DNA from: Escherichia phage vB_EcoM_phAPEC6
DNA length: 64,000 bases
Direction: 5' to 3' (one strand)
Sequence record: MK817115.1
Shown: piece after piece, positions 1-64,000 of the stretch
How the letters are laid out: every line of letters starts with the position of its first letter
Position numbering within the stretch: the first letter of the stretch is position 1
Program-made: the position numbers and the translations under genes
Notes under the pieces: generated by a model
What the model saw: only the letters and a program-made list of their open reading frames with translations
Databases searched by the model: none
What the model was told of the DNA's origin: nothing

Positions 1-308
1 ATTGTATCATTATTTCGCTCTATAGTAAAGCTCTTTTGACACAACTCTTCAGCTAAACCCTTTGCATAGTTTAATACATCTCGGTTGAGATATACTTCTT
101 CTTTTGGAAAGCGTGGGTACTGAATAATACGAGCACACATCCCACTTTCAAGACCGCCAGTGTAGATATATTCACAGGGAATTAATTGTACACAAAAGCC
201 ATGCTTAAACGCAAATTTTCTTGTGTACTCTCTTGCTGTTTGAATATCACCAGCAATATGGATATTCCAGTACTGTGTCTCCACTGTACCTTTATCGATG
301 TATTTCAT
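1..308 (-). CDS. hypothetical protein, partial (C-terminus beyond window start)
   Basis: ATG at 306-308 on minus strand opens a frame (MKYIDKGTVETQYWNIHIAGD...) that runs off the window edge without a stop; absent from ORF track for that reason. Confidence 0.4.
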   Translation of the reverse strand, partial: MKYIDKGTVETQYWNIHIAGDIQTAREYTRKFAFKHGFCVQLIPCEYIYTGGLESGMCARIIQYPRFPKEEVYLNRDVLNYAKGLAEELCQKSFTIERNNDT

Positions 309-337
309 ACTCATCTCCAATTATAGCACTAAAAATC

Positions 338-727
338 TCACTTTCCCAACTCTTCTATGATTCTTTTTATTGAATCATGGTTTTCCAGACATAAAGTACT
401 GTAATTTCTGCCAGTTTTTTCATTGATGTCGTCGATTTCAATCATAAGATATCCATATGTAATATCTTGAACCCTACTTCGTTTTACCCTTGAGTACAGC
501 TTGATTGGTACTGATACACGAGTATTCAAAAACAATTCAGATAAATCATAACGATACACCTGGTATTCATTCTTGGAACGCTTACGACTGTACGATGCTA
601 AACACTGCGGATAACGTCTATCAAAAATACTGGTCCTTAGCTGAAGATTCATCGGATCTAACTTATGTGAGTAATATTTTTTAATTATTTTGTCAAAACG
701 CTTAATGTGACGTTTCTTCCATCTCAT
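338..727 (-). CDS. hypothetical basic protein
   Basis: 129 aa ORF, Lys/Arg-rich; start overlaps stop of upstream gene. Confidence 0.4.
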   Translation of the reverse strand: MRWKKRHIKRFDKIIKKYYSHKLDPMNLQLRTSIFDRRYPQCLASYSRKRSKNEYQVYRYDLSELFLNTRVSVPIKLYSRVKRSRVQDITYGYLMIEIDDINEKTGRNYSTLCLENHDSIKRIIEELGK

Positions 728-1221
728 GTTCTAACTCCTTTCAATAATACAATAGGAAAATACTGTGTATCTGTATCAGAAATACTATTACAGTACTCAA
801 TTATTTCTTGATGGAGTGTGTTTATATAAATGCTAGGATATGGAATTGGTGTTTGTATTAGTCCAGAACTATAAACACAATCAGTTCTTTGACAATCAAT
901 ATAGTGTGTTGTTGGTATACCTTTACCACGTTCCTCAACTACAATTGAGTACGAGTCAGCAATAAAAATGAACGCATTGTTAATTGATACATATTGTAGG
1001 GAATACACATCATCATGAACTTCAATCAAAGGACCATCAAAATACATCAATACCGAACGGCGATAACCTAACACATCACTCATTGCATCGAACTGTTCTT
1101 GTGATGAAAGATAACAAAAACACGTATCACGACATACGTCAATAAAACGCTTAAATGTTGCTGTTTCTATAAGCATATAATTTTCCTTAAAAAAGACCCC
1201 ACATAGTGAGGTCAAATACAT
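724..1221 (-). CDS. hypothetical protein
   Basis: 165 aa ORF in tight minus-strand array. Confidence 0.45.
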   Translation of the reverse strand: MYLTSLCGVFFKENYMLIETATFKRFIDVCRDTCFCYLSSQEQFDAMSDVLGYRRSVLMYFDGPLIEVHDDVYSLQYVSINNAFIFIADSYSIVVEERGKGIPTTHYIDCQRTDCVYSSGLIQTPIPYPSIYINTLHQEIIEYCNSISDTDTQYFPIVLLKGVRT

Positions 1222-1446
1222 TTAATCGTTATCATCATCCAATGCGTCACGGTAAACATAATAAACATGTGCACCTAGCAGAGCAATAAGTACAATAAAG
1301 ATTAACCAGAATGGTACAAAATGCAGTACTAGTGAAAACGCCAGTACTGTAATAACCATTACAACTGAACTGAAAATAAGACTTGCTGCTTTTTCAAATC
1401 CAGATAGTAATTTTTTAAAGATTTTTTTCATAAATGAATCAACCAT
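1222..1446 (-). CDS. small membrane protein
   Basis: 74 aa, two hydrophobic helices (VVMVITVLAFSLVLHFVPFWLIFIVLIALLGAHVYYVY). Confidence 0.4.
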   Translation of the reverse strand: MVDSFMKKIFKKLLSGFEKAASLIFSSVVMVITVLAFSLVLHFVPFWLIFIVLIALLGAHVYYVYRDALDDDND

Positions 1447-1789
1447 TTTTAATCCTCAAGAAAGTATGCTTACATTTTAGTTTATTACCATAGAATGAAA
1501 TAGGAACATTAAACATTTCAATCTTATCTTCTTTCAACAAACGTAGAATATCAGGATCGTTTTTTGTTTGAATACAATGAAGACCATTAACCTGAATTTC
1601 TAAACCTTTCTTTAGATATTCATAAATTTTTTGACGACGCATCCCACCATAACTATCATTATGTACCACATCACATAATTCTTTATATTCTTGCTTCAAT
1701 GCTCGGTCTACAAGTGTTCCATCTTTCTTCTTGATCTCTGCAATACATTTATATTGATTTGAACCTCTAAGAGCCATGTTGTACCTCAT
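1439..1789 (-). CDS. hypothetical protein
   Basis: 116 aa ORF, overlapping start/stop with neighbours. Confidence 0.4.
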   Translation of the reverse strand: MRYNMALRGSNQYKCIAEIKKKDGTLVDRALKQEYKELCDVVHNDSYGGMRRQKIYEYLKKGLEIQVNGLHCIQTKNDPDILRLLKEDKIEMFNVPISFYGNKLKCKHTFLRIKNG

Positions 1790-2246
1790 TAGGGTATTTT
1801 TTCATCAATTCGTGTAAACGCTGAATCTCTTGTTCTTTTTTTCTATCACTCTCGTATTTTCGAGAAAGTTTCTTTTTTGTATTTGCTTCTTCTAATCTAA
1901 TATCAGTACAGAATTTGTCATTTTTAAAAAAATTGATACGCAATGCATCGAAAACAGACTTGAAATCGTTTCCTAATTCTTTAGACGTGTCAGTGTAATT
2001 ATGAAAATACATGTTATTTGTCATATTTACATGTTCAATAACTGCACCATTATGAGTTACGATAAACATTATATCTCCATACTGTTCACGTGGTTCAGTA
2101 CGATATAGATATATATGTTGACGTAAATAATCTTTTAATTCATGTTCAATGCCACTTTGTTCATAACTTTGATATACTAAAACCTCACCATCAGTTGAAC
2201 TGTTGTCAGATTCATATGGTTCGCGGATAATTATAAGATTATACAT
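1767..2246 (-). CDS. hypothetical protein
   Basis: 159 aa ORF. Confidence 0.4.
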   Translation of the reverse strand: MYNLIIIREPYESDNSSTDGEVLVYQSYEQSGIEHELKDYLRQHIYLYRTEPREQYGDIMFIVTHNGAVIEHVNMTNNMYFHNYTDTSKELGNDFKSVFDALRINFFKNDKFCTDIRLEEANTKKKLSRKYESDRKKEQEIQRLHELMKKYPNEVQHGS

Positions 2247-2254
2247 ATTACTCC

Positions 2255-2536
2255 TTATACCGGAGATACGGTACTCAACATTAGTAAAGCTGTATTTTCA
2301 TCAATTTCATGATAGTTGTCGCATACAAGTGTTTCCAACAAATCAGGATGATAATAATAATGTTCATAATCAGTATCATTAGGAATATGATGATATACAA
2401 ATACAATATCAAAAACATCATCATCATTTTCACACTTGAAACGCTTTAATTCATCGACACTTTCAACAAAGCCATATTCTTCAAAAGCAGTTGTACCATC
2501 TGGTAGTTTCATCCATGCACTTGCAACAATTTTCAT
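2255..2536 (-). CDS. hypothetical acidic protein
   Basis: 93 aa ORF. Confidence 0.4.
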   Translation of the reverse strand: MKIVASAWMKLPDGTTAFEEYGFVESVDELKRFKCENDDDVFDIVFVYHHIPNDTDYEHYYYHPDLLETLVCDNYHEIDENTALLMLSTVSPV

Positions 2537-2553
2537 AAATTTGTGAATCCTTA

Positions 2554-3138
2554 TTATTTTGTAATGTTTAGTTTAGAAACGAAGTATTCTTTGGCTTCTT
2601 CATATGTCATTGAAGTATACATAGGATTCCATTTATCGTCAATATCGATAAGTACTTTAACTTCCATTACATCTTCTGGTGTATAGAATTGCCATGTATT
2701 GTGATCTGGCTCATAGTTAGGGTCCAGTACAAAAACCGTACCATCCTGACCATAAACTTCTCCATCCTCTAATAGCTCACGGAAGAAATCTTCTCCAGTA
2801 GTTGGGTCTTCGTATGCATTATAAAAACGAAAAACAACATTCTCAACATCTGTTCGGGTAGTACCATCGTCTTCATCATATTCCACCAAACGGTCCTGAT
2901 GAAATACTAGGTCAATTGCACCAATGCGAGGTTTATTATGTGGAGTTTTGATTTCTTGCTGGGAATTGTAATCAATACGTTCAGTACTGATGAATACTCC
3001 ACTAGGGGTAATTTCAATACCAGACACATTTTCTGGTGAATAGTAAGCGTCACACATGTCATCAATGTGCATGTGCTCATTATACACTTCCATTTCAGGA
3101 TTCTGCAACAACAGTGCTGCTAAGTCTTTTGCTTTCAA
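2554..3138 (-). CDS. hypothetical protein, paralog of 3874..4491
   Basis: 194 aa; N-terminus MKAKDLAALLLQNPEMEVY matches MKSHDLAKLLLSQPNLEIY of 3874..4491; C-terminal TYEEAKEY vs SYDEAIEC. Confidence 0.5.
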   Translation of the reverse strand: MKAKDLAALLLQNPEMEVYNEHMHIDDMCDAYYSPENVSGIEITPSGVFISTERIDYNSQQEIKTPHNKPRIGAIDLVFHQDRLVEYDEDDGTTRTDVENVVFRFYNAYEDPTTGEDFFRELLEDGEVYGQDGTVFVLDPNYEPDHNTWQFYTPEDVMEVKVLIDIDDKWNPMYTSMTYEEAKEYFVSKLNITK

Positions 3139-3527
3139 TCTACAATCTCCATAGAATTATCATCATCATAATCATCACTGGTGTACTTAGTTTTTACCTC
3201 AATACCATTCTCATGTAGGTATGTGATAAAACCATTACCATAAACGAATTGATTATAATATGTATTTTCTTCTACATGTGCATCATAATCATCTTCATAA
3301 TATGTGGGTATTGTAACATCATGACCTACACTTTGCAAGTACTGGAACAATTCTTTCAGTACTACTTCGATATCACCTTCTTCTGTGCCATAACAATATG
3401 CAGGTTCACCGTGAGTGAATTTGAATCCTTTACAGGAAACTGTATAAATGTCACTCATGTTCATACCACAATCATCACATTCATGTATAGAACAATGCTG
3501 GTGGAATTTAATCTTTTTGATTTGCAT
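3135..3527 (-). CDS. hypothetical protein
   Basis: 130 aa ORF, several Cys/His near N-terminus. Confidence 0.4.
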   Translation of the reverse strand: MQIKKIKFHQHCSIHECDDCGMNMSDIYTVSCKGFKFTHGEPAYCYGTEEGDIEVVLKELFQYLQSVGHDVTIPTYYEDDYDAHVEENTYYNQFVYGNGFITYLHENGIEVKTKYTSDDYDDDNSMEIVD

Positions 3528-3867
3528 TTAGAAAATCCTGTAAAGATGTAGTAGACATTGGACTATCAGCACCATCATACCACAGTGATGTATATGGCTG
3601 AACTGAACTAATATCAATACACAACCCTTCACGCTCACATTTTTGAGCGAATTCTTCAGTAGTTAGTTTGTTACCAAAAGAAATCTCAAATTCATAACTA
3701 GACATATCAATATCAGTACTGTAAATCAATGCACCATCATATGTAATATGGAGTTTAGAATCTGCGTCAAAAAGACGATCTGAAATAGCTTCATAATCAT
3801 CTTCAGGAACTGCTTCAATAAGACGTGCCATTAGTCCAGATGTTACGCGGTAATCACTCATGTTCAA
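3508..3867 (-). CDS. hypothetical protein
   Basis: 119 aa ORF. Confidence 0.4.
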   Translation of the reverse strand: MNMSDYRVTSGLMARLIEAVPEDDYEAISDRLFDADSKLHITYDGALIYSTDIDMSSYEFEISFGNKLTTEEFAQKCEREGLCIDISSVQPYTSLWYDGADSPMSTTSLQDFLNANQKD

Positions 3868-3873
3868 CCTCTT

Positions 3874-4491
3874 TTATTTTTTAATTTTATCAATCATAGA
3901 AGGTGATACTTTTACATTGAATTCAGAATCAGGAAAATCTTTAGAAAATGAATCAATTTGTTCTTGTGAAAGTTCTTCTTTTTGTGGAAATAACATTTTA
4001 ACTAAATTTTTACCACATTCAATTGCTTCATCATACGACATAGTTTCCCATGTTCCATGCCAAGTACTAGGTTCATATTCTGTCAGTACAGAAATGAAAT
4101 CAATATCATCGGGTGTATACCAAACAGCATTTTGATTCCCTGATGGTGCTGATTGATTTTTACCTAATAAAACAATTGGCTTTTCATAAGGAATGTTAAA
4201 TATCAACCCAGATTCTAAGTTAAGAACAGTTTGAATAGATGAACCCTCCAATTTTGGAGTAATAGTACCATCCTTAAAGAAAATTTGTACATGACCCAAG
4301 AGCGGGGTTTCGTATGGTGTAAGTACATTTTCAGAAACTGATGTGGGTTTTACCGTTGTGAAAATGCCAGATGGGGTGACCATTAATTTATTATCAAAAT
4401 TCTGATAATGCAAGTCACTCTCTGCATCATAATGATAAATTTCTAGATTTGGTTGAGATAGTAGTAATTTTGCTAAATCATGAGATTTCAT
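3874..4491 (-). CDS. hypothetical protein, paralog of 2554..3138
   Basis: Track ORF extends to 4521 but that ATG lies inside the terminator hairpin; internal ATG at 4491 preceded by GGAG gives MKSHDLAKLLL... aligned with the paralog start. Confidence 0.5.
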   Translation of the reverse strand: MKSHDLAKLLLSQPNLEIYHYDAESDLHYQNFDNKLMVTPSGIFTTVKPTSVSENVLTPYETPLLGHVQIFFKDGTITPKLEGSSIQTVLNLESGLIFNIPYEKPIVLLGKNQSAPSGNQNAVWYTPDDIDFISVLTEYEPSTWHGTWETMSYDEAIECGKNLVKMLFPQKEELSQEQIDSFSKDFPDSEFNVKVSPSMIDKIKK

Positions 4492-4500
4492 TTTATTTCT

Positions 4501-4532
4501 CCAAAAGAAAAGGAGAGTCACAATGACTCTCC
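4501..4532 (-). terminator. rho-independent terminator (hairpin GGAGAGTCA/TGACTCTCC plus T-run on minus strand)
   Basis: 9-bp perfect stem 4512-4520/4524-4532, A-run 4504-4510 on plus = U-run after stem on minus; downstream of 4540..4980. Confidence 0.5.
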
Positions 4533-4539
4533 ATATATT

Positions 4540-4980
4540 TTATTGTAAAACTTTAAGTTTGTAAAGTGTTCCTTCAACAAAACTCATAATATCTTCTAAT
4601 GTGTTTACACTGCCGTAATCACCTGATTCTTCAAGCATATCATGAATTGCTCTACATTGCTCAACATATTCTTCAAGAATTGGTACACAATCTTCAATTG
4701 GTGTAAAACGATAACTATTACCAGTTCCAACTTGTAAAGCACCACGATTATTCATGATACCTTCAACAAATGCGTCTACATATTCTGGTAATTCTTTATA
4801 TAGTTCATCTAATTGTAAATGCTTTGTATAAAAATGACATTGTAAGTGCCAGTTATGTGCAGCAGAACTTAAAAACAAACTATTTTCAATAAAAGTTAAT
4901 AGTACTTCATCATACGAATTATCTTCTTCAGTACTTCCGATAAAGTCCATTACGTGTCGTAAATCATTAATATCTTCCAT
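4540..4980 (-). CDS. hypothetical protein
   Basis: 146 aa ORF. Confidence 0.45.
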   Translation of the reverse strand: MEDINDLRHVMDFIGSTEEDNSYDEVLLTFIENSLFLSSAAHNWHLQCHFYTKHLQLDELYKELPEYVDAFVEGIMNNRGALQVGTGNSYRFTPIEDCVPILEEYVEQCRAIHDMLEESGDYGSVNTLEDIMSFVEGTLYKLKVLQ

Positions 4981-5012
4981 AATATCTCTCCTTAGAGTTA
5001 TTCTCTTATTAT

Positions 5013-5441
5013 TTAGTTAATAATAAAGGTAATTTCAGGATTCATTTCAGAAACTGCATTGCGTTTACTTCTATCCCATAGTATTCTGTTATTATACAAA
5101 GAAGAATCACATACTACAAGTAAGCAATTTCTTAATCTACTTACAGTACTTTGATTATTTAAATCAGTTTCTGAAATAAAAAATACATTTTCAGGAACTA
5201 CTAAAGGAATAGATTTATCAAAAAACAAAACTACAATAGGTCTTGTTGTATGAACTGATTTAACGAAATCCAAAATACTATTATAAAAATTAGTTTCTTT
5301 AGTAATTACTGACGGATCTTTAATTCTTTTCAAATATTGCTGTGGTAATTGATGTTCGTCTTTTATCTGAAACTCAAAATATTCTTTGAATAACATTTGT
5401 GTTAATTCGGATTTATCGGATATTTTCGTTGTGTTACTCAT
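5013..5441 (-). CDS. hypothetical protein
   Basis: 142 aa ORF. Confidence 0.45.
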   Translation of the reverse strand: MSNTTKISDKSELTQMLFKEYFEFQIKDEHQLPQQYLKRIKDPSVITKETNFYNSILDFVKSVHTTRPIVVLFFDKSIPLVVPENVFFISETDLNNQSTVSRLRNCLLVVCDSSLYNNRILWDRSKRNAVSEMNPEITFIIN

Positions 5442-5526
5442 TCACTTCGTTCTCTCGTAACTCAAGAAGTCACTGCGTTTACTTCGTAAACTAGTTCCTT
5501 CTGAAAATGATAATGTACTTTAAAAA

Positions 5527-6096
5527 CTTGACGGGATTTGTTGAGGACTATTACATCCCCCCGCAGGGGAATGAAGGTAATAAAAAAGAGACAATTAAGT
5601 CTCTCTTGACGATGATGGCATCGGATATTATCGAATTGCGAATTTCTCAAATTTTGGACGGATCTTTCTTGTACCAAAATTTAGAGAGCGAAAGCGGGTT
5701 GCTCGGTTTCTCTCTATCGCAGTCATATGCAACGGTCGCTGGTCTTTTCATCAACAGCACTCAGTACTAACTCTATTCGATCAAAGTAGTACTTGTTCTC
5801 AAATTTTGGACGCAACTTTCTTGTAAAAATTGCGTCCGCTATCCTTGAACTCCCTTAGCAAATCTGGTAAGGTGCGAACCTTATACATCTATCTAGGAAC
5901 TCTCTGTATGCTTATCGGAGTTCTTTATACAGCCGTGTCGCCGTGATTCGTGGTCTTACATCGTGTTTGTTTGAATGCCAGTACTCTAACAGGTTTCTTC
6001 TGCTGTTCGCTACAACGGTAAAGCTCATCTATCCTTTACATTTTCAAGAGAAGTAGGTTCTCAGTGTCCATTTTTCAATGTCCGTTGTCATTTTCT
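5527..6096. ncRNA. candidate large structured non-coding element, copy A (paralog of 61208..61740)
   Basis: No conserved ORF; shares blocks with copy B (CATCCCCCCGCAGGGGA, GAAAGCGGGTTGCTC, GTTTCTCTCTATCGC, GCAACGGTCG, TGGTAAGGTGCGA, GGAGTTCTTTATACAGCCG, CTGCTGTTCG); hairpins with conserved stems and divergent loops; strand unresolved. Confidence 0.35.
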
Positions 6097-6103
6097 ATAT
6101 ACA

Positions 6104-6114
6104 TTATATCATTG
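6104..6114 (-). promoter_or_regulatory. extended -10 promoter-like motif TGATATAAT (minus strand), preceded by ATGGGACAT box
   Basis: Plus ATTATATCATT = minus AATGATATAAT; same 11-mer at 61748-61758 and TGATATAAT at 31238-31247. Confidence 0.3.
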
Positions 6115-6131
6115 GAACATATAATGTCCCA

Positions 6132-6530
6132 TTACATGTATACTTTTTTAAAATCCTTAGAACAACGATCAAAAATTGTGTTTATGAATTCAACATCTTC
6201 GATAATATTCGAATCGTTAGCAACATTTTCATTTCTTGTCGTGTTCCTATATGTGTGTTCAGGATGATTGTATACCACCTTGACTACATTATTTAGGTCT
6301 ATAAAATTTGACGTTTTTTGCGTATATGAAGCCTGAAGCTTGATGAGTTTACCATCATTCTCAAGATTGGTTTTATGAATTAGTTCTTCAATACCAGTTA
6401 AATGGCTATAGCTATCTTTTTCTTTTACAAAAGTAATAGTAACAAGAACTGCTTTCTCATCTCCCATATCGGAAATGTTTTTTACAGCACTGATAATTTC
6501 TAAGTTTGAAAAATCTAATTCTTTAAGCAT
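6132..6530 (-). CDS. hypothetical protein
   Basis: 132 aa ORF. Confidence 0.45.
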   Translation of the reverse strand: MLKELDFSNLEIISAVKNISDMGDEKAVLVTITFVKEKDSYSHLTGIEELIHKTNLENDGKLIKLQASYTQKTSNFIDLNNVVKVVYNHPEHTYRNTTRNENVANDSNIIEDVEFINTIFDRCSKDFKKVYM

Positions 6531-6531
6531 T

Positions 6532-6888
6532 TTACAAATATTTCCACAAAGTTCGATAAGTGATAATTTCTTCTCTGGTTACAGAAACTTCATTGCACTT
6601 AACACCATCAGTTTCATTACTGAATGGTTGTACTGGTCTATCTTCTGTTAAACCTCGTTCATAAGTACAATGATAAAACTTATTTGTACTCATGTCAAGA
6701 AATACGAGATCAAATTCTTCAGTCCATCTTCTGTGCCCTTTGCTTTCATTGCAGATGATTTTATATTTTACATCTGGTTTAAAAGTTTCAGTACTGTCAT
6801 CCCATGCACCATAGTCAGTATATTCATCATTTTCATCTAACTCTGCTAGATGCCACATTAATTGTGGTAAAAAGATTTTAGATTTCAT
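6532..6888 (-). CDS. hypothetical protein
   Basis: 118 aa ORF. Confidence 0.45.
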   Translation of the reverse strand: MKSKIFLPQLMWHLAELDENDEYTDYGAWDDSTETFKPDVKYKIICNESKGHRRWTEEFDLVFLDMSTNKFYHCTYERGLTEDRPVQPFSNETDGVKCNEVSVTREEIITYRTLWKYL

Positions 6889-6898
6889 TTATTTTCTC

Positions 6899-6929
6899 CA
6901 AAAAAAAGGACTTGAATACTCAAGTCCTT
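6899..6929 (-). terminator. rho-independent terminator
   Basis: Stem GGACTTGA/TCAAGTCC with loop ATAC, A-run on plus (U-run on minus) at 6901-6907; downstream of 6941..7597. Confidence 0.5.
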
Positions 6930-6940
6930 ATAATATCATA

Positions 6941-7597
6941 TCAATCATGTTTATTCAATTTCTTCTGTTCTTTTTTCAAAGCTTTCATATGACGACCAAA
7001 CTCTCGAACATGCCATAGATGATCAGTTTCCCATAATTCTTGACGTAACCTACGTTCTTCTAGTAGTTTCGACTTGTCAATGTTATTTTTCTTTTTTTGT
7101 ACATTAAAGAAATTATTCATATGTTCTTGGAGAAGATTACGACCTTTAACTTTCTCAAGAAACTCATCAACTGTTTCAGTTTTATTCGAACGTAGTTGAT
7201 TACATCTGGAGCACATAGTATTAAAGTTTGACTCTAAATCAGGTCCACCCTTAGATGCCAGATGATTATGGTCAACTGTCATTAAAACTTCATAAAGACC
7301 ACATACAGCATATACATTTAAATGTGGTTTACCATATACTGGATCAGAACATAATGAACGTTCAATGCGTACTTCAGTAGCTTCAATCCCACATGCCACG
7401 CATTTTGGATTCTTAACAAAAGTAAGAACTTTTTGTGGGAAATATCGAAAAGTAATACCATTTAAAGTGTAGCGTTTCATCTTAGTACTTCGTTGATTTA
7501 ATTCTTCAAGAAGTGATAATTTTGTCGTATAGTAAACATGATATTTGTTCATTTTATTCCTTGATATTGATTTTAATATCTTTACCTTGTAAATCAC
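6941..7597 (-). CDS. HNH-family endonuclease (free-standing, homing-endonuclease-like)
   Basis: 218 aa; Cys pair CVACG then DHNHLASKGGPDLESNFNTMCSRCN matching the HNH motif; bracketed by terminators. Confidence 0.55.
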   Translation of the reverse strand: MIYKVKILKSISRNKMNKYHVYYTTKLSLLEELNQRSTKMKRYTLNGITFRYFPQKVLTFVKNPKCVACGIEATEVRIERSLCSDPVYGKPHLNVYAVCGLYEVLMTVDHNHLASKGGPDLESNFNTMCSRCNQLRSNKTETVDEFLEKVKGRNLLQEHMNNFFNVQKKKNNIDKSKLLEERRLRQELWETDHLWHVREFGRHMKALKKEQKKLNKHD

Positions 7598-7862
7598 GAA
7601 TAGTTTTAATCAATGCGTCGTGTTTTAAAGCACATTCATTGTAGACTGCATCCCAACGAGTAAGTACTTTAAGAATTTCTGCACCATCATAACCTTTAAA
7701 ACCATTTTTGTCAATCATAATTTTTTGTGGTAGAGGTGTATCATCATCACATCTTTCTAACAGAATTTCTTGTTTAATTGGTGCGGGGGATTGTAGTTTT
7801 ACTTGCTCGGCACACCCACTTATAATTAAAAAAGAAATCATTGGAACTAATAATTTTTTCAT
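7554..7862 (-). CDS. outer-membrane spanin subunit (o-spanin lipoprotein)
   Basis: 102 aa; signal peptide with lipobox LIISGC; overlaps the upstream i-spanin-like gene, as in T4 pseT.3/pseT.2. Confidence 0.5.
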   Translation of the reverse strand: MKKLLVPMISFLIISGCAEQVKLQSPAPIKQEILLERCDDDTPLPQKIMIDKNGFKGYDGAEILKVLTRWDAVYNECALKHDALIKTIRDLQGKDIKINIKE

Positions 7863-8233
7863 TTGAATTTATTCCTCGCTGCTTGAGAATTTTGTTTTAG
7901 TTCATTCAGTACTTTTACACCATCTTCATCTAAACATACATTCTTATAAACTTCACGTTCTACAATAAAAGGAACCTTTGTTTCAATAACTTTAGCATTA
8001 TCTTCCATGATTTTTTTAGTTTCAAGGTAATTTTTTGCATTTTCTTGTTGCATTTTATCCAAGGCGGTATCAACTTTTTTAGCTATTTGTTGCTCTATGC
8101 TTTGTTGATATCCACTGTAATAAGTATTAGCTTCCCAACCAGCATAAGCTGAACCGCCAATTAATAATACAAAAGAAATTGGTTTCCAAAATGGAATAAG
8201 AATTTTTGAAACAATTATTTCTAACATACTCAT
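7859..8233 (-). CDS. inner-membrane spanin subunit (i-spanin)
   Basis: 124 aa; N-terminal TM helix then charged coiled-coil-like region; immediately upstream of and overlapping the lipoprotein gene. Confidence 0.5.
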   Translation of the reverse strand: MSMLEIIVSKILIPFWKPISFVLLIGGSAYAGWEANTYYSGYQQSIEQQIAKKVDTALDKMQQENAKNYLETKKIMEDNAKVIETKVPFIVEREVYKNVCLDEDGVKVLNELKQNSQAARNKFK

Positions 8234-8286
8234 AATAATATCTCCTATAGTTGATGATATTATTTAGAGTATACAATTGTATAGTT

Positions 8287-8706
8287 TTACAACATTTTTT
8301 GAATATGTTCTACTAGTTCATACAGCTTAGTTTCATTATTCTCGAACTTTTCATCAACTTCAACATTGAATTTTTCTTCTAGTTCCATTACCATTTCAAT
8401 CCAATCAAGCCAATCAAAATGGAATTTTTCTTCGACTTCCAATTTAGTAAGATTGAAGTTCGCTGATACATCATTCTCTGATGTATCACAATAACGAGTA
8501 GTGATGAATTTGACAATTTCTTTTTCAACATCGTTTAATTCACGAGTTTGATATTCGGGCTGAAGATACCACCACTCTCCCTTATTAATAGATTCCAATT
8601 CTTGTTTGATTTCATGCATTACTTTATAACGGTCAGTACTTTTATGAATAGAATTGACTTCTTGGTTCAATACATGTAGTGCATTTTTAATACGTTCATT
8701 TAACAT
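8287..8706 (-). CDS. acyl-carrier-protein-like protein lacking the phosphopantetheine serine
   Basis: C-terminus FDWLDWIEMVMELEEKFNVEVDEKFEN aligns with ACP helix II ([26 protein letters not shown]) but Ser is replaced by Trp. Confidence 0.4.
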   Translation of the reverse strand: MLNERIKNALHVLNQEVNSIHKSTDRYKVMHEIKQELESINKGEWWYLQPEYQTRELNDVEKEIVKFITTRYCDTSENDVSANFNLTKLEVEEKFHFDWLDWIEMVMELEEKFNVEVDEKFENNETKLYELVEHIQKML

Positions 8707-8718
8707 TTTATCACCTTA

Positions 8719-8750
8719 TAAAAAAAAGAGAACTCCATATGAAGTTCTCT
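8719..8750 (-). terminator. rho-independent terminator
   Basis: Stem AGAGAACT/AGTTCTCT, loop CCATATGA, A-run 8720-8727 on plus; downstream of 8782..11571. Confidence 0.5.
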
Positions 8751-8781
8751 GATTATACATAATTACTTTTTCTATGTCAAG

Positions 8782-11571
8782 TTATAAATCACGGAAACGA
8801 TTTGGTGTGTTTAAGCGGTACATTGAGTATAATCCCAATCCACGCATAATCTCACCTGCCCAGAAACCAAAAAACATACCATTATCAGTACCTTCTCTAA
8901 CTGCTGGACTCCATGAACCATTCATTGGTGAACCTGGATTTACAATAACATAATTCTTTTGAAGTTCGAGAACTAAGTTATCAGCGAGTGTTGTTAGACC
9001 TTCTATTTTACATCCAGCCAATCCAGCAGCACAAGCCCCAGCTAACCACAACCCACACATATGACCTGTAAAGTCCCAATCTGGACCTTCAACTGTGCCA
9101 TCTTTATTGAAGATTGTTGGTGAACGACCATCATTATCTTTTTGAAATTGAATTAAAAAGTGAATCCAATTCTCACAAAATTCAACAAGATCTGCTGGTG
9201 GTTCAATTCCTCTCTCTGCGAGTTCTTGCCATGCTCTGGCAGCCCCAAAGAACGCACGTGGTTCATACCCACTCCATGCTTGATCACCCCAATGTAGCAT
9301 AGTAAATGTATCTGGTTCACCATATTTTAAGTTATCCCAGCGGTTCCAAACATATGCTTGTGCACACGGACCAACAGTACCGAATTGTTGAGTAAACCAT
9401 GTTTGGGAATCTTTCATAAAGCTTAACATGTTTCCTAAGCGTGTGTTATCTACTGGCTGGTCTTTAAAACAATATATCACAGGATATTGATAACCTGGAT
9501 ACGGTAAACCACGCCATCCTGAATACTGGTTCGCATACGGGTCAGTGATGTTAGAAAATGGTATTGTTCCTGGTGTGTAATGCAATGAGTTTAACAAATA
9601 ATCCTTGATTACACAATCCCCTAACTGTGCAGTATATGGTGATTCACCTGCAATTGTTATTGAAAATGTCATAGTATAGTCATCACCGTCAGCATCCGTG
9701 TATAATTCTGGAATGTCATTAATACAATACCAATCAATTATTGCAGCAACACCATCTACTGGGGTTGTATCAGGTAAAATAGTAATATCTTCTAGTTCAC
9801 TATAAACTGGTGCATCTGGTCTTGGGTCAGAACTTGGATGATTTGGCTGATACCCAGATAAACGTAATGTATCGGAACTTAGTGTGATTGTAGTCCATTC
9901 CCCGTGTGTTGCAGGAATCATCCACCACCATCTCCAACCATTATCATCTACAATTCTTATATTGTAATCATCTTCATATGAACGATAGGTAAAAGATTTA
10001 ACTTCAGACTTATTTGTTGCTAATAGCCAAAATCCAATAACAGCACCATCATCTTCACCACAAACTAACTGATTAATGGTATCGCGGCGTGTAACTAATA
10101 TATCAGTACTATATATCATTTCGGACGTTGCTGCACCATAAGGAACAACAATTCTATTATCAGCAATTATATAAGGGGAACCATCTGCTTTCTTTTCTCT
10201 AACAAATGCACTTAAAGGTGTTAATGAATGTGTGATATTTTGGTCTTTACTTTCCGGTAAGCCACAACGATAACGAACAACATCATGGTCATTTTTTGTT
10301 TTTGACAATTCCAGTACTGGTTTAAATGATAACGGCTTACCATCATCACATACACCACCATAGTCTACAAGTAATTTAGAATCAGCATTGACCCTGAACC
10401 AAATAGCTTGTTGTTCCATAGTACTTTGTGCACTTTGGTCTTGCCTGATAGTAATATATCCTAGAGAATTTCTACCAAACTTAGCAATAGCATCACTAGG
10501 ATAAAAATATTCATAGGAAATACCATCAGTGAATGGTGTGGTTACAATTGTACTTTGTCTGAAAAATTTATCTCTGGAGTCAATATCACCATAAGCATAA
10601 CACGTTAGTAGTGAACATTTCCAACCCAAATAATGTTTTCTTTCTTTTGTTATTTTATATAACAAATAAGAAGCATCACTAAACCATAATTCTGCATCTG
10701 ATGCGTTATCAGCAAATTCCAAATCAATTGGAACATGAAGAGGGCGGTTGTGTTGCATTTCATTTCGTTGAATTATCACACCACCATATTCTACTGGTTG
10801 ACGATTTGCAAAATTTAATTTATATACACCATTAATTGTTGTATTCTTTAATTGAACAGTTCCTTTTTCAGATTCGTCAAAACCTTCTGCTAAAATATTA
10901 CCATCCCAGTCGATTTTTCTACCCATGAAATCGATAATCCAGTCAACATCATATTGTTCACCTGGTGTATCCCAATCAACACTACCATCTGGTAATAATG
11001 CTTTTACTGAAGCATTTATTTGGTTCCATGCTAACGCACCTTTGAATGCAAATGTCACTTTATCCAAGAACTGACCATAATATGGTGCACCATGTGGTAT
11101 TTTACATTGACCATTAGTAAATGTAAATTCTACTCCCTTGAAACCACCATGTGTGGGCCAGCCATCATCAGCTAAAGGCCAGTTAGCCAATATAGGTTCT
11201 TTGGCATTAACTATCCAGTTACATTGTAGTGGTGTAGGTGGATCTGGTAATTCACGTCCAGCATAAAAGTACTGATGATATGCGTCCCAATACCACTTTG
11301 CCTTATCTAAAAACATTGGATCATTTGTTGCCAGATACGCATAAATGTATCCTAAAATTAATAGACTTTGACCTTCTGTTGTCCCGTCACCGTTTGGTTG
11401 ACCTTCCATTGCAGAATAGTTAATAAAATGACGGTTGTTCGCCAAAACACCCTGATTATTCACCACATAATGTTGTACTGTTGGGTCTATTGTATCACCA
11501 GTATTTCTTTCAATAAATTTGTGATGCCCATAAAGAAGTTGTACAATATTATCAATATTATTGTTTAACAT
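8782..11571 (-). CDS. large virion-associated protein of unknown function
   Basis: 929 aa, Trp/Tyr/Gly-rich, lies in a cluster with tail-fiber genes; no catalytic motif recognised by eye. Confidence 0.5.
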   Translation of the reverse strand: MLNNNIDNIVQLLYGHHKFIERNTGDTIDPTVQHYVVNNQGVLANNRHFINYSAMEGQPNGDGTTEGQSLLILGYIYAYLATNDPMFLDKAKWYWDAYHQYFYAGRELPDPPTPLQCNWIVNAKEPILANWPLADDGWPTHGGFKGVEFTFTNGQCKIPHGAPYYGQFLDKVTFAFKGALAWNQINASVKALLPDGSVDWDTPGEQYDVDWIIDFMGRKIDWDGNILAEGFDESEKGTVQLKNTTINGVYKLNFANRQPVEYGGVIIQRNEMQHNRPLHVPIDLEFADNASDAELWFSDASYLLYKITKERKHYLGWKCSLLTCYAYGDIDSRDKFFRQSTIVTTPFTDGISYEYFYPSDAIAKFGRNSLGYITIRQDQSAQSTMEQQAIWFRVNADSKLLVDYGGVCDDGKPLSFKPVLELSKTKNDHDVVRYRCGLPESKDQNITHSLTPLSAFVREKKADGSPYIIADNRIVVPYGAATSEMIYSTDILVTRRDTINQLVCGEDDGAVIGFWLLATNKSEVKSFTYRSYEDDYNIRIVDDNGWRWWWMIPATHGEWTTITLSSDTLRLSGYQPNHPSSDPRPDAPVYSELEDITILPDTTPVDGVAAIIDWYCINDIPELYTDADGDDYTMTFSITIAGESPYTAQLGDCVIKDYLLNSLHYTPGTIPFSNITDPYANQYSGWRGLPYPGYQYPVIYCFKDQPVDNTRLGNMLSFMKDSQTWFTQQFGTVGPCAQAYVWNRWDNLKYGEPDTFTMLHWGDQAWSGYEPRAFFGAARAWQELAERGIEPPADLVEFCENWIHFLIQFQKDNDGRSPTIFNKDGTVEGPDWDFTGHMCGLWLAGACAAGLAGCKIEGLTTLADNLVLELQKNYVIVNPGSPMNGSWSPAVREGTDNGMFFGFWAGEIMRGLGLYSMYRLNTPNRFRDL

Positions 11572-11572
11572 A

Positions 11573-12109
11573 TCATACTCCTGCTCTAATTAATGCACCG
11601 TACCATGTAACTCCTTTATCATATGTTTCTAATGAAATAATATCTTTTTCACCAATTTCATAAGAAAGAACAACTGGTCTGTTATATGACCATTTAACAT
11701 TAGAACCCCAATTAACTAGGTTTGAACCTGTTTGTTGTGTTAATAGGATGGTAATTGAATAAACTTCAGTAGGAGCCGTACCAATCGAAATAGTAGTATT
11801 TCTATCAGATAAATTAATATTAAAAACAGAATTGCCCGACAGTGGATTAATTAAAATATTATTAGAACTTAATACATTATATAACTTATTACTTGCACTA
11901 TCATATAATGTTACCCATTCTGTTTCATGATTCTCGTTAGTAGCTTTAGCTTTTATCTTAACATTATTTTCAGAATCAGTCATTCCAGTCCATCCAGATA
12001 TAATAAAAGAACTGTTTTTATTAGTTCCGAATGATGCAATCACAGAATCACTAAGAGAACTATCTTCACCATCAATAGATCCGAGTACTGACAATGTTAA
12101 AACCATCAT
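11573..12109 (-). CDS. hypothetical Ser/Asn/Thr-rich protein
   Basis: 178 aa; overlaps 12072..12263 in another frame, possibly one gene with a frameshift. Confidence 0.4.
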   Translation of the reverse strand: MMVLTLSVLGSIDGEDSSLSDSVIASFGTNKNSSFIISGWTGMTDSENNVKIKAKATNENHETEWVTLYDSASNKLYNVLSSNNILINPLSGNSVFNINLSDRNTTISIGTAPTEVYSITILLTQQTGSNLVNWGSNVKWSYNRPVVLSYEIGEKDIISLETYDKGVTWYGALIRAGV

Positions 12110-12263
12110 TTTTAATGTCTACACCAGTAGCACCAGAAAAATTATTTTGAAATTTAATAACTCCGGTAGTGTGGATATCTGTGAAAATTTGTTGTGCCAT
12201 ACTTAATCCTTGTGTTAATTTATATTGAGTATTTATTGAGTGTAATGGCATTTTTAGTACCAT
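12072..12263 (-). CDS. hypothetical small protein (possibly N-terminal part of 11573..12109 via frameshift)
   Basis: 63 aa ORF overlapping the next ORF by 38 nt; similar composition. Confidence 0.3.
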   Translation of the reverse strand: MVLKMPLHSINTQYKLTQGLSMAQQIFTDIHTTGVIKFQNNFSGATGVDIKNDGFNIVSTRIY

Positions 12264-12277
12264 TACACTTGTATATG

Positions 12278-13510
12278 TTACTTATACCATTGCATTTCTC
12301 TAATATCAATGATAATTTTTGATGCTAACTTGATGTTTGGTTTTTTAGGAAGTACTGATTTCTTATATAGAACATCACGAATGTATTGTACTTTATCATC
12401 GAAATATTCTAATACTTCTTCATACTTCCATTTACCATTACGAATATCCATCAACATTTGTGCATCTGGTCGTTTAACTTGAATAATTCCACTTTGTAAC
12501 GCTTCTTCTGCACTATTCAAAAGTCGGATTGTGTGCATAGCATGTTTACAATCGTATCCGTGTTGTGATTCTAAAATAGCACGTTTGGCATTACGATTTT
12601 CTTTCCATTTATGATAACTTTTCCTATTCTCACTATTTTCCTGATATTCTTTTTCGTTAAATTTGACAATTAGTTCTGGTTTGGTTTTCAACTCTTCAGT
12701 ACTACGTTCTTTTGAAAAATAACGCAATGAACCATCATGGTTAATAGTGCTTTCATTAGGATTCTTAACAATCGCAAAAATGTTTTCTCCGTAATGAATT
12801 AGTTCATAACCATTATTAAAATTCAATAAATTGAAATCACGATCAAGAATTTTTTCAGTAGTGTAGTTATGCACTAATCTTACGAAATGATATTGCTTTA
12901 ATGGATTTTTCGAAACTAACTGCAATGATGTATCACGCATATATTTTTCAAAATCAATCTTTTTAGCATTAAATGGATGTAAGTTGGATGTATCTAAACG
13001 TTCAACAAGATACTGTGGGAATGAATCATACATCCACGCAAGAACCTCATCGACAGGGTGTTCTTCTAAAATCTCATTTAATCGTTTTTCAGCAATACGC
13101 TCTTTATCCATCCAACCGTGATGATTTGTCATACGCTTAATCTGATTATATGCATATCCAGTGTATGAAAATGCAATCTTGGAACTAAGAAGTTTTTGGT
13201 TAAATGAACGAAGATAGTCATAAATTTCAGTACTTTCCACAATGTGTTCAGGTTCAACCCAAAGTGATTCAAGAATATTAGGGTTAGCTTCAGTGTATAA
13301 TTTTAAATACTGATTCAACTCATAGAATTTAGTATCTTCTTCGCTTTTGTCAGCTACCTCGTTGACCTTATAGAAGGGTGTAAGAATAAATTCTTTATTA
13401 GCAAGAAAAATACCACGATAATCAGTATCACTTTCCGGTGTACTGGTTCCGTAGGCTTGTGACCCAGCCAAGTGTTTCACTATTGTTTGTTCAATATATT
13501 GGTTATTCAT
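12278..13510 (-). CDS. Pol-beta-superfamily nucleotidyltransferase-domain protein
   Basis: 410 aa; N-terminal GSQAYGTSTPESDTDYRG fits the minimal NTase motif GS-x10-DxD. Confidence 0.5.
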   Translation of the reverse strand: MNNQYIEQTIVKHLAGSQAYGTSTPESDTDYRGIFLANKEFILTPFYKVNEVADKSEEDTKFYELNQYLKLYTEANPNILESLWVEPEHIVESTEIYDYLRSFNQKLLSSKIAFSYTGYAYNQIKRMTNHHGWMDKERIAEKRLNEILEEHPVDEVLAWMYDSFPQYLVERLDTSNLHPFNAKKIDFEKYMRDTSLQLVSKNPLKQYHFVRLVHNYTTEKILDRDFNLLNFNNGYELIHYGENIFAIVKNPNESTINHDGSLRYFSKERSTEELKTKPELIVKFNEKEYQENSENRKSYHKWKENRNAKRAILESQHGYDCKHAMHTIRLLNSAEEALQSGIIQVKRPDAQMLMDIRNGKWKYEEVLEYFDDKVQYIRDVLYKKSVLPKKPNIKLASKIIIDIREMQWYK

Positions 13511-13908
13511 AGATAAATTGTTAACTCCTTTAAGAAACCATTATAATAACGATTAAAGTCATGTTCTAATGTTTTATAATCATCAAAACTAAAACCTAAA
13601 TTGATAATTGTATCTTCTTGAAAGAAAGTTTCTTCATTCATACATTCAATAGGTTCGTAATTAATTCCACCTTTGAAAACTTTTGTAAAAAACATTCCAT
13701 CATTATTAATTTCAACATACATAAAATTATTTTCTGGGTCACGAGGACAGACGATATTCAGTGAACTATTTCCACTTGTATTGTACTCATAAGAAATTAT
13801 ATCAAAAGAATCAATACCATAACACTTAGATTTTTCTTTATCGCCAAATACTTTTCTATCTGTACTCATATTGCGTATAGTGCTATAGATATCATCAACT
13901 GTAGTCAT
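13507..13908 (-). CDS. hypothetical protein
   Basis: 133 aa ORF. Confidence 0.4.
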   Translation of the reverse strand: MTTVDDIYSTIRNMSTDRKVFGDKEKSKCYGIDSFDIISYEYNTSGNSSLNIVCPRDPENNFMYVEINNDGMFFTKVFKGGINYEPIECMNEETFFQEDTIINLGFSFDDYKTLEHDFNRYYNGFLKELTIYL

Positions 13909-13910
13909 AG

Positions 13911-14420
13911 TTAACCACCATACTTTGACTTGTATGTTTCAAGTGATAAAGATATACGATTTTGCTTTTTAATTCTTTCATCAATATCCTTTGAATTCTT
14001 CACACTTCGGTATACGTCAGCTAATAAATTATAATCTTCTTTATTTGAGCTATGCTGTGTCCAACCTATGTCTGTTTTAATACGAACATTTGCTTTATTT
14101 GACGAGTAAAAGAAACTGAAACCATTTGACCCATCAAAAATATCAAAAGTATCTACCCAATCACCATAAGGAAAACTCATCGGGACTGACTCGTGGTCGA
14201 TTGTGATATCCGATAAATTTTTTGAACAGTACTTCGCAAAGTGATAAACAATTGGATCACATTTAGATAATTCATATTTGTATTCAATGATAGTTTTTCT
14301 ATTAGCATCATTGATAGCATATTCTTTCATCAATGGGCTTTTTTTGATGATAAGAGTCCACAGAAACGATTCTAATCCGGTTTCATCAACTTTTTGTTTC
14401 TTTTTGAAAAATGAAATCAT
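13911..14420 (-). CDS. hypothetical protein, member of tandem paralog triplet
   Basis: 169 aa; shares DANRKTIIEYKYELSK-type motif with 14417..14938 and 14945..15511. Confidence 0.45.
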   Translation of the reverse strand: MISFFKKKQKVDETGLESFLWTLIIKKSPLMKEYAINDANRKTIIEYKYELSKCDPIVYHFAKYCSKNLSDITIDHESVPMSFPYGDWVDTFDIFDGSNGFSFFYSSNKANVRIKTDIGWTQHSSNKEDYNLLADVYRSVKNSKDIDERIKKQNRISLSLETYKSKYGG

Positions 14421-14938
14421 TTATATAAACCCTTAATTTTCTGTCTATTATGTATATCATTTTGCTGGATTTTCAATTTAGTAAGGTTGTTTCTTACACC
14501 TTCAACTCCACGCATTATTTGTAACATAATTAGTGATTCGTCATATGTTAGTACATTGCTATTATTATCGATATATACTTTCACTCCACTTTCAAGATAA
14601 TCATTTTCTTTGGAGTTAAAGTTTCTAATAGCAAACTTAACGCCATTTGATGTATCACTGAAAACATATCGTTCCGCACCGTAGAATGTTTTTCCACGAA
14701 ATAAACCGCCGTCTTCCCACTTCCAACGACTAGATTCATAATCATTAACGTAATCAATGATTAAAGAAAGTAAAGGGTGTTTGCTCAATTTATATTTTGC
14801 ATCTAACAGGATACGTCTATCATTATCTGTGGTGATAATATCCTTTAGTGAGTAGCTTTTAGATATAATTTTAAAGATAATTTCATGCCAAATTAAAGTA
14901 CTGTTTTGTTTTCCAACTGATCCAAAAAACATATCCAT
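14417..14938 (-). CDS. hypothetical protein, member of tandem paralog triplet
   Basis: 173 aa; motif DNDRRILLDAKYKLSK. Confidence 0.45.
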   Translation of the reverse strand: MDMFFGSVGKQNSTLIWHEIIFKIISKSYSLKDIITTDNDRRILLDAKYKLSKHPLLSLIIDYVNDYESSRWKWEDGGLFRGKTFYGAERYVFSDTSNGVKFAIRNFNSKENDYLESGVKVYIDNNSNVLTYDESLIMLQIMRGVEGVRNNLTKLKIQQNDIHNRQKIKGLYK

Positions 14939-14944
14939 TCCTCA

Positions 14945-15511
14945 TTAGTATAAATCAGTAATGTCTTTGTATGCATTAATCTGTTTTTGTTGTAATGAAA
15001 GTTCATTGAGTTTAGTTACCATTTTATCTACACCAACACGTGTATAGAAAATAATAAATGAATCTAAATTGCCTAGAGTAATTCTTGAACTGTAATTTGA
15101 AAGTTTTCTTGCATAAACATAAATTTCTTCTTCACTTGGTAAACGTTTCTCAATCGGCCAGCTTTCCACACCATTCGGCTCATAATCGATTTCAAATTCA
15201 ACTCCCATCACTGTGTCTTGAATGAGATCCGTATATGAACCACCGTAAAAATACTCTCTTGGTTTGGCTCTCCAACGAGGACTAAATGGGTCAGATGCGT
15301 ATTCTTTTACAAATTTGTAAAAGGACATTTTACTGAGCATATACTTCATCTCAATTAGTGCTTTGCGGTCATCATCAGTTTTAAACTCTGCTTTGAGCGA
15401 TGGACTTTTACACAGTAACTTAACTAAATTGATGTACATCTTTAATGTACGTTGTTCTTTCATTTCTTTGATTTTGTGACGTTTTGGTGGCGGTAATAAA
15501 GATTTGACCAT
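14945..15511 (-). CDS. hypothetical protein, member of tandem paralog triplet
   Basis: 188 aa; motif DDDRKALIEMKYMLSK. Confidence 0.45.
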   Translation of the reverse strand: MVKSLLPPPKRHKIKEMKEQRTLKMYINLVKLLCKSPSLKAEFKTDDDRKALIEMKYMLSKMSFYKFVKEYASDPFSPRWRAKPREYFYGGSYTDLIQDTVMGVEFEIDYEPNGVESWPIEKRLPSEEEIYVYARKLSNYSSRITLGNLDSFIIFYTRVGVDKMVTKLNELSLQQKQINAYKDITDLY

Positions 15512-15544
15512 AATTTCCTCCTATTTTTATTCAATTATACACAT

Positions 15545-15573
15545 AAAAGAAAAGCCCGTCAATAGACGAGCTT
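15545..15573 (-). terminator. rho-independent terminator ending the tail-fiber operon
   Basis: Stem AGCCCGTC/GACGAGCT (one mismatch), A-run on plus 15547-15552; just downstream of 15579..18308. Confidence 0.45.
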
Positions 15574-15578
15574 TAAAT

Positions 15579-18308
15579 TTATTTCCAACGTGTACCTGGA
15601 CCTGATGGTACACCAGTACTGGCAGGTATCGCTGAACCACGTTTCGTTGTACTTGGACGATATGTCAAAAAACGAGTTACTTTTTCTGTATCAATTGAAG
15701 TTATTCCTGAAGTTCCAGTAACTATCTTACCAATGTAAGTGCTAGTTAAAGATTCATCAATTGTTTCAGTACTAATAACATATGACGCTTTCTTAGTATT
15801 CCTGTTCATTTGTATATACAAATAGAACGTAGTATTAGCTGGGTTACTTTTTACAGTACTTAAATCAACACTTTGTATAGGTAGTCTGTCGAAAATTCCA
15901 CCTAAAAACACCGGAACTTCACGTGTAAAGTACACTGAGAATCCTTGTGCAACGTCTTGTGATACTACCACAATCTTTTCTTTAACGCTACCATTTCCAC
16001 TAATTAAACCATCCATTTCAGCAGATGTTGTACCAAAAACGCTGAATACAGATTTGGTTTGATAGTCAGAATCTTGAAAATTGTAATATCCAAAACCAAC
16101 ACCAGGAATAACACCATGTTGATATGCTGCACCAAGTTGGATGTAACTAGATGATAAAAAACGATTTGATGTTATGACACCATCTACTGTTTTAGCTATC
16201 ATCATCTTAAATTGTGCATTACCTGGTTGTGAAAATTGATGAACAGCATCAACACCAATGTAACCAAATCCTGAATATTTTGCAACTGTTAGACCAGTAC
16301 AACGTTTCATATATGCTTCAGTAATAATTCCTGTAACAGAACTAAGTGTCTCATATCTAGTACTCACCAATGTAGCTGAAGTTATGTTAGTTCCAGATAA
16401 TACAACATCAACTTCGGCATAGATTGCATAACCTTGGTTATTGTTAAGATTATATGCTGAAACTACTGCGATGGATTTAGAAAAAGTATTATCAGGTACA
16501 TAATATAATACAATTTGTCCAGATAGTGTGCCAACAATGCCAGAGTTTCCTATATTAGCAAAAATATCTTGTTTTAATGATTCTAATACCGTTGGTTCTA
16601 TTGTATATGTTTCATCAAATTCTAAAGTATCTGGGTTTAATAATCCACCACTTGTTTTATATACACCTTCAATGAATGATGTTCCATAGCATCTAACACT
16701 ACCATCGGTATCAACAAGAGAAATCATAGCAGTGTATGTAAAATCATCGCCTATTTGTTTACGATTAGATTGTGGTGCAAAACCATTTAATGTAGTATTA
16801 TTTTGAACTGAGTTATATTGATATGTTGGTTGTGAACCTATTTCAGAAAAAACAGTATTATTATAATTATATGTTACATCATCATACGTACCAGAACATG
16901 CTAATAATATTTTTCTATTATCGATGAAACGTACACCTAAAAGGTTTGCACCAACAGCACTACCAAAAACTGGTAAAACGTTTGCATTTATAACGTTACT
17001 TGCGGTTCTAGTACTGGCAACCCATGAATCAAACGGTGTACCACTAACCTTATATCGTTGTAGACCATAAAATTCAGTTGAACTCCATCTAAATTTAGAT
17101 GCAAATACCAAACCATCTTTAGTTTGACATAAACCACCTGCGTTTCCTAATACACCAGCAGCAGTTGTCCCTGTGAAGTTGACCATATTAATTTCAAATG
17201 GGTTAGAAACTTGAAATCCATTATTATATGAAACAGTTGCAGGTGCACGAGCACTACCATCTAGTGACATAGATTTTGAGTTTATATTATAAACAAAACT
17301 TATTCCAGTACCATAAACTGTTGAAATATACAAAGGTGTAACCATTCGATGTGTTGGATATAAAGTTACACGTATTTTTGATAAATCAGTACTAACGTTG
17401 GCTTGAATGTTAAAGTCTGTATAGTCTGAAAATTCTACACGTGATACTGGTGATGTAACTTCGAATAATGAATCCGAGCTAGTACCAACACTATATAATT
17501 TATCGAACACTCTTATGTTATTAGATGCAGAATAACTTGTGTTTCGAACAGTTTGACCTGATAACCCAGTAACTTTTGTTAATGATGCCATTGAGCTTGC
17601 TTTCACATCACTTAGCTCTACTGTATAAATTGAAAGTGCTAATCCTAAATTAGAAACACTTTTATCTTTACACCAAATATAAACCTTTGTCCCAACAATA
17701 TGTGTATATATTGGCATATCATTACCAAAAGAAGTACTTGGCACTTTAGCATGAATATGTGATATTTCGTTAAATGTGCCATTGGTTATAGTAAAAATAT
17801 AATTATCTTCAGTACTTAAACATCCAAGCATCTCATAACCATTAGAGCCAATAAAATACTTAATATTTTCAGTACTACTCATAATTGAAGGTTTATACAT
17901 TGAATTGGTTGAAATAACACTTTCTTGTGAAATCATAGTTATATTTCGGAGTTCTCGTATAAATGAATAATAAAAACCTTTAGTACTACCATTGGTTCCG
18001 CTACGCAGAACAACGGCGGTTCCATCATCTTCAATAATTGTTGGCTGAACTACTTGGTCACTTGACATAGGTGTAGCACCTTCATACGACCCACTTACGT
18101 TTAATGGTAAGTAATCCATTTCTCCTACACGTGATATAGGCAACATATCTAAAATACTTTGAACTTCTGAACGCTTATATATTGGATATTGAACAATTCC
18201 AGTATTGGCATTCGGTGAGGTTCCATTAAAAGTACGCATAGCGTACCTTTGTCCAATTGCCAAGTTCCCAAGGATCTCGGCACTTCCTATAATTCGTTTT
18301 GATGACAT
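15579..18308 (-). CDS. tail fiber protein
   Basis: About 909 aa from ATG 18308 (RBS AAGGAAAAG); N-terminal LRSGTNGS and C-terminal VVSQDVAQGF...SRF.TYRPS module shared with 18924..21620 and 18325..18912; track ORF start 18398 is probably too long. Confidence 0.55.
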   Translation of the reverse strand: MSSKRIIGSAEILGNLAIGQRYAMRTFNGTSPNANTGIVQYPIYKRSEVQSILDMLPISRVGEMDYLPLNVSGSYEGATPMSSDQVVQPTIIEDDGTAVVLRSGTNGSTKGFYYSFIRELRNITMISQESVISTNSMYKPSIMSSTENIKYFIGSNGYEMLGCLSTEDNYIFTITNGTFNEISHIHAKVPSTSFGNDMPIYTHIVGTKVYIWCKDKSVSNLGLALSIYTVELSDVKASSMASLTKVTGLSGQTVRNTSYSASNNIRVFDKLYSVGTSSDSLFEVTSPVSRVEFSDYTDFNIQANVSTDLSKIRVTLYPTHRMVTPLYISTVYGTGISFVYNINSKSMSLDGSARAPATVSYNNGFQVSNPFEINMVNFTGTTAAGVLGNAGGLCQTKDGLVFASKFRWSSTEFYGLQRYKVSGTPFDSWVASTRTASNVINANVLPVFGSAVGANLLGVRFIDNRKILLACSGTYDDVTYNYNNTVFSEIGSQPTYQYNSVQNNTTLNGFAPQSNRKQIGDDFTYTAMISLVDTDGSVRCYGTSFIEGVYKTSGGLLNPDTLEFDETYTIEPTVLESLKQDIFANIGNSGIVGTLSGQIVLYYVPDNTFSKSIAVVSAYNLNNNQGYAIYAEVDVVLSGTNITSATLVSTRYETLSSVTGIITEAYMKRCTGLTVAKYSGFGYIGVDAVHQFSQPGNAQFKMMIAKTVDGVITSNRFLSSSYIQLGAAYQHGVIPGVGFGYYNFQDSDYQTKSVFSVFGTTSAEMDGLISGNGSVKEKIVVVSQDVAQGFSVYFTREVPVFLGGIFDRLPIQSVDLSTVKSNPANTTFYLYIQMNRNTKKASYVISTETIDESLTSTYIGKIVTGTSGITSIDTEKVTRFLTYRPSTTKRGSAIPASTGVPSGPGTRWK

Positions 18309-18324
18309 CTTTCTTTTCCTTAAT

Positions 18325-18912
18325 TTACCAACCAATTGTACCAGTTTCTGATGGTTTTCCAGTACTGACTGGGAATGAAGAACCTTTTTGTGTAACACTA
18401 GGTCTATATGTACTAAATCTGGATACTTTATTAATGTTTATATTTGTAATACCACTTGTACCAACGGTCAGTGTTCCAATAAACATTATAATTTCAGATT
18501 CTTGTATTTGTGTTGGTGATATTTTATAAATTGGTTCACCGAGAACTAACGTTGCATATACGTATTGTGTTTGTGTTCCAGATGAAACAGTTGAAGCAAA
18601 AATAGAAACTGCTGGAAATTTATAAAGATAACCACCAATAAATGATGGTATCTGTCTATTAAATGTAAGACTATAGCCTGATGAAGTAATATTTAGACTA
18701 GCGTCATCATACAATTCTCCGTATTGTGTAAGTGGTAATCCATTGACAATAAAGTTAACTTCATCTTTGGTAATAGAGGGGAATGTACATTCCCCATTTG
18801 AATTTGTTGGGTAATAAGTCATATTATTACCTAATACACCAAGACCAGTACTTTTACCCTGAACTGTAACTTGTTGCATTGCCTTAAGGTCTGCTCTTAT
18901 TTTATATGCCAT
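18325..18912 (-). CDS. small tail fiber-related protein carrying the shared C-terminal module
   Basis: 195 aa; C-terminus SRFSTYRPSVTQKGSSFPVSTGKPSETGTIGW matches the C-termini of both large fiber proteins. Confidence 0.5.
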   Translation of the reverse strand: MAYKIRADLKAMQQVTVQGKSTGLGVLGNNMTYYPTNSNGECTFPSITKDEVNFIVNGLPLTQYGELYDDASLNITSSGYSLTFNRQIPSFIGGYLYKFPAVSIFASTVSSGTQTQYVYATLVLGEPIYKISPTQIQESEIIMFIGTLTVGTSGITNININKVSRFSTYRPSVTQKGSSFPVSTGKPSETGTIGW

Positions 18913-18923
18913 TATGTAATCCT

Positions 18924-21620
18924 TTACCAGTTTATGGTTCCTGTTTGTGATGGTAGACCGTAGCTAACTGGGAACGATGAACCTGCTGATTCAAGTGAAG
19001 CACCAAATATATCTAAACGGGAACGTTTTTGTATATTAATTGTTTCGATTTGAATTGCATTAGTTTGAATTGTACCTATCCAAAAAATATTATATGCAGT
19101 TGTCCCTGTTTCAGAAATAACATCAGTAGTTATGTAATAGTTTGCCAATCCTTGTTCCAATTTAACATATACATAAAATGTTGTATTTGCTGGATTAGAC
19201 TTAATAGTTCTCAAATCAATATTTGAAACTGGTAGTGAAAATGACTTACCTGAAAGAATAACTGGTGTTTCCTCTGTAAAATATACAATAAACCCTTGAG
19301 CAACGTCCTGGGATACTACGTTAATTGGGCTACCTTGTGCAGTCCAGTTATTATAGTCTGCAATCGTTGTTCCATATTTTTTGAATGTCATTTTATTTGA
19401 GTAATCCATTGGTTCAAAAATTCCAAAACCAATACCAGGTAATGCTGCTGGTTGACTTCCTTGTTCATAACTGGCATGAGATCCAGTAATTATAAAACTT
19501 GTAAATTGTGCAGTTGATTTAGTTACATATGCTCTAAATTGATGAGTTGCAGTATTACCTATTGTTGGATGTGATAATGGGTCAGAACCACCAATGAAGT
19601 AGAATGAACCACCATCATATATGGTCAAACCAACAGAAGAAGATGCAATCGAACCATTCCCAGTTGGTGTAAAGTTATCACCATACGTATTCTCAAGTAC
19701 TAAACGCTTAAATGTAATAGATGTAATATTACCAACTCTAGTATTGACATTAACTTCAGCAATTCTAATATAGTTTCTATAATCATTAGTAATTGTACTC
19801 AACATAACAAAAGCTGGAATGTCTGTTTGTTGTGGAACAAATAGTGTCATATCACGGTATGCTTGTGCTGATAAATTCCAATCACTTAGAACTTTGGCAT
19901 ATTCAGTATTTCTAAAATTGTCCAGTACTGATTGTGTAACGCTTATAATTCCTGTGCCATTTAAGTTTTTATCATAGGATAATGATTGTGAATAACGTTG
20001 CCCAACCATAAAAATACCACCATTGGTTGTGACAGTTGACCCAGAAATACTACTAATAAAAATTCTATTATTTGCATTATCATCAACATTAGCACGTTCA
20101 ACTGTAGGTTCATAACCTTGTATTGTTCCTAAAGATAATGATTTAAATGTAAAATTAGGAGTACTTTTATGAACTGCATATGATGGTCTAAATCCACCAC
20201 TACCTGATGCACGTGAATATTGTTTAGTACTGTTATCTGGTAGTAATTCTACACCATTAATAAATGAACCAACCGCTGAACCAAAAGACGGGCGAACTAT
20301 ACCACCTTTGAAGTCAGTAGAAAGTACAGCACGGACATTCAGCATACTATAAACTATTTGAATAGGAAACTTAGCTTTTTGCATAAGTAATGGTTCTGCT
20401 AAGTTTGGACATGTAGTACAAAAAGCTTCACCAGAATTCAAATAAAAATATGAACTATAAATGTTTCTTGCATTTGCATGGTTATACAATGGATCGTTAT
20501 TTAAAACGTTACCAGTAGGAACTAATGCCGAACCAGTATTAGTTATAACTAATGGTGCTTGATATGAACCAATATCGTTACCCGCATCTAATGTACATTG
20601 TTTAGTACTCATATTGAACACAAAACTGTAACTATGCTGTGGACGTGTATTATATGTTGCCATTGTAAACCAAGCGTCCCCGTTCATTCTAAAGCGGAAA
20701 TTCTGCGTTCCTGGCTGCTGTGCAACATATAAATCAATTGATGTCATGTAAATCCCAATACCACGTAGATTTTGTGGAACATACACATAAGGTTTATCAG
20801 CAATATTTGTTGATGTTACCTGATTAGTAATAACCATATTATTTTGTGCAGAATATGTCGTGTTATAAAATGTTTTAGTAGTCCATCCAGTAATTCGAGT
20901 TGCAGTATAAGTACCATTGCTTATATTATAAACAACTTTTACAACAACTAATTGTAGTTGGTTATTTTCATTAAGTACGTTAAAAACATATATAGAACCA
21001 TCTTCTGCCATCATAGCATATTCAATACCACCTTCAGGTGATATATCTGCTTGGTTAACGAAAAAACCAGTATGCAATTTATCATCTAATGTACCATTGG
21101 TAATTGATATGAACAAACCATTAGTACTGTTAGAAGTATCAATATATCTACCGAGTAAAATATTTGGATCAGTATTGTATAAACCAATCGCAACTCTATT
21201 TGAACCAAAAAACCCAGGCTTGTATTGACGACTAGTGTTAATTGTACGGCTCATGTCATCAACTGATAATGCGTTAGCCAAATATGAATAAAATAATCCC
21301 TCAACACTACCGTTTGTCCCACTACGTAAAAGTACTAGTGTACCATCGTTTTCTAATAAAATTTTATTTCTACGTTGTGACTGGTTTTCTGATGCACCAT
21401 TGAAATCCCCAGAAACACCCGCAGGTAGATAGTTTTGTGAACCATAATGGGAGATTGGCATCATACTTACTATATCTAGTACTTCATCTCTGGAATAAGT
21501 ATCTAATTCCAAGTTACCGTTGGAATCAAAAACTTGTTCATTTATTCCTTGAATTGTTCTTTTACCATTAACTGTCACATTATGTGTGACATCTAAGCCA
21601 CCATATATTTTCTTTGACAT
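18924..21620 (-). CDS. tail fiber protein
   Basis: 898 aa; paralogous to 15579..18308; T4-type late promoter upstream. Confidence 0.55.
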   Translation of the reverse strand: MSKKIYGGLDVTHNVTVNGKRTIQGINEQVFDSNGNLELDTYSRDEVLDIVSMMPISHYGSQNYLPAGVSGDFNGASENQSQRRNKILLENDGTLVLLRSGTNGSVEGLFYSYLANALSVDDMSRTINTSRQYKPGFFGSNRVAIGLYNTDPNILLGRYIDTSNSTNGLFISITNGTLDDKLHTGFFVNQADISPEGGIEYAMMAEDGSIYVFNVLNENNQLQLVVVKVVYNISNGTYTATRITGWTTKTFYNTTYSAQNNMVITNQVTSTNIADKPYVYVPQNLRGIGIYMTSIDLYVAQQPGTQNFRFRMNGDAWFTMATYNTRPQHSYSFVFNMSTKQCTLDAGNDIGSYQAPLVITNTGSALVPTGNVLNNDPLYNHANARNIYSSYFYLNSGEAFCTTCPNLAEPLLMQKAKFPIQIVYSMLNVRAVLSTDFKGGIVRPSFGSAVGSFINGVELLPDNSTKQYSRASGSGGFRPSYAVHKSTPNFTFKSLSLGTIQGYEPTVERANVDDNANNRIFISSISGSTVTTNGGIFMVGQRYSQSLSYDKNLNGTGIISVTQSVLDNFRNTEYAKVLSDWNLSAQAYRDMTLFVPQQTDIPAFVMLSTITNDYRNYIRIAEVNVNTRVGNITSITFKRLVLENTYGDNFTPTGNGSIASSSVGLTIYDGGSFYFIGGSDPLSHPTIGNTATHQFRAYVTKSTAQFTSFIITGSHASYEQGSQPAALPGIGFGIFEPMDYSNKMTFKKYGTTIADYNNWTAQGSPINVVSQDVAQGFIVYFTEETPVILSGKSFSLPVSNIDLRTIKSNPANTTFYVYVKLEQGLANYYITTDVISETGTTAYNIFWIGTIQTNAIQIETINIQKRSRLDIFGASLESAGSSFPVSYGLPSQTGTINW

Positions 21621-21653
21621 TATATATCCCTTATAAATTAGATATTAGTTAAT

Positions 21654-21661
21654 GTATTTAT
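21654..21661 (-). promoter_or_regulatory. T4-type late promoter TATAAATA
   Basis: Plus TATTTATA = minus TATAAATA, about 34 nt upstream of the ATG at 21620. Confidence 0.45.
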
Positions 21662-21669
21662 ATACATAA

Positions 21670-21692
21670 TAAAAAAGCACCCAACGGGTGCT
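21670..21692 (-). terminator. rho-independent terminator after nrdG
   Basis: Stem AGCACCC/GGGTGCT, loop AAC, A-run 21671-21675 on plus. Confidence 0.5.
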
Positions 21693-21696
21693 TATG

Positions 21697-22167
21697 CTAA
21701 AAATCTTTATTTTTATATAGTATTCTTTGATTATTTGAACCACGGAAAGGTAATTTTAAATTCTTTTCGGACTCAATAAACTTACCATCAACTAATACAT
21801 CTAAGTACTGAAGTATATCTTTAGCATGATTTTTCATAATCTCATCTAAAGTATACCCACTCCAGCACCAAATAGTTTTACTAGGATAAGTTTCTTTAAC
21901 TACTTTGCATAGATTTAAAACTTCATCTATATTCTTTTTCATTAATGGATCGCCGCCTAGAAGTGACAAACCACTAACATATGGTTTTTTTAGTTCCTGT
22001 AGTATAATCTCAACTGTTTCAGTACTGAACAATTGACCACTTCTGTAATCCCATGCTTCTTCATTGAAGCAACCATCACATCCGTGCGAACACCCACTAA
22101 CAAATAAAGAGCAGCGAACGCCCTCTCCATTTACTAAATCATCCTTGATTATCGTCTGGTAATTCAT
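21697..22167 (-). CDS. nrdG: anaerobic ribonucleotide reductase activating protein (radical SAM)
   Basis: 156 aa; CSHGCDGC cluster; adjacent to nrdD. Confidence 0.85.
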   Translation of the reverse strand: MNYQTIIKDDLVNGEGVRCSLFVSGCSHGCDGCFNEEAWDYRSGQLFSTETVEIILQELKKPYVSGLSLLGGDPLMKKNIDEVLNLCKVVKETYPSKTIWCWSGYTLDEIMKNHAKDILQYLDVLVDGKFIESEKNLKLPFRGSNNQRILYKNKDF

Positions 22168-22471
22168 CTAATATTGCACTCACTATTTCGACAAGAACAT
22201 CGCCGTGACATGATTTTGGTTTACAGAAACAACCAAGGCGTTTCCCTGCGAGTTCAAGTAATTCATCAATCTTAACTTCTCCACAAGAAATACGTTCAAT
22301 AATGTATTCTCTGAATTTTTCAATTGATTCTTCTCTTGTACTAACAATGAACTCGGCTTTGGTTTGTTTATCTTTAATATGGGTAAATGGGTTTCCCCAT
22401 TTAGACCCACGTCCAATATACACATCATACGGTTCTTTGTATTTGTTAACCACAATTGGCTTTAAATCCAT
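22139..22471 (-). CDS. conserved phage protein (DUF4326-like)
   Basis: 110 aa; YDVYIGRGSKWGNPF motif; sits between nrdD and nrdG. Confidence 0.45.
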   Translation of the reverse strand: MDLKPIVVNKYKEPYDVYIGRGSKWGNPFTHIKDKQTKAEFIVSTREESIEKFREYIIERISCGEVKIDELLELAGKRLGCFCKPKSCHGDVLVEIVSAILDELPDDNQG

Positions 22472-22479
22472 AATTTACC

Positions 22480-24348
22480 TTATTTGTGCTGAATACGCTC
22501 ACAACACTCTTGTTGCTTGCCTTTATTGAAGCCACGCGAAGAAGGATTACCCAAGTACCCAGAAACACGACGAATCACTGAGATTGTCTTCTCATTACGA
22601 TTATCACATACAGGACAGTGGAAACCATGTTTATCTACACTGAACTCACCCTGGAAGCCACATTCATAACAATGGTCAACTGGTTGGTTAATACCAAAAT
22701 ATGGTATCTTAGTGTACGCATAGTTAACTAATGTTTCAAGTGCTTGAATGTTGTTTGCTAAGTTTGGAGATTCAACATAACTGATGTTTCCACCGTTACT
22801 TAGGTAAGCAAACCCTTCTTCATAACTCCATTTATCAAATGGAGAACTTTCTACCCATACTGGTTGATGGAAGGAATTTGTGATGTAATCACGTTTTAGT
22901 ACTGAAGGATATTTTGCTTCAATGCAACGTGCAAATTTATAACAAAGCGACTCTGCTGGAGTTCCATATAGACTAAAAGCAATATTACTTTCTTTTTTGA
23001 ACTCATCACATTTTACTTTCATATAATTCAGTACTGACATACAAAACTCCTTACTGATAGAACCAGTGAGGATTTCTGAACATTCAACAAGACCAACATA
23101 ACCAATACTAATACTAGCATAACCATTGTAAAATAGCTTGTCAATAGTTTCTTCTGCACCTAAACGTGCTAATGCACCTTCCATGAACAAAATTGGATTC
23201 TGCTTCGCTTTAGTGCCTTTTAAACGCTCCACACGGTTCATCTGAGCACGATATGCAATATTCATATGCTCGTCTATCTTATCAAAAAACTCTCCATCAG
23301 AATCACTCTCAAGAGCAATTAGAGGTAAATTGATAGAAACCACACCTAAATTGAAACGACCGTTGTATTGTTCATTTCCATTTGAATCTTCCCATTTTCC
23401 TAAGAATGAACGACATCCCATCGGTGTTACAGCAGTACTACTACTTCCCGTCACTTTGTGATTTAATGGAACTGAAACAAAGTCTGGGTAGATTCGTTTT
23501 GATGCACAACGCATAGCTAACTGTTTAAGGTCATAATTACTATCATTGGTATTCATGTTTATACCATCTTGTAAAAAGAAAATTACTTTAGGAAACACTG
23601 GAGTAATCTTATCTTTACCTAAACCATTCTCATGAACTTTTAAGTACTGTTCAGTGATTAATTTACCAAATTTAGAAGTATTAAGCCCTAAACTAAGAGA
23701 AATGAATGCAGCTTGTCCATTAGTGCTAATCATTGAATTAGTCTGGTAAAGTAATGTTTGACATCCATCGTATACTTCTTTTCGTAATTCTTCTTCAATG
23801 AACTCATCACTTAGATTATATTTCTTTTGTTTTTCTAACAGCTTATCCCATGACTTTTGAACGTAAGGTTCTAAACCGACATCAATGTGAGCCAACGATT
23901 GACCGCCGTATTGGGAACTAGCTACAGCTTGTACAATCTGTGTCAGTACTGTACATGCTACACTAAAACTCTTTGGTTCTTCAATTTTGGCACAACCAAT
24001 GGTAAATCCATTTTTTAGCATATCTGGGTAGTTAACTAAGCAACAGTTGGTTAATGGGCTGATATAGTAGTCTAAATCATGAATATGACCATAACCATCA
24101 TTATGCCACTGCATTAGCTCATTTGGAATAACATCTTGTGAATAATGCTTAGATAGGATACCTGCAAGTAAATCCCTGTGTGTATTGACGCATTTCGCAT
24201 CTTTGTTCGCATTTTCGTTGGTAAGATCAGTATTGCTCTGATTGAGGAAATTCGTTACGTCAGTATATAATTTATCTAATTGCATTGTACATTCCTTGTA
24301 TTTTGAAATCATCTGGGGGTGAAGATATTTAATATCACCAGACAACAT
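22480..24348 (-). CDS. nrdD: anaerobic ribonucleoside-triphosphate reductase
   Basis: 622 aa; C-terminal glycyl-radical motif RVSGYLG and Cys cluster CYECG...CPVC; uninterrupted (no intron). Confidence 0.9.
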   Translation of the reverse strand: MLSGDIKYLHPQMISKYKECTMQLDKLYTDVTNFLNQSNTDLTNENANKDAKCVNTHRDLLAGILSKHYSQDVIPNELMQWHNDGYGHIHDLDYYISPLTNCCLVNYPDMLKNGFTIGCAKIEEPKSFSVACTVLTQIVQAVASSQYGGQSLAHIDVGLEPYVQKSWDKLLEKQKKYNLSDEFIEEELRKEVYDGCQTLLYQTNSMISTNGQAAFISLSLGLNTSKFGKLITEQYLKVHENGLGKDKITPVFPKVIFFLQDGINMNTNDSNYDLKQLAMRCASKRIYPDFVSVPLNHKVTGSSSTAVTPMGCRSFLGKWEDSNGNEQYNGRFNLGVVSINLPLIALESDSDGEFFDKIDEHMNIAYRAQMNRVERLKGTKAKQNPILFMEGALARLGAEETIDKLFYNGYASISIGYVGLVECSEILTGSISKEFCMSVLNYMKVKCDEFKKESNIAFSLYGTPAESLCYKFARCIEAKYPSVLKRDYITNSFHQPVWVESSPFDKWSYEEGFAYLSNGGNISYVESPNLANNIQALETLVNYAYTKIPYFGINQPVDHCYECGFQGEFSVDKHGFHCPVCDNRNEKTISVIRRVSGYLGNPSSRGFNKGKQQECCERIQHK

Positions 24349-24423
24349 TATAGCGTCAGAACAGGTTATTTCTCTTGACCTATATCAAGGAAAAGTCACA
24401 TTGGTTTTTATTTGCACAAATAG

Positions 24424-24444
24424 AAAAAGCACCACTAGGGTGCT
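24424..24444 (-). terminator. rho-independent terminator-like hairpin
   Basis: Stem AGCACC/GGTGCT, loop ACTA, preceded on plus by A-run. Confidence 0.35.
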
Positions 24445-24561
24445 TTAAAGTACTGCTAATATAACAACTGCCCAAATTAACAGTAATACATTGGTTGGTG
24501 CGGAAAAAAGCATATATGCAGCAAGTGCACTACAACCTATGACAAGTTTAGCTAGTCTCAT
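24445..24561 (-). CDS. small hydrophobic peptide (38 aa)
   Basis: Unlisted ORF MRLAKLVIGCSALAAYMLFSAPTNVLLLIWAVVILAVL; start overlaps end of upstream ORF; below track size cutoff. Confidence 0.3.
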   Translation of the reverse strand: MRLAKLVIGCSALAAYMLFSAPTNVLLLIWAVVILAVL

Positions 24562-24733
24562 CTGGACTCCATGTAATAGTCACTGTGAAAGTGCCTTCCT
24601 GAAAACCAAACTCATCTTGTGGGATTTGTTCAGCTAATGGGTTAAATCTTGAATCGAAGGCTTCATGTACGTCTCTTTGAATATCATAGAGACTTTCACC
24701 ATCGTATTCTTTTTTGAAGATTTCATTCTGCAT
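24548..24733 (-). CDS. hypothetical protein
   Basis: 61 aa ORF. Confidence 0.35.
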   Translation of the reverse strand: MQNEIFKKEYDGESLYDIQRDVHEAFDSRFNPLAEQIPQDEFGFQEGTFTVTITWSPDETS

Positions 24734-25133
24734 TTAAACGTAACGACCCTCGGATTGTATATGGATAATTATCTAATAGATCGATTAGTCTATTAAATGT
24801 ATGAGTACTGATGAATGGATGTTTCTTAGCTAGTTCAATGCGTTTTTCAAAATCCATTATTGTAATCTCGGTTCTATTGAAACTACCTTTACGTCTGTAC
24901 GTTAGTAAACGCTCTTTATGTCCATCAAGCTGGAAATCAAAATATGTTGTTGCATTATAATCACTATCATCACTGATAGGCTTTGAAAGATCCAGATTAT
25001 ACGTAGTTCCAATCGCAAAAAAGTATCCACCATCTTCCAATGGAATATCTTTGTCGCTTAGATTGAAATCTGTTTCATCACCTAGTATATCAAATATCTT
25101 GATACTTAGTGACATAAATTCATCAGCTAACAT
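24723..25133 (-). CDS. hypothetical protein
   Basis: 136 aa ORF. Confidence 0.4.
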   Translation of the reverse strand: MLADEFMSLSIKIFDILGDETDFNLSDKDIPLEDGGYFFAIGTTYNLDLSKPISDDSDYNATTYFDFQLDGHKERLLTYRRKGSFNRTEITIMDFEKRIELAKKHPFISTHTFNRLIDLLDNYPYTIRGSLRLNAE

Positions 25134-25144
25134 TTCTTTTTACC

Positions 25145-25363
25145 TTATTTGATAACTCTACAGTAGTACTGAATAATGTAAGGAAATAAAGGATTATTTA
25201 CGTATGTTGCAAAATTAGCTATTGTAACTTTTTTATAGTACGAATTATGAATTGTTATAAGAGTGTGGGGGTCTATTGATTCTCTATTAGAGAGTTCAAC
25301 ATAACGCCCACACTTCATATAAGCCTTACCATAATAATCGTAAATTATCTCGTATTTTTCCAT
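25145..25363 (-). CDS. hypothetical protein
   Basis: 72 aa ORF. Confidence 0.35.
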   Translation of the reverse strand: MEKYEIIYDYYGKAYMKCGRYVELSNRESIDPHTLITIHNSYYKKVTIANFATYVNNPLFPYIIQYYCRVIK

Positions 25364-25768
25364 TTATTCAGGATCTTTATTTTTATCAACTGTGTTGTTT
25401 TTATTCAAATCAATTTGCAAAGCCATTGCAGCTTCAGCATTTTCTTCATGTGTGCCATTGAATTTATACCCATTCTTGATGAGATTCACGGTGTAGTACT
25501 TATTATAAAGAAATGCCCATACAACCATTGCAATTGTACCCACAATCCAAAATGACACTGCGTTGAGGATGAAGTAAATTACGAATGCACCGATGAACGT
25601 AATAAAGTCACCACGAAACAATGCAGGGAACGGTCCAAAGAATAATGTTGTCCAAGAAAAACCAAAGAAACCATCTTTGCGTTGTCCTACATTTTCATTT
25701 TTTAAAGAAATTGTTTTAGCCATTTTTAATCTCCTACTTTTTATTTGGGTTTGGTATACAGTACACAA
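25364..25768 (-). CDS. membrane protein
   Basis: 134 aa; hydrophobic segments FFGPFPALF and FIGAFVIYFILNAVSFWIVGTIAMVVWAFL. Confidence 0.4.
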   Translation of the reverse strand: MCTVYQTQIKSRRLKMAKTISLKNENVGQRKDGFFGFSWTTLFFGPFPALFRGDFITFIGAFVIYFILNAVSFWIVGTIAMVVWAFLYNKYYTVNLIKNGYKFNGTHEENAEAAMALQIDLNKNNTVDKNKDPE

Positions 25769-26003
25769 ATACTAAATGATTAAAATGTTCTGTATTCGCA
25801 TACTTTGCTAAGTCGGTTATGAGGAAGTTTGTATCTTTAAATCTGCCATCATTGTATGTTGTGATTTGAAAACGTAGTTCCGGTGCAAAAATATAATAAT
25901 AGAATATATCATTTACACACCCAACAGTATGCTTAGCATATCTTTCAATTTTCATGTGTGGATAATCTCTTTCACCCCATATTCTTTTATTGCTAATGAG
26001 CAA
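25734..26003 (-). CDS. hypothetical protein
   Basis: 89 aa ORF. Confidence 0.35.
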   Translation of the reverse strand: MLISNKRIWGERDYPHMKIERYAKHTVGCVNDIFYYYIFAPELRFQITTYNDGRFKDTNFLITDLAKYANTEHFNHLVFVYCIPNPNKK

Positions 26004-26320
26004 ATTTCACATGGTTTAGCCGGAACAGGAATTCCATCTTTACTTATCCGTGCAATCAGTAAAGTATGAACATCAGCACGAGCAGCCAGTAAACATGAAA
26101 TTTCAGCATGAAGAAACTCACCTTGCGGTCGCCCAGCACGAATGGCGAAACCCTTCTGTACTGGGTGAGTCTGTGTATAAGAATTTGTGCGAGTTGCCAG
26201 TACTCTACCTTTTTTATCAAGTGCACGAGCAATAACACGATACCGTTTGTAATTTCCTACTTGTTCAATAGGTGGCATCTGGCGTAATTCTTCGATTAGT
26301 TTCTCCAATTTACTATTCAT
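25952..26320 (-). CDS. cytidine/deoxycytidylate deaminase-fold zinc enzyme
   Basis: 122 aa; HAEISCL and PCEICS zinc-binding motifs of the CDA fold. Confidence 0.5.
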   Translation of the reverse strand: MNSKLEKLIEELRQMPPIEQVGNYKRYRVIARALDKKGRVLATRTNSYTQTHPVQKGFAIRAGRPQGEFLHAEISCLLAARADVHTLLIARISKDGIPVPAKPCEICSLAIKEYGVKEIIHT

Positions 26321-26943
26321 AAGTCTAAGTCTATACCCTTTTCAATAGATTTCTCTAGAACCCAAAGTTTACATTCTTCACTCTCCAAATGTATCTTTGC
26401 CTCTTTCTGTTGTTCTATTGTACAAGACATTATGAATTCACGCAAGGCTTCTATCGTATTTTTTAAATTTTTTATATCATCGATGATTTTTTCTTTGGTT
26501 TCTTCATCGATTACACATGAACTCCAACTGTGTCGTTCCTCCCAAACAGTTTTAGTAGGATTAAAAATTGATGGAGTAGATTTGAATGCATGGATCTTAT
26601 TAAATGTGTTATCTGCTTCTTGTTGGGTGTAATCACCATATGTGTTTAGCACATTTTTGTATAATTTATCAATCGCCTCTTCATACGTATCACCACCACA
26701 ATCCAATTGATAATCATGTGCTTGTACCCATTCGTCGTCTTGCTCAATATACATTGGTGAAAGAAATTCTACCCAAAATTGAGTCTTTGTATTCAATGCT
26801 TTGAAATCTTCAATTCGATTTGTCATTGGACACACATCATGAGGTTCTATATCAATCCTAGCTGGAACCATATCTTTGTTTATGAATTTAGGATGAGCCA
26901 AAATCCACCAGTACTTTTCAGATGTAGTCATAGTAATCTCCAA
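26317..26943 (-). CDS. hypothetical protein
   Basis: 208 aa ORF. Confidence 0.45.
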   Translation of the reverse strand: MEITMTTSEKYWWILAHPKFINKDMVPARIDIEPHDVCPMTNRIEDFKALNTKTQFWVEFLSPMYIEQDDEWVQAHDYQLDCGGDTYEEAIDKLYKNVLNTYGDYTQQEADNTFNKIHAFKSTPSIFNPTKTVWEERHSWSSCVIDEETKEKIIDDIKNLKNTIEALREFIMSCTIEQQKEAKIHLESEECKLWVLEKSIEKGIDLDL

Positions 26944-26977
26944 TTAAAAAGTACTGCCCACTGTGGTAGTACTGATA

Positions 26978-27337
26978 TTAAATGTAACGTTTCTTTTTAT
27001 AATCATACCCTACTGCTTTGTAAAAATCAAACAAAGAAGCATGTTCAAATGTAGGTAATAAGTCATATGGGTGCTGATAGTTCGCAATACCAACAATAGC
27101 CAGCATTGATTCAGCAGTTCTTACGTTCTCACTATCCCATTCATCCAAACGCCACAGTGAGCAAAGTACCTCTCGTTCATGTTGCTTACCCAGAAAGAAT
27201 CCAGCTTCACGGTCACGAAATGCACCTACACTTATAGTACTTTTGTACCAGTCTTTTTCACCATATAATGGCATACGGATAATATGTTTTTCTTTAGCTT
27301 CTCCAAAGCGATGAAGAAATGCTACATAATCACTCAT
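26978..27337 (-). CDS. hypothetical protein
   Basis: 119 aa ORF. Confidence 0.4.
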   Translation of the reverse strand: MSDYVAFLHRFGEAKEKHIIRMPLYGEKDWYKSTISVGAFRDREAGFFLGKQHEREVLCSLWRLDEWDSENVRTAESMLAIVGIANYQHPYDLLPTFEHASLFDFYKAVGYDYKKKRYI

Positions 27338-27504
27338 AATTTATAACCCATTACAGGTTTGGTATGTTCCGGTTCGTAAGACTTTTCAGTACTGAACCCG
27401 CTGAAATTACCACGATCTGGATTCGGGCAAGCCATCCCTTGTACTGAATGCTTACCCTTATCTTTGCCACAATTTTTACATTTGTAGTCAATTACTTCTT
27501 TCAT
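27334..27504 (-). CDS. small Cys-containing protein (56 aa)
   Basis: Unlisted ORF MKEVIDYKCKNCGKDKGKHSVQGMACPNPD...; ATGA-type overlaps with both neighbours. Confidence 0.35.
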   Translation of the reverse strand: MKEVIDYKCKNCGKDKGKHSVQGMACPNPDRGNFSGFSTEKSYEPEHTKPVMGYKL

Positions 27505-27734
27505 TGTGCATCCTTCGGAACAGTATTAAGACGTTTGCGATTCACAATCTTCCTGCACATGAGATTAAGATCTTGCCCATGACGCATAGTATGACATGCG
27601 TATAGTGTTCCTTGGTGATTTAGTTTTGTTAAACCTTGACGGATGATTTCAGCATCCATCTCATCAACTTTAGGAGCACAACCACAGAGAATAATGGATA
27701 CAAATATTGTTAATGTAATGAATATATTTTTCAT
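27501..27734 (-). CDS. lipoprotein
   Basis: 77 aa; signal peptide with lipobox ILCGC. Confidence 0.45.
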   Translation of the reverse strand: MKNIFITLTIFVSIILCGCAPKVDEMDAEIIRQGLTKLNHQGTLYACHTMRHGQDLNLMCRKIVNRKRLNTVPKDAQ

Positions 27735-27746
27735 GATATTTTTTTC

Positions 27747-28127
27747 TCATTTAGTAAAACACGAATTATTACTGATAAGTTCATCAAGTACGTTTTGTAC
27801 TTCGATAGAATTAATATCAACTTTGTAATAATTATAGTTTTTAACTCTAAAATGTTCTTTTGATATATCAACTTTAAATTCAATAATATCAAGATTACCA
27901 ATAAAATCAGACTTATCAGTTCTTAAATCCAAAATACCTAATTCCGGTTTTTGTGGTTTACATAAAATCAAACCAAATTTATTTTCTTCAAATGCCTGAT
28001 TAAACATATCATAATAATCACTAATAACAAATCTAATATTATCAGTGCTTAACTTTCCTGATTTTCCTTTTTTATAAACAGAAACAATGTTTAGTTCAAA
28101 GGTTTTACCAAAGCGTGTGATTTTCAT
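27747..28127 (-). CDS. hypothetical protein
   Basis: 126 aa ORF. Confidence 0.4.
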   Translation of the reverse strand: MKITRFGKTFELNIVSVYKKGKSGKLSTDNIRFVISDYYDMFNQAFEENKFGLILCKPQKPELGILDLRTDKSDFIGNLDIIEFKVDISKEHFRVKNYNYYKVDINSIEVQNVLDELISNNSCFTK

Positions 28128-29095
28128 TTTGGGCTATAACCACTTTTAATTTTGGAAATTACTTTCTTCTCGAAGAACTTACGTGCTTCTTCAATAGTTT
28201 CGAATTCTTCACCATCAGTAGTACTGGTTTTACCAATAGCACCGTACTCAATAATTACTTCACACACTGGAGCATTCAATTCAATATTATAGAATTTGTT
28301 TGAAGAACCGTGAACATATTCCAAATGAACATTATCAGGAATGTTCTGTACATAATCATAGTTCTTGAAGATAATATCAATCATATTTTCTTCGCCGCGA
28401 TCAGGAAATAGTTCAGTATTATTCAGTACTAAACGCTGTGCAGCACGGAACATATCAAAATATTGTTCGCCTTTTTTCAGTTCTTTTGTATCAGAACAGA
28501 AATGACCATAATATTCTACATAATCATTCCAAGGATAAATTCCTTCATCAGCAGTTTCAAAAACGTAAGTTTCATCTTGTGGAACTTTAAAACCACGAGT
28601 TTTTGGATGAGAAATTAAGCACAGTGAAATATTATGACCGATATCTGAATCATCAGTAATACTACCACCAACCATATGAACAACATTTTTAATACGTTCA
28701 AAATCTACATCTTCAATTTCATGATACATTAAATGTTCTTCAATATTACTTACTAGTAATGAATTACCATTTCCGGCATCGAATTCAAAAATGAAAAGTT
28801 CTACACAATCTTCTTCTTTCATTTCAATAGTATCACTGAGTTTAATATACTCATTTTTTAATTGTTCAATATTTTCATGAGAACCAAAACTATAACGTGA
28901 ACTGATATAACTACTACCGTCCAACCATCCCATATCCCAAGGTTCTTCTGACATGTATTCTGAGCTATAGAAATGAGTCAAATCATCTCTCTGAGTACAA
29001 ACCGTAAGAGAGCGAACATTATTAAGACCTTGAACTTCAAGATTCAGTACTGTAGTATTGCCAATTTTTTGTTCAGAAATAATTTTAGTTTTCAT
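28124..29095 (-). CDS. hypothetical protein
   Basis: 323 aa ORF. Confidence 0.5.
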   Translation of the reverse strand: MKTKIISEQKIGNTTVLNLEVQGLNNVRSLTVCTQRDDLTHFYSSEYMSEEPWDMGWLDGSSYISSRYSFGSHENIEQLKNEYIKLSDTIEMKEEDCVELFIFEFDAGNGNSLLVSNIEEHLMYHEIEDVDFERIKNVVHMVGGSITDDSDIGHNISLCLISHPKTRGFKVPQDETYVFETADEGIYPWNDYVEYYGHFCSDTKELKKGEQYFDMFRAAQRLVLNNTELFPDRGEENMIDIIFKNYDYVQNIPDNVHLEYVHGSSNKFYNIELNAPVCEVIIEYGAIGKTSTTDGEEFETIEEARKFFEKKVISKIKSGYSPK

Positions 29096-29139
29096 TTAAA
29101 ATACCTATTGAATTGATTTACGCCATTTGGCTAGTTTAA

Positions 29140-29185
29140 CATTCATGTAAGTAAGGAACTCACGTTCCATCTCTTCTGAACTCAT
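29140..29185 (-). repeat. degenerate duplicate of the 3' end of gene 29227..29877
   Basis: About 75 percent identity to 29255..29300; encodes SSEEMEREFLTYMNVKLAKWRKS vs gene C-terminus SAEEVEREFITRVQIALFQSKK. Confidence 0.4.
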
Positions 29186-29226
29186 ATTATCGCATTGCAA
29201 AGCGAACATGTCAAGTGTACATCATC

Positions 29227-29877
29227 CTACTTTTTCGATTGGAACAATGCAATCTGTACGCGTGTAATGAACTCACGCTCTACTTCTTCAGCACTGTGTC
29301 CTTCATATTGTGTCTTGAAAAGTTCCATTGCTTTTAGTGCCATCTGTACAGAAATGTCTGTAATACTTTCAGTACTGGTACTTTCAAATACATTTTTGAG
29401 GCTTAGTTCATCATCACTAACAACATTAACTTCAACTGGGGTGTTGTTTTGTTCATCAATGTAACGTAAAGCTTTGTACTCTGCTTTTGTTAGATTTTCA
29501 TACCAACGTGGGTGGTGGAACAAATCATGCATTGTAACTTTTGCTGCTTCCATGAGAAGTAATAGCTCTTCATTTCGGCGAATATGTTTTTCTTCACCTT
29601 TATGATTTTTGTAAGTATATGCACAACGCATAATGGCTAATCGAACTTCACCTGCTTTGGTGATAGTGTATGAATGTATTGCATTATCATAATCACTTTC
29701 CCATTTCTGACCAGCATATTCGTACCAAAGTTCATTAGTTTCCCATTTAATGAAATCAAATTCTAACAAACTGTCAATCAACTTAGCCAAATTACCACTG
29801 TACTCACGGCTAATGATATTGAAACCACCATTGTACTTTGCAAGGTACAGAATCTTTTCTTGAGTTACATTTTTCAT
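29227..29877 (-). CDS. hypothetical protein
   Basis: 216 aa ORF. Confidence 0.45.
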   Translation of the reverse strand: MKNVTQEKILYLAKYNGGFNIISREYSGNLAKLIDSLLEFDFIKWETNELWYEYAGQKWESDYDNAIHSYTITKAGEVRLAIMRCAYTYKNHKGEEKHIRRNEELLLLMEAAKVTMHDLFHHPRWYENLTKAEYKALRYIDEQNNTPVEVNVVSDDELSLKNVFESTSTESITDISVQMALKAMELFKTQYEGHSAEEVEREFITRVQIALFQSKK

Positions 29878-30215
29878 TACATGTAATCCTTGATGTATTT
29901 TAGCAGTTTAGATTTCTCTTCGGTACTTAATGATTTCTTGTTCATTAAGTGTTTCATTTCTTGACGTTCAATTTCTTCACATCTTTTAGATTCAGCTTCA
30001 ATTCGTGTATTATATTCTTCGTCAGTTTCTTCTCTGGTCCAAATTACATTGTATCCATGAAAACCGCCGTAACCACCGTCGGGGGAAAGACTAATGGGAC
30101 CGTTATATTCAGCACGATACTTATTAAGAGTGTCAATAAAGGTATCAATGCCACACGGTTCAATTTCAATATAACCAATCACTACAGTAACGTCAATTTT
30201 GTTCATAAAGTTCAC
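29877..30215 (-). CDS. hypothetical protein
   Basis: 112 aa ORF. Confidence 0.4.
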   Translation of the reverse strand: MNFMNKIDVTVVIGYIEIEPCGIDTFIDTLNKYRAEYNGPISLSPDGGYGGFHGYNVIWTREETDEEYNTRIEAESKRCEEIERQEMKHLMNKKSLSTEEKSKLLKYIKDYM

Positions 30216-30233
30216 CTATAAAATTAGGGAGCA

Positions 30234-30791
30234 TTAGCTCCCTTTGTATTGATGTTTACGTTTAGTACTGTATTTCCAGCCAGTACTGTGTCTTGTTCTG
30301 ATATCGTCCCAATACGATGGTAATGAACGCATCTTACGTCTTCCACGTATTTCAGGTTCCCCCTCATCCTTCAGTACTGCACAAGCCATACGACGCTCTT
30401 GCTGAGTCTTAGGACGCTTGTATCGGGAGTGGTTATGTTTGTACATATACGAACGCTTATGTCGCCATTCCTTATCACGAGCTTTACGTTTATGTTCCCA
30501 GTACTCATTATAGAGTATCATGTATTCACCCATAAGTAAATCAGGAGATACAAGTAATCCTTTTTCAGTACAAAGATAATAACCCACAAACTTTTCTGGA
30601 AACATTTCGTAATAGAAACGGTTCTTCCAAAATGTTTCACGATTCTTTTTGTTGAATTCAGCTAAATCGAATTTCATCTTACTGTGGAAACGGTCTATAC
30701 CGTCATGTTCCGCAATGTACTCTAACAGATTATCAATAATCTCAACTTTACCAGAATCGTGATACAACGTAAATGTTTGGTCAAAAAACAT
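30234..30791 (-). CDS. hypothetical protein with basic C-terminus
   Basis: 185 aa ORF; Arg/Lys-rich C-terminal third. Confidence 0.45.
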   Translation of the reverse strand: MFFDQTFTLYHDSGKVEIIDNLLEYIAEHDGIDRFHSKMKFDLAEFNKKNRETFWKNRFYYEMFPEKFVGYYLCTEKGLLVSPDLLMGEYMILYNEYWEHKRKARDKEWRHKRSYMYKHNHSRYKRPKTQQERRMACAVLKDEGEPEIRGRRKMRSLPSYWDDIRTRHSTGWKYSTKRKHQYKGS

Positions 30792-30885
30792 ATGAAATCT
30801 CCTTTAAGTTAAAATAACCTAATGGAAAGTCATTCTTCCTTTAATACATGTTCTCATGATTTGTTCCTTTTGTCAAGATATAGAT

Positions 30886-30913
30886 ATAAAAAATCCCTGC
30901 CAAAAGACAGGGA
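30886..30913 (-). terminator. terminator-like hairpin
   Basis: Stem CCCTG/CAGGG flanked by A-runs on both sides; downstream of 31018..31206. Confidence 0.3.
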
Positions 30914-31017
30914 CGAAAAACTGAAATAACACATGGAGTTCTTTTTAATTTAATAAAAAGTATTATTATTCTTATAAAAGTATTTATTAAGAACTCCACA
31001 ATATGGCTTCAAATGAA

Positions 31018-31206
31018 TCAAAAACCTTTCTGAGCTACTAGTTCACGGTACTGTGCACGAGTTAGTACACCTTGTTTGCGTAGAGCTTGTAGACCGGATA
31101 GGGTTTCACTCTTACGTTGTTCGTACATACGTTGTTCTTTAGATTGAATAACTTTCTCTTTCTTAACTTTTGCTACTGGTTCTTTTTTCTTAGGTTGTTT
31201 AGCCAT
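31018..31206 (-). CDS. small basic protein
   Basis: 62 aa, Lys-rich N-terminus. Confidence 0.4.
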   Translation of the reverse strand: MAKQPKKKEPVAKVKKEKVIQSKEQRMYEQRKSETLSGLQALRKQGVLTRAQYRELVAQKGF

Positions 31207-31237
31207 TTTATATCTCCTTCTGTATTATGATAACAAC

Positions 31238-31271
31238 ATTATATCATGTATGGGACATTATGTCCCATACA
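31238..31271 (-). promoter_or_regulatory. perfect 12-bp palindrome abutting an extended -10 element (operator-promoter candidate)
   Basis: TGTATGGGACAT-T-ATGTCCCATACA at 31247..31271; minus-strand TGATATAAT at 31238..31247, about 30 nt upstream of ATG 31206 with GGAG RBS. Confidence 0.35.
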
Positions 31272-31274
31272 ATA

Positions 31275-32714
31275 TTACATATTTTCTTCAGCAAATTCTG
31301 CAAGTGGTGAACGAACAACACCTTCTAGTTCGATGACACGACAACCTGCCCAATCTTTAAACTTCTCAGTTACATATGTCAAACCACTGTTAACAGGACT
31401 AATAAACTTACTGTCAATCTGACTCAAGTTACCCATAATTACTACTTTACAGTTTAATCCTGCTCGTGTCAAGATTGTTTTGGCTTGTGCAGGTGTAATG
31501 TTTTGGAATTCATCAACTACTAGAATAGTGTTGGTGAATGAACGTCCACGTACAAAGTTTAGTGCTTTAAATTGAATAACATTACGTTTCATAATCTCTT
31601 CAATACTACCTTGAGGGTTAGCATCATCTTTATGAAGAAACTCTAACGCGTCAATTGCGGCTCCACAGAATGGAATCACTTTTTCTGCTTCTGAACCTGG
31701 CAAGAAACCAATATCTTCAAACTGTGAGTCTTGAGTTTTAGAGAAGATGATTCGGTCGTATTTACGTTTTTCCAGTACTAATTCTAATGCAGTAGCAATC
31801 GTAATTAGTGTTTTACCAGTACCAGCAGAACCTAGCAGTACTGTTAGATGTACATCAGGATCGAGAATACTGTTGATGGCGAGTGCTTGTTGGATATTCT
31901 TTGCTTTAATATCCCATACTTTAGCACGTAAAGCTACTGATTGTCCAATATCTTGGAATACCAAAATATCTTCTGGTGTTAGTGTTCCATCATCTTCCTC
32001 AATTGCTGATTGACCTTCGTACACAAATAATACGTCTGCATCATCATATAGATAATCACCGATGCATAGATTTTGTGGGAGCAAATGCTCAATCAAGCTT
32101 TTGGAAATGTAATGATACAAACGACGACCAACTTGTTCGGATTGAATATTAGTATTGGTTAAGTTGCTGTATACTTCCCAAAAATTGATTTCCAAATGGT
32201 GTTGACCAATGTGAATCAAATCACTATCACCAATAACAATATCATGGCGATAATCTTGTACCTCGACACCATAACTTAGTGCTTTGATACGCATGTTGAT
32301 ATCACGAGTTACCAGTACTGATTCTGTTGCTAAAGCTACCAGAATGATTTTATCATCAGGTACTGTGCTTTTGAGAAGGGTTTGAACTTTCTCTTCTGAA
32401 CCTTTAGTACGAATTAGTGCTTCAGCTTCTTCGTTTGTAATAACAAACAATTTGCTATCAGGATTCATATTGGTATGAACATCAGCAATATTAACACCAG
32501 TACTACTAATCTCATCATGTGATGCATCTGCAATAATTGCTTCAATGTTACGAATAGCAACACGAGCATCGCGTGAAACATCTACATTACGACTCTTAAT
32601 TGAATCCAATTCTTCCAGTACTGTAAATGGTAGAATGATTGCAGCACCATCAAAAGCAATAGATGCATTAGGGTCAGATAGTAGTACGTTTGTGTCAATT
32701 GTATATTTTTTCAT
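31275..32714 (-). CDS. phoH: PhoH-like ATPase with N-terminal PIN domain
   Basis: 479 aa; Walker A LGSAGTGKT, Walker B VVDEFQN; N-terminal PIN-like acidic residues. Confidence 0.8.
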   Translation of the reverse strand: MKKYTIDTNVLLSDPNASIAFDGAAIILPFTVLEELDSIKSRNVDVSRDARVAIRNIEAIIADASHDEISSTGVNIADVHTNMNPDSKLFVITNEEAEALIRTKGSEEKVQTLLKSTVPDDKIILVALATESVLVTRDINMRIKALSYGVEVQDYRHDIVIGDSDLIHIGQHHLEINFWEVYSNLTNTNIQSEQVGRRLYHYISKSLIEHLLPQNLCIGDYLYDDADVLFVYEGQSAIEEDDGTLTPEDILVFQDIGQSVALRAKVWDIKAKNIQQALAINSILDPDVHLTVLLGSAGTGKTLITIATALELVLEKRKYDRIIFSKTQDSQFEDIGFLPGSEAEKVIPFCGAAIDALEFLHKDDANPQGSIEEIMKRNVIQFKALNFVRGRSFTNTILVVDEFQNITPAQAKTILTRAGLNCKVVIMGNLSQIDSKFISPVNSGLTYVTEKFKDWAGCRVIELEGVVRSPLAEFAEENM

Positions 32715-32774
32715 AAAACATCCTTGAGTTATGAGTACATCCTTGTACTCGACTAATGTTATTGACTCGGATTA

Positions 32775-33077
32775 TTACATATTTGGTTCGTATTCAACAT
32801 AGCAACGTGAACCTCGAACCTTTTCTTCCCAGCACTCCTGGTAAACAAGTTGACCAATTGAAACTGGTTCTCTTGATAGTCCATTACGTACTTCACCATT
32901 TTGGGTTTTATACATAAATGAACATTTGGACTCGCTACATTGTCCTAAACTAACAACTTCTGCGGTATTGTAGTGAATGTTGGTACGCTTAGTGTTCTCG
33001 TGATACTGTCCGAACCAAAGAACTCCTGCACCTAACAGAACAGTACAAATAAGACTTTTGATGTGTGTTTGAATCAT
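32775..33077 (-). CDS. hypothetical secreted/membrane protein
   Basis: 100 aa; N-terminal hydrophobic segment LICTVLLGAGVLWF. Confidence 0.4.
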   Translation of the reverse strand: MIQTHIKSLICTVLLGAGVLWFGQYHENTKRTNIHYNTAEVVSLGQCSESKCSFMYKTQNGEVRNGLSREPVSIGQLVYQECWEEKVRGSRCYVEYEPNM

Positions 33078-33394
33078 AATGAGTTAAATCCATTGTTTAA
33101 GTATGTTTCAATATTAATTTTACCAACAGGATTACTACTGTGAACAAAGTACTCAAACGGTTCTTTAATATTATTATCAAACATATAATCAATAAGAAAC
33201 TTAGCAAAAGAATATCCAGTCTTTTCGTCTTCGCTCACATCACCCAAGTCATGGTCGAATGATACAAATGCTGGAATTCCATTTTCAATAACATATTCAC
33301 ATGCACTTTTAAAGTCACGACATACCACCATATCTTGGTTTGGATAATATAGATTTGCATCACGAATATCATCCAAAAACATTGAGTAAGACAT
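33074..33394 (-). CDS. hypothetical protein
   Basis: 106 aa; FLDDIR...SFDHDLG motifs, function not identified by eye; co-oriented with Nudix and Sir2. Confidence 0.4.
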   Translation of the reverse strand: MSYSMFLDDIRDANLYYPNQDMVVCRDFKSACEYVIENGIPAFVSFDHDLGDVSEDEKTGYSFAKFLIDYMFDNNIKEPFEYFVHSSNPVGKINIETYLNNGFNSL

Positions 33395-33403
33395 GTTAAA
33401 CTC

Positions 33404-33955
33404 CTATAGATAACTAATTAGTAAGTTTTCTTTTTGAACCAGATACTCCAATTCTTGTCTTGCTGTACCGATGAAGTTCTGTGTCATAAGATTATTATAT
33501 CCCGCTTCTCGATTTTGTCCCTTAGAATAACGAGAAATATGACATAAATTTACACCAGCAACTTCTGCACTTGCATGTTTAGCATTAGTGTATCCATCTC
33601 TAATGTGTTTCAACTCGTCATAGGTTACTTCATAGCTAAAACTGTGACTGTTTGCACCTGGGTAAATTTCAAAAGTTTTGAGTGGTCGAAGATGGGAAAC
33701 AAAAATATTGTAATCCATTTCTTCTTGAACTTCACGACGCAACGCATCTTCTAGTGAGATATCAGTACTTTCTACGGTTCCACCACATCCACCAAGAAGA
33801 CCATCCCATCGTAATTGCAGTAATACTAAATTTACTTCTGGTATATCATTCAACTCATAGTTTTTGTAAGGGTTGCATTTTCTTGCAAAGAAATAACAAA
33901 ATACAAAATTTGCACGTGTGCCATATTCACCAAAGGGAACTTCTTTAACACTCAT
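33404..33955 (-). CDS. Nudix hydrolase
   Basis: 183 aa; Nudix-box-like GGTVESTDISLEDALRREVQEEMDY (REUxEE core present, spacing and final Gly atypical). Confidence 0.55.
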   Translation of the reverse strand: MSVKEVPFGEYGTRANFVFCYFFARKCNPYKNYELNDIPEVNLVLLQLRWDGLLGGCGGTVESTDISLEDALRREVQEEMDYNIFVSHLRPLKTFEIYPGANSHSFSYEVTYDELKHIRDGYTNAKHASAEVAGVNLCHISRYSKGQNREAGYNNLMTQNFIGTARQELEYLVQKENLLISYL

Positions 33956-34710
33956 TTCATACGTTCCTTAATTATAGTCTCTAGATGCGGTATTGCTTTG
34001 GTTGCTGGCTTGATAACTTTTTCATTAAACAAAAAATCATTATCATTTTTACGAATGTTAACATTAACACTATAACATGGTAATGCTGCTGCTAATCTCG
34101 ACCATACCAGTACTGTATCGCTACTACCAATTACAATAACTGTATCATTTTCATTAAGAGATTTCAACACATTATTTCGTTCTTCGTAAATTGGTAAGCG
34201 AATACCATCAACATAACGATGATATTCTCCAATCATTACTACATTTGGTTTAGCAAAAACATCATGTTTTGGTATGTATGGTTCGTATCCGCAGTTAATA
34301 ACATTATAATCATCGGAATTGATACTATAATTTTCAATAACTTCGCACAAGTTTCCATGAAGTTTAAGCTCATGACCACCAATACGAGTATAAAGATCGT
34401 CCATGTTAGAAGTCATATGAAGGAAGCAATCACCATATTGATCTTCTAACGATTTTATAAAATAATGCATTGCATTCGGTTCGCATTGTCCCAATTTTAC
34501 ACGTAATGTATTATAGAAAGAATGAACAACATGATATTTTGTAGTTAAACTAGCAATGTTACATACATCATTAATTTTAAATGTATCCCACAAACCATCA
34601 TCAAATCGAAAAGGTTCCATACCACTTTCAACAGAAAGTCCTGCACCTGATATAATCAGTAATCGCTTTTTACCTTCATTGCTTATAAATTTTTCTGATA
34701 TCATATTCAA
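33952..34710 (-). CDS. Sir2-family NAD-dependent protein
   Basis: 252 aa; sirtuin motifs GAGLSVESGMEPFR, HG, GSS; no obvious Zn ribbon. Confidence 0.55.
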   Translation of the reverse strand: MNMISEKFISNEGKKRLLIISGAGLSVESGMEPFRFDDGLWDTFKINDVCNIASLTTKYHVVHSFYNTLRVKLGQCEPNAMHYFIKSLEDQYGDCFLHMTSNMDDLYTRIGGHELKLHGNLCEVIENYSINSDDYNVINCGYEPYIPKHDVFAKPNVVMIGEYHRYVDGIRLPIYEERNNVLKSLNENDTVIVIGSSDTVLVWSRLAAALPCYSVNVNIRKNDNDFLFNEKVIKPATKAIPHLETIIKERMK

Positions 34711-34907
34711 TCCTTATAAAAAACAATTAAATATATTGATAATAACAGAATGATTCCAATATGATAGGCATACATAAAATTATTATCTTTGTGATAACCA
34801 TTGGATTTCAAGTCCCTATATAAGCATTTAGCATTGTTATAAATTACAACAATAGAAAAAACTATAAAAAAACTCAAAACCCATTCATAAATTGTGTATG
34901 CCATCAT
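34707..34907 (-). CDS. small membrane protein
   Basis: 66 aa, two hydrophobic helices. Confidence 0.35.
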   Translation of the reverse strand: MMAYTIYEWVLSFFIVFSIVVIYNNAKCLYRDLKSNGYHKDNNFMYAYHIGIILLLSIYLIVFYKD

Positions 34908-34934
34908 CTATTCTCTCTTATAATATTAGTACTT

Positions 34935-35528
34935 TTAATATTTTAAAACATCAAACTCTTCGCTTACGCTTGTTACATTATCACTAACAATTTTAAAAAT
35001 TGATTTGATACGTTCGTGTAGTGGTTTTTTAGATTCGTTCTCAACTTCAATATATGCTTGCATTGCTGCAATTGCATGATATGTCCCACTACCTACTGCG
35101 GTAATTCTTGTTTTAGGTTGTAGTACTGAAAAGTCTTCTTGAACTTCATAGATTGTATGATTGTGGAGAATGATAAATTGTCCACCTCCTACATCTTGTG
35201 ATGCATCTCGTGCACCCCATTCTTCTTTAAACATTTGACGAATAATTGGAATAACTTTAAGAACCAAATATTGTGAAAATGTTTGACTAGCATCTTGTTC
35301 AGGTAAATTAAGGTTATAATTTAACAACTGACCCATACGAAATGATGTAGTATAACCCAATGCCATTACTTCTTTAGTTCTAGTTAGTCCATCATCATGT
35401 AACTTGATAAATTCTTTCTCGAATACCTTTGGCTCAGTTTGAACAGTTTTTGTAAATCCATTGCTTCCTAACTTATCCCCAGCAATAAAAGAACTTACTC
35501 CGTCAGTGTGTGCAATAATACAGGTCAT
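34935..35528 (-). CDS. HslV-like Ntn-hydrolase peptidase
   Basis: Start moved to ATG 35528 (MTCIIAHTDGVSSFIAGDKLGSNG resembles HslV MTTIVSV...VIAGDGQATLGN); AVGSGTYHAIAA resembles HslV GSGSPYALGAA. Confidence 0.45.
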   Translation of the reverse strand: MTCIIAHTDGVSSFIAGDKLGSNGFTKTVQTEPKVFEKEFIKLHDDGLTRTKEVMALGYTTSFRMGQLLNYNLNLPEQDASQTFSQYLVLKVIPIIRQMFKEEWGARDASQDVGGGQFIILHNHTIYEVQEDFSVLQPKTRITAVGSGTYHAIAAMQAYIEVENESKKPLHERIKSIFKIVSDNVTSVSEEFDVLKY

Positions 35529-35785
35529 AAAATAGCTCCAATTGCAAATAATGTTGTGTATAAGATATAAATTAGTGCTCCTAACAACATTAGGCACACC
35601 AAGTATGAAGTTGATAGTACATAATAAATTATTGCTTCGAATTTTGAATTGAACTTCATTGTAGTTGAATCAATAAAGCCATTACGATAATCTTTGTAAA
35701 TGAAAACTGTTAGAAAAATAACTGTAGCATACATTACTACAGTAGCATAAAAAATAATAGATGTCAAGTTTTGGATGTTTGTCAT
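35525..35785 (-). CDS. membrane protein
   Basis: 86 aa, three hydrophobic segments. Confidence 0.4.
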   Translation of the reverse strand: MTNIQNLTSIIFYATVVMYATVIFLTVFIYKDYRNGFIDSTTMKFNSKFEAIIYYVLSTSYLVCLMLLGALIYILYTTLFAIGAIL

Positions 35786-35855
35786 AGTTATATAATCTCA
35801 ATATAATTAATAACAAAGGAAGTACATCATAATCATCCTGTTATTTTAATTATTT

Positions 35856-36479
35856 TTATTGTTTGACTGAACCGTAAAAAACCAGTTCTGGTTTTGTTAA
35901 TATTACAACATCTTCACCACGAGAACGACTAACTCTAAATAGAACTTCTGGTGGGATTCCATTTGCTGCATATAGTGAAAAAAGGAAACCTACCTTTGTT
36001 GCCATTTCTTCGGTAAAAGTTGATAACTGTCTTACAGACACAAATGAATTATCACCATCAGTAACATTACTTTTAATCGAAATGTTATGAAGACCCAGTA
36101 CTGAGCGATTTGTCATATATCGCTTTTCGGGAGATACACTAAAGAATACCACAGTACATGCTGAATTGCAATACCTAGAAACAATTAAATTTATCCCATT
36201 GTCTCTAACAAAGTTTGCCATTCGAATACCTGCATCAAAATCACCACCAGGAGATGTAATTGTGATGGTATCATAGTGTTCTTTATCATACAACTCTATC
36301 ATACGCTTGAGTGACCCATCTGTAATATCTGATATGAAATATACATTTCGGGTTTCAGGATTATACTTTATCACATTTTTACTTTCAATACCAGCACTGG
36401 CTGGAAAATTTATTAACAATAGAAACATTGCTGCTTGTATCACTTCAAGCCATAGTCTTTTCATATAACAAGTCCTCAA
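35856..36479 (-). CDS. secreted ClpP/SppA-fold serine peptidase-like protein
   Basis: 207 aa; signal peptide; ITSPGGDFDAGIRMANFV matches the ClpP-fold SPGG motif; start may be the internal ATG (MKRLWLEV). Confidence 0.45.
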   Translation of the reverse strand: MRTCYMKRLWLEVIQAAMFLLLINFPASAGIESKNVIKYNPETRNVYFISDITDGSLKRMIELYDKEHYDTITITSPGGDFDAGIRMANFVRDNGINLIVSRYCNSACTVVFFSVSPEKRYMTNRSVLGLHNISIKSNVTDGDNSFVSVRQLSTFTEEMATKVGFLFSLYAANGIPPEVLFRVSRSRGEDVVILTKPELVFYGSVKQ

Positions 36480-36500
36480 TTTTGTTTAGGAAGATATAAA

Positions 36501-36529
36501 TAATATAGTACTTAAACACTTAAGTCAAA
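36501..36529 (-). promoter_or_regulatory. sigma70-like promoter (TTGACT-N17-TATTAT) for 35856..36479
   Basis: Reverse complement of 36501-36529 reads TTGACT, 17-nt spacer, TATTAT. Confidence 0.3.
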
Positions 36530-36689
36530 CTTTTTCTGTACTTAACTCAAATTTTTAAAAATAAAACTTAAGGTGTACAGTTTATAACAGATCATATCAT
36601 ACCACTGATGTTTTGTCAACTAGTTCATGGTGCATCTGATGTAAAAAACAAATATATTTCATACTTATATTTAAAAAAGGAAATAAAAT

Positions 36690-37067
36690 ATGAAAGCTAT
36701 CGCAGCACAAGGTAAACTACCATTCAATATCGGCGGGTTTTGTGTAACCGCAGCTAATATAAACGGTGAATTGAAATATAACTTGAACATCTTTAATCAA
36801 CGTTCTAGTTGTGTTTACGATCTCATTGATACTGATTTTAATGTTTATCGTTTTGTAACTATCACTAGTTATGATAAAGATAAAATTAGATTAGATGCAT
36901 CTAAAACAGCATTGGAAATTGCACCAACTCTAGCCAAAAATACTTTTTGTATTAAGATTGACGATAGTGCATTTGCTGAATCATTCCAGTTTCATAAAAT
37001 TAAATTGAGTACTGGGGCGATGAAATATCACCCTTGGGATTTGTATTATTGCAACCTCCCAGGTTAA
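36690..37067 (+). CDS. hypothetical protein; only convincing plus-strand gene in the window
   Basis: 125 aa; RBS AAGGAAATAAAATATG; followed on plus by hairpin and T-run. Confidence 0.5.
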   Translation: MKAIAAQGKLPFNIGGFCVTAANINGELKYNLNIFNQRSSCVYDLIDTDFNVYRFVTITSYDKDKIRLDASKTALEIAPTLAKNTFCIKIDDSAFAESFQFHKIKLSTGAMKYHPWDLYYCNLPG

Positions 37068-37098
37068 CAAAAAAGGAGCCTTGTGGCTCCTTTTTTTA
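37066..37098. terminator. bidirectional rho-independent terminator
   Basis: Stem AGGAGCC/GGCTCCT, loop TTGT, A-run before and T-run after on plus; sits between the plus gene and the convergent minus gene. Confidence 0.55.
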
Positions 37099-37353
37099 TT
37101 CTACAGTATTAAGCTTCTGACAAATCATATCAGCTTCTACTCGGTCTTTATAATAAATGGTAAATCCAAATCTACTTGTTACCCTTTTCTCACTACGGTG
37201 TATACAGTTTACAATATAGTACTTATTATTTTGTGCAGAAAAACGAACTTCATAATTTCGAAAAGAAGTATTAGGTTCATCCATAGCAACTATATATAAC
37301 ATAAAAATAAAAAACACTGTTATTAGAAAAGCAATAATAATTATTACTGTCAT
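37096..37353 (-). CDS. small membrane protein
   Basis: 85 aa; N-terminal TM helix. Confidence 0.4.
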   Translation of the reverse strand: MTVIIIIAFLITVFFIFMLYIVAMDEPNTSFRNYEVRFSAQNNKYYIVNCIHRSEKRVTSRFGFTIYYKDRVEADMICQKLNTVE

Positions 37354-37841
37354 TTATCAAGACCCTTATCATAAATGCAATTAACAATAATTCCAGCATC
37401 TTCCAGTACTTTAATAGCTTCTGGTGGTGTACGAGGATAATTTTTGAGATAAATTACACGTGAAATCCCACTACCTGCGATCAACTTAGAACAAGTATAA
37501 CATGGTTGTAGTGTTGTGTAAAGAGTAGCACCTTGACGTTCAGTAGGAGAACTATAGAGTAAAGCGTTCATTTCAGCATGGATTTCATGAATATTACTCC
37601 ACTCATGATGTTCATGCTTTGCTTCATCACTAACCCAGTCTTGAAAACGTCCATCATTGACTAAGTGTTGATTCACATCACAACAATTTGGTTGTTTTGA
37701 TGGAGTACCATTGTATCCAGTACTCAATACTCGGTTATTTTTAACAATAACACAACCAACTTTTTGTGAAATACATTTACTTTCCTCAGCAACTACTTCT
37801 GCTATCTTCAACCAAGTCGTATGTTTCATTATAAGCTCCAA
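37350..37841 (-). CDS. dCMP deaminase
   Basis: 163 aa; HAEMNAL and PCYTCSKLI zinc-binding motifs. Confidence 0.75.
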   Translation of the reverse strand: MELIMKHTTWLKIAEVVAEESKCISQKVGCVIVKNNRVLSTGYNGTPSKQPNCCDVNQHLVNDGRFQDWVSDEAKHEHHEWSNIHEIHAEMNALLYSSPTERQGATLYTTLQPCYTCSKLIAGSGISRVIYLKNYPRTPPEAIKVLEDAGIIVNCIYDKGLDK

Positions 37842-38310
37842 TACTTAACAATGCGTTTTTACACAAATCATGAATTTTCATAACTCGAATATAGTTTAAC
37901 ACATCTGTTTCATTAATTTCAAATGGTTTATCTGCATATGTGGACCACGTTTGATTTAATTCAATAACAAATGTAATTTTATCTGTATCCATAATATTAT
38001 CACAAAATCTACGAAAATCTTGCTCTTCATCGGAAAGTCTGAAATTTAAATCATTTTTTAAACCATTAACTGTGAAGCAAATACCAGTACTGTAACCGAT
38101 GCAAATATCTTCAATATCATATAATCCATAAATTAATTTAGAGATAAACGTGCTATATTTGTTTCTATGATAATAGTTTAATATTTCTTGTTTAATATTA
38201 ATTTCAATATCAGTAGTTTTTTGTAATGTAAGTTTAATTAATTCTAATGTCTTGATTATGTTATCTAACCAGATATTAGTATCATCTATACTTAGGTGTG
38301 TGTATTTCAT
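37786..38310 (-). CDS. hypothetical protein
   Basis: 174 aa ORF. Confidence 0.4.
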   Translation of the reverse strand: MKYTHLSIDDTNIWLDNIIKTLELIKLTLQKTTDIEINIKQEILNYYHRNKYSTFISKLIYGLYDIEDICIGYSTGICFTVNGLKNDLNFRLSDEEQDFRRFCDNIMDTDKITFVIELNQTWSTYADKPFEINETDVLNYIRVMKIHDLCKNALLSIGAYNETYDLVEDSRSSC

Positions 38311-38836
38311 TATGTCCCTCTAGATTCCAATCATCAACGAGTTTAGAACAAACTTCCATATGATTATAGTACTTTTCATCCAATACATACGGTTTATTAT
38401 GATATTGTCGTACATCAGTGAATATATCATAATTTCTATATATGAATGACATATTTTTATGCATTAATTCTATAGTTTTCCAAATTTTCTCAATATCATA
38501 TAGAATTGTTTCTAATGACAAACCTGTTAACTTGGAAATTCTTTCAACTTTAAACCCTGATAACATCATAGTACTGTTGTGTTTAGTTAAGTAACTATAT
38601 CCAATAGAACTATGTATTAACTCAATACTATCAGTGTATGTGATTGTTTTTAGAAATGATTTTATATTTCTATTAAACCAATACCACTTTTTGTTTTTAT
38701 TATAACAACTATACCATTTCTTCAATATATCAATTGCTTCAGAATTAATTTTTAAAGCAAATTCATCAATTAAAAACATATGATGGTAAAAAATATCACT
38801 TTGTTCTTCAGTTAAATTATATTGCTGCATATTCAC
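38282..38836 (-). CDS. hypothetical protein
   Basis: 184 aa ORF. Confidence 0.4.
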   Translation of the reverse strand: MNMQQYNLTEEQSDIFYHHMFLIDEFALKINSEAIDILKKWYSCYNKNKKWYWFNRNIKSFLKTITYTDSIELIHSSIGYSYLTKHNSTMMLSGFKVERISKLTGLSLETILYDIEKIWKTIELMHKNMSFIYRNYDIFTDVRQYHNKPYVLDEKYYNHMEVCSKLVDDWNLEGHNEIHTPKYR

Positions 38837-38914
38837 CTACCCTAGTAACAATGATTCCTTGGGTATTTAGCTCATATAGATCAAAATATGATCAATGGAA
38901 AATTGATATACAGC

Positions 38915-38945
38915 AATAAAAATAGGAATCCCATGATAGGATTCC
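38915..38945 (-). terminator. rho-independent terminator
   Basis: Stem GGAATCC/GGATTCC, loop CATGATA, A-run 38915-38924 on plus. Confidence 0.45.
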
Positions 38946-38956
38946 TTTTCACAATA

Positions 38957-39403
38957 TTATTTTTGATATGGGGTGTACTGATATTTTTCACAATCAGCGA
39001 CAGTTAGAACACCTTCATCATAACCATATTGAAGTACAAGGTCAAATGCTTTATCAACCATAGCAACAACATCTTTATAACGAACAATCTTATGAGATTG
39101 ATTCTCAACTGCTTTCATAATCCCCATTAGCAACCAGCGACCTTCATCGGTGTGTAATTTAGCAAAGCGTGGACGCTTTGTCGCTGCCATAATATCAGTC
39201 CATTCAGCTTTAAAAATGTGTGGACGTTTTGGAATATCATATAGTGTAGTAGGGAAAGTTACATTATTTTTCTTCATTGCTTCTGCTTGTGCTGCACGAT
39301 AGCCCTGACGATATAATGGATGCTGCATTTTTAGCTGTTCAGCACTTAGAACTACTTTTGCTTTGTATGCGTCATAACCATCTTTATATTGTGCATTGGA
39401 CAT
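38957..39403 (-). CDS. hypothetical protein
   Basis: 148 aa ORF. Confidence 0.45.
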   Translation of the reverse strand: MSNAQYKDGYDAYKAKVVLSAEQLKMQHPLYRQGYRAAQAEAMKKNNVTFPTTLYDIPKRPHIFKAEWTDIMAATKRPRFAKLHTDEGRWLLMGIMKAVENQSHKIVRYKDVVAMVDKAFDLVLQYGYDEGVLTVADCEKYQYTPYQK

Positions 39404-39404
39404 A

Positions 39405-39722
39405 TTATTCTTTTACCTCATCAGTTTGAATGTATTTTTTGTCAGAGAATGTACCGTGTTCTTTACGCACAGCTTCTGCATGTTGAACCGCATCAACTGG
39501 ATTAATGTTCTTTTTAATTAGTACTTCCTTCATTAATTCAAGTACAATTGCAAAACCATTCAGCACACGCTCAGATTCATCTACATTTTTTAATTCAAGT
39601 GCTACTGCACTAATTTGATCGAACGCAACATTAATAAAATCGGAATCTTCTAATACATTTGCAACTTCAGTATTATTACGCACTAGTACTTTCATATAAT
39701 CTCCACAAAGATGATGCCCCAT
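39405..39722 (-). CDS. hypothetical protein
   Basis: 105 aa ORF. Confidence 0.4.
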   Translation of the reverse strand: MGHHLCGDYMKVLVRNNTEVANVLEDSDFINVAFDQISAVALELKNVDESERVLNGFAIVLELMKEVLIKKNINPVDAVQHAEAVRKEHGTFSDKKYIQTDEVKE

Positions 39723-39743
39723 ATTGAGGCATCAAAATCTATC

Positions 39744-40439
39744 TTACACCCACTCTTCCACGCCACCGCGACGCTTAACTAAGTACTTGCCTTCTTCGTT
39801 ACGTGGTCCAAGAATAATACCATCAATGAAACCATGTTCACCATATTCAAGAGCTTCTTCTGCATTTAACCACAAATCACGGTCAGCATCTTTAAGTAGT
39901 TGTTCGTGTGTTACACCAACTGCTTCTGCAATTTCTTTAGTCAATAGAGTGTTTAGGGCATCAGAATGTTTAAGTGAAATCTTCTGGTCAGTAATTAGAC
40001 CTTGTGTACCAGAACTTACTTGGTGACACATGAAATAAGAACGCTTACCACCTAAACGGAAACCTTTAGTACCAATTACAGATTGTGTATAGCAACCCAT
40101 TGATGCTGCATAGCCCATTACTACAGTGCGAATTGGAGAAATACAAGACTTAGCAACATCTGCAATACCCAAACCTGCGTGTACTGAACCACCCGGTGAA
40201 CTAATGTAGAATGTAATAGGGGAATCACCTTGTGAGTCTAACCATACCAATTGTTGTTTGATGATATGTGCCATTTGATCATTGAAATCAGTATCAAGGA
40301 AAATGATACGGTCTTGCATCATACGAGATGCTAGATCATATGTACGTTCTGAACCATTAACTTTCTCAACTACGTAAGGAATAGAAATGTTACGTACTTC
40401 GCCATTAGCATAACCACCAAACATGAATTGTTCAACCAT
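39744..40439 (-). CDS. clpP: ClpP-family serine protease
   Basis: 231 aa; SSPGGSVHAG and GYAASMG active-site region, His in FMCHQVSSG. Confidence 0.8.
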   Translation of the reverse strand: MVEQFMFGGYANGEVRNISIPYVVEKVNGSERTYDLASRMMQDRIIFLDTDFNDQMAHIIKQQLVWLDSQGDSPITFYISSPGGSVHAGLGIADVAKSCISPIRTVVMGYAASMGCYTQSVIGTKGFRLGGKRSYFMCHQVSSGTQGLITDQKISLKHSDALNTLLTKEIAEAVGVTHEQLLKDADRDLWLNAEEALEYGEHGFIDGIILGPRNEEGKYLVKRRGGVEEWV

Positions 40440-40503
40440 TATTAATTTCCTCTATTATTTCGTTGTTGTGAGTATTATATCACTAAGATTTAAAATGTCC
40501 AAA

Positions 40504-40944
40504 CTATTTTACTGGAATATTTGAAAAGAAATCAGTCATCCAATACGCCGTCTCTTTGTTGAATAATACTGGATCAAACTTAAGTAACTCAACATGACTT
40601 GTATCATACACGCTTGTATCGGTAATGTCAAACAAAGTTTTAGTACTGAATAGTGGATTACTCACTAGAAAGTAGTAATCAGCAGTAGTGCTAATGTCAT
40701 CATAAAACACACCGTCATACCATCCATCATCATATACATAAACAGAATCGTCATGAAGATAGTAAACTTCTATATGTAAACTCAAGTTCTTCATGGTTTC
40801 AATCATTTTTGCCGTATGAGGATTTAACTTATTGACATTTTCAAACACATAAGAGTGTTTTTTATTCATATCAACAAATGAAAATATTCGTACTGAACGT
40901 ATATTCATATTACTCCAAATAAACAAGTGAATTAATGAAATCAT
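40504..40944 (-). CDS. hypothetical protein
   Basis: 146 aa ORF. Confidence 0.4.
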   Translation of the reverse strand: MISLIHLFIWSNMNIRSVRIFSFVDMNKKHSYVFENVNKLNPHTAKMIETMKNLSLHIEVYYLHDDSVYVYDDGWYDGVFYDDISTTADYYFLVSNPLFSTKTLFDITDTSVYDTSHVELLKFDPVLFNKETAYWMTDFFSNIPVK

Positions 40945-41293
40945 ATTTCAATTTATCATCAACATAATTCAAATCAACTTTAATCATCGGAGCATGGGAA
41001 CGTATAGACAGTGTTTCCATAAAGTACTGATTAAGTTTGTATGTATGGAAAAGATGAATATCTCGTTTCAACACCACCATTACTTCCCCGAACAGATCAC
41101 AGAGTTCAACTTCAGTGTTAGTTGGGTCAAACCCATAACGATTCTTTAATGTACGTGGTTCTTTATTTCGATAATAATGCACAGCTTTATTACTATTCAC
41201 TAACAAGTGATGATATGCATTACTATAAACTGAGCAAATAACTCGGCTTGGATAATTGGTATATTCTGGTAGTTCAAAATAAATTAATGACAC
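40910..41293 (-). CDS. hypothetical protein
   Basis: 127 aa ORF. Confidence 0.4.
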   Translation of the reverse strand: MSLIYFELPEYTNYPSRVICSVYSNAYHHLLVNSNKAVHYYRNKEPRTLKNRYGFDPTNTEVELCDLFGEVMVVLKRDIHLFHTYKLNQYFMETLSIRSHAPMIKVDLNYVDDKLKYDFINSLVYLE

Positions 41294-41305
41294 AATATCC
41301 TCTCA

Positions 41306-42097
41306 TTAAATTTCAAATACAAATTTAGGATTGTAATCAAAATTCTCACAAGCTCCACTGTATGATTCATAGCCTCGTGGATTACAAATGATACGTGTCT
41401 TACCAATGTGGTAGTCAAAACTACTATGAACATGACCATGAATCCAAACATCAGCACCCAAATCTTCAATGTACTGATCCATATCGGAACAGTAACAACC
41501 ATTCAGTGAATCATTTTTATATTTTGGTGAAACACTTTGATAACTTGGTGCGTGATGGGTAACCACGATTACCTTGAAATCATTATCATGCATAAAGCGA
41601 ACTGTGTCAATAGAATTTTTGATAAATTGTTTATCTTTGTGATGCATAAACTCAGTATCATCTGGTGTCAGTTTCTTACGCCAAGGCTCTGATGTTGTTC
41701 CATGACGGATATGTTTGTAATCGTTCATCTTCAGACGAGCATCAAACTTCGTCAAAGAATTACCTTTATCGAAGTCTGTCCACAGAGTACTACCAACAAG
41801 CAGTACTCCATCCAGCCATACAAATTTGTTTTGCAAAAAGATGAAATTAGGAATCTCATCTTGCATATCGGACAGTACTTTATGCGTTTTGTGGATATTG
41901 GAACCATAATATTCATGATTGCCAGGAACCAGTACTACATTCTTAAACTGCTTACATAGTGATTCTATACCAGTACGGTAACGACTGCGTTTAACTTCAT
42001 CGAAGTCCCCAGCAATAATCAGTACTGTATCACTGTAATCACCACTATGGAGGTAATCAGTACCACCGTGTACGTCAGACGTTACAACAAATTTCAT
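41306..42097 (-). CDS. calcineurin-like metallophosphoesterase
   Basis: 263 aa; motifs SDVHGG, GDFDE, GNHEY, VTHHAP, IHGHVH. Confidence 0.7.
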   Translation of the reverse strand: MKFVVTSDVHGGTDYLHSGDYSDTVLIIAGDFDEVKRSRYRTGIESLCKQFKNVVLVPGNHEYYGSNIHKTHKVLSDMQDEIPNFIFLQNKFVWLDGVLLVGSTLWTDFDKGNSLTKFDARLKMNDYKHIRHGTTSEPWRKKLTPDDTEFMHHKDKQFIKNSIDTVRFMHDNDFKVIVVTHHAPSYQSVSPKYKNDSLNGCYCSDMDQYIEDLGADVWIHGHVHSSFDYHIGKTRIICNPRGYESYSGACENFDYNPKFVFEI

Positions 42098-42116
42098 AAT
42101 TACCTCCTATAAGTGT

Positions 42117-43535
42117 TTAGCCAAGTGATTCAATGATACTGTTTGAGAACACCTCAACAGCACTATCACGAATTTCTAAAATACGAGTATAGTCGTCACA
42201 AGTGTTTTTGTCAAATCTAAATTCAATAAACACTGGTAAGAACAGTGATGGCTCACCAGTACGCTTGTCGAATACAATGTCATTACACTCAACTGTAACC
42301 ACTTTACCAATAAGTTCTTGCATTCTTTCCCAAATGGTTTTAAATGTCCATTCAGCATCTTTCTCTTTGATACCAGTACCCACATTAACTTTCAATGAAC
42401 CACAAGCACTTTCCAGTTGTAAAGAACCTAGGCTTCCTTTACGTTTACCTTCACCTTCATTGAAACCAACAATACGCAAGTCTAGTTGCATTTTCAATTT
42501 CATTTTCAACTGCTTCGGAGAAGTGTGAGATTTCCAGATACCATCTTCACATTTCAGTACTGAACCCTCTTCACCTTCGTTCATTAGTTCACTATTGTAC
42601 TCAAATGCTTCTTTGATGTTTAGAACTTTACGGAATCCAACCATACGAACAAAATCACTATTGAGTTCGTTAATTGCATCTACTAAGATCTCGCGACGTT
42701 CTTTACGTTTTACATCCCATACACCTTCACAAAATGCATCATATGGAACAACATCCCATAGAACGAATACAGTACGCATTGCTTCATTCTGACTGATGCT
42801 ATCTTTACCAGCTTTCTGAATTATACCGTTGCCAGTAGTGCGTGGGAGAATGGTTTCCCCATCATTGTCCAGTACTACACCTTCCCCCATAAAGACCACA
42901 CCACTACTAAAACGTTCATCTTTACTTTGGATGATGTGAGCAAGACCTGCCATCTCACCATCACGACAACCCAGGAAGTCGTATAGTTTACCATTACGGG
43001 ATGTAGAAGTTAATGAACCATTAATAACAACGTGGTTCAAGTACTGACCATCCATTTTCACTTCTGATATAGCGTAACCATAATCTTTGAAGTTGATGTT
43101 CTTTGCAGTCTTTTTGTCAATCAAAGAACAACGCATATATGGTTCGTCTTTAATAAAGCCTTTACCAAATACATCATTGCAGTTCTTTTCTTGAATACCA
43201 CAATCAAGGTTTTTAGTAAGCATTTTACGGAGAACTTCCTGATCATCTTCAGATACAGAACCCAGTACTGAAGCAATGAAATCACGCCCCGCATTTCCTG
43301 TCACATCACGCTTGTAAATGCATTCTAGCTTATCAATTGCTTCATCTAACGTCATATGTTGATATACGTCATCAGCGGCAGGGAGCTTCTTATAGCCACT
43401 AACGATAGAAGGGTCTAGAGTATATTTCAGTACTTTTTGTAAAGTTACATTATCTTTATTTTGTTCAAGAATAGCTTTTTTGCCTAGTGTACTGCTAGTA
43501 TTTTTAATGCTTTCAAGAATTGCTAAAATGCTCAT
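42117..43535 (-). CDS. ATP-dependent DNA ligase (T4 gp30-like)
   Basis: 472 aa; adenylation motif EVKMDGQ (KxDG); N-terminus MSILAILESIKNTSSTLGKKAILEQNKDN resembles T4 DNA ligase N-terminus. Confidence 0.85.
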   Translation of the reverse strand: MSILAILESIKNTSSTLGKKAILEQNKDNVTLQKVLKYTLDPSIVSGYKKLPAADDVYQHMTLDEAIDKLECIYKRDVTGNAGRDFIASVLGSVSEDDQEVLRKMLTKNLDCGIQEKNCNDVFGKGFIKDEPYMRCSLIDKKTAKNINFKDYGYAISEVKMDGQYLNHVVINGSLTSTSRNGKLYDFLGCRDGEMAGLAHIIQSKDERFSSGVVFMGEGVVLDNDGETILPRTTGNGIIQKAGKDSISQNEAMRTVFVLWDVVPYDAFCEGVWDVKRKERREILVDAINELNSDFVRMVGFRKVLNIKEAFEYNSELMNEGEEGSVLKCEDGIWKSHTSPKQLKMKLKMQLDLRIVGFNEGEGKRKGSLGSLQLESACGSLKVNVGTGIKEKDAEWTFKTIWERMQELIGKVVTVECNDIVFDKRTGEPSLFLPVFIEFRFDKNTCDDYTRILEIRDSAVEVFSNSIIESLG

Positions 43536-43546
43536 TGTATATTCCT

Positions 43547-44749
43547 TTATAGATAATACTTTCCAATATAAAGTGGATTACTAATTGATAGTTGAACGTG
43601 ACACGGCTTATCTTGGTAGTAACGAGAACTTGATGTTTTGCGTTCATTTGGTGGGAAGAATGGGGAACGATAGCCATTCCATGTACTAAATGATGAGTGT
43701 TCATTAATATCAACATCCATTACCATAATCCCATTATCATCAATTTGAACTGGATATGCACTAAAGCGTTCAAATTTATCATTATAATGGATATTATAAT
43801 CTCCACTACGCCCATAATAACTACGCGTTGTATTATTACTTACACCAAAAAATACGCGATATGTTTGTTCATTATCTTTAGTCATAAATGGTACGTTCTC
43901 GTTGAAACGTCCATTATTCATAAGATCATCAACATTTATTTCTTCATATTTAATTTTTAGGTCTTTTGCTTTAAATGATTTATTGTGTACCAGTACTGGA
44001 ATGTTAGATTCACCTAATGGGTTATGTCTGTTTGTTCTATAGCTTTGCCAAAAATCATTAGCAAGTTTAATTTCTTCATCTGCCGTAGTCTTCTTATTCA
44101 AGAGTGCACGAGGTTCCAGATTGTAATTATCCAAACGTTGATTCAATGCATAAGTTCCACGAGTACTGTTGAAAAGTAAATGATAAACAGAACTTTTGTC
44201 GGGGTATGCAAATTCTTTAGTTTTCTTTATACAAATTGCATGAACTTTACCGCAGTAATAGTAATCTTCTTTGAGATAAGTGAAACCATCACCAACTTTA
44301 AGACCTGCTACAGTTTCTTTTTGTTGTTCTTTTTTATTTTCTTTTTCAACTAACTTAGCAAACGTTTTTGTTTTACCATTAATTAATTCTAAGTTATTGT
44401 TGAAAAACATTGGGTCTACAAAAACACCTTTGATTATATCGTTATTGATAATTAAATCATTCATGTTTTTGGCACTAATCATAAATTCAAATCCTTCTGG
44501 GTGACGGATCGTGAAATATGTTTCTCGTGCATGAGTTGTTAATTTATCAACTACACAAAATCCCGTAGTTGGAACGTTGTCAATATATAACGATGGAAGA
44601 TTGTTCTTCTTTGCCCAGTACTCTGCTCTCTCTTTCTTTGTTTCAAACGCTTTTGTATGTGATTTTGTTGCATCGATAATAAAACCATCAACTTGGTTGT
44701 GGTTTACATAGGAACGTGCAACAAATAACTTCTCTGGAAAATCCATCAA
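43547..44749 (-). CDS. hypothetical protein
   Basis: 400 aa ORF. Confidence 0.5.
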   Translation of the reverse strand: MMDFPEKLFVARSYVNHNQVDGFIIDATKSHTKAFETKKERAEYWAKKNNLPSLYIDNVPTTGFCVVDKLTTHARETYFTIRHPEGFEFMISAKNMNDLIINNDIIKGVFVDPMFFNNNLELINGKTKTFAKLVEKENKKEQQKETVAGLKVGDGFTYLKEDYYYCGKVHAICIKKTKEFAYPDKSSVYHLLFNSTRGTYALNQRLDNYNLEPRALLNKKTTADEEIKLANDFWQSYRTNRHNPLGESNIPVLVHNKSFKAKDLKIKYEEINVDDLMNNGRFNENVPFMTKDNEQTYRVFFGVSNNTTRSYYGRSGDYNIHYNDKFERFSAYPVQIDDNGIMVMDVDINEHSSFSTWNGYRSPFFPPNERKTSSSRYYQDKPCHVQLSISNPLYIGKYYL

Positions 44750-45165
44750 ATAGTCCTCATTGTGCTGATTGCTTTTAATGTGTCAAACAATGCACCATAT
44801 TTTACTTGCATTAGTTGATCACCAGCAGGAAGATTCATACGCATAACAGCCATGTCTTCAATCATTTCAGACGTACACAGTACTGCTACACAGGTAATAG
44901 CATCATTCAATCCAGCTTCATTGAATTTGGCAAACGGAACTTTTCCCTGTTTGCTAAGGTTGTTATAATAAGAATTTAACTTATCATGTCCACCAGCATT
45001 TAGTACTACAATAGTTTCGTGTTCATAGTACCATTCATCAATAATAGTACTGAAAGCAGTACCTTCATATTCTTTAATTAGTTTAACACCAGCATGGAAT
45101 GCTTGAATACCAGCTTGGACACCTTGGCAGTACATATTAGTTAAACAATACAATTTCATTTCCAT
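44746..45165 (-). CDS. hypothetical protein
   Basis: 139 aa ORF. Confidence 0.4.
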   Translation of the reverse strand: MEMKLYCLTNMYCQGVQAGIQAFHAGVKLIKEYEGTAFSTIIDEWYYEHETIVVLNAGGHDKLNSYYNNLSKQGKVPFAKFNEAGLNDAITCVAVLCTSEMIEDMAVMRMNLPAGDQLMQVKYGALFDTLKAISTMRTI

Positions 45166-45383
45166 ACCTCTTGTTTTTCTACGTAGCCTTTCCCATCACA
45201 GTGTGGACAAGCATAAAAGCTGCGGTAATCTTCTGACGGTACTTGTTGTGTTCCATTACATGTAGGACATACTTTACGTGCACCCGAAATAATACGTTCA
45301 TGGTGTTCAGCTTGTTTAGCTGAATCAAAAATACGACCATCTTCAGTTTGGTATTTTTCTACCATAACTTGAATTACTTTCAT
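45156..45383 (-). CDS. zinc-ribbon protein
   Basis: 75 aa; CPTCNG...CPHCDG. Confidence 0.4.
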   Translation of the reverse strand: MKVIQVMVEKYQTEDGRIFDSAKQAEHHERIISGARKVCPTCNGTQQVPSEDYRSFYACPHCDGKGYVEKQEVWK

Positions 45384-45393
45384 TTCTATTTCC

Positions 45394-45663
45394 TTATAAA
45401 AATGTTAAATCTTCAGTACTTAATTGTGATAATTTACCATCATATTCAATTTCAACATATACATTTTGGTCATAAACAGCAACTACACGTTTAATAACTC
45501 CAATCTTCACGACATTCTTTTTGTAGTTGAACTCAACTGAACAACCAATAAGTTTATTTGATAGAATCTCACGTATTTGATTAGCATGGTCTTTTAGGAT
45601 AGAATTAATAGATTTTTTCATAATATATCTATCATTCAAATATTTTTTAACTACATCATGCAT
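45394..45663 (-). CDS. small protein, dispersed paralog family
   Basis: 89 aa; motif LSNKLIGCSV like the family's DL..KY.G..V. Confidence 0.4.
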   Translation of the reverse strand: MHDVVKKYLNDRYIMKKSINSILKDHANQIREILSNKLIGCSVEFNYKKNVVKIGVIKRVVAVYDQNVYVEIEYDGKLSQLSTEDLTFL

Positions 45664-45668
45664 AATTA

Positions 45669-46427
45669 TTACCTTTTGAAACGATTGAATGAGTACTCAT
45701 CTTTTTCTTTACGTAAGTATCTCATTCCACCACTTTGTGGAGTAGCGAGAGTTAAGTCACCCGTCAAGAACTGACTATCAATCCAAATGCGATTACCGTA
45801 AATTAGTGGATCTGTAACTGCTGTATGTCCACTAAAGACACAATGCACTCCATCTAACTTAGGTGCATAATATGTATTATTAGTTCTACAATAATCGAAT
45901 GTTTTTCTATCCCACAAGCACTTATCAATTATATCAGCACTAAGTGATTTTGTCCCATTAACAAATCGTTCCCATGTTGTATATTCCAACGGAACTCCAG
46001 CATGAACTAACCCAATCTTCAATCCTCGGTGATTGATTTGGATAATCATAGGGAGATCCTTTAAGTACTGACGAAAGAATTGAATGCCTGTTCCTCCAAC
46101 TTCATCAAGGAATTTATCACCACCATTACTTATCCAACAATGATACCAATCTCGAAGTGTTTCCGAATCAACGCACATCATCTCATGATTACCCGCAATC
46201 ATGTAACGATTTTCTCCGAACAAAAATTCAAAAAGGAGCTTTGAATTTTGTTCTCCACGGTCGATAATATCACCTACACTGAAAACATAATCATTGTGTG
46301 TAATACCAAATTCTTTCACTGTAGCATCCCATAGTTTACCATTACCATGCAAATCACCTACAATGTATAAATCTTTATCATCAGGTACGGTTACTTCTAA
46401 GAAGTGTTTCATTATTACTCCAACCAT
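45669..46427 (-). CDS. PPP-family Ser/Thr protein phosphatase
   Basis: 252 aa; GDLHGN, GDIIDRG, GNHE motifs. Confidence 0.75.
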   Translation of the reverse strand: MVGVIMKHFLEVTVPDDKDLYIVGDLHGNGKLWDATVKEFGITHNDYVFSVGDIIDRGEQNSKLLFEFLFGENRYMIAGNHEMMCVDSETLRDWYHCWISNGGDKFLDEVGGTGIQFFRQYLKDLPMIIQINHRGLKIGLVHAGVPLEYTTWERFVNGTKSLSADIIDKCLWDRKTFDYCRTNNTYYAPKLDGVHCVFSGHTAVTDPLIYGNRIWIDSQFLTGDLTLATPQSGGMRYLRKEKDEYSFNRFKR

Positions 46428-46666
46428 ATAATATTAGTGTGTTTAGTAACTTGTGTTCCAGCAAAAGAACCATCTTTAAGATAAGTATTAATTTTAAAAC
46501 GCCATTCACCACCACTAATATACATATCAGTAATAATATACTTTCCATACCCTCTGGAGTTTATTAATCGTACTTCTTGACCAATATATTTTGGCTTCAG
46601 ATCATTTATAAAATCATCAGCCAAAGACATAAGATATCGCAGATGTGATAAGTCAGTGTTGAACAT
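46415..46666 (-). CDS. small protein, dispersed paralog family
   Basis: 83 aa; motif INDLKPKYIGQEV. Confidence 0.4.
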   Translation of the reverse strand: MFNTDLSHLRYLMSLADDFINDLKPKYIGQEVRLINSRGYGKYIITDMYISGGEWRFKINTYLKDGSFAGTQVTKHTNIIWLE

Positions 46667-46881
46667 TATTTCTTTCTCTTATATTTGTTAATAATATCTT
46701 GGGTAAGTGAAATAAAAATATATACTAATGTTACAGGCCAAATAATAGCCATCAGTGCTGCTGTTTGGAGATTCATGATAATCATGATTTCATCTTTAAA
46801 ACAACCCCAATTGAGTACTAGAAAGTTGGTTATAAATGTAACAAATGCTACAAATCCATATATTGCAAAAAATGTTATCAT
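46666..46881 (-). CDS. small membrane protein
   Basis: 71 aa, two TM helices. Confidence 0.35.
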   Translation of the reverse strand: MITFFAIYGFVAFVTFITNFLVLNWGCFKDEIMIIMNLQTAALMAIIWPVTLVYIFISLTQDIINKYKRKK

Positions 46882-46883
46882 AA

Positions 46884-47213
46884 TTATTCCTCATCATCCA
46901 CTAAAACAAGATAATCCAAACTCAACTCGGTATCTATGTAACAATCACAATTCAAGTACTCAATTTCAGCACCTATAGTTCTCCCATTCTTAAATATCTC
47001 AATGATTTTCATTCTAGTATTGGGATTAATGTGTTCAATGTCGTATTCGTATTCAGGGTCAATATACTCACTTGTCATACGTTTGATGTATTGTTCCGAA
47101 TATCGTACAGTTTTACCTATAAGATCATTACTCAACGTCTGATAAAAATCATCTTGAATTTTGAATAATGACCTATAAAAAATATTATGTTGAATTAGTG
47201 GTTTCATTGACAT
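46884..47213 (-). CDS. small protein, dispersed paralog family
   Basis: 109 aa; motif LSNDLIGKTV. Confidence 0.4.
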   Translation of the reverse strand: MSMKPLIQHNIFYRSLFKIQDDFYQTLSNDLIGKTVRYSEQYIKRMTSEYIDPEYEYDIEHINPNTRMKIIEIFKNGRTIGAEIEYLNCDCYIDTELSLDYLVLVDDEE

Positions 47214-47830
47214 TAATCACAACTTCCAGACGATGAACTTGAATCAGAACTAGAGCTATCATAGGAACAAGAATCAGAGGAAGAACTGCTGTGACGGCTA
47301 TAATCACTGTAATCATCATTGTTGTAGATTGGTGATGTTACGATTGCTGCTGCGGTCGCTGCCGTTGCAATTTGTGCAGTATGGTCATGAACATCTAGTT
47401 TTGGTTCATCCTTAGATTTACCTTTGTTCTTACCTTTAGTGTAACGAGCTTTCTTTGCAGTTTTAGTATTTTTCTGTACTTTAGGAGCTTTTGGTTTCAC
47501 ATCTTCAACTACTGGAACTACATTCACTACAACTTTAGGATCAGTTTCTTCAAGTGTATTATACACTTTAACTTGCATTTGAACTTCAACTTCTTTAACT
47601 TCTGGAATAACTGTTTCTGGTGCTGGAGTGATTTTATCAAGTTCTTTAGTAATAAAGAAGCTTGTATTTTTCTCACCTAGCATAACAAGAAGACCAATGG
47701 CAATCACTGGACTTAGTACTGTACCAAGTACTACATAACCTAGAACACTTCTGTTATAGTTATATGCAAGCATACCAGAAATAATAATACCGATTACATA
47801 TGCACTGCTAAGAATAATTGGGGTTAACAT
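47213..47830 (-). CDS. membrane-anchored protein with Lys-rich and Ser-rich low-complexity tail
   Basis: 205 aa; N-terminal TM helices, KPKAPKVQKNTKTAKKARYTKGKNKGK, C-terminal SSSSSDSCSYDSSSSDSSSSSGSCD. Confidence 0.45.
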   Translation of the reverse strand: MLTPIILSSAYVIGIIISGMLAYNYNRSVLGYVVLGTVLSPVIAIGLLVMLGEKNTSFFITKELDKITPAPETVIPEVKEVEVQMQVKVYNTLEETDPKVVVNVVPVVEDVKPKAPKVQKNTKTAKKARYTKGKNKGKSKDEPKLDVHDHTAQIATAATAAAIVTSPIYNNDDYSDYSRHSSSSSDSCSYDSSSSDSSSSSGSCD

Positions 47831-48134
47831 ATTCTACTCCTTTGTATATAAATTTACTAACTTCTTCGATGTATAAAGACAACCCTGAACGTTCATTTAG
47901 AACTAACCAAGCACCAAAACCACATCGAATCTCGGATATACGAAACTCTTCTACACTATAAATTGAATACGCGTTAAATGGACATATTTCATCAGATATA
48001 CTTACCACATAGTTATTATTAATTGAATCTAACACCTGGGTATTGTATAAATTATTAGTACTGAAAATCTGCATTAACGAGCTAGAAAGCATCTCGGTTG
48101 TCTTTTCTAATATTGTTAAAAACGAACCATTCAC
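47808..48134 (-). CDS. hypothetical protein
   Basis: 108 aa ORF. Confidence 0.35.
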   Translation of the reverse strand: MNGSFLTILEKTTEMLSSSLMQIFSTNNLYNTQVLDSINNNYVVSISDEICPFNAYSIYSVEEFRISEIRCGFGAWLVLNERSGLSLYIEEVSKFIYKGVEYVNPNYS

Positions 48135-48191
48135 TTCAACTTCTCCCTATTGGTGATGTAATCAAATTATATCACCGAATTCTGATACGTC

Positions 48192-48497
48192 TCATGATAT
48201 TCGCATTTCATCTATATATAATGAACATGATTCAGAATTATCGTCTAAACTTAAACCTAAATCGACCATCAAACCGCAATGCGTTCCCCAGAATTTCTTT
48301 ATGTATAGTTTTTTGCTACTATTACCTAAATCATAAACATATTCATTTTTAAATATACTTTTTAATTCTTCACATATACATTTTATTATCTTCATTACTT
48401 GATTATGATATTCGTATGGTATTCCATCAAGTTCGTTAATTATTAATGCAAAACCATTATCATAGTACTTAAGTTTATTGAATGTTTGTATATCCAT
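48192..48497 (-). CDS. hypothetical protein
   Basis: 101 aa ORF. Confidence 0.4.
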   Translation of the reverse strand: MDIQTFNKLKYYDNGFALIINELDGIPYEYHNQVMKIIKCICEELKSIFKNEYVYDLGNSSKKLYIKKFWGTHCGLMVDLGLSLDDNSESCSLYIDEMRIS

Positions 48498-48794
48498 TTA
48501 ATATATAATCTCACTAGCTTCTATTGTGTAGACACCATCATCAGTCATTAATCTTACTGCAACTTTAATATTACTAGACATTCGTGTAACTATCAATCCA
48601 ATAATTATACCATTCTTTAAAGTACCATTATGGTATCTAACTTTTACTTCAGTTTTATTATCAATTAAGTATCTTCTAATTATGTGTATTTCATTTCTGA
48701 ATAATTCTAAAAAAGCTTCACTATTTTCTTTATCTGACCCGTCTGAACACCAGTACAATAAATTTACTTGTTCAAATAATTTTTTTATATTCAT
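48498..48794 (-). CDS. small protein, possible member of dispersed paralog family
   Basis: 98 aa. Confidence 0.4.
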   Translation of the reverse strand: MNIKKLFEQVNLLYWCSDGSDKENSEAFLELFRNEIHIIRRYLIDNKTEVKVRYHNGTLKNGIIIGLIVTRMSSNIKVAVRLMTDDGVYTIEASEIIY

Positions 48795-49150
48795 AAAAAT
48801 CTCACAGATTTAATATTACTGGTTACATGATTTACCCAAGTGTTATCGAACTTGTAAACAATTGTATTAAGTGATTTATGAAAATTAACCTCGCACACTA
48901 AAGCCTTGGAACCATTGATTGTACAGACCGTGGATGGTAAGTTGTTTGCTAATATCTCTTTTTCATCTAAACATAGTGAACTAATACAATCATAATAGAG
49001 AGGTTCAAGAACTTTTTCAGTACTGAGAAAGTCAAAAGAAAGATCATCTATTAGTTTTATGTAATCGAATAAATTATGATAATATTCATTCATTGTAGAT
49101 CCTTTTAAATTTAGCATTATTAGAATATGTATATGAATGACCAAAATCAT
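48791..49150 (-). CDS. hypothetical protein
   Basis: 119 aa ORF; 3' end overlaps next ORF, start uncertain. Confidence 0.35.
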   Translation of the reverse strand: MILVIHIHILIMLNLKGSTMNEYYHNLFDYIKLIDDLSFDFLSTEKVLEPLYYDCISSLCLDEKEILANNLPSTVCTINGSKALVCEVNFHKSLNTIVYKFDNTWVNHVTSNIKSVRFL

Positions 49151-49337
49151 TTACACCATGTACATTTAGTACACCGTCACTGAAATAAATTCGATCAATA
49201 GTGAGTTCACGTTTATAATCCCAATCATCATACCAGCACAGAACACGAATGCCTTTGTACTTTGTAGTTAAATCATTTTCTAATATAGTCAAGTAATCAA
49301 TATGACTTTTGAATATCTCTAAGTCCTGCTCAAACAT
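49086..49337 (-). CDS. small protein, dispersed paralog family
   Basis: 83 aa; motif ENDLTTKYKGIRV. Confidence 0.4.
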   Translation of the reverse strand: MFEQDLEIFKSHIDYLTILENDLTTKYKGIRVLCWYDDWDYKRELTIDRIYFSDGVLNVHGVNDFGHSYTYSNNAKFKRIYNE

Positions 49338-49597
49338 TATTGTTCCTCGTATAATTCTATATCATCAACTCCAACTTGGCGAATTGCAGTACTTCTGATG
49401 AATGTATTTTTTTCAAACAAACATACTGTTAAACGTATTTCACACTTCAATGCACTGTAATAAATCATATCAATAACACCATATGTTTCATACATTTCTA
49501 CGTATACATTTCGACCTAAGTACTTTTCTTCTAAATCAGTAATTAGACTATTGATAAGATTACCTATCTGTGTTATATCTGTGTGAAATTTATCCAT
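49337..49597 (-). CDS. small protein, dispersed paralog family
   Basis: 86 aa; motif ITDLEEKYLGRNV. Confidence 0.4.
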   Translation of the reverse strand: MDKFHTDITQIGNLINSLITDLEEKYLGRNVYVEMYETYGVIDMIYYSALKCEIRLTVCLFEKNTFIRSTAIRQVGVDDIELYEEQ

Positions 49598-49842
49598 TAT
49601 AATAAACCTCTCACATAAAACATTGATGAAAATAGATAATCATCAGTACTTGTGTTTAGATGTTTAGAAAAGCTATATTTTTTATGTTTTTTTTCGTATA
49701 AAGACAATCTATAGAACATTTCTATATTTTCTAAGTATTCTTTTTGTAATAACATCTGTGTTTTTACATTCATTATAATATTCCTTAAAAGAAAAAGGGA
49801 CCAACATATGATCCCTTTTGTATTAGAAATTTCCTTCTGCAA
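49597..49842 (-). CDS. hypothetical protein
   Basis: 81 aa ORF overlapping the pnk 3' region; uncertain. Confidence 0.3.
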   Translation of the reverse strand: MQKEISNTKGIICWSLFLLRNIIMNVKTQMLLQKEYLENIEMFYRLSLYEKKHKKYSFSKHLNTSTDDYLFSSMFYVRGLL

Positions 49843-50755
49843 CTTGAAAAACTTTCAAGCCAAGTAGCTTACGCCACATGAATACGACTTGTGTTCGGTC
49901 ATCATATACCTTTTTAACATCGTAATGATCAACCACATTTTTCATGTACAGGTCGAATTTTACAACATCATCAGGACGTTTATCATCGATATCTCGCATA
50001 AACAATGCATCGTAAGGAACACCCCAATTCTTAAGCCACTGTTCGGTATCCGCACGACACCCTTCAGTACGCCCACTCATGACGATAATCTTGCGTTTAT
50101 GAAAAACTGCTTCAGCGATAATAGACAAAATAACTTCTTCATCAGGTGTATCCTGAAGAACAGTACTTTCATCGTAAGGATTACGACCCCATTTATGAGC
50201 AAGAGTTCCATCGATATCAACGATGATAGCAGCTTCGCGTGAATTACCATAGTAACCAATGTGTAATGCTTTACTATAATAGTACGTATCTGCCATTTTG
50301 TCAATGATATCATCTGGTACTGAACGCTCACGCTGGAGGTTATATTTCTTACAAAGTTTTACGAACTCTTTAATCTTAAAGAATTCATGAACATCTGCAC
50401 CACGGTCTTCATTAGGTACAAAATCATCATAGAAGTTCTTTTCTTTGTAATCATAACCATTATCTGTAGCCCATACTTTCCAGAGATTACGGAAATGTGG
50501 TTTAAGGTTTGTATCGGATACTATGATGTTCCAACCATTCTCTGCTGCTGAATTTGCTGCACTGAACTGTAAATTATCTACGTACTGCTCATTAGCATCG
50601 TTGAATTTGTAAGCATCATGTGACCCAGCCATAGATTCACGAATATCATCACGGTTGATGTTGATAGTCTTGGATTTGGCTTTTTTAATCTCTTGCACTG
50701 CCCATGTAGTTTTACCACACCCAGGCAATCCAACTGTTAGTGTGATAGTTGGCAT
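49823..50755 (-). CDS. pseT: polynucleotide 5'-kinase / 3'-phosphatase (T4 PseT-like)
   Basis: 310 aa; P-loop GLPGCGKTT; HAD phosphatase motif DIDGTL; C-terminus DDRTQVVFMWRKLLGLKVFQVAEGNF matches T4 Pnk C-terminus. Confidence 0.85.
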   Translation of the reverse strand: MPTITLTVGLPGCGKTTWAVQEIKKAKSKTININRDDIRESMAGSHDAYKFNDANEQYVDNLQFSAANSAAENGWNIIVSDTNLKPHFRNLWKVWATDNGYDYKEKNFYDDFVPNEDRGADVHEFFKIKEFVKLCKKYNLQRERSVPDDIIDKMADTYYYSKALHIGYYGNSREAAIIVDIDGTLAHKWGRNPYDESTVLQDTPDEEVILSIIAEAVFHKRKIIVMSGRTEGCRADTEQWLKNWGVPYDALFMRDIDDKRPDDVVKFDLYMKNVVDHYDVKKVYDDRTQVVFMWRKLLGLKVFQVAEGNF

Positions 50756-50758
50756 CCT

Positions 50759-51088
50759 TTAATCCTCTAAAAATTTAACATGCTCTATATTATGATAGGT
50801 GAGCCATTCCTGTGGTGTTCCCTTTCGTATTAAAACACCAATATACGCAATACCATTAATTAGACCATTACTATCAGTATTCACATCAACTTTCACAATC
50901 TCGGAATCGTACCAGTGTTTAAATGTGTAATCCCAACATCTGACTTTCTTCCCAATAAGATTGCTCTTGTATTTGTCAATCATTTCATCGACGATAGTTT
51001 GTACTGAATTTTTAATTTCAGCTTCTACTGACTTTATATATAGTAAATTACTTTGTGCATTGTTTATCATTATATTTCCCAACTCCAA
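50759..51088 (-). CDS. small protein, dispersed paralog family
   Basis: 109 aa; motif KYKSNLIGKKV. Confidence 0.4.
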   Translation of the reverse strand: MELGNIMINNAQSNLLYIKSVEAEIKNSVQTIVDEMIDKYKSNLIGKKVRCWDYTFKHWYDSEIVKVDVNTDSNGLINGIAYIGVLIRKGTPQEWLTYHNIEHVKFLED

Positions 51089-51284
51089 ATCGCTTGGAGA
51101 TTTTCACAAGTACAGATTCATCACAACGAATACTAGCAGTATCATTGGATGAACTGTACTTTAATGGGGTCCACTGTAATTGAGATTCTTCTAGGAACTT
51201 GATACATCTGAAATAATCTTTCAAGGAAAGAAATTTAACTACTGACATATCCTGAACAATACTATGCTGAACTTCAACTTTCAT
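51048..51284 (-). CDS. hypothetical protein
   Basis: 78 aa ORF. Confidence 0.35.
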   Translation of the reverse strand: MKVEVQHSIVQDMSVVKFLSLKDYFRCIKFLEESQLQWTPLKYSSSNDTASIRCDESVLVKISKRFGVGKYNDKQCTK

Positions 51285-51293
51285 ATGAACTCC

Positions 51294-51551
51294 TTATAGT
51301 GGGTCAAATTTATTTTCACGTTTCGATGTATAGCGAGTTACATCATGTATTCTCGGCTTAACACCTTTTGGTTTCCTTTTCTTCTTGTATTCAGTACTAC
51401 TACATCCGAAGGTATTCTCGATTCGTTTCTTACTTATCTTCACACCTTTCATTGAGCGTTTGTGCTGTAATTCATCGATTTCTTCTTGTATTTTCCTGAA
51501 CTCAGTCGGAGAAAGGGAACCGTCATTTTTATACTTAGGTTTAGCCATCAC
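51294..51551 (-). CDS. small basic protein
   Basis: 85 aa, Lys/Arg-rich. Confidence 0.4.
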   Translation of the reverse strand: MMAKPKYKNDGSLSPTEFRKIQEEIDELQHKRSMKGVKISKKRIENTFGCSSTEYKKKRKPKGVKPRIHDVTRYTSKRENKFDPL

Positions 51552-51578
51552 TTCTCCTTGTGCTTAGGCTAGATAGTA

Positions 51579-52721
51579 CTAAAAATCCTTTAGTACAATT
51601 TTCATGTATTTTATAAGAGTCTCTTTGTAATCAACTTTCTTATTGTTATACATTGCAAAGGCCAAGCCCTGACGATTCAGTTCATTAGTTAAACACTCCT
51701 GAACCTTCATTGCGAATTCCTTTCGCTCCAAGTGCTTGTGTTCCTTGACGAAGCTTTCTACTTCATCTTGTAATGCATTATAGCACGAAAATACCAATTG
51801 TTCCATTCTTAATATCTTTTGCATAGCATATTCATCAGTACTGAACAATTGTTTTAAATCATCACTTGAACCATTTAATACTGCTTCATATAAATGAGAA
51901 TCAATAATAATACTATCTTTTGTAAGATGTAATGAACTGTACCAGTCAGTCTTTATTTTACACATTGTCCCATTATTTAGGATGCACACAAAACCCTCAA
52001 TATCAAGCATTTTATGAACTTCCTCCACGCTTTCACGGAAGGTATTTCGTACCGGAAAAGTGTGATGAATATCTTTTCCAGTCATATTAGTACTGTACTG
52101 TGCAAGACATGGAAACTTATCACGTAGTGCTTTACCACATAGCAACTCACCACTCACACGATGACGAACGTTCAGTACAAACAGTTGTTCTACCTGATAT
52201 GGTAATACAATTCGGTACTCTGGGCTTGTATACTCCATATTAACTGTGTAACCTAAACGTTCCGCTTCGTCGATGTACTGATACAAATTCTGGTTCTCGT
52301 TAATAAGTCGAGTACTGTTAATCGCATGGTCAGAATACAATGCAGTATGTGATTTACAACGAATCTCACCATCATTATCACGGTAAGTACTGATAATCGA
52401 ACCATCCAACTTAGGCATCACTACCGCAATGTCATCGCATGTGGTGTTAGCAGGGAACATTGTAGCAGGATTCTCGTAAGCATTGAAGAACTTTTTCATT
52501 GTACGTGCTGCACAACGTATCATTTCACCTTCTTCATCAATTTCCCACATAGAGCCACGGGTTTCCAACGCATTTGGTTGCATGAAATCAGTGTATGATG
52601 CTAGACGATAACTGAATACACGATACGTGCCACCAGCAGGACTTTTATGATCCACATAAAAGAATGCATCGTTTGTATTACATAAGTGCATTAAATCTTC
52701 ATATATTTGCAAAAGGGTCAT
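51579..52721 (-). CDS. rnlA: RNA ligase 1 (T4 Rnl1/gp63-like)
   Basis: 380 aa; adenylation motif KLDGS; YRVFSYRLASY, KIKTDWYSSLH and GSSDDLKQLFSTDEY align with T4 Rnl1 segments. Confidence 0.85.
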   Translation of the reverse strand: MTLLQIYEDLMHLCNTNDAFFYVDHKSPAGGTYRVFSYRLASYTDFMQPNALETRGSMWEIDEEGEMIRCAARTMKKFFNAYENPATMFPANTTCDDIAVVMPKLDGSIISTYRDNDGEIRCKSHTALYSDHAINSTRLINENQNLYQYIDEAERLGYTVNMEYTSPEYRIVLPYQVEQLFVLNVRHRVSGELLCGKALRDKFPCLAQYSTNMTGKDIHHTFPVRNTFRESVEEVHKMLDIEGFVCILNNGTMCKIKTDWYSSLHLTKDSIIIDSHLYEAVLNGSSDDLKQLFSTDEYAMQKILRMEQLVFSCYNALQDEVESFVKEHKHLERKEFAMKVQECLTNELNRQGLAFAMYNNKKVDYKETLIKYMKIVLKDF

Positions 52722-53026
52722 TTTATTACCTCTATATCTACATCAGTTCCATAATATGATATTAATCCATCATCAGATTCACACTGAATAGACAACTCAG
52801 ATTCATAGTATGTTACTTTATTCACTGTTAGTACTTGTTCTTCAATTACTCCAGAAAAATAATTCATCTCACGTACACGAACTTTAGTTCCTTTAGGTAG
52901 TTCATCTGAGATTTTTCGAACAAGATCATAAGCAGCCTGTTCAAGTGTGTACAGTAATTGTAATCTATCTTGAATATTCATATTATTTCCACCAACTGGT
53001 ATCACGTCCATTAGACAAAGATTCAT
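52718..53026 (-). CDS. small protein, dispersed paralog family
   Basis: 102 aa; motif ISDELPKGTKV. Confidence 0.4.
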   Translation of the reverse strand: MNLCLMDVIPVGGNNMNIQDRLQLLYTLEQAAYDLVRKISDELPKGTKVRVREMNYFSGVIEEQVLTVNKVTYYESELSIQCESDDGLISYYGTDVDIEVIK

Positions 53027-53672
53027 TGTACTGATGCCTAAAATTAGTTTTTGGATTATTGTTCATAGTACTAATAAAATCAAATTTAACATTCTCTTGA
53101 ATATATTTTTTAACACTATCTTTAAATTTAATAGTACTGAAGTCTAAATCTAGATGTTCATACAATACCGGATGACAAAACTCATGTGTACGCAACGCTG
53201 GCATGGTATCCTTAATGTATTGCACAGTGTTAATCATTGCATTGTATTCCGGCATAGCACGCATCATCATTAGCTGAAAGTGTTCTTCCTCTGACATTGA
53301 CTCATCCAAATCAATAACGACTTCATCATTTTTAGAGTCATAAACTTTAATGGTACTCTTGGTTGGATCAAGCATAGCCCACTCTGGATACAGGCATGTT
53401 TTCCAAAAAGGATTATTGCACTGAAACATACTAATGAGATTTTGATCTTTATCAAAAATAGCAAATCCAAGATCCGAACTTGGTTGTACTTCACATACAC
53501 AAATATCGTAAGACGAGTCTTCAGTACTGAGTGAACCAACTACATTTGATATATGTGAATATGGAGTTTCTCTTGACTCCAACTGAAATGTACTTTCAAT
53601 TCGATTGATTTGTGGATGTAATGTAATTACACCCCTTAGTACATATAAAATTCTATCTAAATCTTTAATCAA
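52983..53672 (-). CDS. hypothetical protein
   Basis: 229 aa ORF. Confidence 0.45.
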   Translation of the reverse strand: MIKDLDRILYVLRGVITLHPQINRIESTFQLESRETPYSHISNVVGSLSTEDSSYDICVCEVQPSSDLGFAIFDKDQNLISMFQCNNPFWKTCLYPEWAMLDPTKSTIKVYDSKNDEVVIDLDESMSEEEHFQLMMMRAMPEYNAMINTVQYIKDTMPALRTHEFCHPVLYEHLDLDFSTIKFKDSVKKYIQENVKFDFISTMNNNPKTNFRHQYNESLSNGRDTSWWK

Positions 53673-54247
53673 AATTCTATCCCCGTATCAGTTAATTTCG
53701 TTCCGTCCATGTACTTAACAGTTATTTCAATGCGTCGATCAGTACTCAATTTTTGAAGATCATTGTAGTACAATTTAAATTCTTCAAAGAACTCAAGTGG
53801 TGGAATATCGTATAAAGTACTAATCTGGAAGTGCTCAGGTAATCCAAATTCCAATATATCAATCTTAGGCATAAGTCCATCGGCTGCTGCACCTTCTGGA
53901 GTACTGCTATCTGCTACATAAAACATAGAATTACCATGACGCTGGATAACGAATATGCAATCATCTTCACTTACATAAATCATATTTCCAAGGTATGGAT
54001 CGTTATCACACCAATTATCATGGACGAGTTGTTCAACTTGAAGTAAATCTTTTATAATTCCCTGACCACTATCGTCAACTAGAATATGTAAACCAGAACA
54101 ATCTTTGCTCAACCAGCGGTATCTTGCATCACATCCTGATTCCATAAATGGATATTTTGAAAAATCCATATCAGTACCATTATAAAACCAATCGTACCAC
54201 TCATTACGCATACTAATCAGCTTAGTACTTAATTCTAATACATTCAT
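53669..54247 (-). CDS. hypothetical protein
   Basis: 192 aa ORF. Confidence 0.45.
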   Translation of the reverse strand: MNVLELSTKLISMRNEWYDWFYNGTDMDFSKYPFMESGCDARYRWLSKDCSGLHILVDDSGQGIIKDLLQVEQLVHDNWCDNDPYLGNMIYVSEDDCIFVIQRHGNSMFYVADSSTPEGAAADGLMPKIDILEFGLPEHFQISTLYDIPPLEFFEEFKLYYNDLQKLSTDRRIEITVKYMDGTKLTDTGIEF

Positions 54248-54254
54248 TTTAGTT

Positions 54255-54557
54255 TTATCCTCTTAATTTAATAGTACTGGCTGGATATTCTACAAAAGTA
54301 TTATCTGGTAATCCTATACAGTAATAAGGTAAATACCCCATCTTTATATTAATACCAATTAAAATTCCTGTTTTATATGAAGTATTAATTCCATAGTAAT
54401 CGTCTATATCAACAGCAAGTCCATATAATGATATGTTACAATCCTTGATGTATCGGTCAAACATTTTATACATTGATGGATATAAAGTTCCATTGGATTG
54501 TCTCACCAAATCAGCCAACATTTTGATAGTACTGTTAATTAAATCTATACTGAACAT
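54255..54557 (-). CDS. hypothetical protein
   Basis: 100 aa ORF. Confidence 0.4.
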   Translation of the reverse strand: MFSIDLINSTIKMLADLVRQSNGTLYPSMYKMFDRYIKDCNISLYGLAVDIDDYYGINTSYKTGILIGINIKMGYLPYYCIGLPDNTFVEYPASTIKLRG

Positions 54558-54570
54558 CTTTGTACCTGCG

Positions 54571-54594
54571 AAAAAAGACCAGCAAACGCTGGCC
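54571..54594 (-). terminator. rho-independent terminator-like hairpin
   Basis: Stem CCAGC/GCTGG, loop AAAC, A-run 54571-54576 on plus. Confidence 0.35.
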
Positions 54595-54601
54595 TAAGAA
54601 T

Positions 54602-54883
54602 TTAAATTATTTCATAAAGACAATATACACCATCAACGCCAGCATCAGGAAAATCAACATAGAAATTCACACTAACAGTGTCGTAATCTATATCAGTGAT
54701 TCGTCCGGTTTTACCTACACTTTTTACAAATATATCAGACCCAAGATACACAAACTCGAACTCGTCAGCATACTCTTTTATGATATCTGCGAACCTACAA
54801 CCACACCTAGGTTCTGTGTTAATAATTTCAAGATATAATGTAATATATTGTTCGTATGTCCATGTGTGTAGATAAAAATCCAT
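54602..54883 (-). CDS. hypothetical protein
   Basis: 93 aa ORF. Confidence 0.4.
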   Translation of the reverse strand: MDFYLHTWTYEQYITLYLEIINTEPRCGCRFADIIKEYADEFEFVYLGSDIFVKSVGKTGRITDIDYDTVSVNFYVDFPDAGVDGVYCLYEII

Positions 54884-54893
54884 AGAAGTTTCC

Positions 54894-55631
54894 TTAGAAA
54901 TATATCATACCCATCAATTCAGAATCGGCGGGGCGAGTATAACCTTGCTTCTTAACTTTAAAATAGAATGATTCATGCTCTTCTAAATTATAACGTTTTT
55001 TCAAGCAACGAGTGTATGTCTGACAATTTGGGTGAACCCATTCATAAATGTGAATGCCATTTTCGTCATAACCATTTATACTACAACGATTTCCTTCATG
55101 CTTCATAAAGTTTTTACTTTTTTCAGTAAATTCTTTCACTGTAGTTGTATATGGAGATTTGTATTCAAAAGGAACTTCAGTCATACGAAAATAATAGTAT
55201 TCTTCGTCTTCATCATATCCCAAGAGCACTGTGTTAGTTTCACGTACATTGTAATGATTCTTACTTTTTAATTCATTTTCGTATATATCTTTCAGTACTT
55301 CTGCAAAAACTTCATCGCTTGATGCATTAGGATTAGATACACCTGATACTCGGCGTTCAATAATAAAATCAGTGAATTTGCGGTCTTCGGCAATATCTTC
55401 GTTCATATAAAGACTAACAAACTTATCCTTATATGTCTTTACACTATATTGCTTACTTTGTACTTCACTATAAACATCTGCTAACATATTCTCCTGACCA
55501 CACTGCACACCACTTACAGAATAAGCACATGCATGTTCAGCCATTACTGATGTTAACATTTGGAAATTTGCCATGTTTAATTCATTCGCCATCTCTGTAG
55601 CGAAACGGATACGGTCAAGCATTTCACACAC
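54894..55631 (-). CDS. hypothetical protein
   Basis: 245 aa ORF. Confidence 0.45.
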   Translation of the reverse strand: MCEMLDRIRFATEMANELNMANFQMLTSVMAEHACAYSVSGVQCGQENMLADVYSEVQSKQYSVKTYKDKFVSLYMNEDIAEDRKFTDFIIERRVSGVSNPNASSDEVFAEVLKDIYENELKSKNHYNVRETNTVLLGYDEDEEYYYFRMTEVPFEYKSPYTTTVKEFTEKSKNFMKHEGNRCSINGYDENGIHIYEWVHPNCQTYTRCLKKRYNLEEHESFYFKVKKQGYTRPADSELMGMIYF

Positions 55632-55680
55632 TCCTTGTGTTAATTATTGTTCCTTACCCATTATTATATCATGAATTAGA

Positions 55681-55959
55681 CTATTGTCCCTGTTTATAGC
55701 AATAAAGATTCTCTAATTTAAAATCTACTAGATCACATTCAGAACGTACTCGATTCTTGTTCCAGAATAAAATACGAATCCTTTCATAATCACGATAAAC
55801 ACTAATAATGCTTCTGTGCTTGGATTTGTAGTACTCCTGTACTATCCCCAGATACACAGTCCTCAATAAAGACTTAGTTGGATATGGCATATTCTGTGCT
55901 GACGTGATATCGTAAATCATCTTCATTGTTTCAGCAACAAGTACTTCATTTGTTCTCAT
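55681..55959 (-). CDS. hypothetical protein
   Basis: Track ORF starts at GTG 55977; ATG at 55959 (MRTNEVLV) overlaps the stop of the upstream small ORF. Confidence 0.4.
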   Translation of the reverse strand: MRTNEVLVAETMKMIYDITSAQNMPYPTKSLLRTVYLGIVQEYYKSKHRSIISVYRDYERIRILFWNKNRVRSECDLVDFKLENLYCYKQGQ

Positions 55960-56122
55960 TGTAATCCTTACATACACTATGTAAAGTAAATCCTAATCCA
56001 ACACCGACAAATGGAAATAGTAAATTGATATACCAAGTATTAATTGTTGAAAGGAAACAAATCCCACATACTGTCAGTACTGCCAATGAAAAAAGACTCC
56101 AGATAAAAAATACTGTTCTCAT
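55952..56122 (-). CDS. small membrane protein (56 aa)
   Basis: Unlisted ORF MRTVFFIWSLFSLAVLTVCGICFLSTINTWYINLLFPFVGVGLGFTL...; ATGA overlap with upstream gene. Confidence 0.3.
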
Positions 56123-56409
56123 AAAAATGTTACCTCATCAAATGAAAAGTTTAAGTACGTTGTTGAATCTTGGTCTAAACTATGAATAGTAATATGACCA
56201 TTGAAATAAAAAGAAACATCAACTATTTGAAGTTTTGGGTATTTTCTAGTACTGAAATACCTTCCTACTACTAAGTCAGAAAACATATTTCTGTATTCTT
56301 GTGTTACGTTTTTGTATAGGTTATGTAGAGCACTTTCTTGTGAATCGAAAGTAATGGAATAATCTTTCACCAATATAGCATATGTTTTCTGCATTAAAAT
56401 GATATTCAT
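56119..56409 (-). CDS. small protein, tandem paralog array
   Basis: 96 aa. Confidence 0.4.
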   Translation of the reverse strand: MNIILMQKTYAILVKDYSITFDSQESALHNLYKNVTQEYRNMFSDLVVGRYFSTRKYPKLQIVDVSFYFNGHITIHSLDQDSTTYLNFSFDEVTFL

Positions 56410-56666
56410 AAATCTCCTAATATCTCAAAAATTATTGATATTGGGTATACTGGGTTATCAGATGAAGTAACACATACTATTAGTACGTTTTTTCCAGGTG
56501 CTACATCCTTTACCGTGAAATTAATATTATTAAGAATCAGTGATTTACCAATATAATGCTCTTTCAATAATTCAACAAAATAATCCAGTACTGGATTATC
56601 TGCACTATATGATAACTCAGTACTTGATATCATTTTATATGTATGAACTATTAGTTCAGCTTTAGT
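56406..56666 (-). CDS. small protein, tandem paralog array
   Basis: Track ORF runs to 56792 but overlaps the zinc-ribbon ORF; internal ATG at 56666 (MTKAELIV) preferred; motif LKEHYIGKSL. Confidence 0.35.
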   Translation of the reverse strand, partial: TKAELIVHTYKMISSTELSYSADNPVLDYFVELLKEHYIGKSLILNNINFTVKDVAPGKNVLIVCVTSSDNPVYPISIIFEILGDL

Positions 56667-56862
56667 CATGAACACGCTCACAATTAAGGCAATAAATGCA
56701 CTCAATGTCAGGTCGCCATGATTTATCAAAATCTTTGTGCTGTTCTTCGGTGTATTCTGCATCATCATTAATAGGGAAGAAATCACCAGCACCAGTCGCC
56801 CAGTCTGAATCTAAACGGAAACGAGCTAATTGAGTACTGTTACAATATGGACATTTATTCAA
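56662..56862 (-). CDS. zinc-ribbon protein
   Basis: 66 aa; CPYCNS...CIYCLNC. Confidence 0.4.
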   Translation of the reverse strand: MNKCPYCNSTQLARFRLDSDWATGAGDFFPINDDAEYTEEQHKDFDKSWRPDIECIYCLNCERVHD

Positions 56863-57139
56863 AATTTATTCCTTCTAACTGATATACGTTTAATGAAAAT
56901 GACCCATTATTATTATCGCATCTGAAACACAGTGTTAAAGAACCATTAAAACTAACAACATCAGTACATATACATTTTTCACCATTGGATATGATAGATT
57001 TTCCTATATATAAATCTCTTACTATAGTACGGTAATGTTGCCATAAAAAATAATACACACTTTCATAGTACTCATCTTTTACATATGACAAGTATAAGAA
57101 TTTATAAAATACTTGTATTTCCTTTAAGTTGTTTTTCAT
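56855..57139 (-). CDS. small protein, tandem paralog array
   Basis: 94 aa; VRDLYIGKSI. Confidence 0.4.
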   Translation of the reverse strand: MKNNLKEIQVFYKFLYLSYVKDEYYESVYYFLWQHYRTIVRDLYIGKSIISNGEKCICTDVVSFNGSLTLCFRCDNNNGSFSLNVYQLEGINFE

Positions 57140-57413
57140 TCTCCAACTCCAGTAAATTTACACCAATCCAATCAACATCACTATCAGTACTTAATTCCAA
57201 TCGTAGCTTACCGCTATGACTAACAATATCGCGGAATTTGTATATTTTATTATCACGAACTATACACAAATCATGGTAATATTCATGTAATTCATCCAAA
57301 AACTTTATCCATACCGAACGATAGATTTCACCGTAGAGATATTCTCCAGCATCAACCGTAGCGTATTGGATATACAAAAATTTGTATGTGAATTGTATAT
57401 CATTTAATAACAT
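57102..57413 (-). CDS. small protein, tandem paralog array
   Basis: 103 aa; N-terminus LNDIQFTYKFLY shared with 57424..57735. Confidence 0.45.
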   Translation of the reverse strand: MLLNDIQFTYKFLYIQYATVDAGEYLYGEIYRSVWIKFLDELHEYYHDLCIVRDNKIYKFRDIVSHSGKLRLELSTDSDVDWIGVNLLELENEKQLKGNTSIL

Positions 57414-57423
57414 ATGTAACCTC

Positions 57424-57735
57424 TTATAAATTCACCAACTTCACAACTTTAATCTCGATAAATCCCCTATCGGTTATTTCAAGAAATTCAACATGGATAA
57501 TCCCATTGTATGATTTAACTCCAGAGAACTCGAATATATCATTTCCGTCGATAAAAGTACTGTAATTCTTTTTTATATATTCACCTACTGAATCTAAGTA
57601 CTCAATATATAAATCAATAAATGGTTGTTCTTTGTATGGGTTATGTGAACCTATTTTGTTACTAACAAGGTATACATCATACAAATCATATAGGATCTTA
57701 TAAGTGAATTGTATATCATTTAAATTTAATCCCAA
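57424..57735 (-). CDS. small protein, tandem paralog array
   Basis: 103 aa; N-terminus LNDIQFTYKILY. Confidence 0.45.
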   Translation of the reverse strand: MGLNLNDIQFTYKILYDLYDVYLVSNKIGSHNPYKEQPFIDLYIEYLDSVGEYIKKNYSTFIDGNDIFEFSGVKSYNGIIHVEFLEITDRGFIEIKVVKLVNL

Positions 57736-57992
57736 GGGAATATCTCCAACGGAATACTGGTAAATCCAAAATCAGTGTAGTACTGAACCTCAACTTTACC
57801 ATCACGTCTAATGATTATATCAGAAAATTCTGCATGGTCATCACCAATAATAACAGTACTGAATTTTTTTTTAATCTTACCACGAATTGTATGAATCATT
57901 TCAGTGCATGTGTCTTCTAGACTAGGGCTATCATTGTCGTGTGCTAAATCTCGAATAATCTTGTATGTTAGTAGGAAATCTTTATAATTCAT
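57726..57992 (-). CDS. small protein, tandem paralog array
   Basis: 88 aa; MNYKDFLLTYK. Confidence 0.4.
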   Translation of the reverse strand: MNYKDFLLTYKIIRDLAHDNDSPSLEDTCTEMIHTIRGKIKKKFSTVIIGDDHAEFSDIIIRRDGKVEVQYYTDFGFTSIPLEIFPWD

Positions 57993-58264
57993 ATGTCCAC
58001 CAAATCTATACTATATCTTTCATTAGTATTACTATCTATAAATGATAGTACTAATTTACCACCAAAACTATTAACTTGTTCTATCTTCTGTTTTTTACCA
58101 CGAATGATTATCTCACTATTAACAAAATATTCACGTATCATTATTAAGTGATTAATCCAGATAGTATGAGTGAATGTGTTTTCTCGTATTGTATTGAGAT
58201 ATCTTCCATTGTGATGTAAATCAAACAAAACACTGTATGTATATTGTAGAACTTTATAATTCAT
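57989..58264 (-). CDS. small protein, tandem paralog array
   Basis: 91 aa; MNYKVLQYTY. Confidence 0.4.
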   Translation of the reverse strand: MNYKVLQYTYSVLFDLHHNGRYLNTIRENTFTHTIWINHLIMIREYFVNSEIIIRGKKQKIEQVNSFGGKLVLSFIDSNTNERYSIDLVDI

Positions 58265-58274
58265 ATATCCCCTT

Positions 58275-58305
58275 ACAAAAATAGCCCGAACTTATGTCGG
58301 GCTAT
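58275..58305 (-). terminator. rho-independent terminator
   Basis: Stem ATAGCCCGA/TCGGGCTAT (9 bp), A-run 58275-58280 on plus. Confidence 0.5.
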
Positions 58306-58310
58306 GTACA

Positions 58311-58925
58311 TTATTCATCGTCGTCATCGTCATCTAGATCGATATAGATACTATCATCACCATCATCAAAGTACTCCACAATAACTCCTGGAATATTAAG
58401 AGCAGTAAACATTGCATCATATTTCTCATCAGATGGAATCAAAACAAATTCATCAATGTTTTGAACTTCTGGCATTTTATCTTCGGGGATACCCATATCA
58501 ACAAGTGACTGAATAATCTTTTCTTTGAATTCTAAAAACTTCTCTTCAGATTCAAAATCCATAATAAGCTGTGCAACATATCCTTCATCGTTACCGAATG
58601 AAATTGACATTTGTGCATCAGTACCGACATAGCACCAAACACGTTTACCTGTGTGCTGCTCAATAAAGTTTTGAATCTGTAACACAATGTCATGGCGAGA
58701 ACTGTTAGCAATGTTGTTAAGATTTTCTACACCAGCATTAATTCCAGTACTGTCATTTGTTTCTTCAAATTCACCATAATCACCCAATACATACTGTACA
58801 CCTTCATGATGTAATGCATATGCATAGTCAAGGTCAGCGAGTGAATCGCACTTTCCACGGATCGGACGTAGGGAAAGACCTAAGCGAAGATAACGGAAGT
58901 ATGTATTAGTATTTGTATTTGTCAA
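58311..58925 (-). CDS. hypothetical protein with poly-acidic C-terminus
   Basis: Ends DDGDDSIYIDLDDDDDDE; track ORF (to 58997) overlaps upstream gene, real start uncertain (possibly TTG 58925 or a later ATG). Confidence 0.4.
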   Translation of the reverse strand: MTNTNTNTYFRYLRLGLSLRPIRGKCDSLADLDYAYALHHEGVQYVLGDYGEFEETNDSTGINAGVENLNNIANSSRHDIVLQIQNFIEQHTGKRVWCYVGTDAQMSISFGNDEGYVAQLIMDFESEEKFLEFKEKIIQSLVDMGIPEDKMPEVQNIDEFVLIPSDEKYDAMFTALNIPGVIVEYFDDGDDSIYIDLDDDDDDE

Positions 58926-59205
58926 CGTAATGCTCCTTAACAATATAAAAGTAGTTGCTGTTATTGTCAAAAAAGATAACCATCCCTTTATAGACATTTA
59001 CACCAATTTTGATTTCACATATGTTATTTGATTTACTCGCTTCAGTCAATAACATTTTGTGCTCTTTACTGAAAGTGTGGAACAGTGGTTTGACATGCCA
59101 CATTTCGATACCATCCAGTACTGAAAATTTTTCACTAAATTTAATCATTGATTCTTGTAAAAAATATCCTGTAAGATTTATTTCATCACACATGCAAGTT
59201 TCCAA
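58906..59205 (-). CDS. hypothetical protein
   Basis: 99 aa ORF. Confidence 0.4.
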   Translation of the reverse strand: METCMCDEINLTGYFLQESMIKFSEKFSVLDGIEMWHVKPLFHTFSKEHKMLLTEASKSNNICEIKIGVNVYKGMVIFFDNNSNYFYIVKEHYVDKYKY

Positions 59206-59479
59206 GAAAATTAATCACATCTGCATGTGATAATGTATCATTACCTTCTAGTACATTAATGATAAACGGCACTTGGCGATATAGTTCAGCCAGGAATTGT
59301 ACCTCATCAGATGTGTAAGAATATCCCATAGGAACAACCTGTGCAGTCCAGTTTCCTAGAGTTTTGTTAGCAATAATTGCAACTACAGTATTACCTTTGT
59401 ATTCAACATGGATGGAACGAAATCCTGATTGCTCATTTTGATCCCAAAGTACTGGATTGGTTTTGAACAGTACTGACAT
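59186..59479 (-). CDS. hypothetical protein
   Basis: 97 aa ORF. Confidence 0.4.
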   Translation of the reverse strand: MSVLFKTNPVLWDQNEQSGFRSIHVEYKGNTVVAIIANKTLGNWTAQVVPMGYSYTSDEVQFLAELYRQVPFIINVLEGNDTLSHADVINFLGNLHV

Positions 59480-59481
59480 AA

Positions 59482-60015
59482 TTATTTCCTCATGTATTTT
59501 ATAACGTCTTCAAATAATTGTATTTTTAAGTCCTCGTCATTTCCAGGTAAAAACTCACGAAAACTATCAAAATCTTCATTTTTTGCGAAGTTACGCATTT
59601 GTGTTGAGCTATATTGACTTACATTACGGTCAATACCTGCCTGAATTGCTTTTATACTACAAAAATTATACAACTTACCATTGTACATGTCAAGAGTTTT
59701 TTGAAAAGAATCAATACGGTCAGAACCACAAATGAAAAGAACATCTAAGTACTTTCCATCCAGTTCTCTCATTATATCAAATAGATTGTCTTCTGTGTAG
59801 ATGTTCTCTTGCACTGAAGGATAGAATCCCTCTGTATAATACATTTTTAGTTCAGGTGGGAGTGGGTTTTTTATATTGTCAGTACTGGTGCTTAGATATA
59901 TTTTTAAATCAGCATTGTACTGTTCTTGTAATGTTTTGGCCTTTTCAAAAACTAAACCATGTCCACGATGTACAGGATTAATACGACCAAACGTTAATAC
60001 ACATGTTTCTTTCAT
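59482..60015 (-). CDS. HxGH-type nucleotidyltransferase, likely NMN adenylyltransferase-like
   Basis: 177 aa; FGRINPVHRGH (HxGH) near N-terminus and SSTQMR (ISSTxxR-like) near C-terminus. Confidence 0.5.
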   Translation of the reverse strand: MKETCVLTFGRINPVHRGHGLVFEKAKTLQEQYNADLKIYLSTSTDNIKNPLPPELKMYYTEGFYPSVQENIYTEDNLFDIMRELDGKYLDVLFICGSDRIDSFQKTLDMYNGKLYNFCSIKAIQAGIDRNVSQYSSTQMRNFAKNEDFDSFREFLPGNDEDLKIQLFEDVIKYMRK

Positions 60016-60533
60016 AAATTCTTCATCACCAACCCAAGAGATTTAAGATAATTGATTTTAGCAGTGGTTAAGTACTTATCCAGTACTATCAGACACGAAG
60101 GAAATGGTGCTGAATCTGTTTTCTTATCGGGTTCTTCTGGTATACCAAATCGTAATCTTCCCTTAATAAAACAAATACAATCACATATTTTAGCAGCATA
60201 ATCCTGAAAAGCAATTGTGTCGGTTCTTGAGGGTACAAGAATAACTACAGTTGCCCCGTTATTATATGCATCTACTGCTTTAGATAACCAAGTTTTCAAG
60301 TCACTGTATGGTGGATTCAACCAAACTATATTATTTCCCCAATCCTGTGATAGTGAATCATCTTCTGGAGTGAAAAAATTATCACACAATGCAGTCTCAT
60401 CAACACAAGCAGCATCAAGTGTAAATCCCCATAACTCATCCAAATCTTCAAAGAAATCTTTGGGAGTTGTCCAGTTATCTTTTCCAGTACTGAAATGTAC
60501 TGAATGTTTTTTCGAAGCATCCTTCTTCGACAT
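60012..60533 (-). CDS. phage-type DNA N6-adenine methyltransferase (Dam-like)
   Basis: 173 aa; WGFTLDAAC and NPPY motifs. Confidence 0.5.
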   Translation of the reverse strand: MSKKDASKKHSVHFSTGKDNWTTPKDFFEDLDELWGFTLDAACVDETALCDNFFTPEDDSLSQDWGNNIVWLNPPYSDLKTWLSKAVDAYNNGATVVILVPSRTDTIAFQDYAAKICDCICFIKGRLRFGIPEEPDKKTDSAPFPSCLIVLDKYLTTAKINYLKSLGLVMKNL

Positions 60534-60549
60534 TATATAATTCCTTTTG

Positions 60550-61170
60550 TTAGAGACAGTTGTGTACTATCTTATCAAAAGTACTACTGTCAATGTTATA
60601 TTCATATAAAAATTTAAAATGTGAACCGTAACGCATCATCAGATTAAACTCTTCTTCAGTATTGAACTTGTAATCATGAATAGTCTCAGGGGTACATTTT
60701 AAACCCAAGAACTCTATAATTTCAGATGTTACATCATATCCTGAATTGAAGTATTTAACCCAAACACATTTTCCTTGTGGGTTGTATTTTCTATATTCTC
60801 CTTCTAGTTCTCCTTTAATAATATGAGCCTTAACACTTATTGAATTATTACTATATCTTTCTTCAAAATAATTACCATACTGGGCTTTTGATATTGTTGG
60901 TTTTTGAGTAGGAAGTAATTTAACTGAAGTCACTTCAATTCCATTTTGTAATTCCTTTATATAAGAAATGCATCCTTTTTCTTTAATAACCACATATCCA
61001 GTAAAGATATCTTCGTCTTGTGATTGATTAATGCAATCATCAAAATTCAAAGTTTTATAAGTAACAGTTTTTTCTTTTCTAATAAATGCCATCATTATTC
61101 CTATGGAAACATCAATGAATATACGTGACGTTGATTGCATCAACATCAGTAGAATTATCATGCTACGCAT
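60550..61170 (-). CDS. hypothetical protein
   Basis: 206 aa track ORF; N-terminal 26 codons hydrophobic, true start may be ATG near 61092. Confidence 0.4.
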   Translation of the reverse strand: MRSMIILLMLMQSTSRIFIDVSIGIMMAFIRKEKTVTYKTLNFDDCINQSQDEDIFTGYVVIKEKGCISYIKELQNGIEVTSVKLLPTQKPTISKAQYGNYFEERYSNNSISVKAHIIKGELEGEYRKYNPQGKCVWVKYFNSGYDVTSEIIEFLGLKCTPETIHDYKFNTEEEFNLMMRYGSHFKFLYEYNIDSSTFDKIVHNCL

Positions 61171-61207
61171 GTCTAATTCTACAAGTACTATTTTCTTTTA
61201 ATTAATA

Positions 61208-61740
61208 TTGACGGGGTTTGCTTGAGCATATTTCATCCCCCCGCAGGGGAAAGAACAAAAAAATTTGACGCTGGTGGCCTTCACATAGTTCATATCACGA
61301 ATTCTCTTACGAGACGAAAGCGGGTTGCTCTGTTTCTCTCTATCGCGGTTCTTGTAGCAACGGTCGTCGGTCTTAAACATCCCGACACATAATACAAATA
61401 CCATATGACCAGTACTTGTATTTGATTTCACAAAATTTGGACGCAACTATATTGTATAATTCCGACCGCATATTTCTTATGAAATCTCCCTTAGATAATT
61501 GGTAAGGTGCGATCCTTATATGTCTATCGAGGAACTCTCTTTATCCTATTGGAGTTCTTTATACAGCCGCATTGCCGTGAGTGGTTCAAACTATGCCATC
61601 ATCTAACGGGTTTCATCTGCTGTTCGTACTGAAAGGACTACTCATCTACCCTCTACATTTTCGAGTGGATTAGGCTTTTAATCATTTCCTTATGGGAACC
61701 TTTCAGGATTAAAAAAAGGTGACTAACATATTATGTTGTC
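61208..61740. ncRNA. candidate large structured non-coding element, copy B (paralog of 5527..6096)
   Basis: Same conserved blocks and hairpins as copy A; no conserved ORF; strand unresolved. Confidence 0.35.
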
Positions 61741-61743
61741 ACC
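61711..61743 (-). terminator. rho-independent terminator (long bulged hairpin)
   Basis: GGTGACTAACAT-ATT-ATGTTGTCACC, A-run 61711-61717 on plus. Confidence 0.45.
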
Positions 61744-61747
61744 TTAT

Positions 61748-61758
61748 ATTATATCATT
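61748..61758 (-). promoter_or_regulatory. extended -10 promoter-like motif TGATATAAT (minus strand)
   Basis: Plus ATTATATCATT identical to 6104-6114; directly followed on minus by the hairpin (PeSL-like arrangement). Confidence 0.3.
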
Positions 61759-61773
61759 AACTTATCATTTGTC

Positions 61774-62661
61774 TCAGTTATATTCGGTTTTTTCTGTGAA
61801 ATTTGTTAGTATATCAACACTAAAACTTCGAATAACCTCAATCCTGCTTGGCATGAAACGATGTTTATTTTTAATATACAACTCATCATCTTCAATAAAA
61901 GACGTAAAAATAAATGTCATATCTTCACGTGGAATTTGTAAAATATCACACATTTCATTTGCCGATGCTACTGGTGAATCGTTGTAGTACTGAGAGTATG
62001 CACTAGATTGGCGACCGATTATAATAGAATTTCTGATTAGAAAATTACTACAGTACTGAAAATCTTTGTAGTACTTTTCAATAATGTACGGCATAAGTGC
62101 TTCTTTCACGTCTTCATAACCATTAGTACTATCAATTGCTATACAGTAATCTTCACGTTCTTTTTTCTCATGATGGTAATCATAAACATACTCAAAGAAT
62201 GAATTTTTATTTAATGAATCATTTAAACCAACTGACCCACTATAGTATGATTTTCTATCATTCATTCGATCATCTGGGCATGATGCATACATAGAAGTGT
62301 CATGTGATGATGTACCAATATAAATTTTCTTAGTAATATGATTATACGCTATGTAATCATAATCTTGAACTCCAGTCAGCATTAACTGGAACATTAAATC
62401 ATCAGGAACATCAATTAACGGGTACTCAAACTTCGAATATCTACTGCGGCAGAAGTTCTTTTCAAATGCTCGGTATGCGATAAAATCTTTTAGATTTTTA
62501 CAAGATTCATGCTCATGAGCACTACTGCTACGTACATTGACATTAGTCGATGTGCAATATCCATCCGAATCTTCGGTGAAGTTACCAGCATAATCCTTAT
62601 TGTAGTCAACGATTAGATAAAGTTTCATACATCTCCAGACAAAAAAAGGACGAGATAACAA
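61774..62661 (-). CDS. hypothetical protein
   Basis: 295 aa ORF. Confidence 0.5.
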   Translation of the reverse strand: MLSRPFFVWRCMKLYLIVDYNKDYAGNFTEDSDGYCTSTNVNVRSSSAHEHESCKNLKDFIAYRAFEKNFCRSRYSKFEYPLIDVPDDLMFQLMLTGVQDYDYIAYNHITKKIYIGTSSHDTSMYASCPDDRMNDRKSYYSGSVGLNDSLNKNSFFEYVYDYHHEKKEREDYCIAIDSTNGYEDVKEALMPYIIEKYYKDFQYCSNFLIRNSIIIGRQSSAYSQYYNDSPVASANEMCDILQIPREDMTFIFTSFIEDDELYIKNKHRFMPSRIEVIRSFSVDILTNFTEKTEYN

Positions 62662-62679
62662 ATCCCGTCCTTTGGTTTA

Positions 62680-62985
62680 TTAGTGACTTGCCCAGCAGTA
62701 AACAGGACGTAGATTTTCCATTGGATTTACTTCAGGCTTCAGTACTGTTACACGTACTTCATATGGAGTTCCATCTGCATGATGGAATGTTTCATAATGA
62801 ATACTTTCAATAAATGTTTCGTATTCTTCTTGTGAACGTGAACGTACTGCTGATGAATATTTCTTCTTAGAATCTGCTTTAAGTGTAACACTGACTAGTT
62901 CTGATTCCTCACCTTCTTCAAGTTTGTTGAAATCGAACTCTGGTACACCTTCAAACATATCAAATTTCATTCCATTGTCTTCCAT
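62680..62985 (-). CDS. hypothetical protein
   Basis: 101 aa ORF; terminator-like hairpin downstream at 62650-62678. Confidence 0.45.
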   Translation of the reverse strand: MEDNGMKFDMFEGVPEFDFNKLEEGEESELVSVTLKADSKKKYSSAVRSRSQEEYETFIESIHYETFHHADGTPYEVRVTVLKPEVNPMENLRPVYCWASH

Positions 62986-63034
62986 TTTTAAATTCCTTTT
63001 ATATAATGTTAATTAGATATTTTTAATAAGCAGA

Positions 63035-63421
63035 TTAGATTGTGTCATACTGTAGTGTTCCGTGACGGAATTTTTCAAGTCGTGCTAGAACTTCTTTTCG
63101 TTCAACAATTTCTGGAACATCTTCTTGTAGTTGATCACAAACTTCAACAATGAAGTCCCAATCACTCTCACAACTTTGTCGTACCGCCTCAATTGTTTTC
63201 CAATCAGTACTGATATCACCATCAGCATTTTGATATACAGGCCAAACTTTTCCATAATCAGCAATGGATTTGTCATTTAGAATACGAATGGCATTGAAAA
63301 TCTGACCAGTACTGAAGTGTTTTGTATTCTTCATATCTTCTAAACAGCATAGCTTTGGCTCACCTTTTACTTCAATGAGTAAAACACCACCAATTGCTTT
63401 TAGGACTGAACTTGTATTCAT
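63035..63421 (-). CDS. hypothetical protein
   Basis: 128 aa ORF. Confidence 0.45.
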   Translation of the reverse strand: MNTSSVLKAIGGVLLIEVKGEPKLCCLEDMKNTKHFSTGQIFNAIRILNDKSIADYGKVWPVYQNADGDISTDWKTIEAVRQSCESDWDFIVEVCDQLQEDVPEIVERKEVLARLEKFRHGTLQYDTI

Positions 63422-63492
63422 CTATATCTCCGTTATCAAAAAAAGATGTGAACATTATATCACAAGAATCTAATATGTTCACATTATTTTCA

Positions 63493-63786
63493 TTAGATTT
63501 TAATAATATTGTACCAGTTATCAAAATCCTCAATTGCTAGAATGAACATATTTTCATCATTGAAATCTAAAATATGTTCATTGTATAGGTAACTAATGTA
63601 CTTGTTTTTGCATAGTCTAGCATTCATTAGTAACATTTCTACTGCACGTTCATAAGAACAAGGAACAAGGTATAACTTAGTACCATCTTGGTGAATAATT
63701 TCCTCAGCACCATGTGGTATAAAACGTTCTGCTGTATGTGGAATATACGGCTTAGTTTTAAAAATAATTTTGAATTTAGTATCCAT
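63493..63786 (-). CDS. hypothetical protein
   Basis: 97 aa ORF; GGAGG RBS 8 nt upstream. Confidence 0.45.
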   Translation of the reverse strand: MDTKFKIIFKTKPYIPHTAERFIPHGAEEIIHQDGTKLYLVPCSYERAVEMLLMNARLCKNKYISYLYNEHILDFNDENMFILAIEDFDNWYNIIKI

Positions 63787-63808
63787 ACCAAATCCTCCAG
63801 ATTTATAA

Positions 63809-64000
63809 TGTTTCTTTTATGTTATGTAACATAGTATTAACTATGCACATCTTACCACCTAACTTGTAGTAATATTCTAACTTATTAATAATATTACTTT
63901 TTAATATATCAAATATTTGATATTCATTTGGATCGAAACTAAGTTCGAATTGGAATGTATATAAATTGTTAAAGAGGTGAACTAATGATGCATCTGGTGA
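63809..64000 (-). CDS. hypothetical protein, partial (N-terminus beyond window end)
   Basis: Open frame from window edge to stop at 63809 (...KLEYYYKLGGKMCIVNTMLHNIKETL). Confidence 0.35.

Follow-up and report, generated by a model that had tools for sequence, protein, structure and literature searches.

The 64,000-nucleotide stretch of phage DNA that we analysed (the window) carries two loci, copy A (5528-6130) and copy B (61208-61775), which are paralogs of a previously undescribed structured RNA family. Each is very likely an independent gene for a large structured non-coding RNA, predicted to be read from the minus strand. The RNA would be about 480-520 nt long, or about 570 nt including a 3' extension, and would be transcribed from its own predicted promoter, an upstream terminator, where seen, insulating the unit from upstream transcription. 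The fold would be followed by a hairpin, a U-rich tract or both, and beyond these by a conserved C4/G6 hairpin and a CGUCAR block.

Paralogous loci and their coding potential

The layout of copy A is as follows.

5528..6130, minus: copy A as a whole (promoter, ~517-nt structured RNA, terminator-like hairpin, 3' conserved hairpin and block)
6125..6130, minus: -35-like hexamer GGGACA (promoter scan and family tally; TGAAACG class)
6103..6111, minus: extended -10 TGATATAAT, predicted transcription start near 6096
5924..6096, minus: 5' domain (pair counts on alignment A2)
6081-6088/6012-6019, minus: H1 (A2 pair counts)
6022-6024/6009-6011, minus: H1', bracketing the 3' strand of H1
6046-6050/6032-6036, minus: H3, with a conserved GAAAAUGUA loop
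6002-6006/5929-5933, minus: H4 (A2 pair counts)
5989-5992/5941-5944, minus: H5 (A2 pair counts)
5845..5923, minus: middle region (H7, H8, PK3, CUAAGGGAG block)
5936-5938 with 5885-5887, minus: pseudoknot PK3
5850-5858, minus: invariant CUAAGGGAG block
5801..5825, minus: module, position 2 (~25 nt, conserved), on a stem closed by 5847-5850 with 5797-5800
5627..5796, minus: core domain (pair counts; covariance model R1)
5628-5796, minus: core-model match, 137 bits
5786-5793/5763-5770, minus: H11
5775-5781/5630-5636, minus: pseudoknot H12
5754-5758/5738-5742, minus: H13
5729-5733/5698-5702, minus: pseudoknot H14
5717-5721/5637-5641, minus: H15
5710-5714/5690-5694, minus: H16, with a central G·U
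5684-5688/5644-5648, minus: H17
5649..5673, minus: module, position 1, at the H17 tip
5607-5612, minus: first CGUCAR motif
5580..5604, minus: terminator-like hairpin AGAGAC/GUCUCU and U6 run (covarying stem, 96% paired)
5552..5575, minus: conserved hairpin UUCAU-U-CCCC-UGC-GGGG-GG-AUGAA
5528..5541, minus: 3' conserved block CAAAUCCCGUCAAG, holding the second CGUCAR (alignment A2)

Copy B is laid out as follows.

61208..61775, minus: copy B as a whole (homology, alignments)
61748..61775, minus: promoter (GAGACA at 61770-61775, 16-nt spacer, TGATATAAT at 61748-61756)
near 61741, minus: predicted start
61711..61745, minus: hairpin AAGGUGAC/GUCACCUU and U-run, overlapping the predicted start (read from the sequence)
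61486..61741, minus: 5' domain and middle hairpins
61699-61706/61629-61636, minus: H1
61619-61623/61563-61567, minus: H4
61532-61538/61551-61557, minus: H7
61503-61507/61514-61518, minus: H8
61486-61494, minus: GGGAG block
61432..61456, minus: module, at position 2 only
61286..61425, minus: core domain (H11-H17 and both pseudoknots, with a GUAA tetraloop at the tip of H17)
61287-61425, minus: core-model match, 111 bits
61258..61282, minus: hairpin region, then directly AAAUUUUUUUG (read from the sequence)
61232-61255, minus: C4/G6 hairpin
61208-61221, minus: 3' block CAAACCCCGUCAAU

The two copies align by BLASTN at 74% identity over 388 nt (E 7e-49), with a further 45-nt block at 89%, and a MAFFT alignment bore out the claim of the first-pass annotation that they share near-identical blocks in the same order. 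No third copy was found within the window. Both copies are richer in GC than their surroundings, as had been noted (0.41-0.42 vs about 0.25-0.36), and the internal duplication described in copy A is real: the module AAATTTTGGACG...TTGTA occurs at 5649-5673 and again at 5801-5825 (chance expectation 0.01) and is single in copy B (61432-61456). The copies were also correctly said to have no open reading frame in common, the longest being 5507-5770 on the plus strand over A and 61198-61446 on the minus strand over B. Indels between A and B are of many lengths and out of frame, which is not the pattern of a protein-coding sequence, and the tiny ORFs annotated over these loci in GenBank differ from record to record. 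Small ORFs placed on element loci in many GenBank records are spurious, and the annotation is corrected here. Part of one copy is labelled 'repeat_region' in one GenBank record.

A covarying, pseudoknotted fold

The structured-RNA reading is supported by covariation, by the lack of a coding signal and by the lack of any Rfam family that explains the element. The suggestion that a conserved structured RNA is present in more than one copy is upheld by covariation in 26 to 83 distinct homologs, which defines a multi-helix pseudoknotted fold. For the core (144 positions; alignment A5, 83 distinct sequences), 95.0% of cells were paired compared with 68.2% in shuffles (0 of 500), controls with slid pairings reached 36-49%, and 35 of 40 pairs showed compensatory changes; alignments A3 and A4 agree with A5 on the core pairing. 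Outside the core the figures were 90.3% vs 76.6%, with compensatory changes in 28 of 49 pairs. The core pseudoknot helices, which the covariance model leaves unmodelled, are 96-100% paired in A5 with 7 and 3 covarying pairs; H1' and PK3 are both 100% paired, PK3 with 2 covarying pairs. Helices of the 5' domain were detected again independently in 82 sequences, and the element has a folding z-score of -3.3. As predicted from these alignments, the RNA is built of at least 15 helices and at least four pseudoknot-type interactions.

Both hairpins singled out in the first-pass annotation, whose stems were said to persist while their loops differ, are covarying helices, namely H7 (5897-5903/5917-5923, seven of seven pairs covarying) and H8 (5868-5872/5879-5883). 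A third helix had been proposed from a possible compensatory change (CAG..CTG in A, CGG..TCG in B); the compensated substitutions hold, but the partners had been wrongly assigned, since 5721 pairs with 5637 in H15 and 5739-5741 pair with 5755-5757 in H13. The tip of H17 is exchangeable, carrying either the module of ~25 nt or, in members that lack it there, often a GNRA tetraloop. We rejected H19 as a conserved helix (63% paired, with a register that differs between lineages), as well as a long-range GGGAG/CUCCC pairing and GAUAG/CUAUC pairings, which lacked convincing covariation.

This pattern bears directly on whether the loci act merely at the level of DNA, as the scar of a recombination event, a pseudogene in decay, a regulatory region present in several copies or a secondary structure of the DNA itself. 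The element is indeed a dispersed repeat, which agrees with the label noted above, and its CGTCAR direct repeats could be protein-binding sites. However, dozens of compensatory double substitutions preserve long-range pairing, crossing helices included, the asymmetry between G·U and A·C is strand-specific, GNRA loops are present, no ORF is shared and indels are out of frame, and conservation extends over nine host genera. We consider such an explanation extremely improbable and strongly disfavour it.

Polarity of the RNA

The strand had been called ambiguous, with TGATATAAT promoter motifs on the minus strand set against stems that close with G-T pairs only on the plus strand. That ambiguity can be resolved: judged from the layout of promoter and terminator, the internal counts of G·U against A·C and the GNRA loops, the RNA strand is the minus strand of the window. 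Counted in the minus sense, G·U outnumbered A·C by 190 to 48 at internal positions of the core and by 65 to 32 elsewhere. The central pair of H16 was G·U in 46, A-U in 24, U-A in 11, G-C in 2 and A·C in 0 of the 83 sequences, and GNRA loops at the H17 tip numbered 14 in the minus sense and 0 in the plus sense. Folding energy was indecisive by each measure: RNAalifold (-140 vs -147 for the two strands), per-helix duplex energies and the minimum free energy of the whole element, which was better on the minus strand in 16 of 26 copies. A sense-symmetric stem finder returned 139 vs 131 for the two strands, because helices were extended through invariant end positions, and only structure-guided alignments combined with internal pairs resolved the question.

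The possibility that the plus strand, or both strands, carry the functional RNA has some points in its favour. Sub-regions H5/H6, H7 and H8 fold better in the plus sense, and in the class of paralogs to which we refer as copy C the flanking genes lie on the plus-sense strand. The plus-strand G-T closures also exist, and several proven helices can be lengthened by G·U pairs on that strand alone, but these pairs lie at helix ends, at invariant positions or in competition with a proven pseudoknot, the plus-sense extension of H15 conflicting with covarying H12. Within proven helices, internal G·U pairs are seen in the minus sense only, a plus-strand H16 would have a central A·C in 46 of 83 sequences, and GNRA loops are confined to the minus sense. 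Nor was a conserved promoter found on the plus strand; the one that is conserved lies on the minus strand, as do both flanking terminators. We therefore hold a functional plus strand to be very unlikely.

Transcription signals and downstream genes

A promoter scan agreed with the earlier observation at the high-coordinate edges, ranking the minus-strand TGATATAAT motifs as the best promoter-like sites at both copies. Each copy has a predicted promoter of its own, of the form TGRAAC-N16-TGnTATAAT (a -35-type hexamer, 16-nt spacer and extended -10). Across the family the -35 consensus is TGAAAC/TGGAAC/TGGGAC and a TGnTATAAT-like motif is present in 72 of 82 members; by sequence, the position of the extended -10 with its -35-like hexamer 16-17 nt upstream is conserved, as for a sigma-70-type promoter. 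The fHe-Yen9-03 record carries -35/-10 signals that its depositors placed on the element's strand, and a TGAAACG promoter class has been described for CBB and GAP32, in CBB upstream of DNA-synthesis genes (PMC5259590). At copy B we read the AAGGUGAC/GUCACCUU hairpin as the terminator of the upstream gene, in which case the copy B transcript would lack its 5' arm; several orthologs likewise have a hairpin and U-run over the predicted start.

At the other end, a covarying hairpin of 6-8 bp followed by U6-7 is present in 16 of 26 copies, its stems weak with 2-3 G-C pairs, and is missing from the other 10 in alignment A2. The automatic scan did not call these hairpins, passing over that of copy A since its stem has fewer than 3 G-C pairs. 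Copy B has no separate terminator hairpin, the register of its hairpin at 61258..61282 varying across the family. Of 73 members, 63 have a U-rich tract separating the core from the C4 hairpin, and two CGUCAR motifs occur in 66 of 82. The C4/G6 stem varies solely by C-G to U·G changes (in the minus sense, G·U 14 times and A·C never), indicating that a hairpin beyond the U-run is under constraint at the RNA level, which implies either an uncertain 3' end or leaky termination.

Read-through of this kind is what would be expected if the element were a cis-acting leader, whose RNA would either modify the polymerase (processive antitermination) or sense a signal (attenuation), and thereby control how far transcription passes the hairpin and U-run to reach long arrays of co-directional genes. 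The order of promoter, structured RNA, hairpin and U-run, conserved RNA hairpins and genes suits a leader, downstream genes are co-oriented for 33 of 43 copies, and the spacing described below could mirror long transcription domains. One entire paralog class does not conform, however. The copy-C promoter diverges from the upstream gene and the element converges on the downstream genes, an arrangement conserved in 121Q, UE-S1, CBB and metagenomic relatives; with no co-oriented operon downstream, the cis action typical of antitermination RNAs does not fit this class, which points to a stand-alone gene and not only an operon leader. The optional terminator hairpin, a size and complexity far above those of known antiterminator RNAs and the lack of similarity to Rfam cis-regulatory families also weigh against a leader, and we consider it improbable.

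No protein partner is conserved beside the element, and we rejected this idea, the neighbours differing between paralogs. An association with sigma factors was likewise discarded: the RaK2 element follows a putative sigma gene, but upstream of copy B lies a 295-aa ORF that is unrelated to it (BLASTP E 2.5) and has no Pfam match.

Distribution and spacing

The search of related phage genomes that had been suggested found the family in 71 phage records, covering nine host genera, and the supposed two copies per genome became four to five. The carriers are lytic jumbo phages of the Rak2-like group, infecting Enterobacterales and Xanthomonas. A further 82 metagenome loci carry the family, all with at least 74 bits to the core covariance model, and RaK2 and XaC1, neither of which was in the seed, scored 113 and 91 bits. 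Among 100,044 bacterial and archaeal species genomes the family is essentially absent. Paralogs within Rak2-like genomes have diverged by about 30% and keep syntenic positions across genera. In complete genomes the copies are co-oriented and about 55-85 kb apart (P≈0.0002-0.005 against random placement), a statistic that, given the synteny of these genomes, amounts to one observation; spacing is less regular in the four-copy E. coli phages (P≈0.03-0.05), and the XaC1 copies are ~68 kb apart. Four or five ancient paralogs at regular intervals suggest a function tied to replication, transcription or organisation of the 350-kb chromosome.

One such function, which we rate as unlikely, is that of an origin module. 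Near its 3' end, where the C4/G6 hairpin, CGUCAR repeats and AT-rich DNA lie, the structured transcript would persist as a hybrid with the DNA or as a primer, and would provide several evenly spaced initiation sites on the genome. Co-orientation with quasi-regular gaps of 52-85 kb in five-copy genomes, the ~68-kb interval in XaC1 and the synteny of each paralog across genera are in keeping with this, as are the conserved block with two CGUCAR repeats past the U-run, the position of copy C beside endonuclease VII and recombination endonuclease genes, and the sharing of a promoter class with the DNA-synthesis genes of CBB (PMC5259590). On the other hand, nothing in the sequence demonstrates initiation, the cumulative GC skew has no inflection at either copy, T4-type origins are not known to require an elaborate four-pseudoknot fold, and the spacing argument is subject to the synteny and the less regular E. 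coli phages mentioned above.

Relation to described RNAs

ColE1 RNA II is a structured transcript of ~555 nt, and oriF and oriG of T4 each combine a middle promoter with an unwinding element. The present element resembles them in its predicted promoter-driven transcript of ~0.5 kb, in that fold (RNA II) or position (T4) matters, in the G-run/C-run element near the 3' end and, for T4, in the several sites per genome. It differs from them in showing no sign of hybrid formation, RNase H processing or initiation, and the T4 origins share no homology among themselves and are not known to need a tertiary fold.

The covariance-model scan that had been proposed returned no match: against Rfam 15, which includes GOLLD, ROOL, group I and II introns, RNase P and tmRNA, the whole window gave 0 matches at the gathering threshold, and relaxed searches gave only noise (copy A at E up to 10, four divergent members at E up to 1). 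In kind, the element is nevertheless like GOLLD and ROOL, being phage-borne, longer than 400 nt and multi-domain, with many helices and pseudoknots backed by strong covariation, and a stand-alone, probably abundant transcript. It differs from them in showing no covariance-model similarity at either threshold, in its occurrence as four to five diverged, regularly spaced paralogs in each lytic Rak2-like genome and in its setting. Adjacency to tRNA genes, a GOLLD/ROOL trait, is not seen in the window, where ARAGORN found no tRNA or tmRNA; in RaK2 a pseudo-tRNA lies about 3 kb from the element.

HK022 put and Bacillus EAR are similarly promoter-proximal structured RNAs with terminator-like hairpins and, usually, long co-directional gene arrays. 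Our element is 5-8 times larger, has no sequence or structure similarity to them, has an optional terminator hairpin and, in the copy-C class, lacks co-oriented genes downstream. Large lytic phages are known to express ORF-less intergenic ncRNAs, among them the ~800-nt transcript of ICP1, ncRNA001-004 of PA5oct and the lncRNAs of phage K (PMC7567579, PMC7318152, PMC9241854). These are comparable units of 0.2-0.8 kb but were defined by expression, with no demonstrated conserved structure, whereas the present element is defined by structure alone. Homology to PA5oct ncRNA001-004, which come from the only related transcriptome and would have supplied evidence on expression and strand, was rejected, as nhmmer found nothing at E up to 10 and the core model, with filters off, scored at best 17 bits on PA5oct, inside a CDS. 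A survey of ~10,000 viral candidate structured RNAs had candidates of at most 151 nt (PMC10690425), and we found no transcriptome or ncRNA reports for the Rak2-like phage group in the literature.

Function and significance

For the independent RNA gene that we favour, the folded RNA would be the working molecule, its invariant junction nucleotides and swappable tip probably building a defined three-dimensional structure that may bind a partner, protein or nucleic acid. Our preferred guess is that infection yields a stable RNA or ribonucleoprotein, whose action would depend on its own locus or genome position and would not consist in regulating the next gene.

Large RNAs of complex tertiary fold are seldom discovered, and earlier ones, namely RNase P, group I/II introns, tmRNA, OLE and GOLLD/ROOL, have each opened new biochemistry. 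The family offers an unusually good starting dataset, with upwards of 80 distinct sequences, covariation close to saturation and four pseudoknots, and its presence in cultivable phages of E. coli, Salmonella and Klebsiella, which are in development for therapy, makes it directly testable. As a tentative and rather doubtful extension, the RNAs may be position-dependent modules of genome function, five co-oriented, evenly spaced, self-contained units of which each RNA would act at its own locus. Such an RNA might prime or license replication, giving multiple origins, or it might organise the 350-kb chromosome as a series of ~70-kb domains. If true, this would be an RNA-based genome architecture of a kind undescribed for any phage.

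Two homologous copies in the window

Whole-length alignment of copy A with copy B bore out the first-pass annotation, which had described a duplicated non-coding element sharing near-identical blocks in the same order. Across 388 nt the copies are 74% identical (E 7e-49), and a further 45-nt block reaches 89%; their conserved blocks keep their order and are set apart by indels of many lengths. No ORF is common to both, as had been claimed, the longest ORFs of A and B lying on opposite strands, and the reported GC enrichment is real (0.41-0.42 versus about 0.25-0.36 in the surroundings). The duplicated block noted in copy A, AAATTTTGGACG...TTGTA, is confined to the elements, A having two occurrences and B one, against a chance expectation of 0.01. 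Similarity and core-model searches of the 64-kb window revealed no third copy beyond A and B. The inferred landmarks are as follows.

Copy A, minus strand: start ~6096, end of U-run ~5580, end of 3' block 5528
Copy B, minus strand: start ~61741, end of U-run ~61258, end of 3' block 61208
CGUCAR motif pair of copy A: 5607-5612 and 5529-5534, on both sides of the terminator/C4-hairpin region
CGUCAR motif pair of copy B: 61266-61271 and 61209-61214, likewise on both sides of that region

Both CGUCAR motifs are present in 66 of 82 members, and their final bases switch between A and G in concert between lineages. The two may constitute a paired site for binding or processing.

Distribution of the element

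Salmonella and E. coli jumbo phages of the PBECO4/121Q group (Asteriusvirus) match the copy A region (5442-6131) at 100% identity. BLAST returned diverged matches in 71 phage records, from hosts in Escherichia, Salmonella, Klebsiella, Erwinia, Yersinia, Cronobacter, Pectobacterium, Serratia and Xanthomonas; this search for further copies in related phages, which had been proposed at the outset, placed them at 4-5 distinct sites per genome. Two pattern scans of IMG/VR recovered all four copies of 121Q, five from GAP32 and five from CBB, plus others. A 22-base core pattern identified 82 metagenome loci, typically 4-5 per contig of 350-370 kb. The covariance model of the core (R1) gave at least 74 bits for every pattern match and, over the full model, 113 bits for RaK2 and 91 bits for Xanthomonas phage XaC1, both outside the seed.

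In 100,044 species genomes of bacteria and archaea the 22-base pattern had one match only:

L283, 7870-8025: NZ_JAMGZK010000045.1, a 185-kb contig of Silvania hatchlandensis H19S6 (Enterobacteriaceae)

Since the score of this locus equals that of a copy from a metagenomic phage (L230), the contig is probably jumbo-phage DNA co-assembled into the bacterial assembly.

Tiny hypothetical ORFs (29-68 aa) overlie the RNA gene in GenBank at L200 7021-7587 (phage JP4 CDS0603-0606) and L198 2858-3064 (RaK2 ORF245); these are almost certainly spurious calls.

A conserved, pseudoknotted fold

The core (5627-5796 in copy A) comprises five nested helices (H11, H13, H15, H16 and H17) and two crossing helices, H12, in which the H11 loop pairs with the 3' tail, and H14, in which GUUGC pairs with GCAAC. 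In a MAFFT alignment of 26 sequences, 91.8% of cells were paired versus 74.8% in shuffled controls (0/500), which here and outside the core ignore phylogeny, and 31 of 40 pairs showed compensatory change. A model-guided alignment of 83 distinct sequences, although biased towards the modelled structure, nevertheless agrees with these MAFFT-only counts and with the pseudoknot helices: 95.0% of cells were paired versus 68.2% shuffled (0/500), compensatory change was seen in 35 of 40 pairs, and the covariation score was 0.72 versus 0.21, slid controls being 36-49% paired. In the same 83 sequences H12 was 96% paired, with 7 covarying pairs, and H14 100% paired, with 3; because these helices lie outside the covariance model, the alignment was not fitted to them.

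Beyond the core, helices H1, H3, H4, H5, H7, H8, the terminator-like hairpin H20 and the C4/G6 hairpin (a conserved CCCC/GGGG stem) were together 90.3% paired versus 76.6% shuffled (0/500), with 28 of 49 pairs compensatory. Two further tertiary helices were each 100% paired with two covarying pairs:

PK3: 5936-5938 with 5885-5887, crossing H4
H1': flanks the 3' strand of H1 on either side

The register of H19 was not conserved across the family. Copy A has a folding z-score of -3.3. A conserved segment of ~25 nt, the module, occupies the H17 tip, the interval separating the GGGAG block from H11, or the two together, as in copy A.

The RNA strand

Folding energies do not discriminate between the strands, a question that the first-pass annotation had left open while noticing minus-strand promoter motifs. 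Four lines, namely promoter, terminators, wobble pairs and GNRA loops, point to the minus strand as the predicted RNA strand. The best promoter-like sites of both copies are indeed on that strand, with GGGACA or GAGACA separated by 16 nt from TG-TATAAT. A TGnTATAAT-like motif occurs in 72 of 82 members, usually with TGAAAC, TGGAAC or TGGGAC upstream, and the predicted promoter matches the second promoter class of CBB and GAP32, which combines a classic -10 with a TGAAACG -35 (PMC5259590). In the fHe-Yen9-03 record the depositors annotated -35/-10 signals at the element on the equivalent strand.

At most loci the promoter comes after a putative terminator of the upstream gene, and downstream of the structured region lies a covarying hairpin with a U-run; automatic terminator scanning returned none of the terminator-like hairpins, which are weak. 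At copy B, a strong hairpin with a U-run (61711-61745, minus strand) starts 3 nt past the -10 element. It could terminate the transcript of the upstream 295-aa gene, and since it overlaps the predicted start, the element's own transcript would be without that hairpin's 5' arm. Several orthologs show the same overlap.

At internal positions of the proven helices, read in the minus sense, G·U outnumbers A·C by 190 to 48 in the core and 65 to 32 elsewhere. At the middle pair of H16, 46 sequences have G·U, 24 A-U, 11 U-A, 2 G-C and none A·C, and the sole variation of the C4 stem is C-G to U·G. The A·C cases lie at helix ends or in an H15 extension that competes with pseudoknot H12. Among members without the module, 14 have H17 capped by a GNRA tetraloop when read as the minus strand; on the plus-strand reading none does.

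Genomic context

Downstream genes are co-oriented at 33 of the 43 copies with enough flanking sequence. The exceptional paralog class consists of copy C, as found in 121Q and UE-S1, and of its orthologs in CBB and in phages from metagenomes. Here the promoter points away from an endonuclease VII gene and the RNA is convergent with a ~285-aa gene. By this layout the element is a self-contained gene, more than a 5' leader. A cis model in which it is a processive-antitermination leader is kept as a rival, but is at odds with the convergent class.

The proteins adjoining different paralogs are not the same, and most are of unknown function. Neighbours in the window include the following.

59482-60015, minus strand: cytidylyltransferase-like gene, downstream of copy B
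60012-60533, minus strand: Dam-type N6-adenine methyltransferase gene, downstream of copy B
6941-7597, minus strand: HNH endonuclease ORF (Pfam HNH, E 1.3e-5), 0.8 kb upstream of copy A

The HNH ORF had no association with other copies. The downstream gene order of copy B (Dam methylase, cytidylyltransferase) is shared with one XaC1 copy (L199), which indicates that the paralogs are ancient and their positions kept across distant hosts.

At L009, L005, L020, L081 and similar loci, the sequence ~100-130 nt past the element, in RNA orientation, holds a small hairpin with a covarying stem (CAUUC-GAA-GAAUG, with CAUAC/GUAUG, CUAAC/GUUAG and CAAUC-GUAA-GAUUG as variants). It lies 20-40 nt before the start codon of the next gene in many paralogs and is missing from copy A.

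Comparison with known RNAs

The covariance-model scan suggested earlier was carried out against Rfam 15, and no family matches the element. Genome papers on the Rak2-like phages do not mention it, and our literature searches found no description. The four RNA-seq-defined ncRNAs of PA5oct, considered as homologs, are unrelated. Closest in kind are GOLLD and ROOL, ornate large RNAs that are associated with phages and whose function is unknown, and, from transcriptomes, the long ncRNAs of ICP1, phage K and PA5oct; the element itself is defined by its structure. It has no homology to any of these and differs from them in host and phage group, and its multi-paralog, regularly spaced arrangement sets it apart. 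The comparative evidence shows a new family of large, pseudoknotted RNA genes, predicted to be independently transcribed.

Spacing and possible role

We combined contig coordinates with model matches and found every copy within one genome on a single strand; this co-orientation alone is unremarkable because most genes are on that strand. Five-copy genomes have inter-copy gaps of 52-85 kb, GAP32 carrying its copies at 35, 99, 178, 262 and 341 kb. The regularly spaced sets are:

GAP32: L097-L101
CBB: L117-L120 with L020
Ga0164306_10000001: L248-L252
Ga0308168_1000032: L261-L265
Ga0308169_10000037: L275-L279

A null model of random positions on a circle gives P of about 0.0002-0.005 for each five-copy genome. 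As syntenic relatives, these genomes count in effect as a single observation; the four-copy E. coli phages, including 121Q, are less regularly spaced (P≈0.03-0.05).

T4 origins and ColE1 RNA II are precedents for an origin or primer RNA, and by analogy such a cis role is retained as a rival; it has no direct support, and GC skew shows no inflection at copy A or B. The conserved three-dimensional fold, invariant junction nucleotides and swappable tips (GNRA or module) point to a partner-binding molecule, either a folded RNA or a ribonucleoprotein. That ancient paralogs keep regular, syntenic positions suggests an action linked to genome position.

Follow-up and report, generated by a model that had tools for sequence, protein, structure and literature searches.

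An acyl-carrier-protein fold that has lost its attachment serine in a conserved protein of RaK2-like jumbo phages

Acyl carrier protein (ACP) is highly connected in the bacterial cell, where it serves the synthesis of fatty acids, phospholipids, lipid A, biotin and lipoate and also binds IscS, SpoT and MukB. The locus described here raises the question of what use a phage might have for a protein that is shaped like ACP but carries a tryptophan in place of the phosphopantetheinyl serine. It lies in a stretch of 64,000 nucleotides from Escherichia phage vB_EcoM_phAPEC6 (sequence record MK817115.1), referred to below as the window, which is 99.9% identical to Escherichia phage 121Q (Asteriusvirus, 348.5 kb), the minus strand of the window corresponding to the plus strand of the 121Q record. 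The open reading frame starts with ATG, and its product of 139 amino acids is 100% identical to that of 121Q gene 510, annotated as 'hypothetical protein'; we refer to it as gp510.

8287..8706, minus strand: coding sequence of gene 510; 139 amino acids, 17.0 kDa (17.02), pI 4.75, net charge about -14
8711..8717, minus strand: Shine-Dalgarno-like AAGGTGA, 4 nt 5' of the gene 510 ATG, as read from the sequence

The protein is acidic and soluble and has no hydrophobic segment (the highest 19-residue Kyte-Doolittle window scores 0.06), and scanning gp510 for a transmembrane segment, a signal peptide or a lipobox revealed none. The genes around gene 510 are all on the same strand, and most of them are concerned with nucleotide metabolism or RNA repair or are small genes of unassigned function.

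The initial annotation had likened the C-terminal 60 residues to helices II and III of ACP. The likeness stands, but its extent was drawn too narrowly, since residues ~57-138 form a complete four-helix ACP domain.

8293..8538, minus strand: ACP-fold domain, residues ~57-138; helix I 59-71, helix II 99-113, helix III 119-122, helix IV 128-138

Between helices I and II the chain runs through a loop with short helices, and loop I carries a 5-residue insertion not present in E. coli AcpP. In a single-sequence phmmer search of the PDB the best matches were all ACPs, with the Plasmodium ACP entries 3gzl and 2fq0 at the top (E~9e-4); both alignments place the ACP D-S-L-D over the D-W-L-D of gp510, the serine being aligned with W99. 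NCBIfam TIGR00517 matches gp510 at E=2.6e-5, but with 24 bits against a cut-off of 70.45. Pfam PP-binding_2 (PF14573) reaches 19.1 bits, below its gathering cut-off of 32, and Pfam PF00550 (PP-binding) matches only 9 of the 35 family members, at E-values of at least 5e-4. Scores under the curated family thresholds identify gp510 as a divergent member of the superfamily. The PHROG ACP families 5934 and 4154 match it at E=1.1e-7 and 5e-6, and phrog_18343, whose function is unassigned, covers residues 2-139 at E=1.3e-61. Moreover, a profile of the 35-sequence family matches B. subtilis ACP at E=3.5e-7 over ACP residues 2-74, and the homology consequently takes in the whole ACP domain, beyond helices II and III. 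The proposed relationship is thus upheld by the ACP profiles, even though the curated cut-offs are missed.

The predicted structure leads to the same result. In an AlphaFold2 model based on the family alignment, residues 59-138 fold into an ACP bundle (pLDDT ~80-93) in which helix II starts exactly at residue 99, and the best 50 Foldseek matches in the PDB are all ACPs, with TM-scores normalised to the target of 0.52-0.77 overall and of 0.72-0.77 for the B. subtilis and E. coli ACP structures. A chance similarity to ACP is ruled out by the profile E-values together with the fold. ACPs dock onto partner enzymes through the acidic side of helix II, and gp510 keeps this surface: its D98, D101, E104, E110 and E111 correspond to D35, D38, E41, E47 and E48 of AcpP. 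The domain as a whole has a pI of 4.3 and a charge of about -14, compared with a pI of 4.05 for E. coli AcpP.

While the docking surface is retained, the attachment site is not. Two tryptophans mark the start of helix II:

8410..8412, minus strand: codon TGG of Trp99, at the position of the phosphopantetheinyl serine (E. coli Ser36), N-terminus of helix II
8401..8403, minus strand: codon TGG of Trp102, at the position of E. coli Thr39; invariant in, and a signature of, the DxLDW clade described below

Trp99 is aligned with the serine of the DSL motif in every alignment that we made, in agreement with the substitution reported in the initial annotation. Trp102 is flanked by the invariant D98 and the nearly invariant D101. 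The phosphopantetheinyl transferases AcpS and Sfp act on the serine hydroxyl, and with tryptophan at this site gp510 cannot become holo- or acyl-ACP at the canonical position; the earlier claim that it is not acylatable is therefore correct. Neither serine nor threonine is found at or beside the site (FDWLDW). When the E. coli AcpS and AcpP sequences were compared by phmmer with all open reading frames of the window, no AcpS-like transferase and no second ACP were found beyond gp510 itself, and a tblastn search with AcpS of 50,697 phage records gave no match in any RaK2-like phage. The AcpS query did recover annotated acpS genes.

Comparison with related phages indicates that the serine has been replaced repeatedly. 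The canonical DSLD (codon TCA) is kept in Mimasvirus, Eneladusvirus, phage Munch and several metagenomic members of the family, and since the acidic recognition residues of helix II are retained, these DSLD orthologs are probably substrates of the host AcpS. Asteriusvirus, Alcyoneusvirus and five metagenomic lineages form a monophyletic clade with the motif DxLDW, in which x is W in 121Q, PBECO4, Ecwhy_1, TH47 and CMSTMSU; S in A4, UE-S1 and ph0011, close E. coli relatives that retain DSL; T in RaK2 and one metagenomic sequence; N or R in the Turkey5/JNE01 group; and E, D or K in metagenomic sequences. The codon is TCA in A4, UE-S1, ph0011, GAP32, CBB, XbC2 and Yen9-03, ACA in RaK2 and AAC in Turkey5. 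Eight residue types (W/S/T/N/R/E/D/K) thus occur among 18 clade members, and the entropy of the site within the clade (2.73 bits) is the highest of helix II and ranks 8th among 139 positions. Around it D98 and W102 never vary, and D101, E104, E110 and F113 vary hardly at all. On a neighbor-joining tree of the family rooted with E. coli AcpP, Fitch parsimony gives serine as the root state and at least 10 changes at the site.

Pairwise dN/dS within Asteriusvirus is 0.16-0.30, with 0.20 for 121Q versus Ecwhy_1, both of the Trp type, and more than 40 phage genomes carry the open reading frame intact. These intact frames and the dN/dS of ~0.2, which includes the Trp-type pair, rule out a pseudogene or a gene in decay. 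Low dN/dS combined with a freely varying serine site implies that selection has kept the protein, with its fold and acidic helix II, and not its cofactor site, and eight residues at one position in related phages would mean that the DxLDW branch does without the cofactor. The same hypervariability argues that the tryptophan itself is not the key feature. On the evidence of these alignments, serine loss is best described as a general trait of the DxLDW clade and not as a special adaptation to tryptophan.

The family to which gp510 belongs is considerably wider than Asteriusvirus. By tblastn and profile searches the protein is present in all Asteriusvirus genomes and in Alcyoneusvirus (RaK2, K64-1 and Muenster; ~30% identity), and an exhaustive profile search of 1.84 billion representatives added ~17 further clusters (50% clustering) of 130-154 amino acids with the same two-part layout. 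From the new clusters tblastn reaches Mimasvirus GAP32, CBB and XbC2 as well as Eneladusvirus fHe-Yen9-03/-04, Serratia BF and the Erwinia pEa_SNUABM phages, in all of which the orthologs are annotated 'acyl carrier protein'; the ortholog in Salmonella phage Munch is annotated as a hypothetical protein and keeps DSLD. GAP32, CBB, XbC2, Yen9-03 and Munch each encode, directly 5' of the spanins, a protein of 135-142 amino acids with an N-terminal helix, an R-Y motif and DSLD. Judged by profile matches and gene order, gp510 is the 121Q ortholog of a protein conserved across the RaK2-like jumbo phages, that is in Asterius-, Alcyoneus-, Mimas- and Eneladusvirus, in Munch and in metagenomic relatives.

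The two-part layout comprises, besides the ACP domain, a long N-terminal helix.

8584..8697, minus strand: long amphipathic N-terminal helix, residues 4-41 (AlphaFold2 pLDDT ~66-74)

Its hydrophobic residues follow a heptad-like spacing (I6, L10, L13, V17, I20, Y27, M30, I33, L37, I40), and it holds residues conserved in the family, including the R-Y motif, in which Y27 is invariant across genera. A profile of the N-terminal region found nothing significant in the PDB (best E=0.053) and matched no known family. This helix of ~40 residues had been missed by the earlier reading of the sequence. By alignment and prediction, an N-terminal helix followed by an ACP domain is the layout of all copies in the jumbo-phage family.

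Immediately downstream of gene 510 lie two genes that match the lysis functions mentioned in the initial annotation, the first by a PHROG profile and the second by its lipobox:

7859..8233, minus strand: i-spanin (Rz-like), 124 amino acids, next downstream of gene 510; spanin PHROG match at E=6.6e-29
7554..7862, minus strand: o-spanin-like lipoprotein, 102 amino acids, lipobox IISGC; starts MKKLLVPMISFLIISGC, the lipoprotein signal being read from sequence

The position of an ACP beside the spanins has already been noted for Eneladusvirus (PMC7760394). In every lineage examined the ACP-like gene is followed by the i-spanin, the o-spanin, an HNH endonuclease and a DUF7325 gene, and the spanin adjacency is thus one part of a long conserved backbone gene order. 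The 5' neighbor is more variable. In RaK2, GAP32, CBB, XbC2, Yen9 and Munch it is phrog_21561, whose stop codon overlaps the start codon of the ACP-like gene; an RlaP-type nucleotidyltransferase occupies this position in Ecwhy_1 and in a single metagenomic contig; and in 121Q it is the gene for a 929-amino-acid virion protein. No match to phrog_21561 was found in Escherichia phages.

Three observations bear on when gene 510 is expressed. The gene is preceded by a perfect promoter sequence and by a hairpin:

8752..8780, minus strand: sigma-70 promoter, TTGACA-17 nt-TATAAT, 12/12 matches, directly past the gene 509 stop codon
8719..8750, minus strand: intrinsic-terminator-like hairpin with a 10-bp stem, a 4-nt loop and a T run

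Perfect sigma-70 sites occur twice in the window against 0.17 expected, both of them on the coding strand. The promoter is kept in PBECO4 and Turkey5, has a 16-nt spacer in UE-S1 and a degraded -10 hexamer in ph0011 and A4, so that the promoter-hairpin module is retained, with variants, in all five of these phages. Transcription would be expected to start ~6-8 nt past the -10 hexamer (~8744-8746), which is inside the 5' arm of the hairpin; consequently, read-through from the late virion gene 509 may be stopped while transcripts from the gene 510 promoter are spared. In addition, the T4-type late motif TATAAATA, which may not be the motif used by this phage, is depleted in the window (2 against 13.4 expected), with none near gene 510.

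The third observation comes from the virion. In the published virion table of phAPEC6, which its authors place in the same species as 121Q, gp509 (105.34 kDa) and gp507 (4.66 kDa) are present and can be recognized by these exact masses, and no protein of 17.02 kDa is listed (PMC7247149, Table 1). A structural role in the virion is thus unsupported for Asteriusvirus, gp510 being missing from a table in which both upstream neighbors appear. The Eneladusvirus study does list the ACP ortholog in its virion LC-MS/MS data (PMC7760394). Taken together, the consensus promoter, the hairpin, the virion genes next to it and the depleted late motif suggest that gene 510 opens an early transcription unit read by the host RNA polymerase, and the promoter sequence points to early expression rather than to a lysis function. 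In the other genera the gene overlaps the upstream phrog_21561 gene and has no promoter of its own, and early, independent expression may therefore be specific to Asteriusvirus.

We propose that the ancestor of the family had the canonical DSLD attachment site, and that in the DxLDW clade, with its tryptophan three residues past the site, the serine became dispensable and was repeatedly replaced. Carrying neither phosphopantetheine nor acyl cargo, gp510 would act as a protein-binding module that is independent of the prosthetic group. Its acidic helix II face (D98, D101, E104, E110, E111) is predicted to engage a partner, and the N-terminal helix could provide a second interface or serve in oligomerization. 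The gene would probably be transcribed early by host RNA polymerase from the consensus sigma-70 promoter, and gp510 would then bind a host protein that recognizes ACP, blocking or redirecting it in the manner of overproduced apo-ACP, which halts E. coli growth by inhibiting glycerol-3-phosphate acyltransferase (reviewed in PMC3896788). We consider a cofactor-independent module that binds an ACP-recognizing host protein to be the most likely reading, with a probability of about 0.42. The idea of the initial annotation that such a protein titrates host ACP partners as a decoy is plausible as a hypothesis. It would fit with an acidic helix II that has been retained, with a promoter predicted to act early and with the toxicity reported for apo-ACP (PMC3896788).

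A more specific version would have the members of the DxLDW clade act as early-expressed decoys that plug, with no need of a cofactor, the docking site for host ACP on an essential host enzyme or complex such as PlsB, LpxA/LpxD, IscS or MukB, with the former cofactor site at the center of an interface under arms-race diversifying selection and the N-terminal helix dimerizing or anchoring the protein. In this detailed form we regard the proposal as unlikely. It is also doubtful that the residue at the serine site imitates the pantetheine arm, as has been proposed for Phe113 of Plasmodium mACP, because such mimicry would lead one to expect conservation and the opposite is seen, the site ranging from tryptophan to lysine to aspartate.

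A role within the phage is nearly as likely as binding to a host partner of ACP, and should be entertained as a tentative alternative. Here gp510 would be an adaptor or scaffold whose N-terminal helix and D-x-L-D-W face bind a phage protein, the ACP fold being reused as an acidic helical module; the partner could be encoded by a neighboring conserved gene or be a factor in assembly or replication. Cellular ACPs have no equivalent of the invariant W102 or of the heptad-spaced N-terminal helix, so that the binding specificity may be wholly new and directed at a phage protein, and translational coupling to phrog_21561 in RaK2, GAP32, CBB, XbC2, Yen9 and Munch fits such an arrangement, as does the virion LC-MS/MS report on the Eneladusvirus ortholog (PMC7760394). 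However, the Asteriusviruses, which have lost phrog_21561, still keep gene 510 under purifying selection, and gp510 is missing from the phAPEC6 virion proteome. We also sought a partner among the upstream genes, but the phrog_10375 paralogs and phrog_21561 gave no Pfam or PDB match, and no LYR-type partner was identified among the neighboring genes. A phage partner would easily explain why the family spans phages of Escherichia, Klebsiella, Cronobacter, Pectobacterium, Yersinia, Erwinia and Xanthomonas, yet the same hosts share highly conserved forms of ACP and of its partner enzymes, and host breadth consequently does not separate the adaptor role from the binding of a host partner.

The spanin genes invite the view that gp510 is a lysis-associated factor co-transcribed with them, a regulator or helper of the lysis machinery in the cytoplasm. 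It might time lysis like an antiholin, or weaken the envelope by inhibiting the synthesis of envelope lipids or lipid A. The i- and o-spanin genes are directly 3' in every lineage examined, down to ~20% identity and with varying upstream neighbors, gene 510 and the i-spanin gene of 121Q have no predicted terminator between them, and the adjacency has its place in the literature (PMC7760394). The HNH and DUF7325 genes are equally conserved in order, however, which makes the adjacency look like backbone synteny, the endolysin candidate is ~9 kb off, in the Munch record the ACP-like gene is separated from the i-spanin by an annotated terminator, and gp510 is devoid of a transmembrane segment and of a signal peptide. 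Moreover, the o-spanin lipoprotein is acylated from phospholipids via host Lgt/Lnt and not from acyl-ACP. Since the case for lysis is one of synteny, we consider this role improbable.

E. coli MukBEF binds AcpP, and one might also see in gp510 an acidic mimic of nucleic acid, or an anti-defense protein, that imitates DNA or blocks a host defense system or an SMC-type complex. The net charge of the domain (about -14), the consensus early promoter ahead of the gene and the hypervariable site between invariant residues, a pattern known from arms-race interfaces, are in line with this, and MukBEF is a known phage target by way of a DNA mimic (PMC7617805). But such a charge is common to every ACP, and among the profile and fold matches at E<=0.001, all of them ACPs or phage relatives, there is no known DNA mimic or anti-defense family; a mimic of this kind seems to us distinctly improbable. 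Least probable of all, and very much so, is that gp510 is still a carrier protein, modified at another residue or by an unassigned phage enzyme. The DSLD orthologs are probably host AcpS substrates on account of their helix II recognition acids, and some database entries name the 121Q-type gene acpP or D-alanyl carrier protein. Nevertheless, the sequence FDWLDW offers no serine or threonine at or beside the site, searches of the window and of related phages gave no homolog of a phosphopantetheinyl transferase, and the position is occupied by Lys, Asp, Glu, Arg or Asn in sister lineages. For the Trp, Thr, Asn and Arg forms these database names are misleading.

Phage ACP genes are common, and the loss of the serine in the gp510 family, or a function for this family, is described nowhere in the literature that we searched. 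The same holds for the common N-terminal helix architecture, for the recurrent serine loss in a defined clade under purifying selection and for the invariant tryptophan that marks this clade. An ACP fold and docking helix long kept, with a cofactor site repeatedly dropped, amount to a natural experiment, which suggests that an ACP-shaped protein has a cofactor-independent job during infection. If gp510 occupies the ACP-binding sites of host proteins, it would represent a new strategy of host takeover and a source of ready-made protein inhibitors of lipid-synthesis enzymes, which are antibiotic targets; if it proves to be a decoy, it would be the first case of a virus using a natural ACP mimic to take over its host. 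With a phage partner, on the other hand, it would be a metabolic carrier turned structural adaptor. We regard the interest of gp510 as moderate, and it would rise only if a host target were found.

Among known systems, bacterial AcpP (PF00550, TIGR00517) resembles gp510 in its four-helix fold, acidic helix II, F50, hydrophobic core and very low pI. It differs in that gp510 has tryptophan at the equivalent of Ser36, an invariant tryptophan at that of Thr39, 5 additional residues in loop I and an N-terminal extension of ~55 residues with a long helix. The ACPs of Mimasvirus and Eneladusvirus (GAP32_159, CBB gp163, XbC2_157, fHe-Yen9 g153/g156, Serratia BF) are closer in kind, being positional orthologs that lie, like gene 510, past an RlaP-type nucleotidyltransferase block and before the i- and o-spanin, HNH and DUF7325 genes, and that likewise comprise ~135-140 amino acids with an N-terminal helix, its R-Y motif and an ACP domain. 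Unlike gp510 they have DSLD, lack the tryptophan at +3 and are coupled to phrog_21561, and they share only ~15-23% identity with it.

Two further systems show what an ACP can do without its cofactor. For E. coli apo-ACP, the primary work on toxicity is that of Keating, Carey and Cronan in 1995, which reportedly included a non-modifiable S36T mutant. Like gp510, apo-ACP is an unmodified ACP-shaped protein of the cytoplasm, and it provides the precedent for acyltransferase inhibition and arrest of growth (PMC3896788); its effect is, however, an overexpression artefact of the host's own ACP, to which gp510 is ~23% identical and adds extra elements. In Plasmodium falciparum mACP, the attachment serine has been lost to an aromatic residue (Phe113), and the protein is kept under selection with conserved acidic contacts (PMC8547962). 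Phe113 has been proposed to contribute to the contact surface for the LYR protein Isd11, binding to which is substantially weakened by the change F113A (PMC8547962). In gp510 the replacing residue is not itself conserved in this way, given eight residue types among 18 clade members and a site that is hypervariable even in close relatives, and the N-terminal helices of the two proteins are unrelated. The resemblance is one of analogy and not of common descent: mACP works purely through binding to Isd11 (PMC8547962), and gp510 may likewise function through protein binding only.

Gene 510, the 121Q gene for the ACP-like protein, is preceded on its own strand by a promoter and a hairpin, and upstream of these lie genes for virion proteins:

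8719-8780, minus strand: perfect sigma-70 consensus promoter, directly followed by a terminator hairpin
8782-11571, minus strand: gene 509, 929 aa, 105.34 kDa
12072-12200, minus strand: gene 507, 42 aa, 4.66 kDa

The 5' arm of the hairpin contains the expected transcription start, and with such a layout gene 510 would be shielded from the late virion gene upstream. The module is kept, with small variants, in the related phages PBECO4, UE-S1, ph0011, A4 and Turkey5. By exact mass, the products of genes 509 and 507 match gp314c and gp315c, respectively, of the phAPEC6 virion. Gene 509 is absent from Ecwhy_1, UE-S1 and ph0011, but a remnant of its 3' end still stands before the promoter in the latter two phages, so members of the genus have gained or lost this block.

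The 64-kb window contains only one other perfect TTGACA-N17-TATAAT, likewise on the coding strand:

59665-59693, minus strand: second perfect consensus promoter

The T4-type late promoter motif TATAAATA occurs twice in the whole window, as compared with 13.4 expected from 100 shuffles of the window, all of which (100/100) gave at least two matches. Its rarity suggests that the motif is avoided in a region of early or middle genes.

In Alcyoneus-, Mimas- and Eneladusvirus and in Munch, the start of the ACP-like gene and the stop of the preceding gene overlap. That preceding gene encodes a phrog_21561 protein of ~190 aa, with 55-64% identity among these phages, at the following positions in three loci carrying the ACP-like gene:

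L002, 4015-4578
L006 (GAP32), 5454-6029
L017, 2989-3546

The Escherichia phages lack phrog_21561, for which neither Pfam nor PDB gave a match; some records name it “oxidoreductase”, with no visible support. On the other side, the spanin pair is followed in every lineage examined by an HNH gene, and such constancy is unusual for a putative homing endonuclease:

6941-7597, minus strand: HNH endonuclease gene

GAP32_159 (“acyl carrier protein”) is annotated from 6163 of L006, but its reading frame runs from 6001 (6001-6417) and there encodes the N-terminal helix of the family, so the true start probably lies upstream of the deposited one. The C-termini of the CMSTMSU copy (L012), annotated as fused to a nucleotidyltransferase, and of the Salmonella phage SD-15_S21 protein (P0004) are altered or extended, which seems to reflect frameshift errors or faulty assembly and not a biological difference.

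Among known structures, the profile of the N-terminal helix (from alignment A5) best matched 2kw2, a “specialized acyl carrier protein”, at a non-significant E=0.053. The matched part comprises the C-terminal helices of 2kw2; the match could be a hint that the N-terminal helix is the remnant of a duplicated ACP, or it could have arisen by chance.

Follow-up and report, generated by a model that had tools for sequence, protein, structure and literature searches.

The gene at positions 12278..13510 (minus strand) of the phage DNA analyzed here almost certainly encodes a nucleotidyltransferase (NTase) of the RlaP family, with the fold typical of such enzymes. We think it probable that the protein is a template-independent enzyme filling gaps at RNA 3' ends during phage tRNA repair, by analogy with assayed RlaPs that are bacterial, belong to another sequence cluster, lack the insertion described below, and were characterized in vitro in a preprint. 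The analyzed stretch, called the window hereafter, comprises 64,000 nucleotides of Escherichia phage vB_EcoM_phAPEC6 (MK817115.1). The gene is already annotated and belongs to a named family; it is ordinary apart from an insert of around 150 residues.

Assignment to the RlaP family

The ORF scan returned a reading frame of 410 codons plus stop, with an ATG start, on the minus strand of the window, and the same frame on the plus strand across 12278-13510 has many stops and no ORF. Over the ORF region, the DNA is 99.7-99.9% identical to that of two jumbo coliphages of the genus Asteriusvirus, 121Q and BF17. In 121Q, the ORF is gp506 (YP_009102093.1), labelled 'nucleotidyltransferase', and many related records use this label as well.

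The sole Pfam match of the protein is PF10127, RlaP ('RNA repair pathway DNA polymerase beta family'), with 58.8 bits (E=8.4e-16) against a gathering score of 23 bits. Hence, the specificity that a preliminary description of this DNA had left blank can be narrowed to that of a named family. The match covers only residues 13-131, which correspond to profile positions 24-144 of 249. PHROG 388 ('nucleotidyltransferase') matches the full length of the protein (residues 4-409, E=2.5e-76). Matches of this strength are well outside what chance would give. The head domain of class II CCA-adding enzymes and poly(A) polymerases (PolyA_pol, PF01743) is absent, RlaP being all that Pfam gives. Searches of NCBIfam with the 410-aa protein produced zero matches, as did the PADLOC defence models at E<=0.1. 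Neither the protein nor a 40-sequence profile found anything at E<=10 in the PDB sequences, which included 9dbh and 9dbj and not the structure of PfRlaP.

The family is large: we found 6866 representatives at 50% identity (E<=1e-3), and 962 phage records have a match. There were 1591 matches in a database clustered at 90%, and each listed one with a precomputed Pfam domain has PF10127. The same listing includes one truncated homolog without any precomputed Pfam domain.

Active site and predicted fold

The NTase domain is N-terminal (residues 1-132, 13115..13510, minus strand), as delimited by the Pfam match, the invariant columns of the homolog alignment, and the structural model. The GS...DxD signature with which the protein was said to begin is indeed present, but the quoted string, GSQAYGTSTPESDTDYRG, spans residues 16-33 and is not at the extreme start. 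Across 40 aligned homologs, the most distant at 38% identity, the residues G16-S17 (13460-13465), D28-x-D30 (13421-13429), the third carboxylate D59 (13334-13336), and N76-P77-N78 are all invariant. Some homologs contain inteins, which interrupt an invariant YD|[CT]KHAMH motif; their location inside the motif suggests that it is functionally critical.

The predicted model has a pLDDT of 91.5 and places strands at residues 9-15, 30-35, 51-54, 60-64, and 90-93. The G-S pair lies at the first helix, D-x-D at the start of strand 30-35, and D59 at the start of strand 60-64. The fold of the NTase domain matches those of KNTase, HalB, MNT, and LinB. The intact acidic triad and the concordant predicted fold both agree with the earlier assignment to the Pol-beta superfamily of nucleotidyltransferases, for which these were the proposed checks.

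Domain architecture and insertion

The preliminary description could not place the C-terminal part of the protein. Relatives of 230-290 aa span the Pfam RlaP profile nearly end to end (P0246 covers positions 19-248 of 249) and align to the 410-aa protein in two blocks, at residues ~1-135 and ~295-410. We compared the profile of the query family with that of 16 minimal proteins, all PF10127, using hhalign. At 100% probability (E=1e-108), the resulting alignment has 259 columns, covers template positions 7-265 of 267, and leaves one gap only, opposite query residues ~143-295. As the short relatives and the minimal-protein profile align to both halves with a single gap, the protein is a complete RlaP, in which the NTase domain and the helical domain typical of the family are separated by ~150 inserted residues. 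The last ~115 residues can thus be placed, as the helical domain of RlaP behind the insertion.

In the minus-strand gene, this C-terminal domain was modelled at residues 291-410 (12281..12640) and resembles HEPN bundles in structural comparisons. Its invariant residues in the 40-sequence alignment are W302, R306, N307, R310, E314, D320, K322, H326, R329, R347, and D349, some of them within the motif G318-R329, 'GYDCKHAMHTIR' (12524-12559). Some relatives carry a fused RNase T-type 3'-5' exonuclease, which implies remodelling of 3' ends.

The subfamily-specific insertion was modelled at residues 133-290 (12641..13114, minus strand), with true limits at ~135/143 and ~290/295. No solved structural relative was found for it. 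It comprises a helical part (~137-205), present only in the ~410-aa forms of jumbo phages, and a four-stranded beta part (~206-285) that the ~410-aa and ~350-aa forms have in common. In the ~350-aa forms, which occur in Vequintavirinae and in some bacteria, the insertion consists of the beta-rich part alone, and the ~410-aa forms have ~60 helical residues (~137-197) in addition. The longest sequences carrying ~410-aa forms measure 236-362 kb, which is the size of jumbo phages.

Genomic context

The gene is best described as the last of a putative unit of five genes on the minus strand. Just before it lies a gene for a 133-aa protein (13507..13908; ORF scan), assigned to phrog_22376, a group of unknown function. 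The stop of this ORF and the RlaP start share 4 nt (ATGA), and the two genes are therefore probably translationally coupled. The first three genes of the unit (13911..15511) are small paralogs encoding 169, 173, and 188 aa (phrog_7868 and phrog_18641), of which the latter two proteins are 30% identical. None of the three has a Pfam match, and the 133-aa protein has none in Pfam or the PDB.

The likely start of the unit is a terminator hairpin with an embedded promoter (15534..15574, minus strand). The hairpin (15551-15574; dG of -17 kcal/mol, z=-6.8) directly precedes the 188-aa ORF, and a T-run comes after it. The promoter (15534-15562) has its -35 box, TTGACG, inside the hairpin, then a 17-nt spacer and a TATAAT -10 box, with AGGAGG and the ATG (15511) further downstream. 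We infer from this layout that the three paralogs, the 133-aa ORF, and RlaP are expressed from a sigma-70-type promoter, in a unit predicted to be insulated from the upstream gene for a 939-aa protein. At the other end, a 12-bp hairpin (12239..12269, minus strand) is found 9 nt past the RlaP stop; it has no U-run, a dG of -15.1 kcal/mol, and z=-4.9, and is possibly a boundary of the unit or an RNA-stability element.

The same organization is found in a Klebsiella phage, fENko-Kae01, with an NTase of 59% identity. This phage keeps the upstream order of two large paralogs, a 195-aa ORF, the 133-aa ORF, and the NTase, including an identical 4-nt overlap between the last two. It also has a matching terminator/promoter layout (-35 TTGACA, -10 TATAAT), in which the sequence of the stem differs but still pairs. 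The 133-aa protein is confined to 51 records of RaK2-like jumbo phages, and in the annotated ones the match region also reaches into the nucleotidyltransferase gene.

The gene had been described as lying between a tail-fiber operon and a large virion-associated protein, a position deemed unexpected for a metabolic enzyme. This context is only partly borne out. The downstream genes (11573-12109 and 8782-11571) belong to tail or tail-fibre PHROGs, and upstream of RlaP the 939-aa protein is found beyond four small ORFs. The PHROGs of the latter are all of 'unknown function', and the fENko-Kae01 record, in which other virion proteins are marked as found by LC-MS/MS, carries no such note for its homolog. 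There is little to wonder at in the position, since the gene would end a separate five-gene unit with its own terminator and promoter. As fENko-Kae01 keeps the upstream unit but shows no synteny in the downstream tail-fibre genes, the adjacency is incidental. T4 Rnl1 also acts in fibre attachment. Given this precedent and a gene that abuts tail genes, a role in tail-fibre assembly was considered; it was rejected because of the lack of downstream synteny in fENko-Kae01 and because the NTase is not among the virion proteins flagged there by LC-MS/MS. The T4-type late promoter TATAAATA has 2 matches in the window, where ~13 are expected, and none near the gene, which is uninformative on the timing of expression.

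RNA-repair enzymes and co-occurrence

Two other minus-strand genes of the window encode enzymes of RNA repair. One (49823..50755) encodes a 310-aa Pnkp, a polynucleotide 5'-kinase/3'-phosphatase that corresponds to 121Q gp443. It has a P-loop kinase domain and a HAD_PNKP domain (Pfam AAA_33 and HAD_PNKP, E=1.6e-43) and ~34% identity to T4-type pseT. The other (51579..52721) encodes a 380-aa Rnl1-type RNA ligase (Pfam RNA_lig_T4_1 and T4_Rnl1_C) that corresponds to 121Q gp438 and has ~36% identity to T4-type rnlA. The phage thus encodes all three members of the T4 set (Pnkp, Rnl1, and RlaP) within a single 64-kb window. By analogy with T4, Pnkp would be the end-healing partner of RlaP and Rnl1 its sealing partner. 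The ligase is not adjacent to RlaP, Rnl1 being ~38 kb distant. The immediate neighbours of RlaP include no RNA ligase, either RtcB or ATP-dependent, only small unknown ORFs and tail genes. Those neighbouring ORFs that were scanned have no Pfam domains, and no tRNA genes were found within the window.

We also looked at the surroundings of cellular relatives. A tblastn search of the window Rnl1 and Pnkp across 52 cellular loci revealed a nearby Pnkp-like HAD phosphatase in one of them, in Saccharibacteria, and no ligase beside the sampled relatives. The neighbours are heterogeneous and include DNA methylases, glycosyltransferases, and an amidohydrolase. Among ten of them analyzed with Pfam, we found a CCA-type NTase, a calcineurin-like phosphoesterase (at a Patescibacteria locus), and an ATP-grasp protein, the rest being unrelated. 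The HAD phosphatase, the CCA-type NTase (beside a Spirochaetia homolog), and the phosphoesterase speak for a role in RNA repair, as does a tRNA NTase near the homolog of phage CR9. Hence, the insertion-bearing subfamily has no consistent operon with RNA ligases in the 52 cellular loci sampled. Among phages, there are 35 RlaP-matching records from Cronobacter phages, including the Vequintavirinae phage CR9. Co-occurrence of RlaP with ligases may not be universal, since Cronobacter phages are absent from the ten most frequent organism names among the Rnl1 or Pnkp matches.

Proposed function and alternatives

The repair of cleaved tRNA by Pnkp and Rnl1 in T4 is the textbook example of phage counter-defence, and nucleases of the RloC type, which excise a nucleotide, should render it futile. 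As the gap-filling step that this repair lacks, RlaP was proposed first from comparative genomics and then from in vitro work with bacterial enzymes. The name of the family comes from its association with RNA ligases, according to the papers that cite Burroughs and Aravind. It is the commonest end-restoring NTase of jumbo phages, in which its distribution mirrors that of RNA ligases, and it was predicted to replace nucleotides lost to nucleases such as RloC before ligation (Iyer et al. 2021, PMC7824862). T4 NrdC.11 has been named as an RlaP (cluster 5; PMC12776372), and T4 lacking its gene remains viable on laboratory hosts (PMC9825161).

Two Pseudomonas enzymes, PfRlaP and PaRlaP, have been assayed in vitro (Carruthers, Fatma and Huang, bioRxiv preprint, December 2025, PMC12776372). 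Among E. coli macromolecules they label RNA alone, DNA and protein not being substrates. They require a 3'-OH, to which they add 1-2 NMPs from any NTP and also dATP, do not extend DNA, and prefer Mn2+ or Co2+ (Mn2+ for PfRlaP). Gap-filling partly restores the aminoacylation of a repaired tRNA missing one nucleotide, and the 3'-OH product directly suits 5'-phosphate ligases according to the authors (PMC12776372).

By homology to these enzymes, D28, D30, and D59 of the phage protein would hold two divalent metals and G16-S17 would position the NTP, while the RNA would be held in a cleft lined by the positively charged C-terminal domain (K322, H326, R329, R347). The RNA 3'-OH would then attack the alpha-phosphate, resulting in the addition of 1-2 NMPs with little base selectivity. 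In the cell, a host anticodon nuclease (RloC-type) would cut a tRNA and remove a nucleotide, Pnkp would convert the ends into 3'-OH and 5'-P, RlaP would put back the missing nucleotide or nucleotides, and Rnl1, which requires exactly 3'-OH and 5'-P, would seal the break. This putative order of healing, gap-filling, and sealing fits the chemistry and rests on the known T4 pathway and on the preprint. Expression from the sigma-70-type promoter would suggest an early function, and one may speculate that the insertion and the coupled 133-aa protein tune the choice of substrate.

A bolder version of this proposal is that the insertion-bearing PHROG 388 clade is a dedicated counter-defence. The ~150-residue module, perhaps with the 133-aa partner, would recognize anticodon loops damaged by nucleases and direct the re-insertion of the wobble nucleotide before sealing by Rnl1. 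We regard this extension as doubtful. If it were true, it would be a phage answer to 'smart' anticodon nucleases like RloC, thought to beat T4-type repair.

The main alternative to gap-filling in tRNA repair, which we consider unlikely, is that the enzyme modifies RNA 3' ends outside of defence repair. It might mature or proof-read the 3' ends of phage tRNAs with a CCA enzyme, or tail transcripts and thereby alter their stability. The chemistry of the family would be identical, and there is no operon link between RlaP and the ligase. According to its genome paper, the near-identical phage Sharanji carries 7 tRNAs, a CCA enzyme, and a tRNA adenosine deaminase, a set that also fits tRNA repair. 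A full-length homolog in CR9 is ~2 kb from a CCA-adding-type tRNA NTase, and another adjoins such a gene in a Spirochaetia MAG, where the PolyA_pol domain was found. In total RNA, PfRlaP also labels rRNA- and tRNA-sized species; however, its preferred substrate is the 3' end of an anticodon-loop break rather than that of the acceptor side, and the addition of 1-2 nt is poor for tailing (PMC12776372). The jumbo-phage distribution of the family tracks RNA ligases (PMC7824862), and a phage that already owns a dedicated CCA enzyme would have this step of tRNA maturation covered.

Other readings move away from RNA. The enzyme might nucleotidylylate a small molecule or a protein, like the ANT, KNTase, and LinB antibiotic NTases or the MNT-type AMPylases that act on HEPN toxins. 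The best Foldseek matches are ANT(4') kanamycin NTases, MNT antitoxins, LinB, and AadA are also among the matches, and the C-terminal domain is HEPN-like. We nevertheless find this very improbable, because the similarity is one of fold at the level of the superfamily: the top scores are weak (E~0.02, TM~0.2-0.3), and the ANT(4') and KNTase-like minimal NTases, which also join a Pol-beta NTase domain to a helical C-terminal domain, use small-molecule acceptors and have no sequence-level relationship to the phage protein. We give equally little credence to a polymerase like HalB of the Hailong system (PDB 9dbh/9dbj), making protein-primed or free oligodeoxyadenylate and possibly serving as a decoy that holds the HalA channel closed. 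HalB has the HalA channel as its partner and synthesizes long poly-dA on a protein primer, and its similarity to the phage protein is structural only, with no sequence homology detectable at E<=10 in the PDB or E<=0.1 in PADLOC. The least probable reading is the synthesis or modification of a nucleotide second messenger by a CD-NTase or OAS-like enzyme. The preliminary description had suggested that such folds make nucleotide signals or modify RNA or DNA ends; the latter half agrees with the RlaP assignment and the former is unsupported. Membership of the Pol-beta superfamily is compatible with signalling, and a paper on the origins of OAS reportedly mentions RlaP alongside nucleotidyltransferases. 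Yet the PADLOC searches were empty, the CD-NTase structures CdnE and CdnC appear in Foldseek only at E 1.5-4 with TM~0.1, and the neighbourhood has no identified effector or receptor gene. Moreover, the demonstrated acceptor of the family is the RNA 3'-OH (PMC12776372).

Gap-filling in tRNA repair is thus the reading we retain. The gene is a clean candidate for a test, being in a culturable coliphage whose genome also has healing and sealing enzymes of the T4 type. The practical value is modest and consists in correcting annotations, e.g., that of the Sharanji homolog, which the genome paper lists under DNA repair. The analysis also points to the uncharacterized ~150-residue insertion and the conserved 133-aa protein coupled to the enzyme, but not to a new kind of system.

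Comparison with known systems

Within PHROG 388, the NTases of Vequintavirinae (CR9 gp211, Av-05) are full-length homologs with 35-44% identity that have the beta part of the insertion in common with the phage protein. They differ in their length of ~350 aa, in lacking the helical sub-insertion (~60 residues) seen in the jumbo-phage clade, and, for CR9, in their neighbours, which include the CCA-adding-type NTase and a HisRS-like gene.

The Pseudomonas enzymes are without the ~150-residue insertion, and their genes lie inside rtcB-rtcA operons, whereas the phage gene has an Rnl1-type ligase ~38 kb off. In other words, the genome-level trait of RlaPs, an RNA ligase together with end-healing enzymes, is present in the window, and the adjacency to a ligase that gave the family its name is not. 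The phage protein and the Pseudomonas ones share PF10127, an N-terminal Pol-beta NTase domain with three catalytic Asp, a basic C-terminal helical domain, and presumably the addition of 1-2 NMPs onto RNA 3'-OH.

T4 NrdC.11 differs in belonging to another subfamily: it has 336 aa, no NPN motif, a different middle region, and a location in the nrdC/mobD region. Still, the T4-type homolog Ozark gp098 (336 aa) is collinear with our protein, with 27% identity in the N-terminal half (E 2e-12) and 24% in the C-terminal one (E 2e-5). In both cases, a phage RlaP is encoded in a genome that also holds Pnkp (pseT) and Rnl1 (rnlA).

The putative RlaP transcription unit and its neighbors

The gene of RlaP is the last of an inferred transcription unit of five genes, and its start is overlapped by 4 nt by an ORF encoding a protein of 133 aa (window 13507-13908, minus strand, phrog_22376). 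Searches of Pfam and PDB with this protein gave no match. It is restricted to 51 phage records, all of them RaK2-like jumbo phages (Asteriusvirus, RaK2/K64-1, and Munch-like), and in every record where the nucleotidyltransferase is annotated, the region matching the 133-aa protein also touches the nucleotidyltransferase gene. It may be a clade-specific partner of RlaP. The front of the unit is made of three small paralogs in tandem, of 169, 173, and 188 aa (window 13911-15511, minus strand, phrog_7868 and phrog_18641), where no known domains were found; the last two share 30% identity.

Upstream of these genes lies a compact terminator-promoter junction (window 15534-15574, minus strand), in which the -35 hexamer is placed within the loop and the descending arm of an intrinsic-terminator hairpin and is followed 17 nt downstream by TATAAT. 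The junction is kept in the Klebsiella phage fENko-Kae01 (L004:4598-4642), with compensatory changes in the stem. At the other end of the unit, 9 nt past the stop codon of RlaP, there is a perfect 12-bp hairpin (window 12239-12269, minus strand; dG of -15.1 kcal/mol, z=-4.9) that has no U-run. It is followed by the element ATATAAATTA, and then by a small ORF and the tail-fibre genes.

Upstream of the unit, on the same minus strand, we found genes for proteins of 939 aa (window 15579-18398) and 898 aa (window 18924-21620), which are paralogs over their full length (27% identity, PHROG 3573). The 195-aa ORF sited between them (window 18325-18912, minus strand) looks like a miniature version, built from segments of their N and C termini. 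The three proteins are all conserved in fENko-Kae01, and no Pfam domains were found in them. Further away, the window encodes a protein of 323 aa (28124-29095, minus strand), whose C-terminal part is a WGR domain (E=1.1e-10) and whose remainder has no assigned domain, and a 479-aa protein in which an N-terminal PIN domain is fused to PhoH (31275-32714, minus strand, 121Q gp480). The latter is potentially another RNA-processing protein in the same region as RlaP.

Intein-like insertions in long homologs

Seven longer homologs of RlaP (P0121, P0134, P0131, P0094, P0136, P0122, and P0125; 682-763 aa) have an extra segment of several hundred residues, around 330 aa where both junctions could be mapped. 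In the four homologs with a mapped N-terminal junction, the segment starts with a Cys immediately following the invariant Y-D, and in all seven it ends in GN right ahead of [C/T]KHAMH. A LAGLIDADG domain is present in one of the seven. The segment looks like an intein that homed into the best-conserved motif of the C-terminal domain of RlaP, at a site equivalent to D320|C321 of the phage protein (window 12548-12553).

Possible links to RNA metabolism among the homologs

In Cronobacter phage CR9 (Vequintavirinae; L005, locus 2818-8410), the RlaP homolog gp211 is encoded at about 2-3 kb or less from both the tRNA nucleotidyltransferase gp217 and a short gene annotated as histidyl tRNA synthetase (gp208). 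This is a tRNA-related neighborhood. The genome paper of phage Sharanji (PMC11895373) grouped a "putative nucleotidyltransferase" (WNN14733.1), presumably the RlaP homolog annotated at the matching locus, with DNA-repair proteins. Because of the assignment to RlaP, our results suggest that it should be grouped with RNA repair instead.

Three other homologs (P0148, P0164, and P0200; 660-674 aa) consist of RlaP followed by a C-terminal RNase T/DEDD 3'-5' exonuclease domain (Pfam E-values of 1e-17 to 1e-22). The fusion suggests that trimming is coupled with addition at RNA 3' ends. If so, this would agree with the proposal of "add two, remove one", put forward for compatibility with RtcB in the preprint on Pseudomonas RlaPs (Carruthers, Fatma & Huang, PMC12776372).
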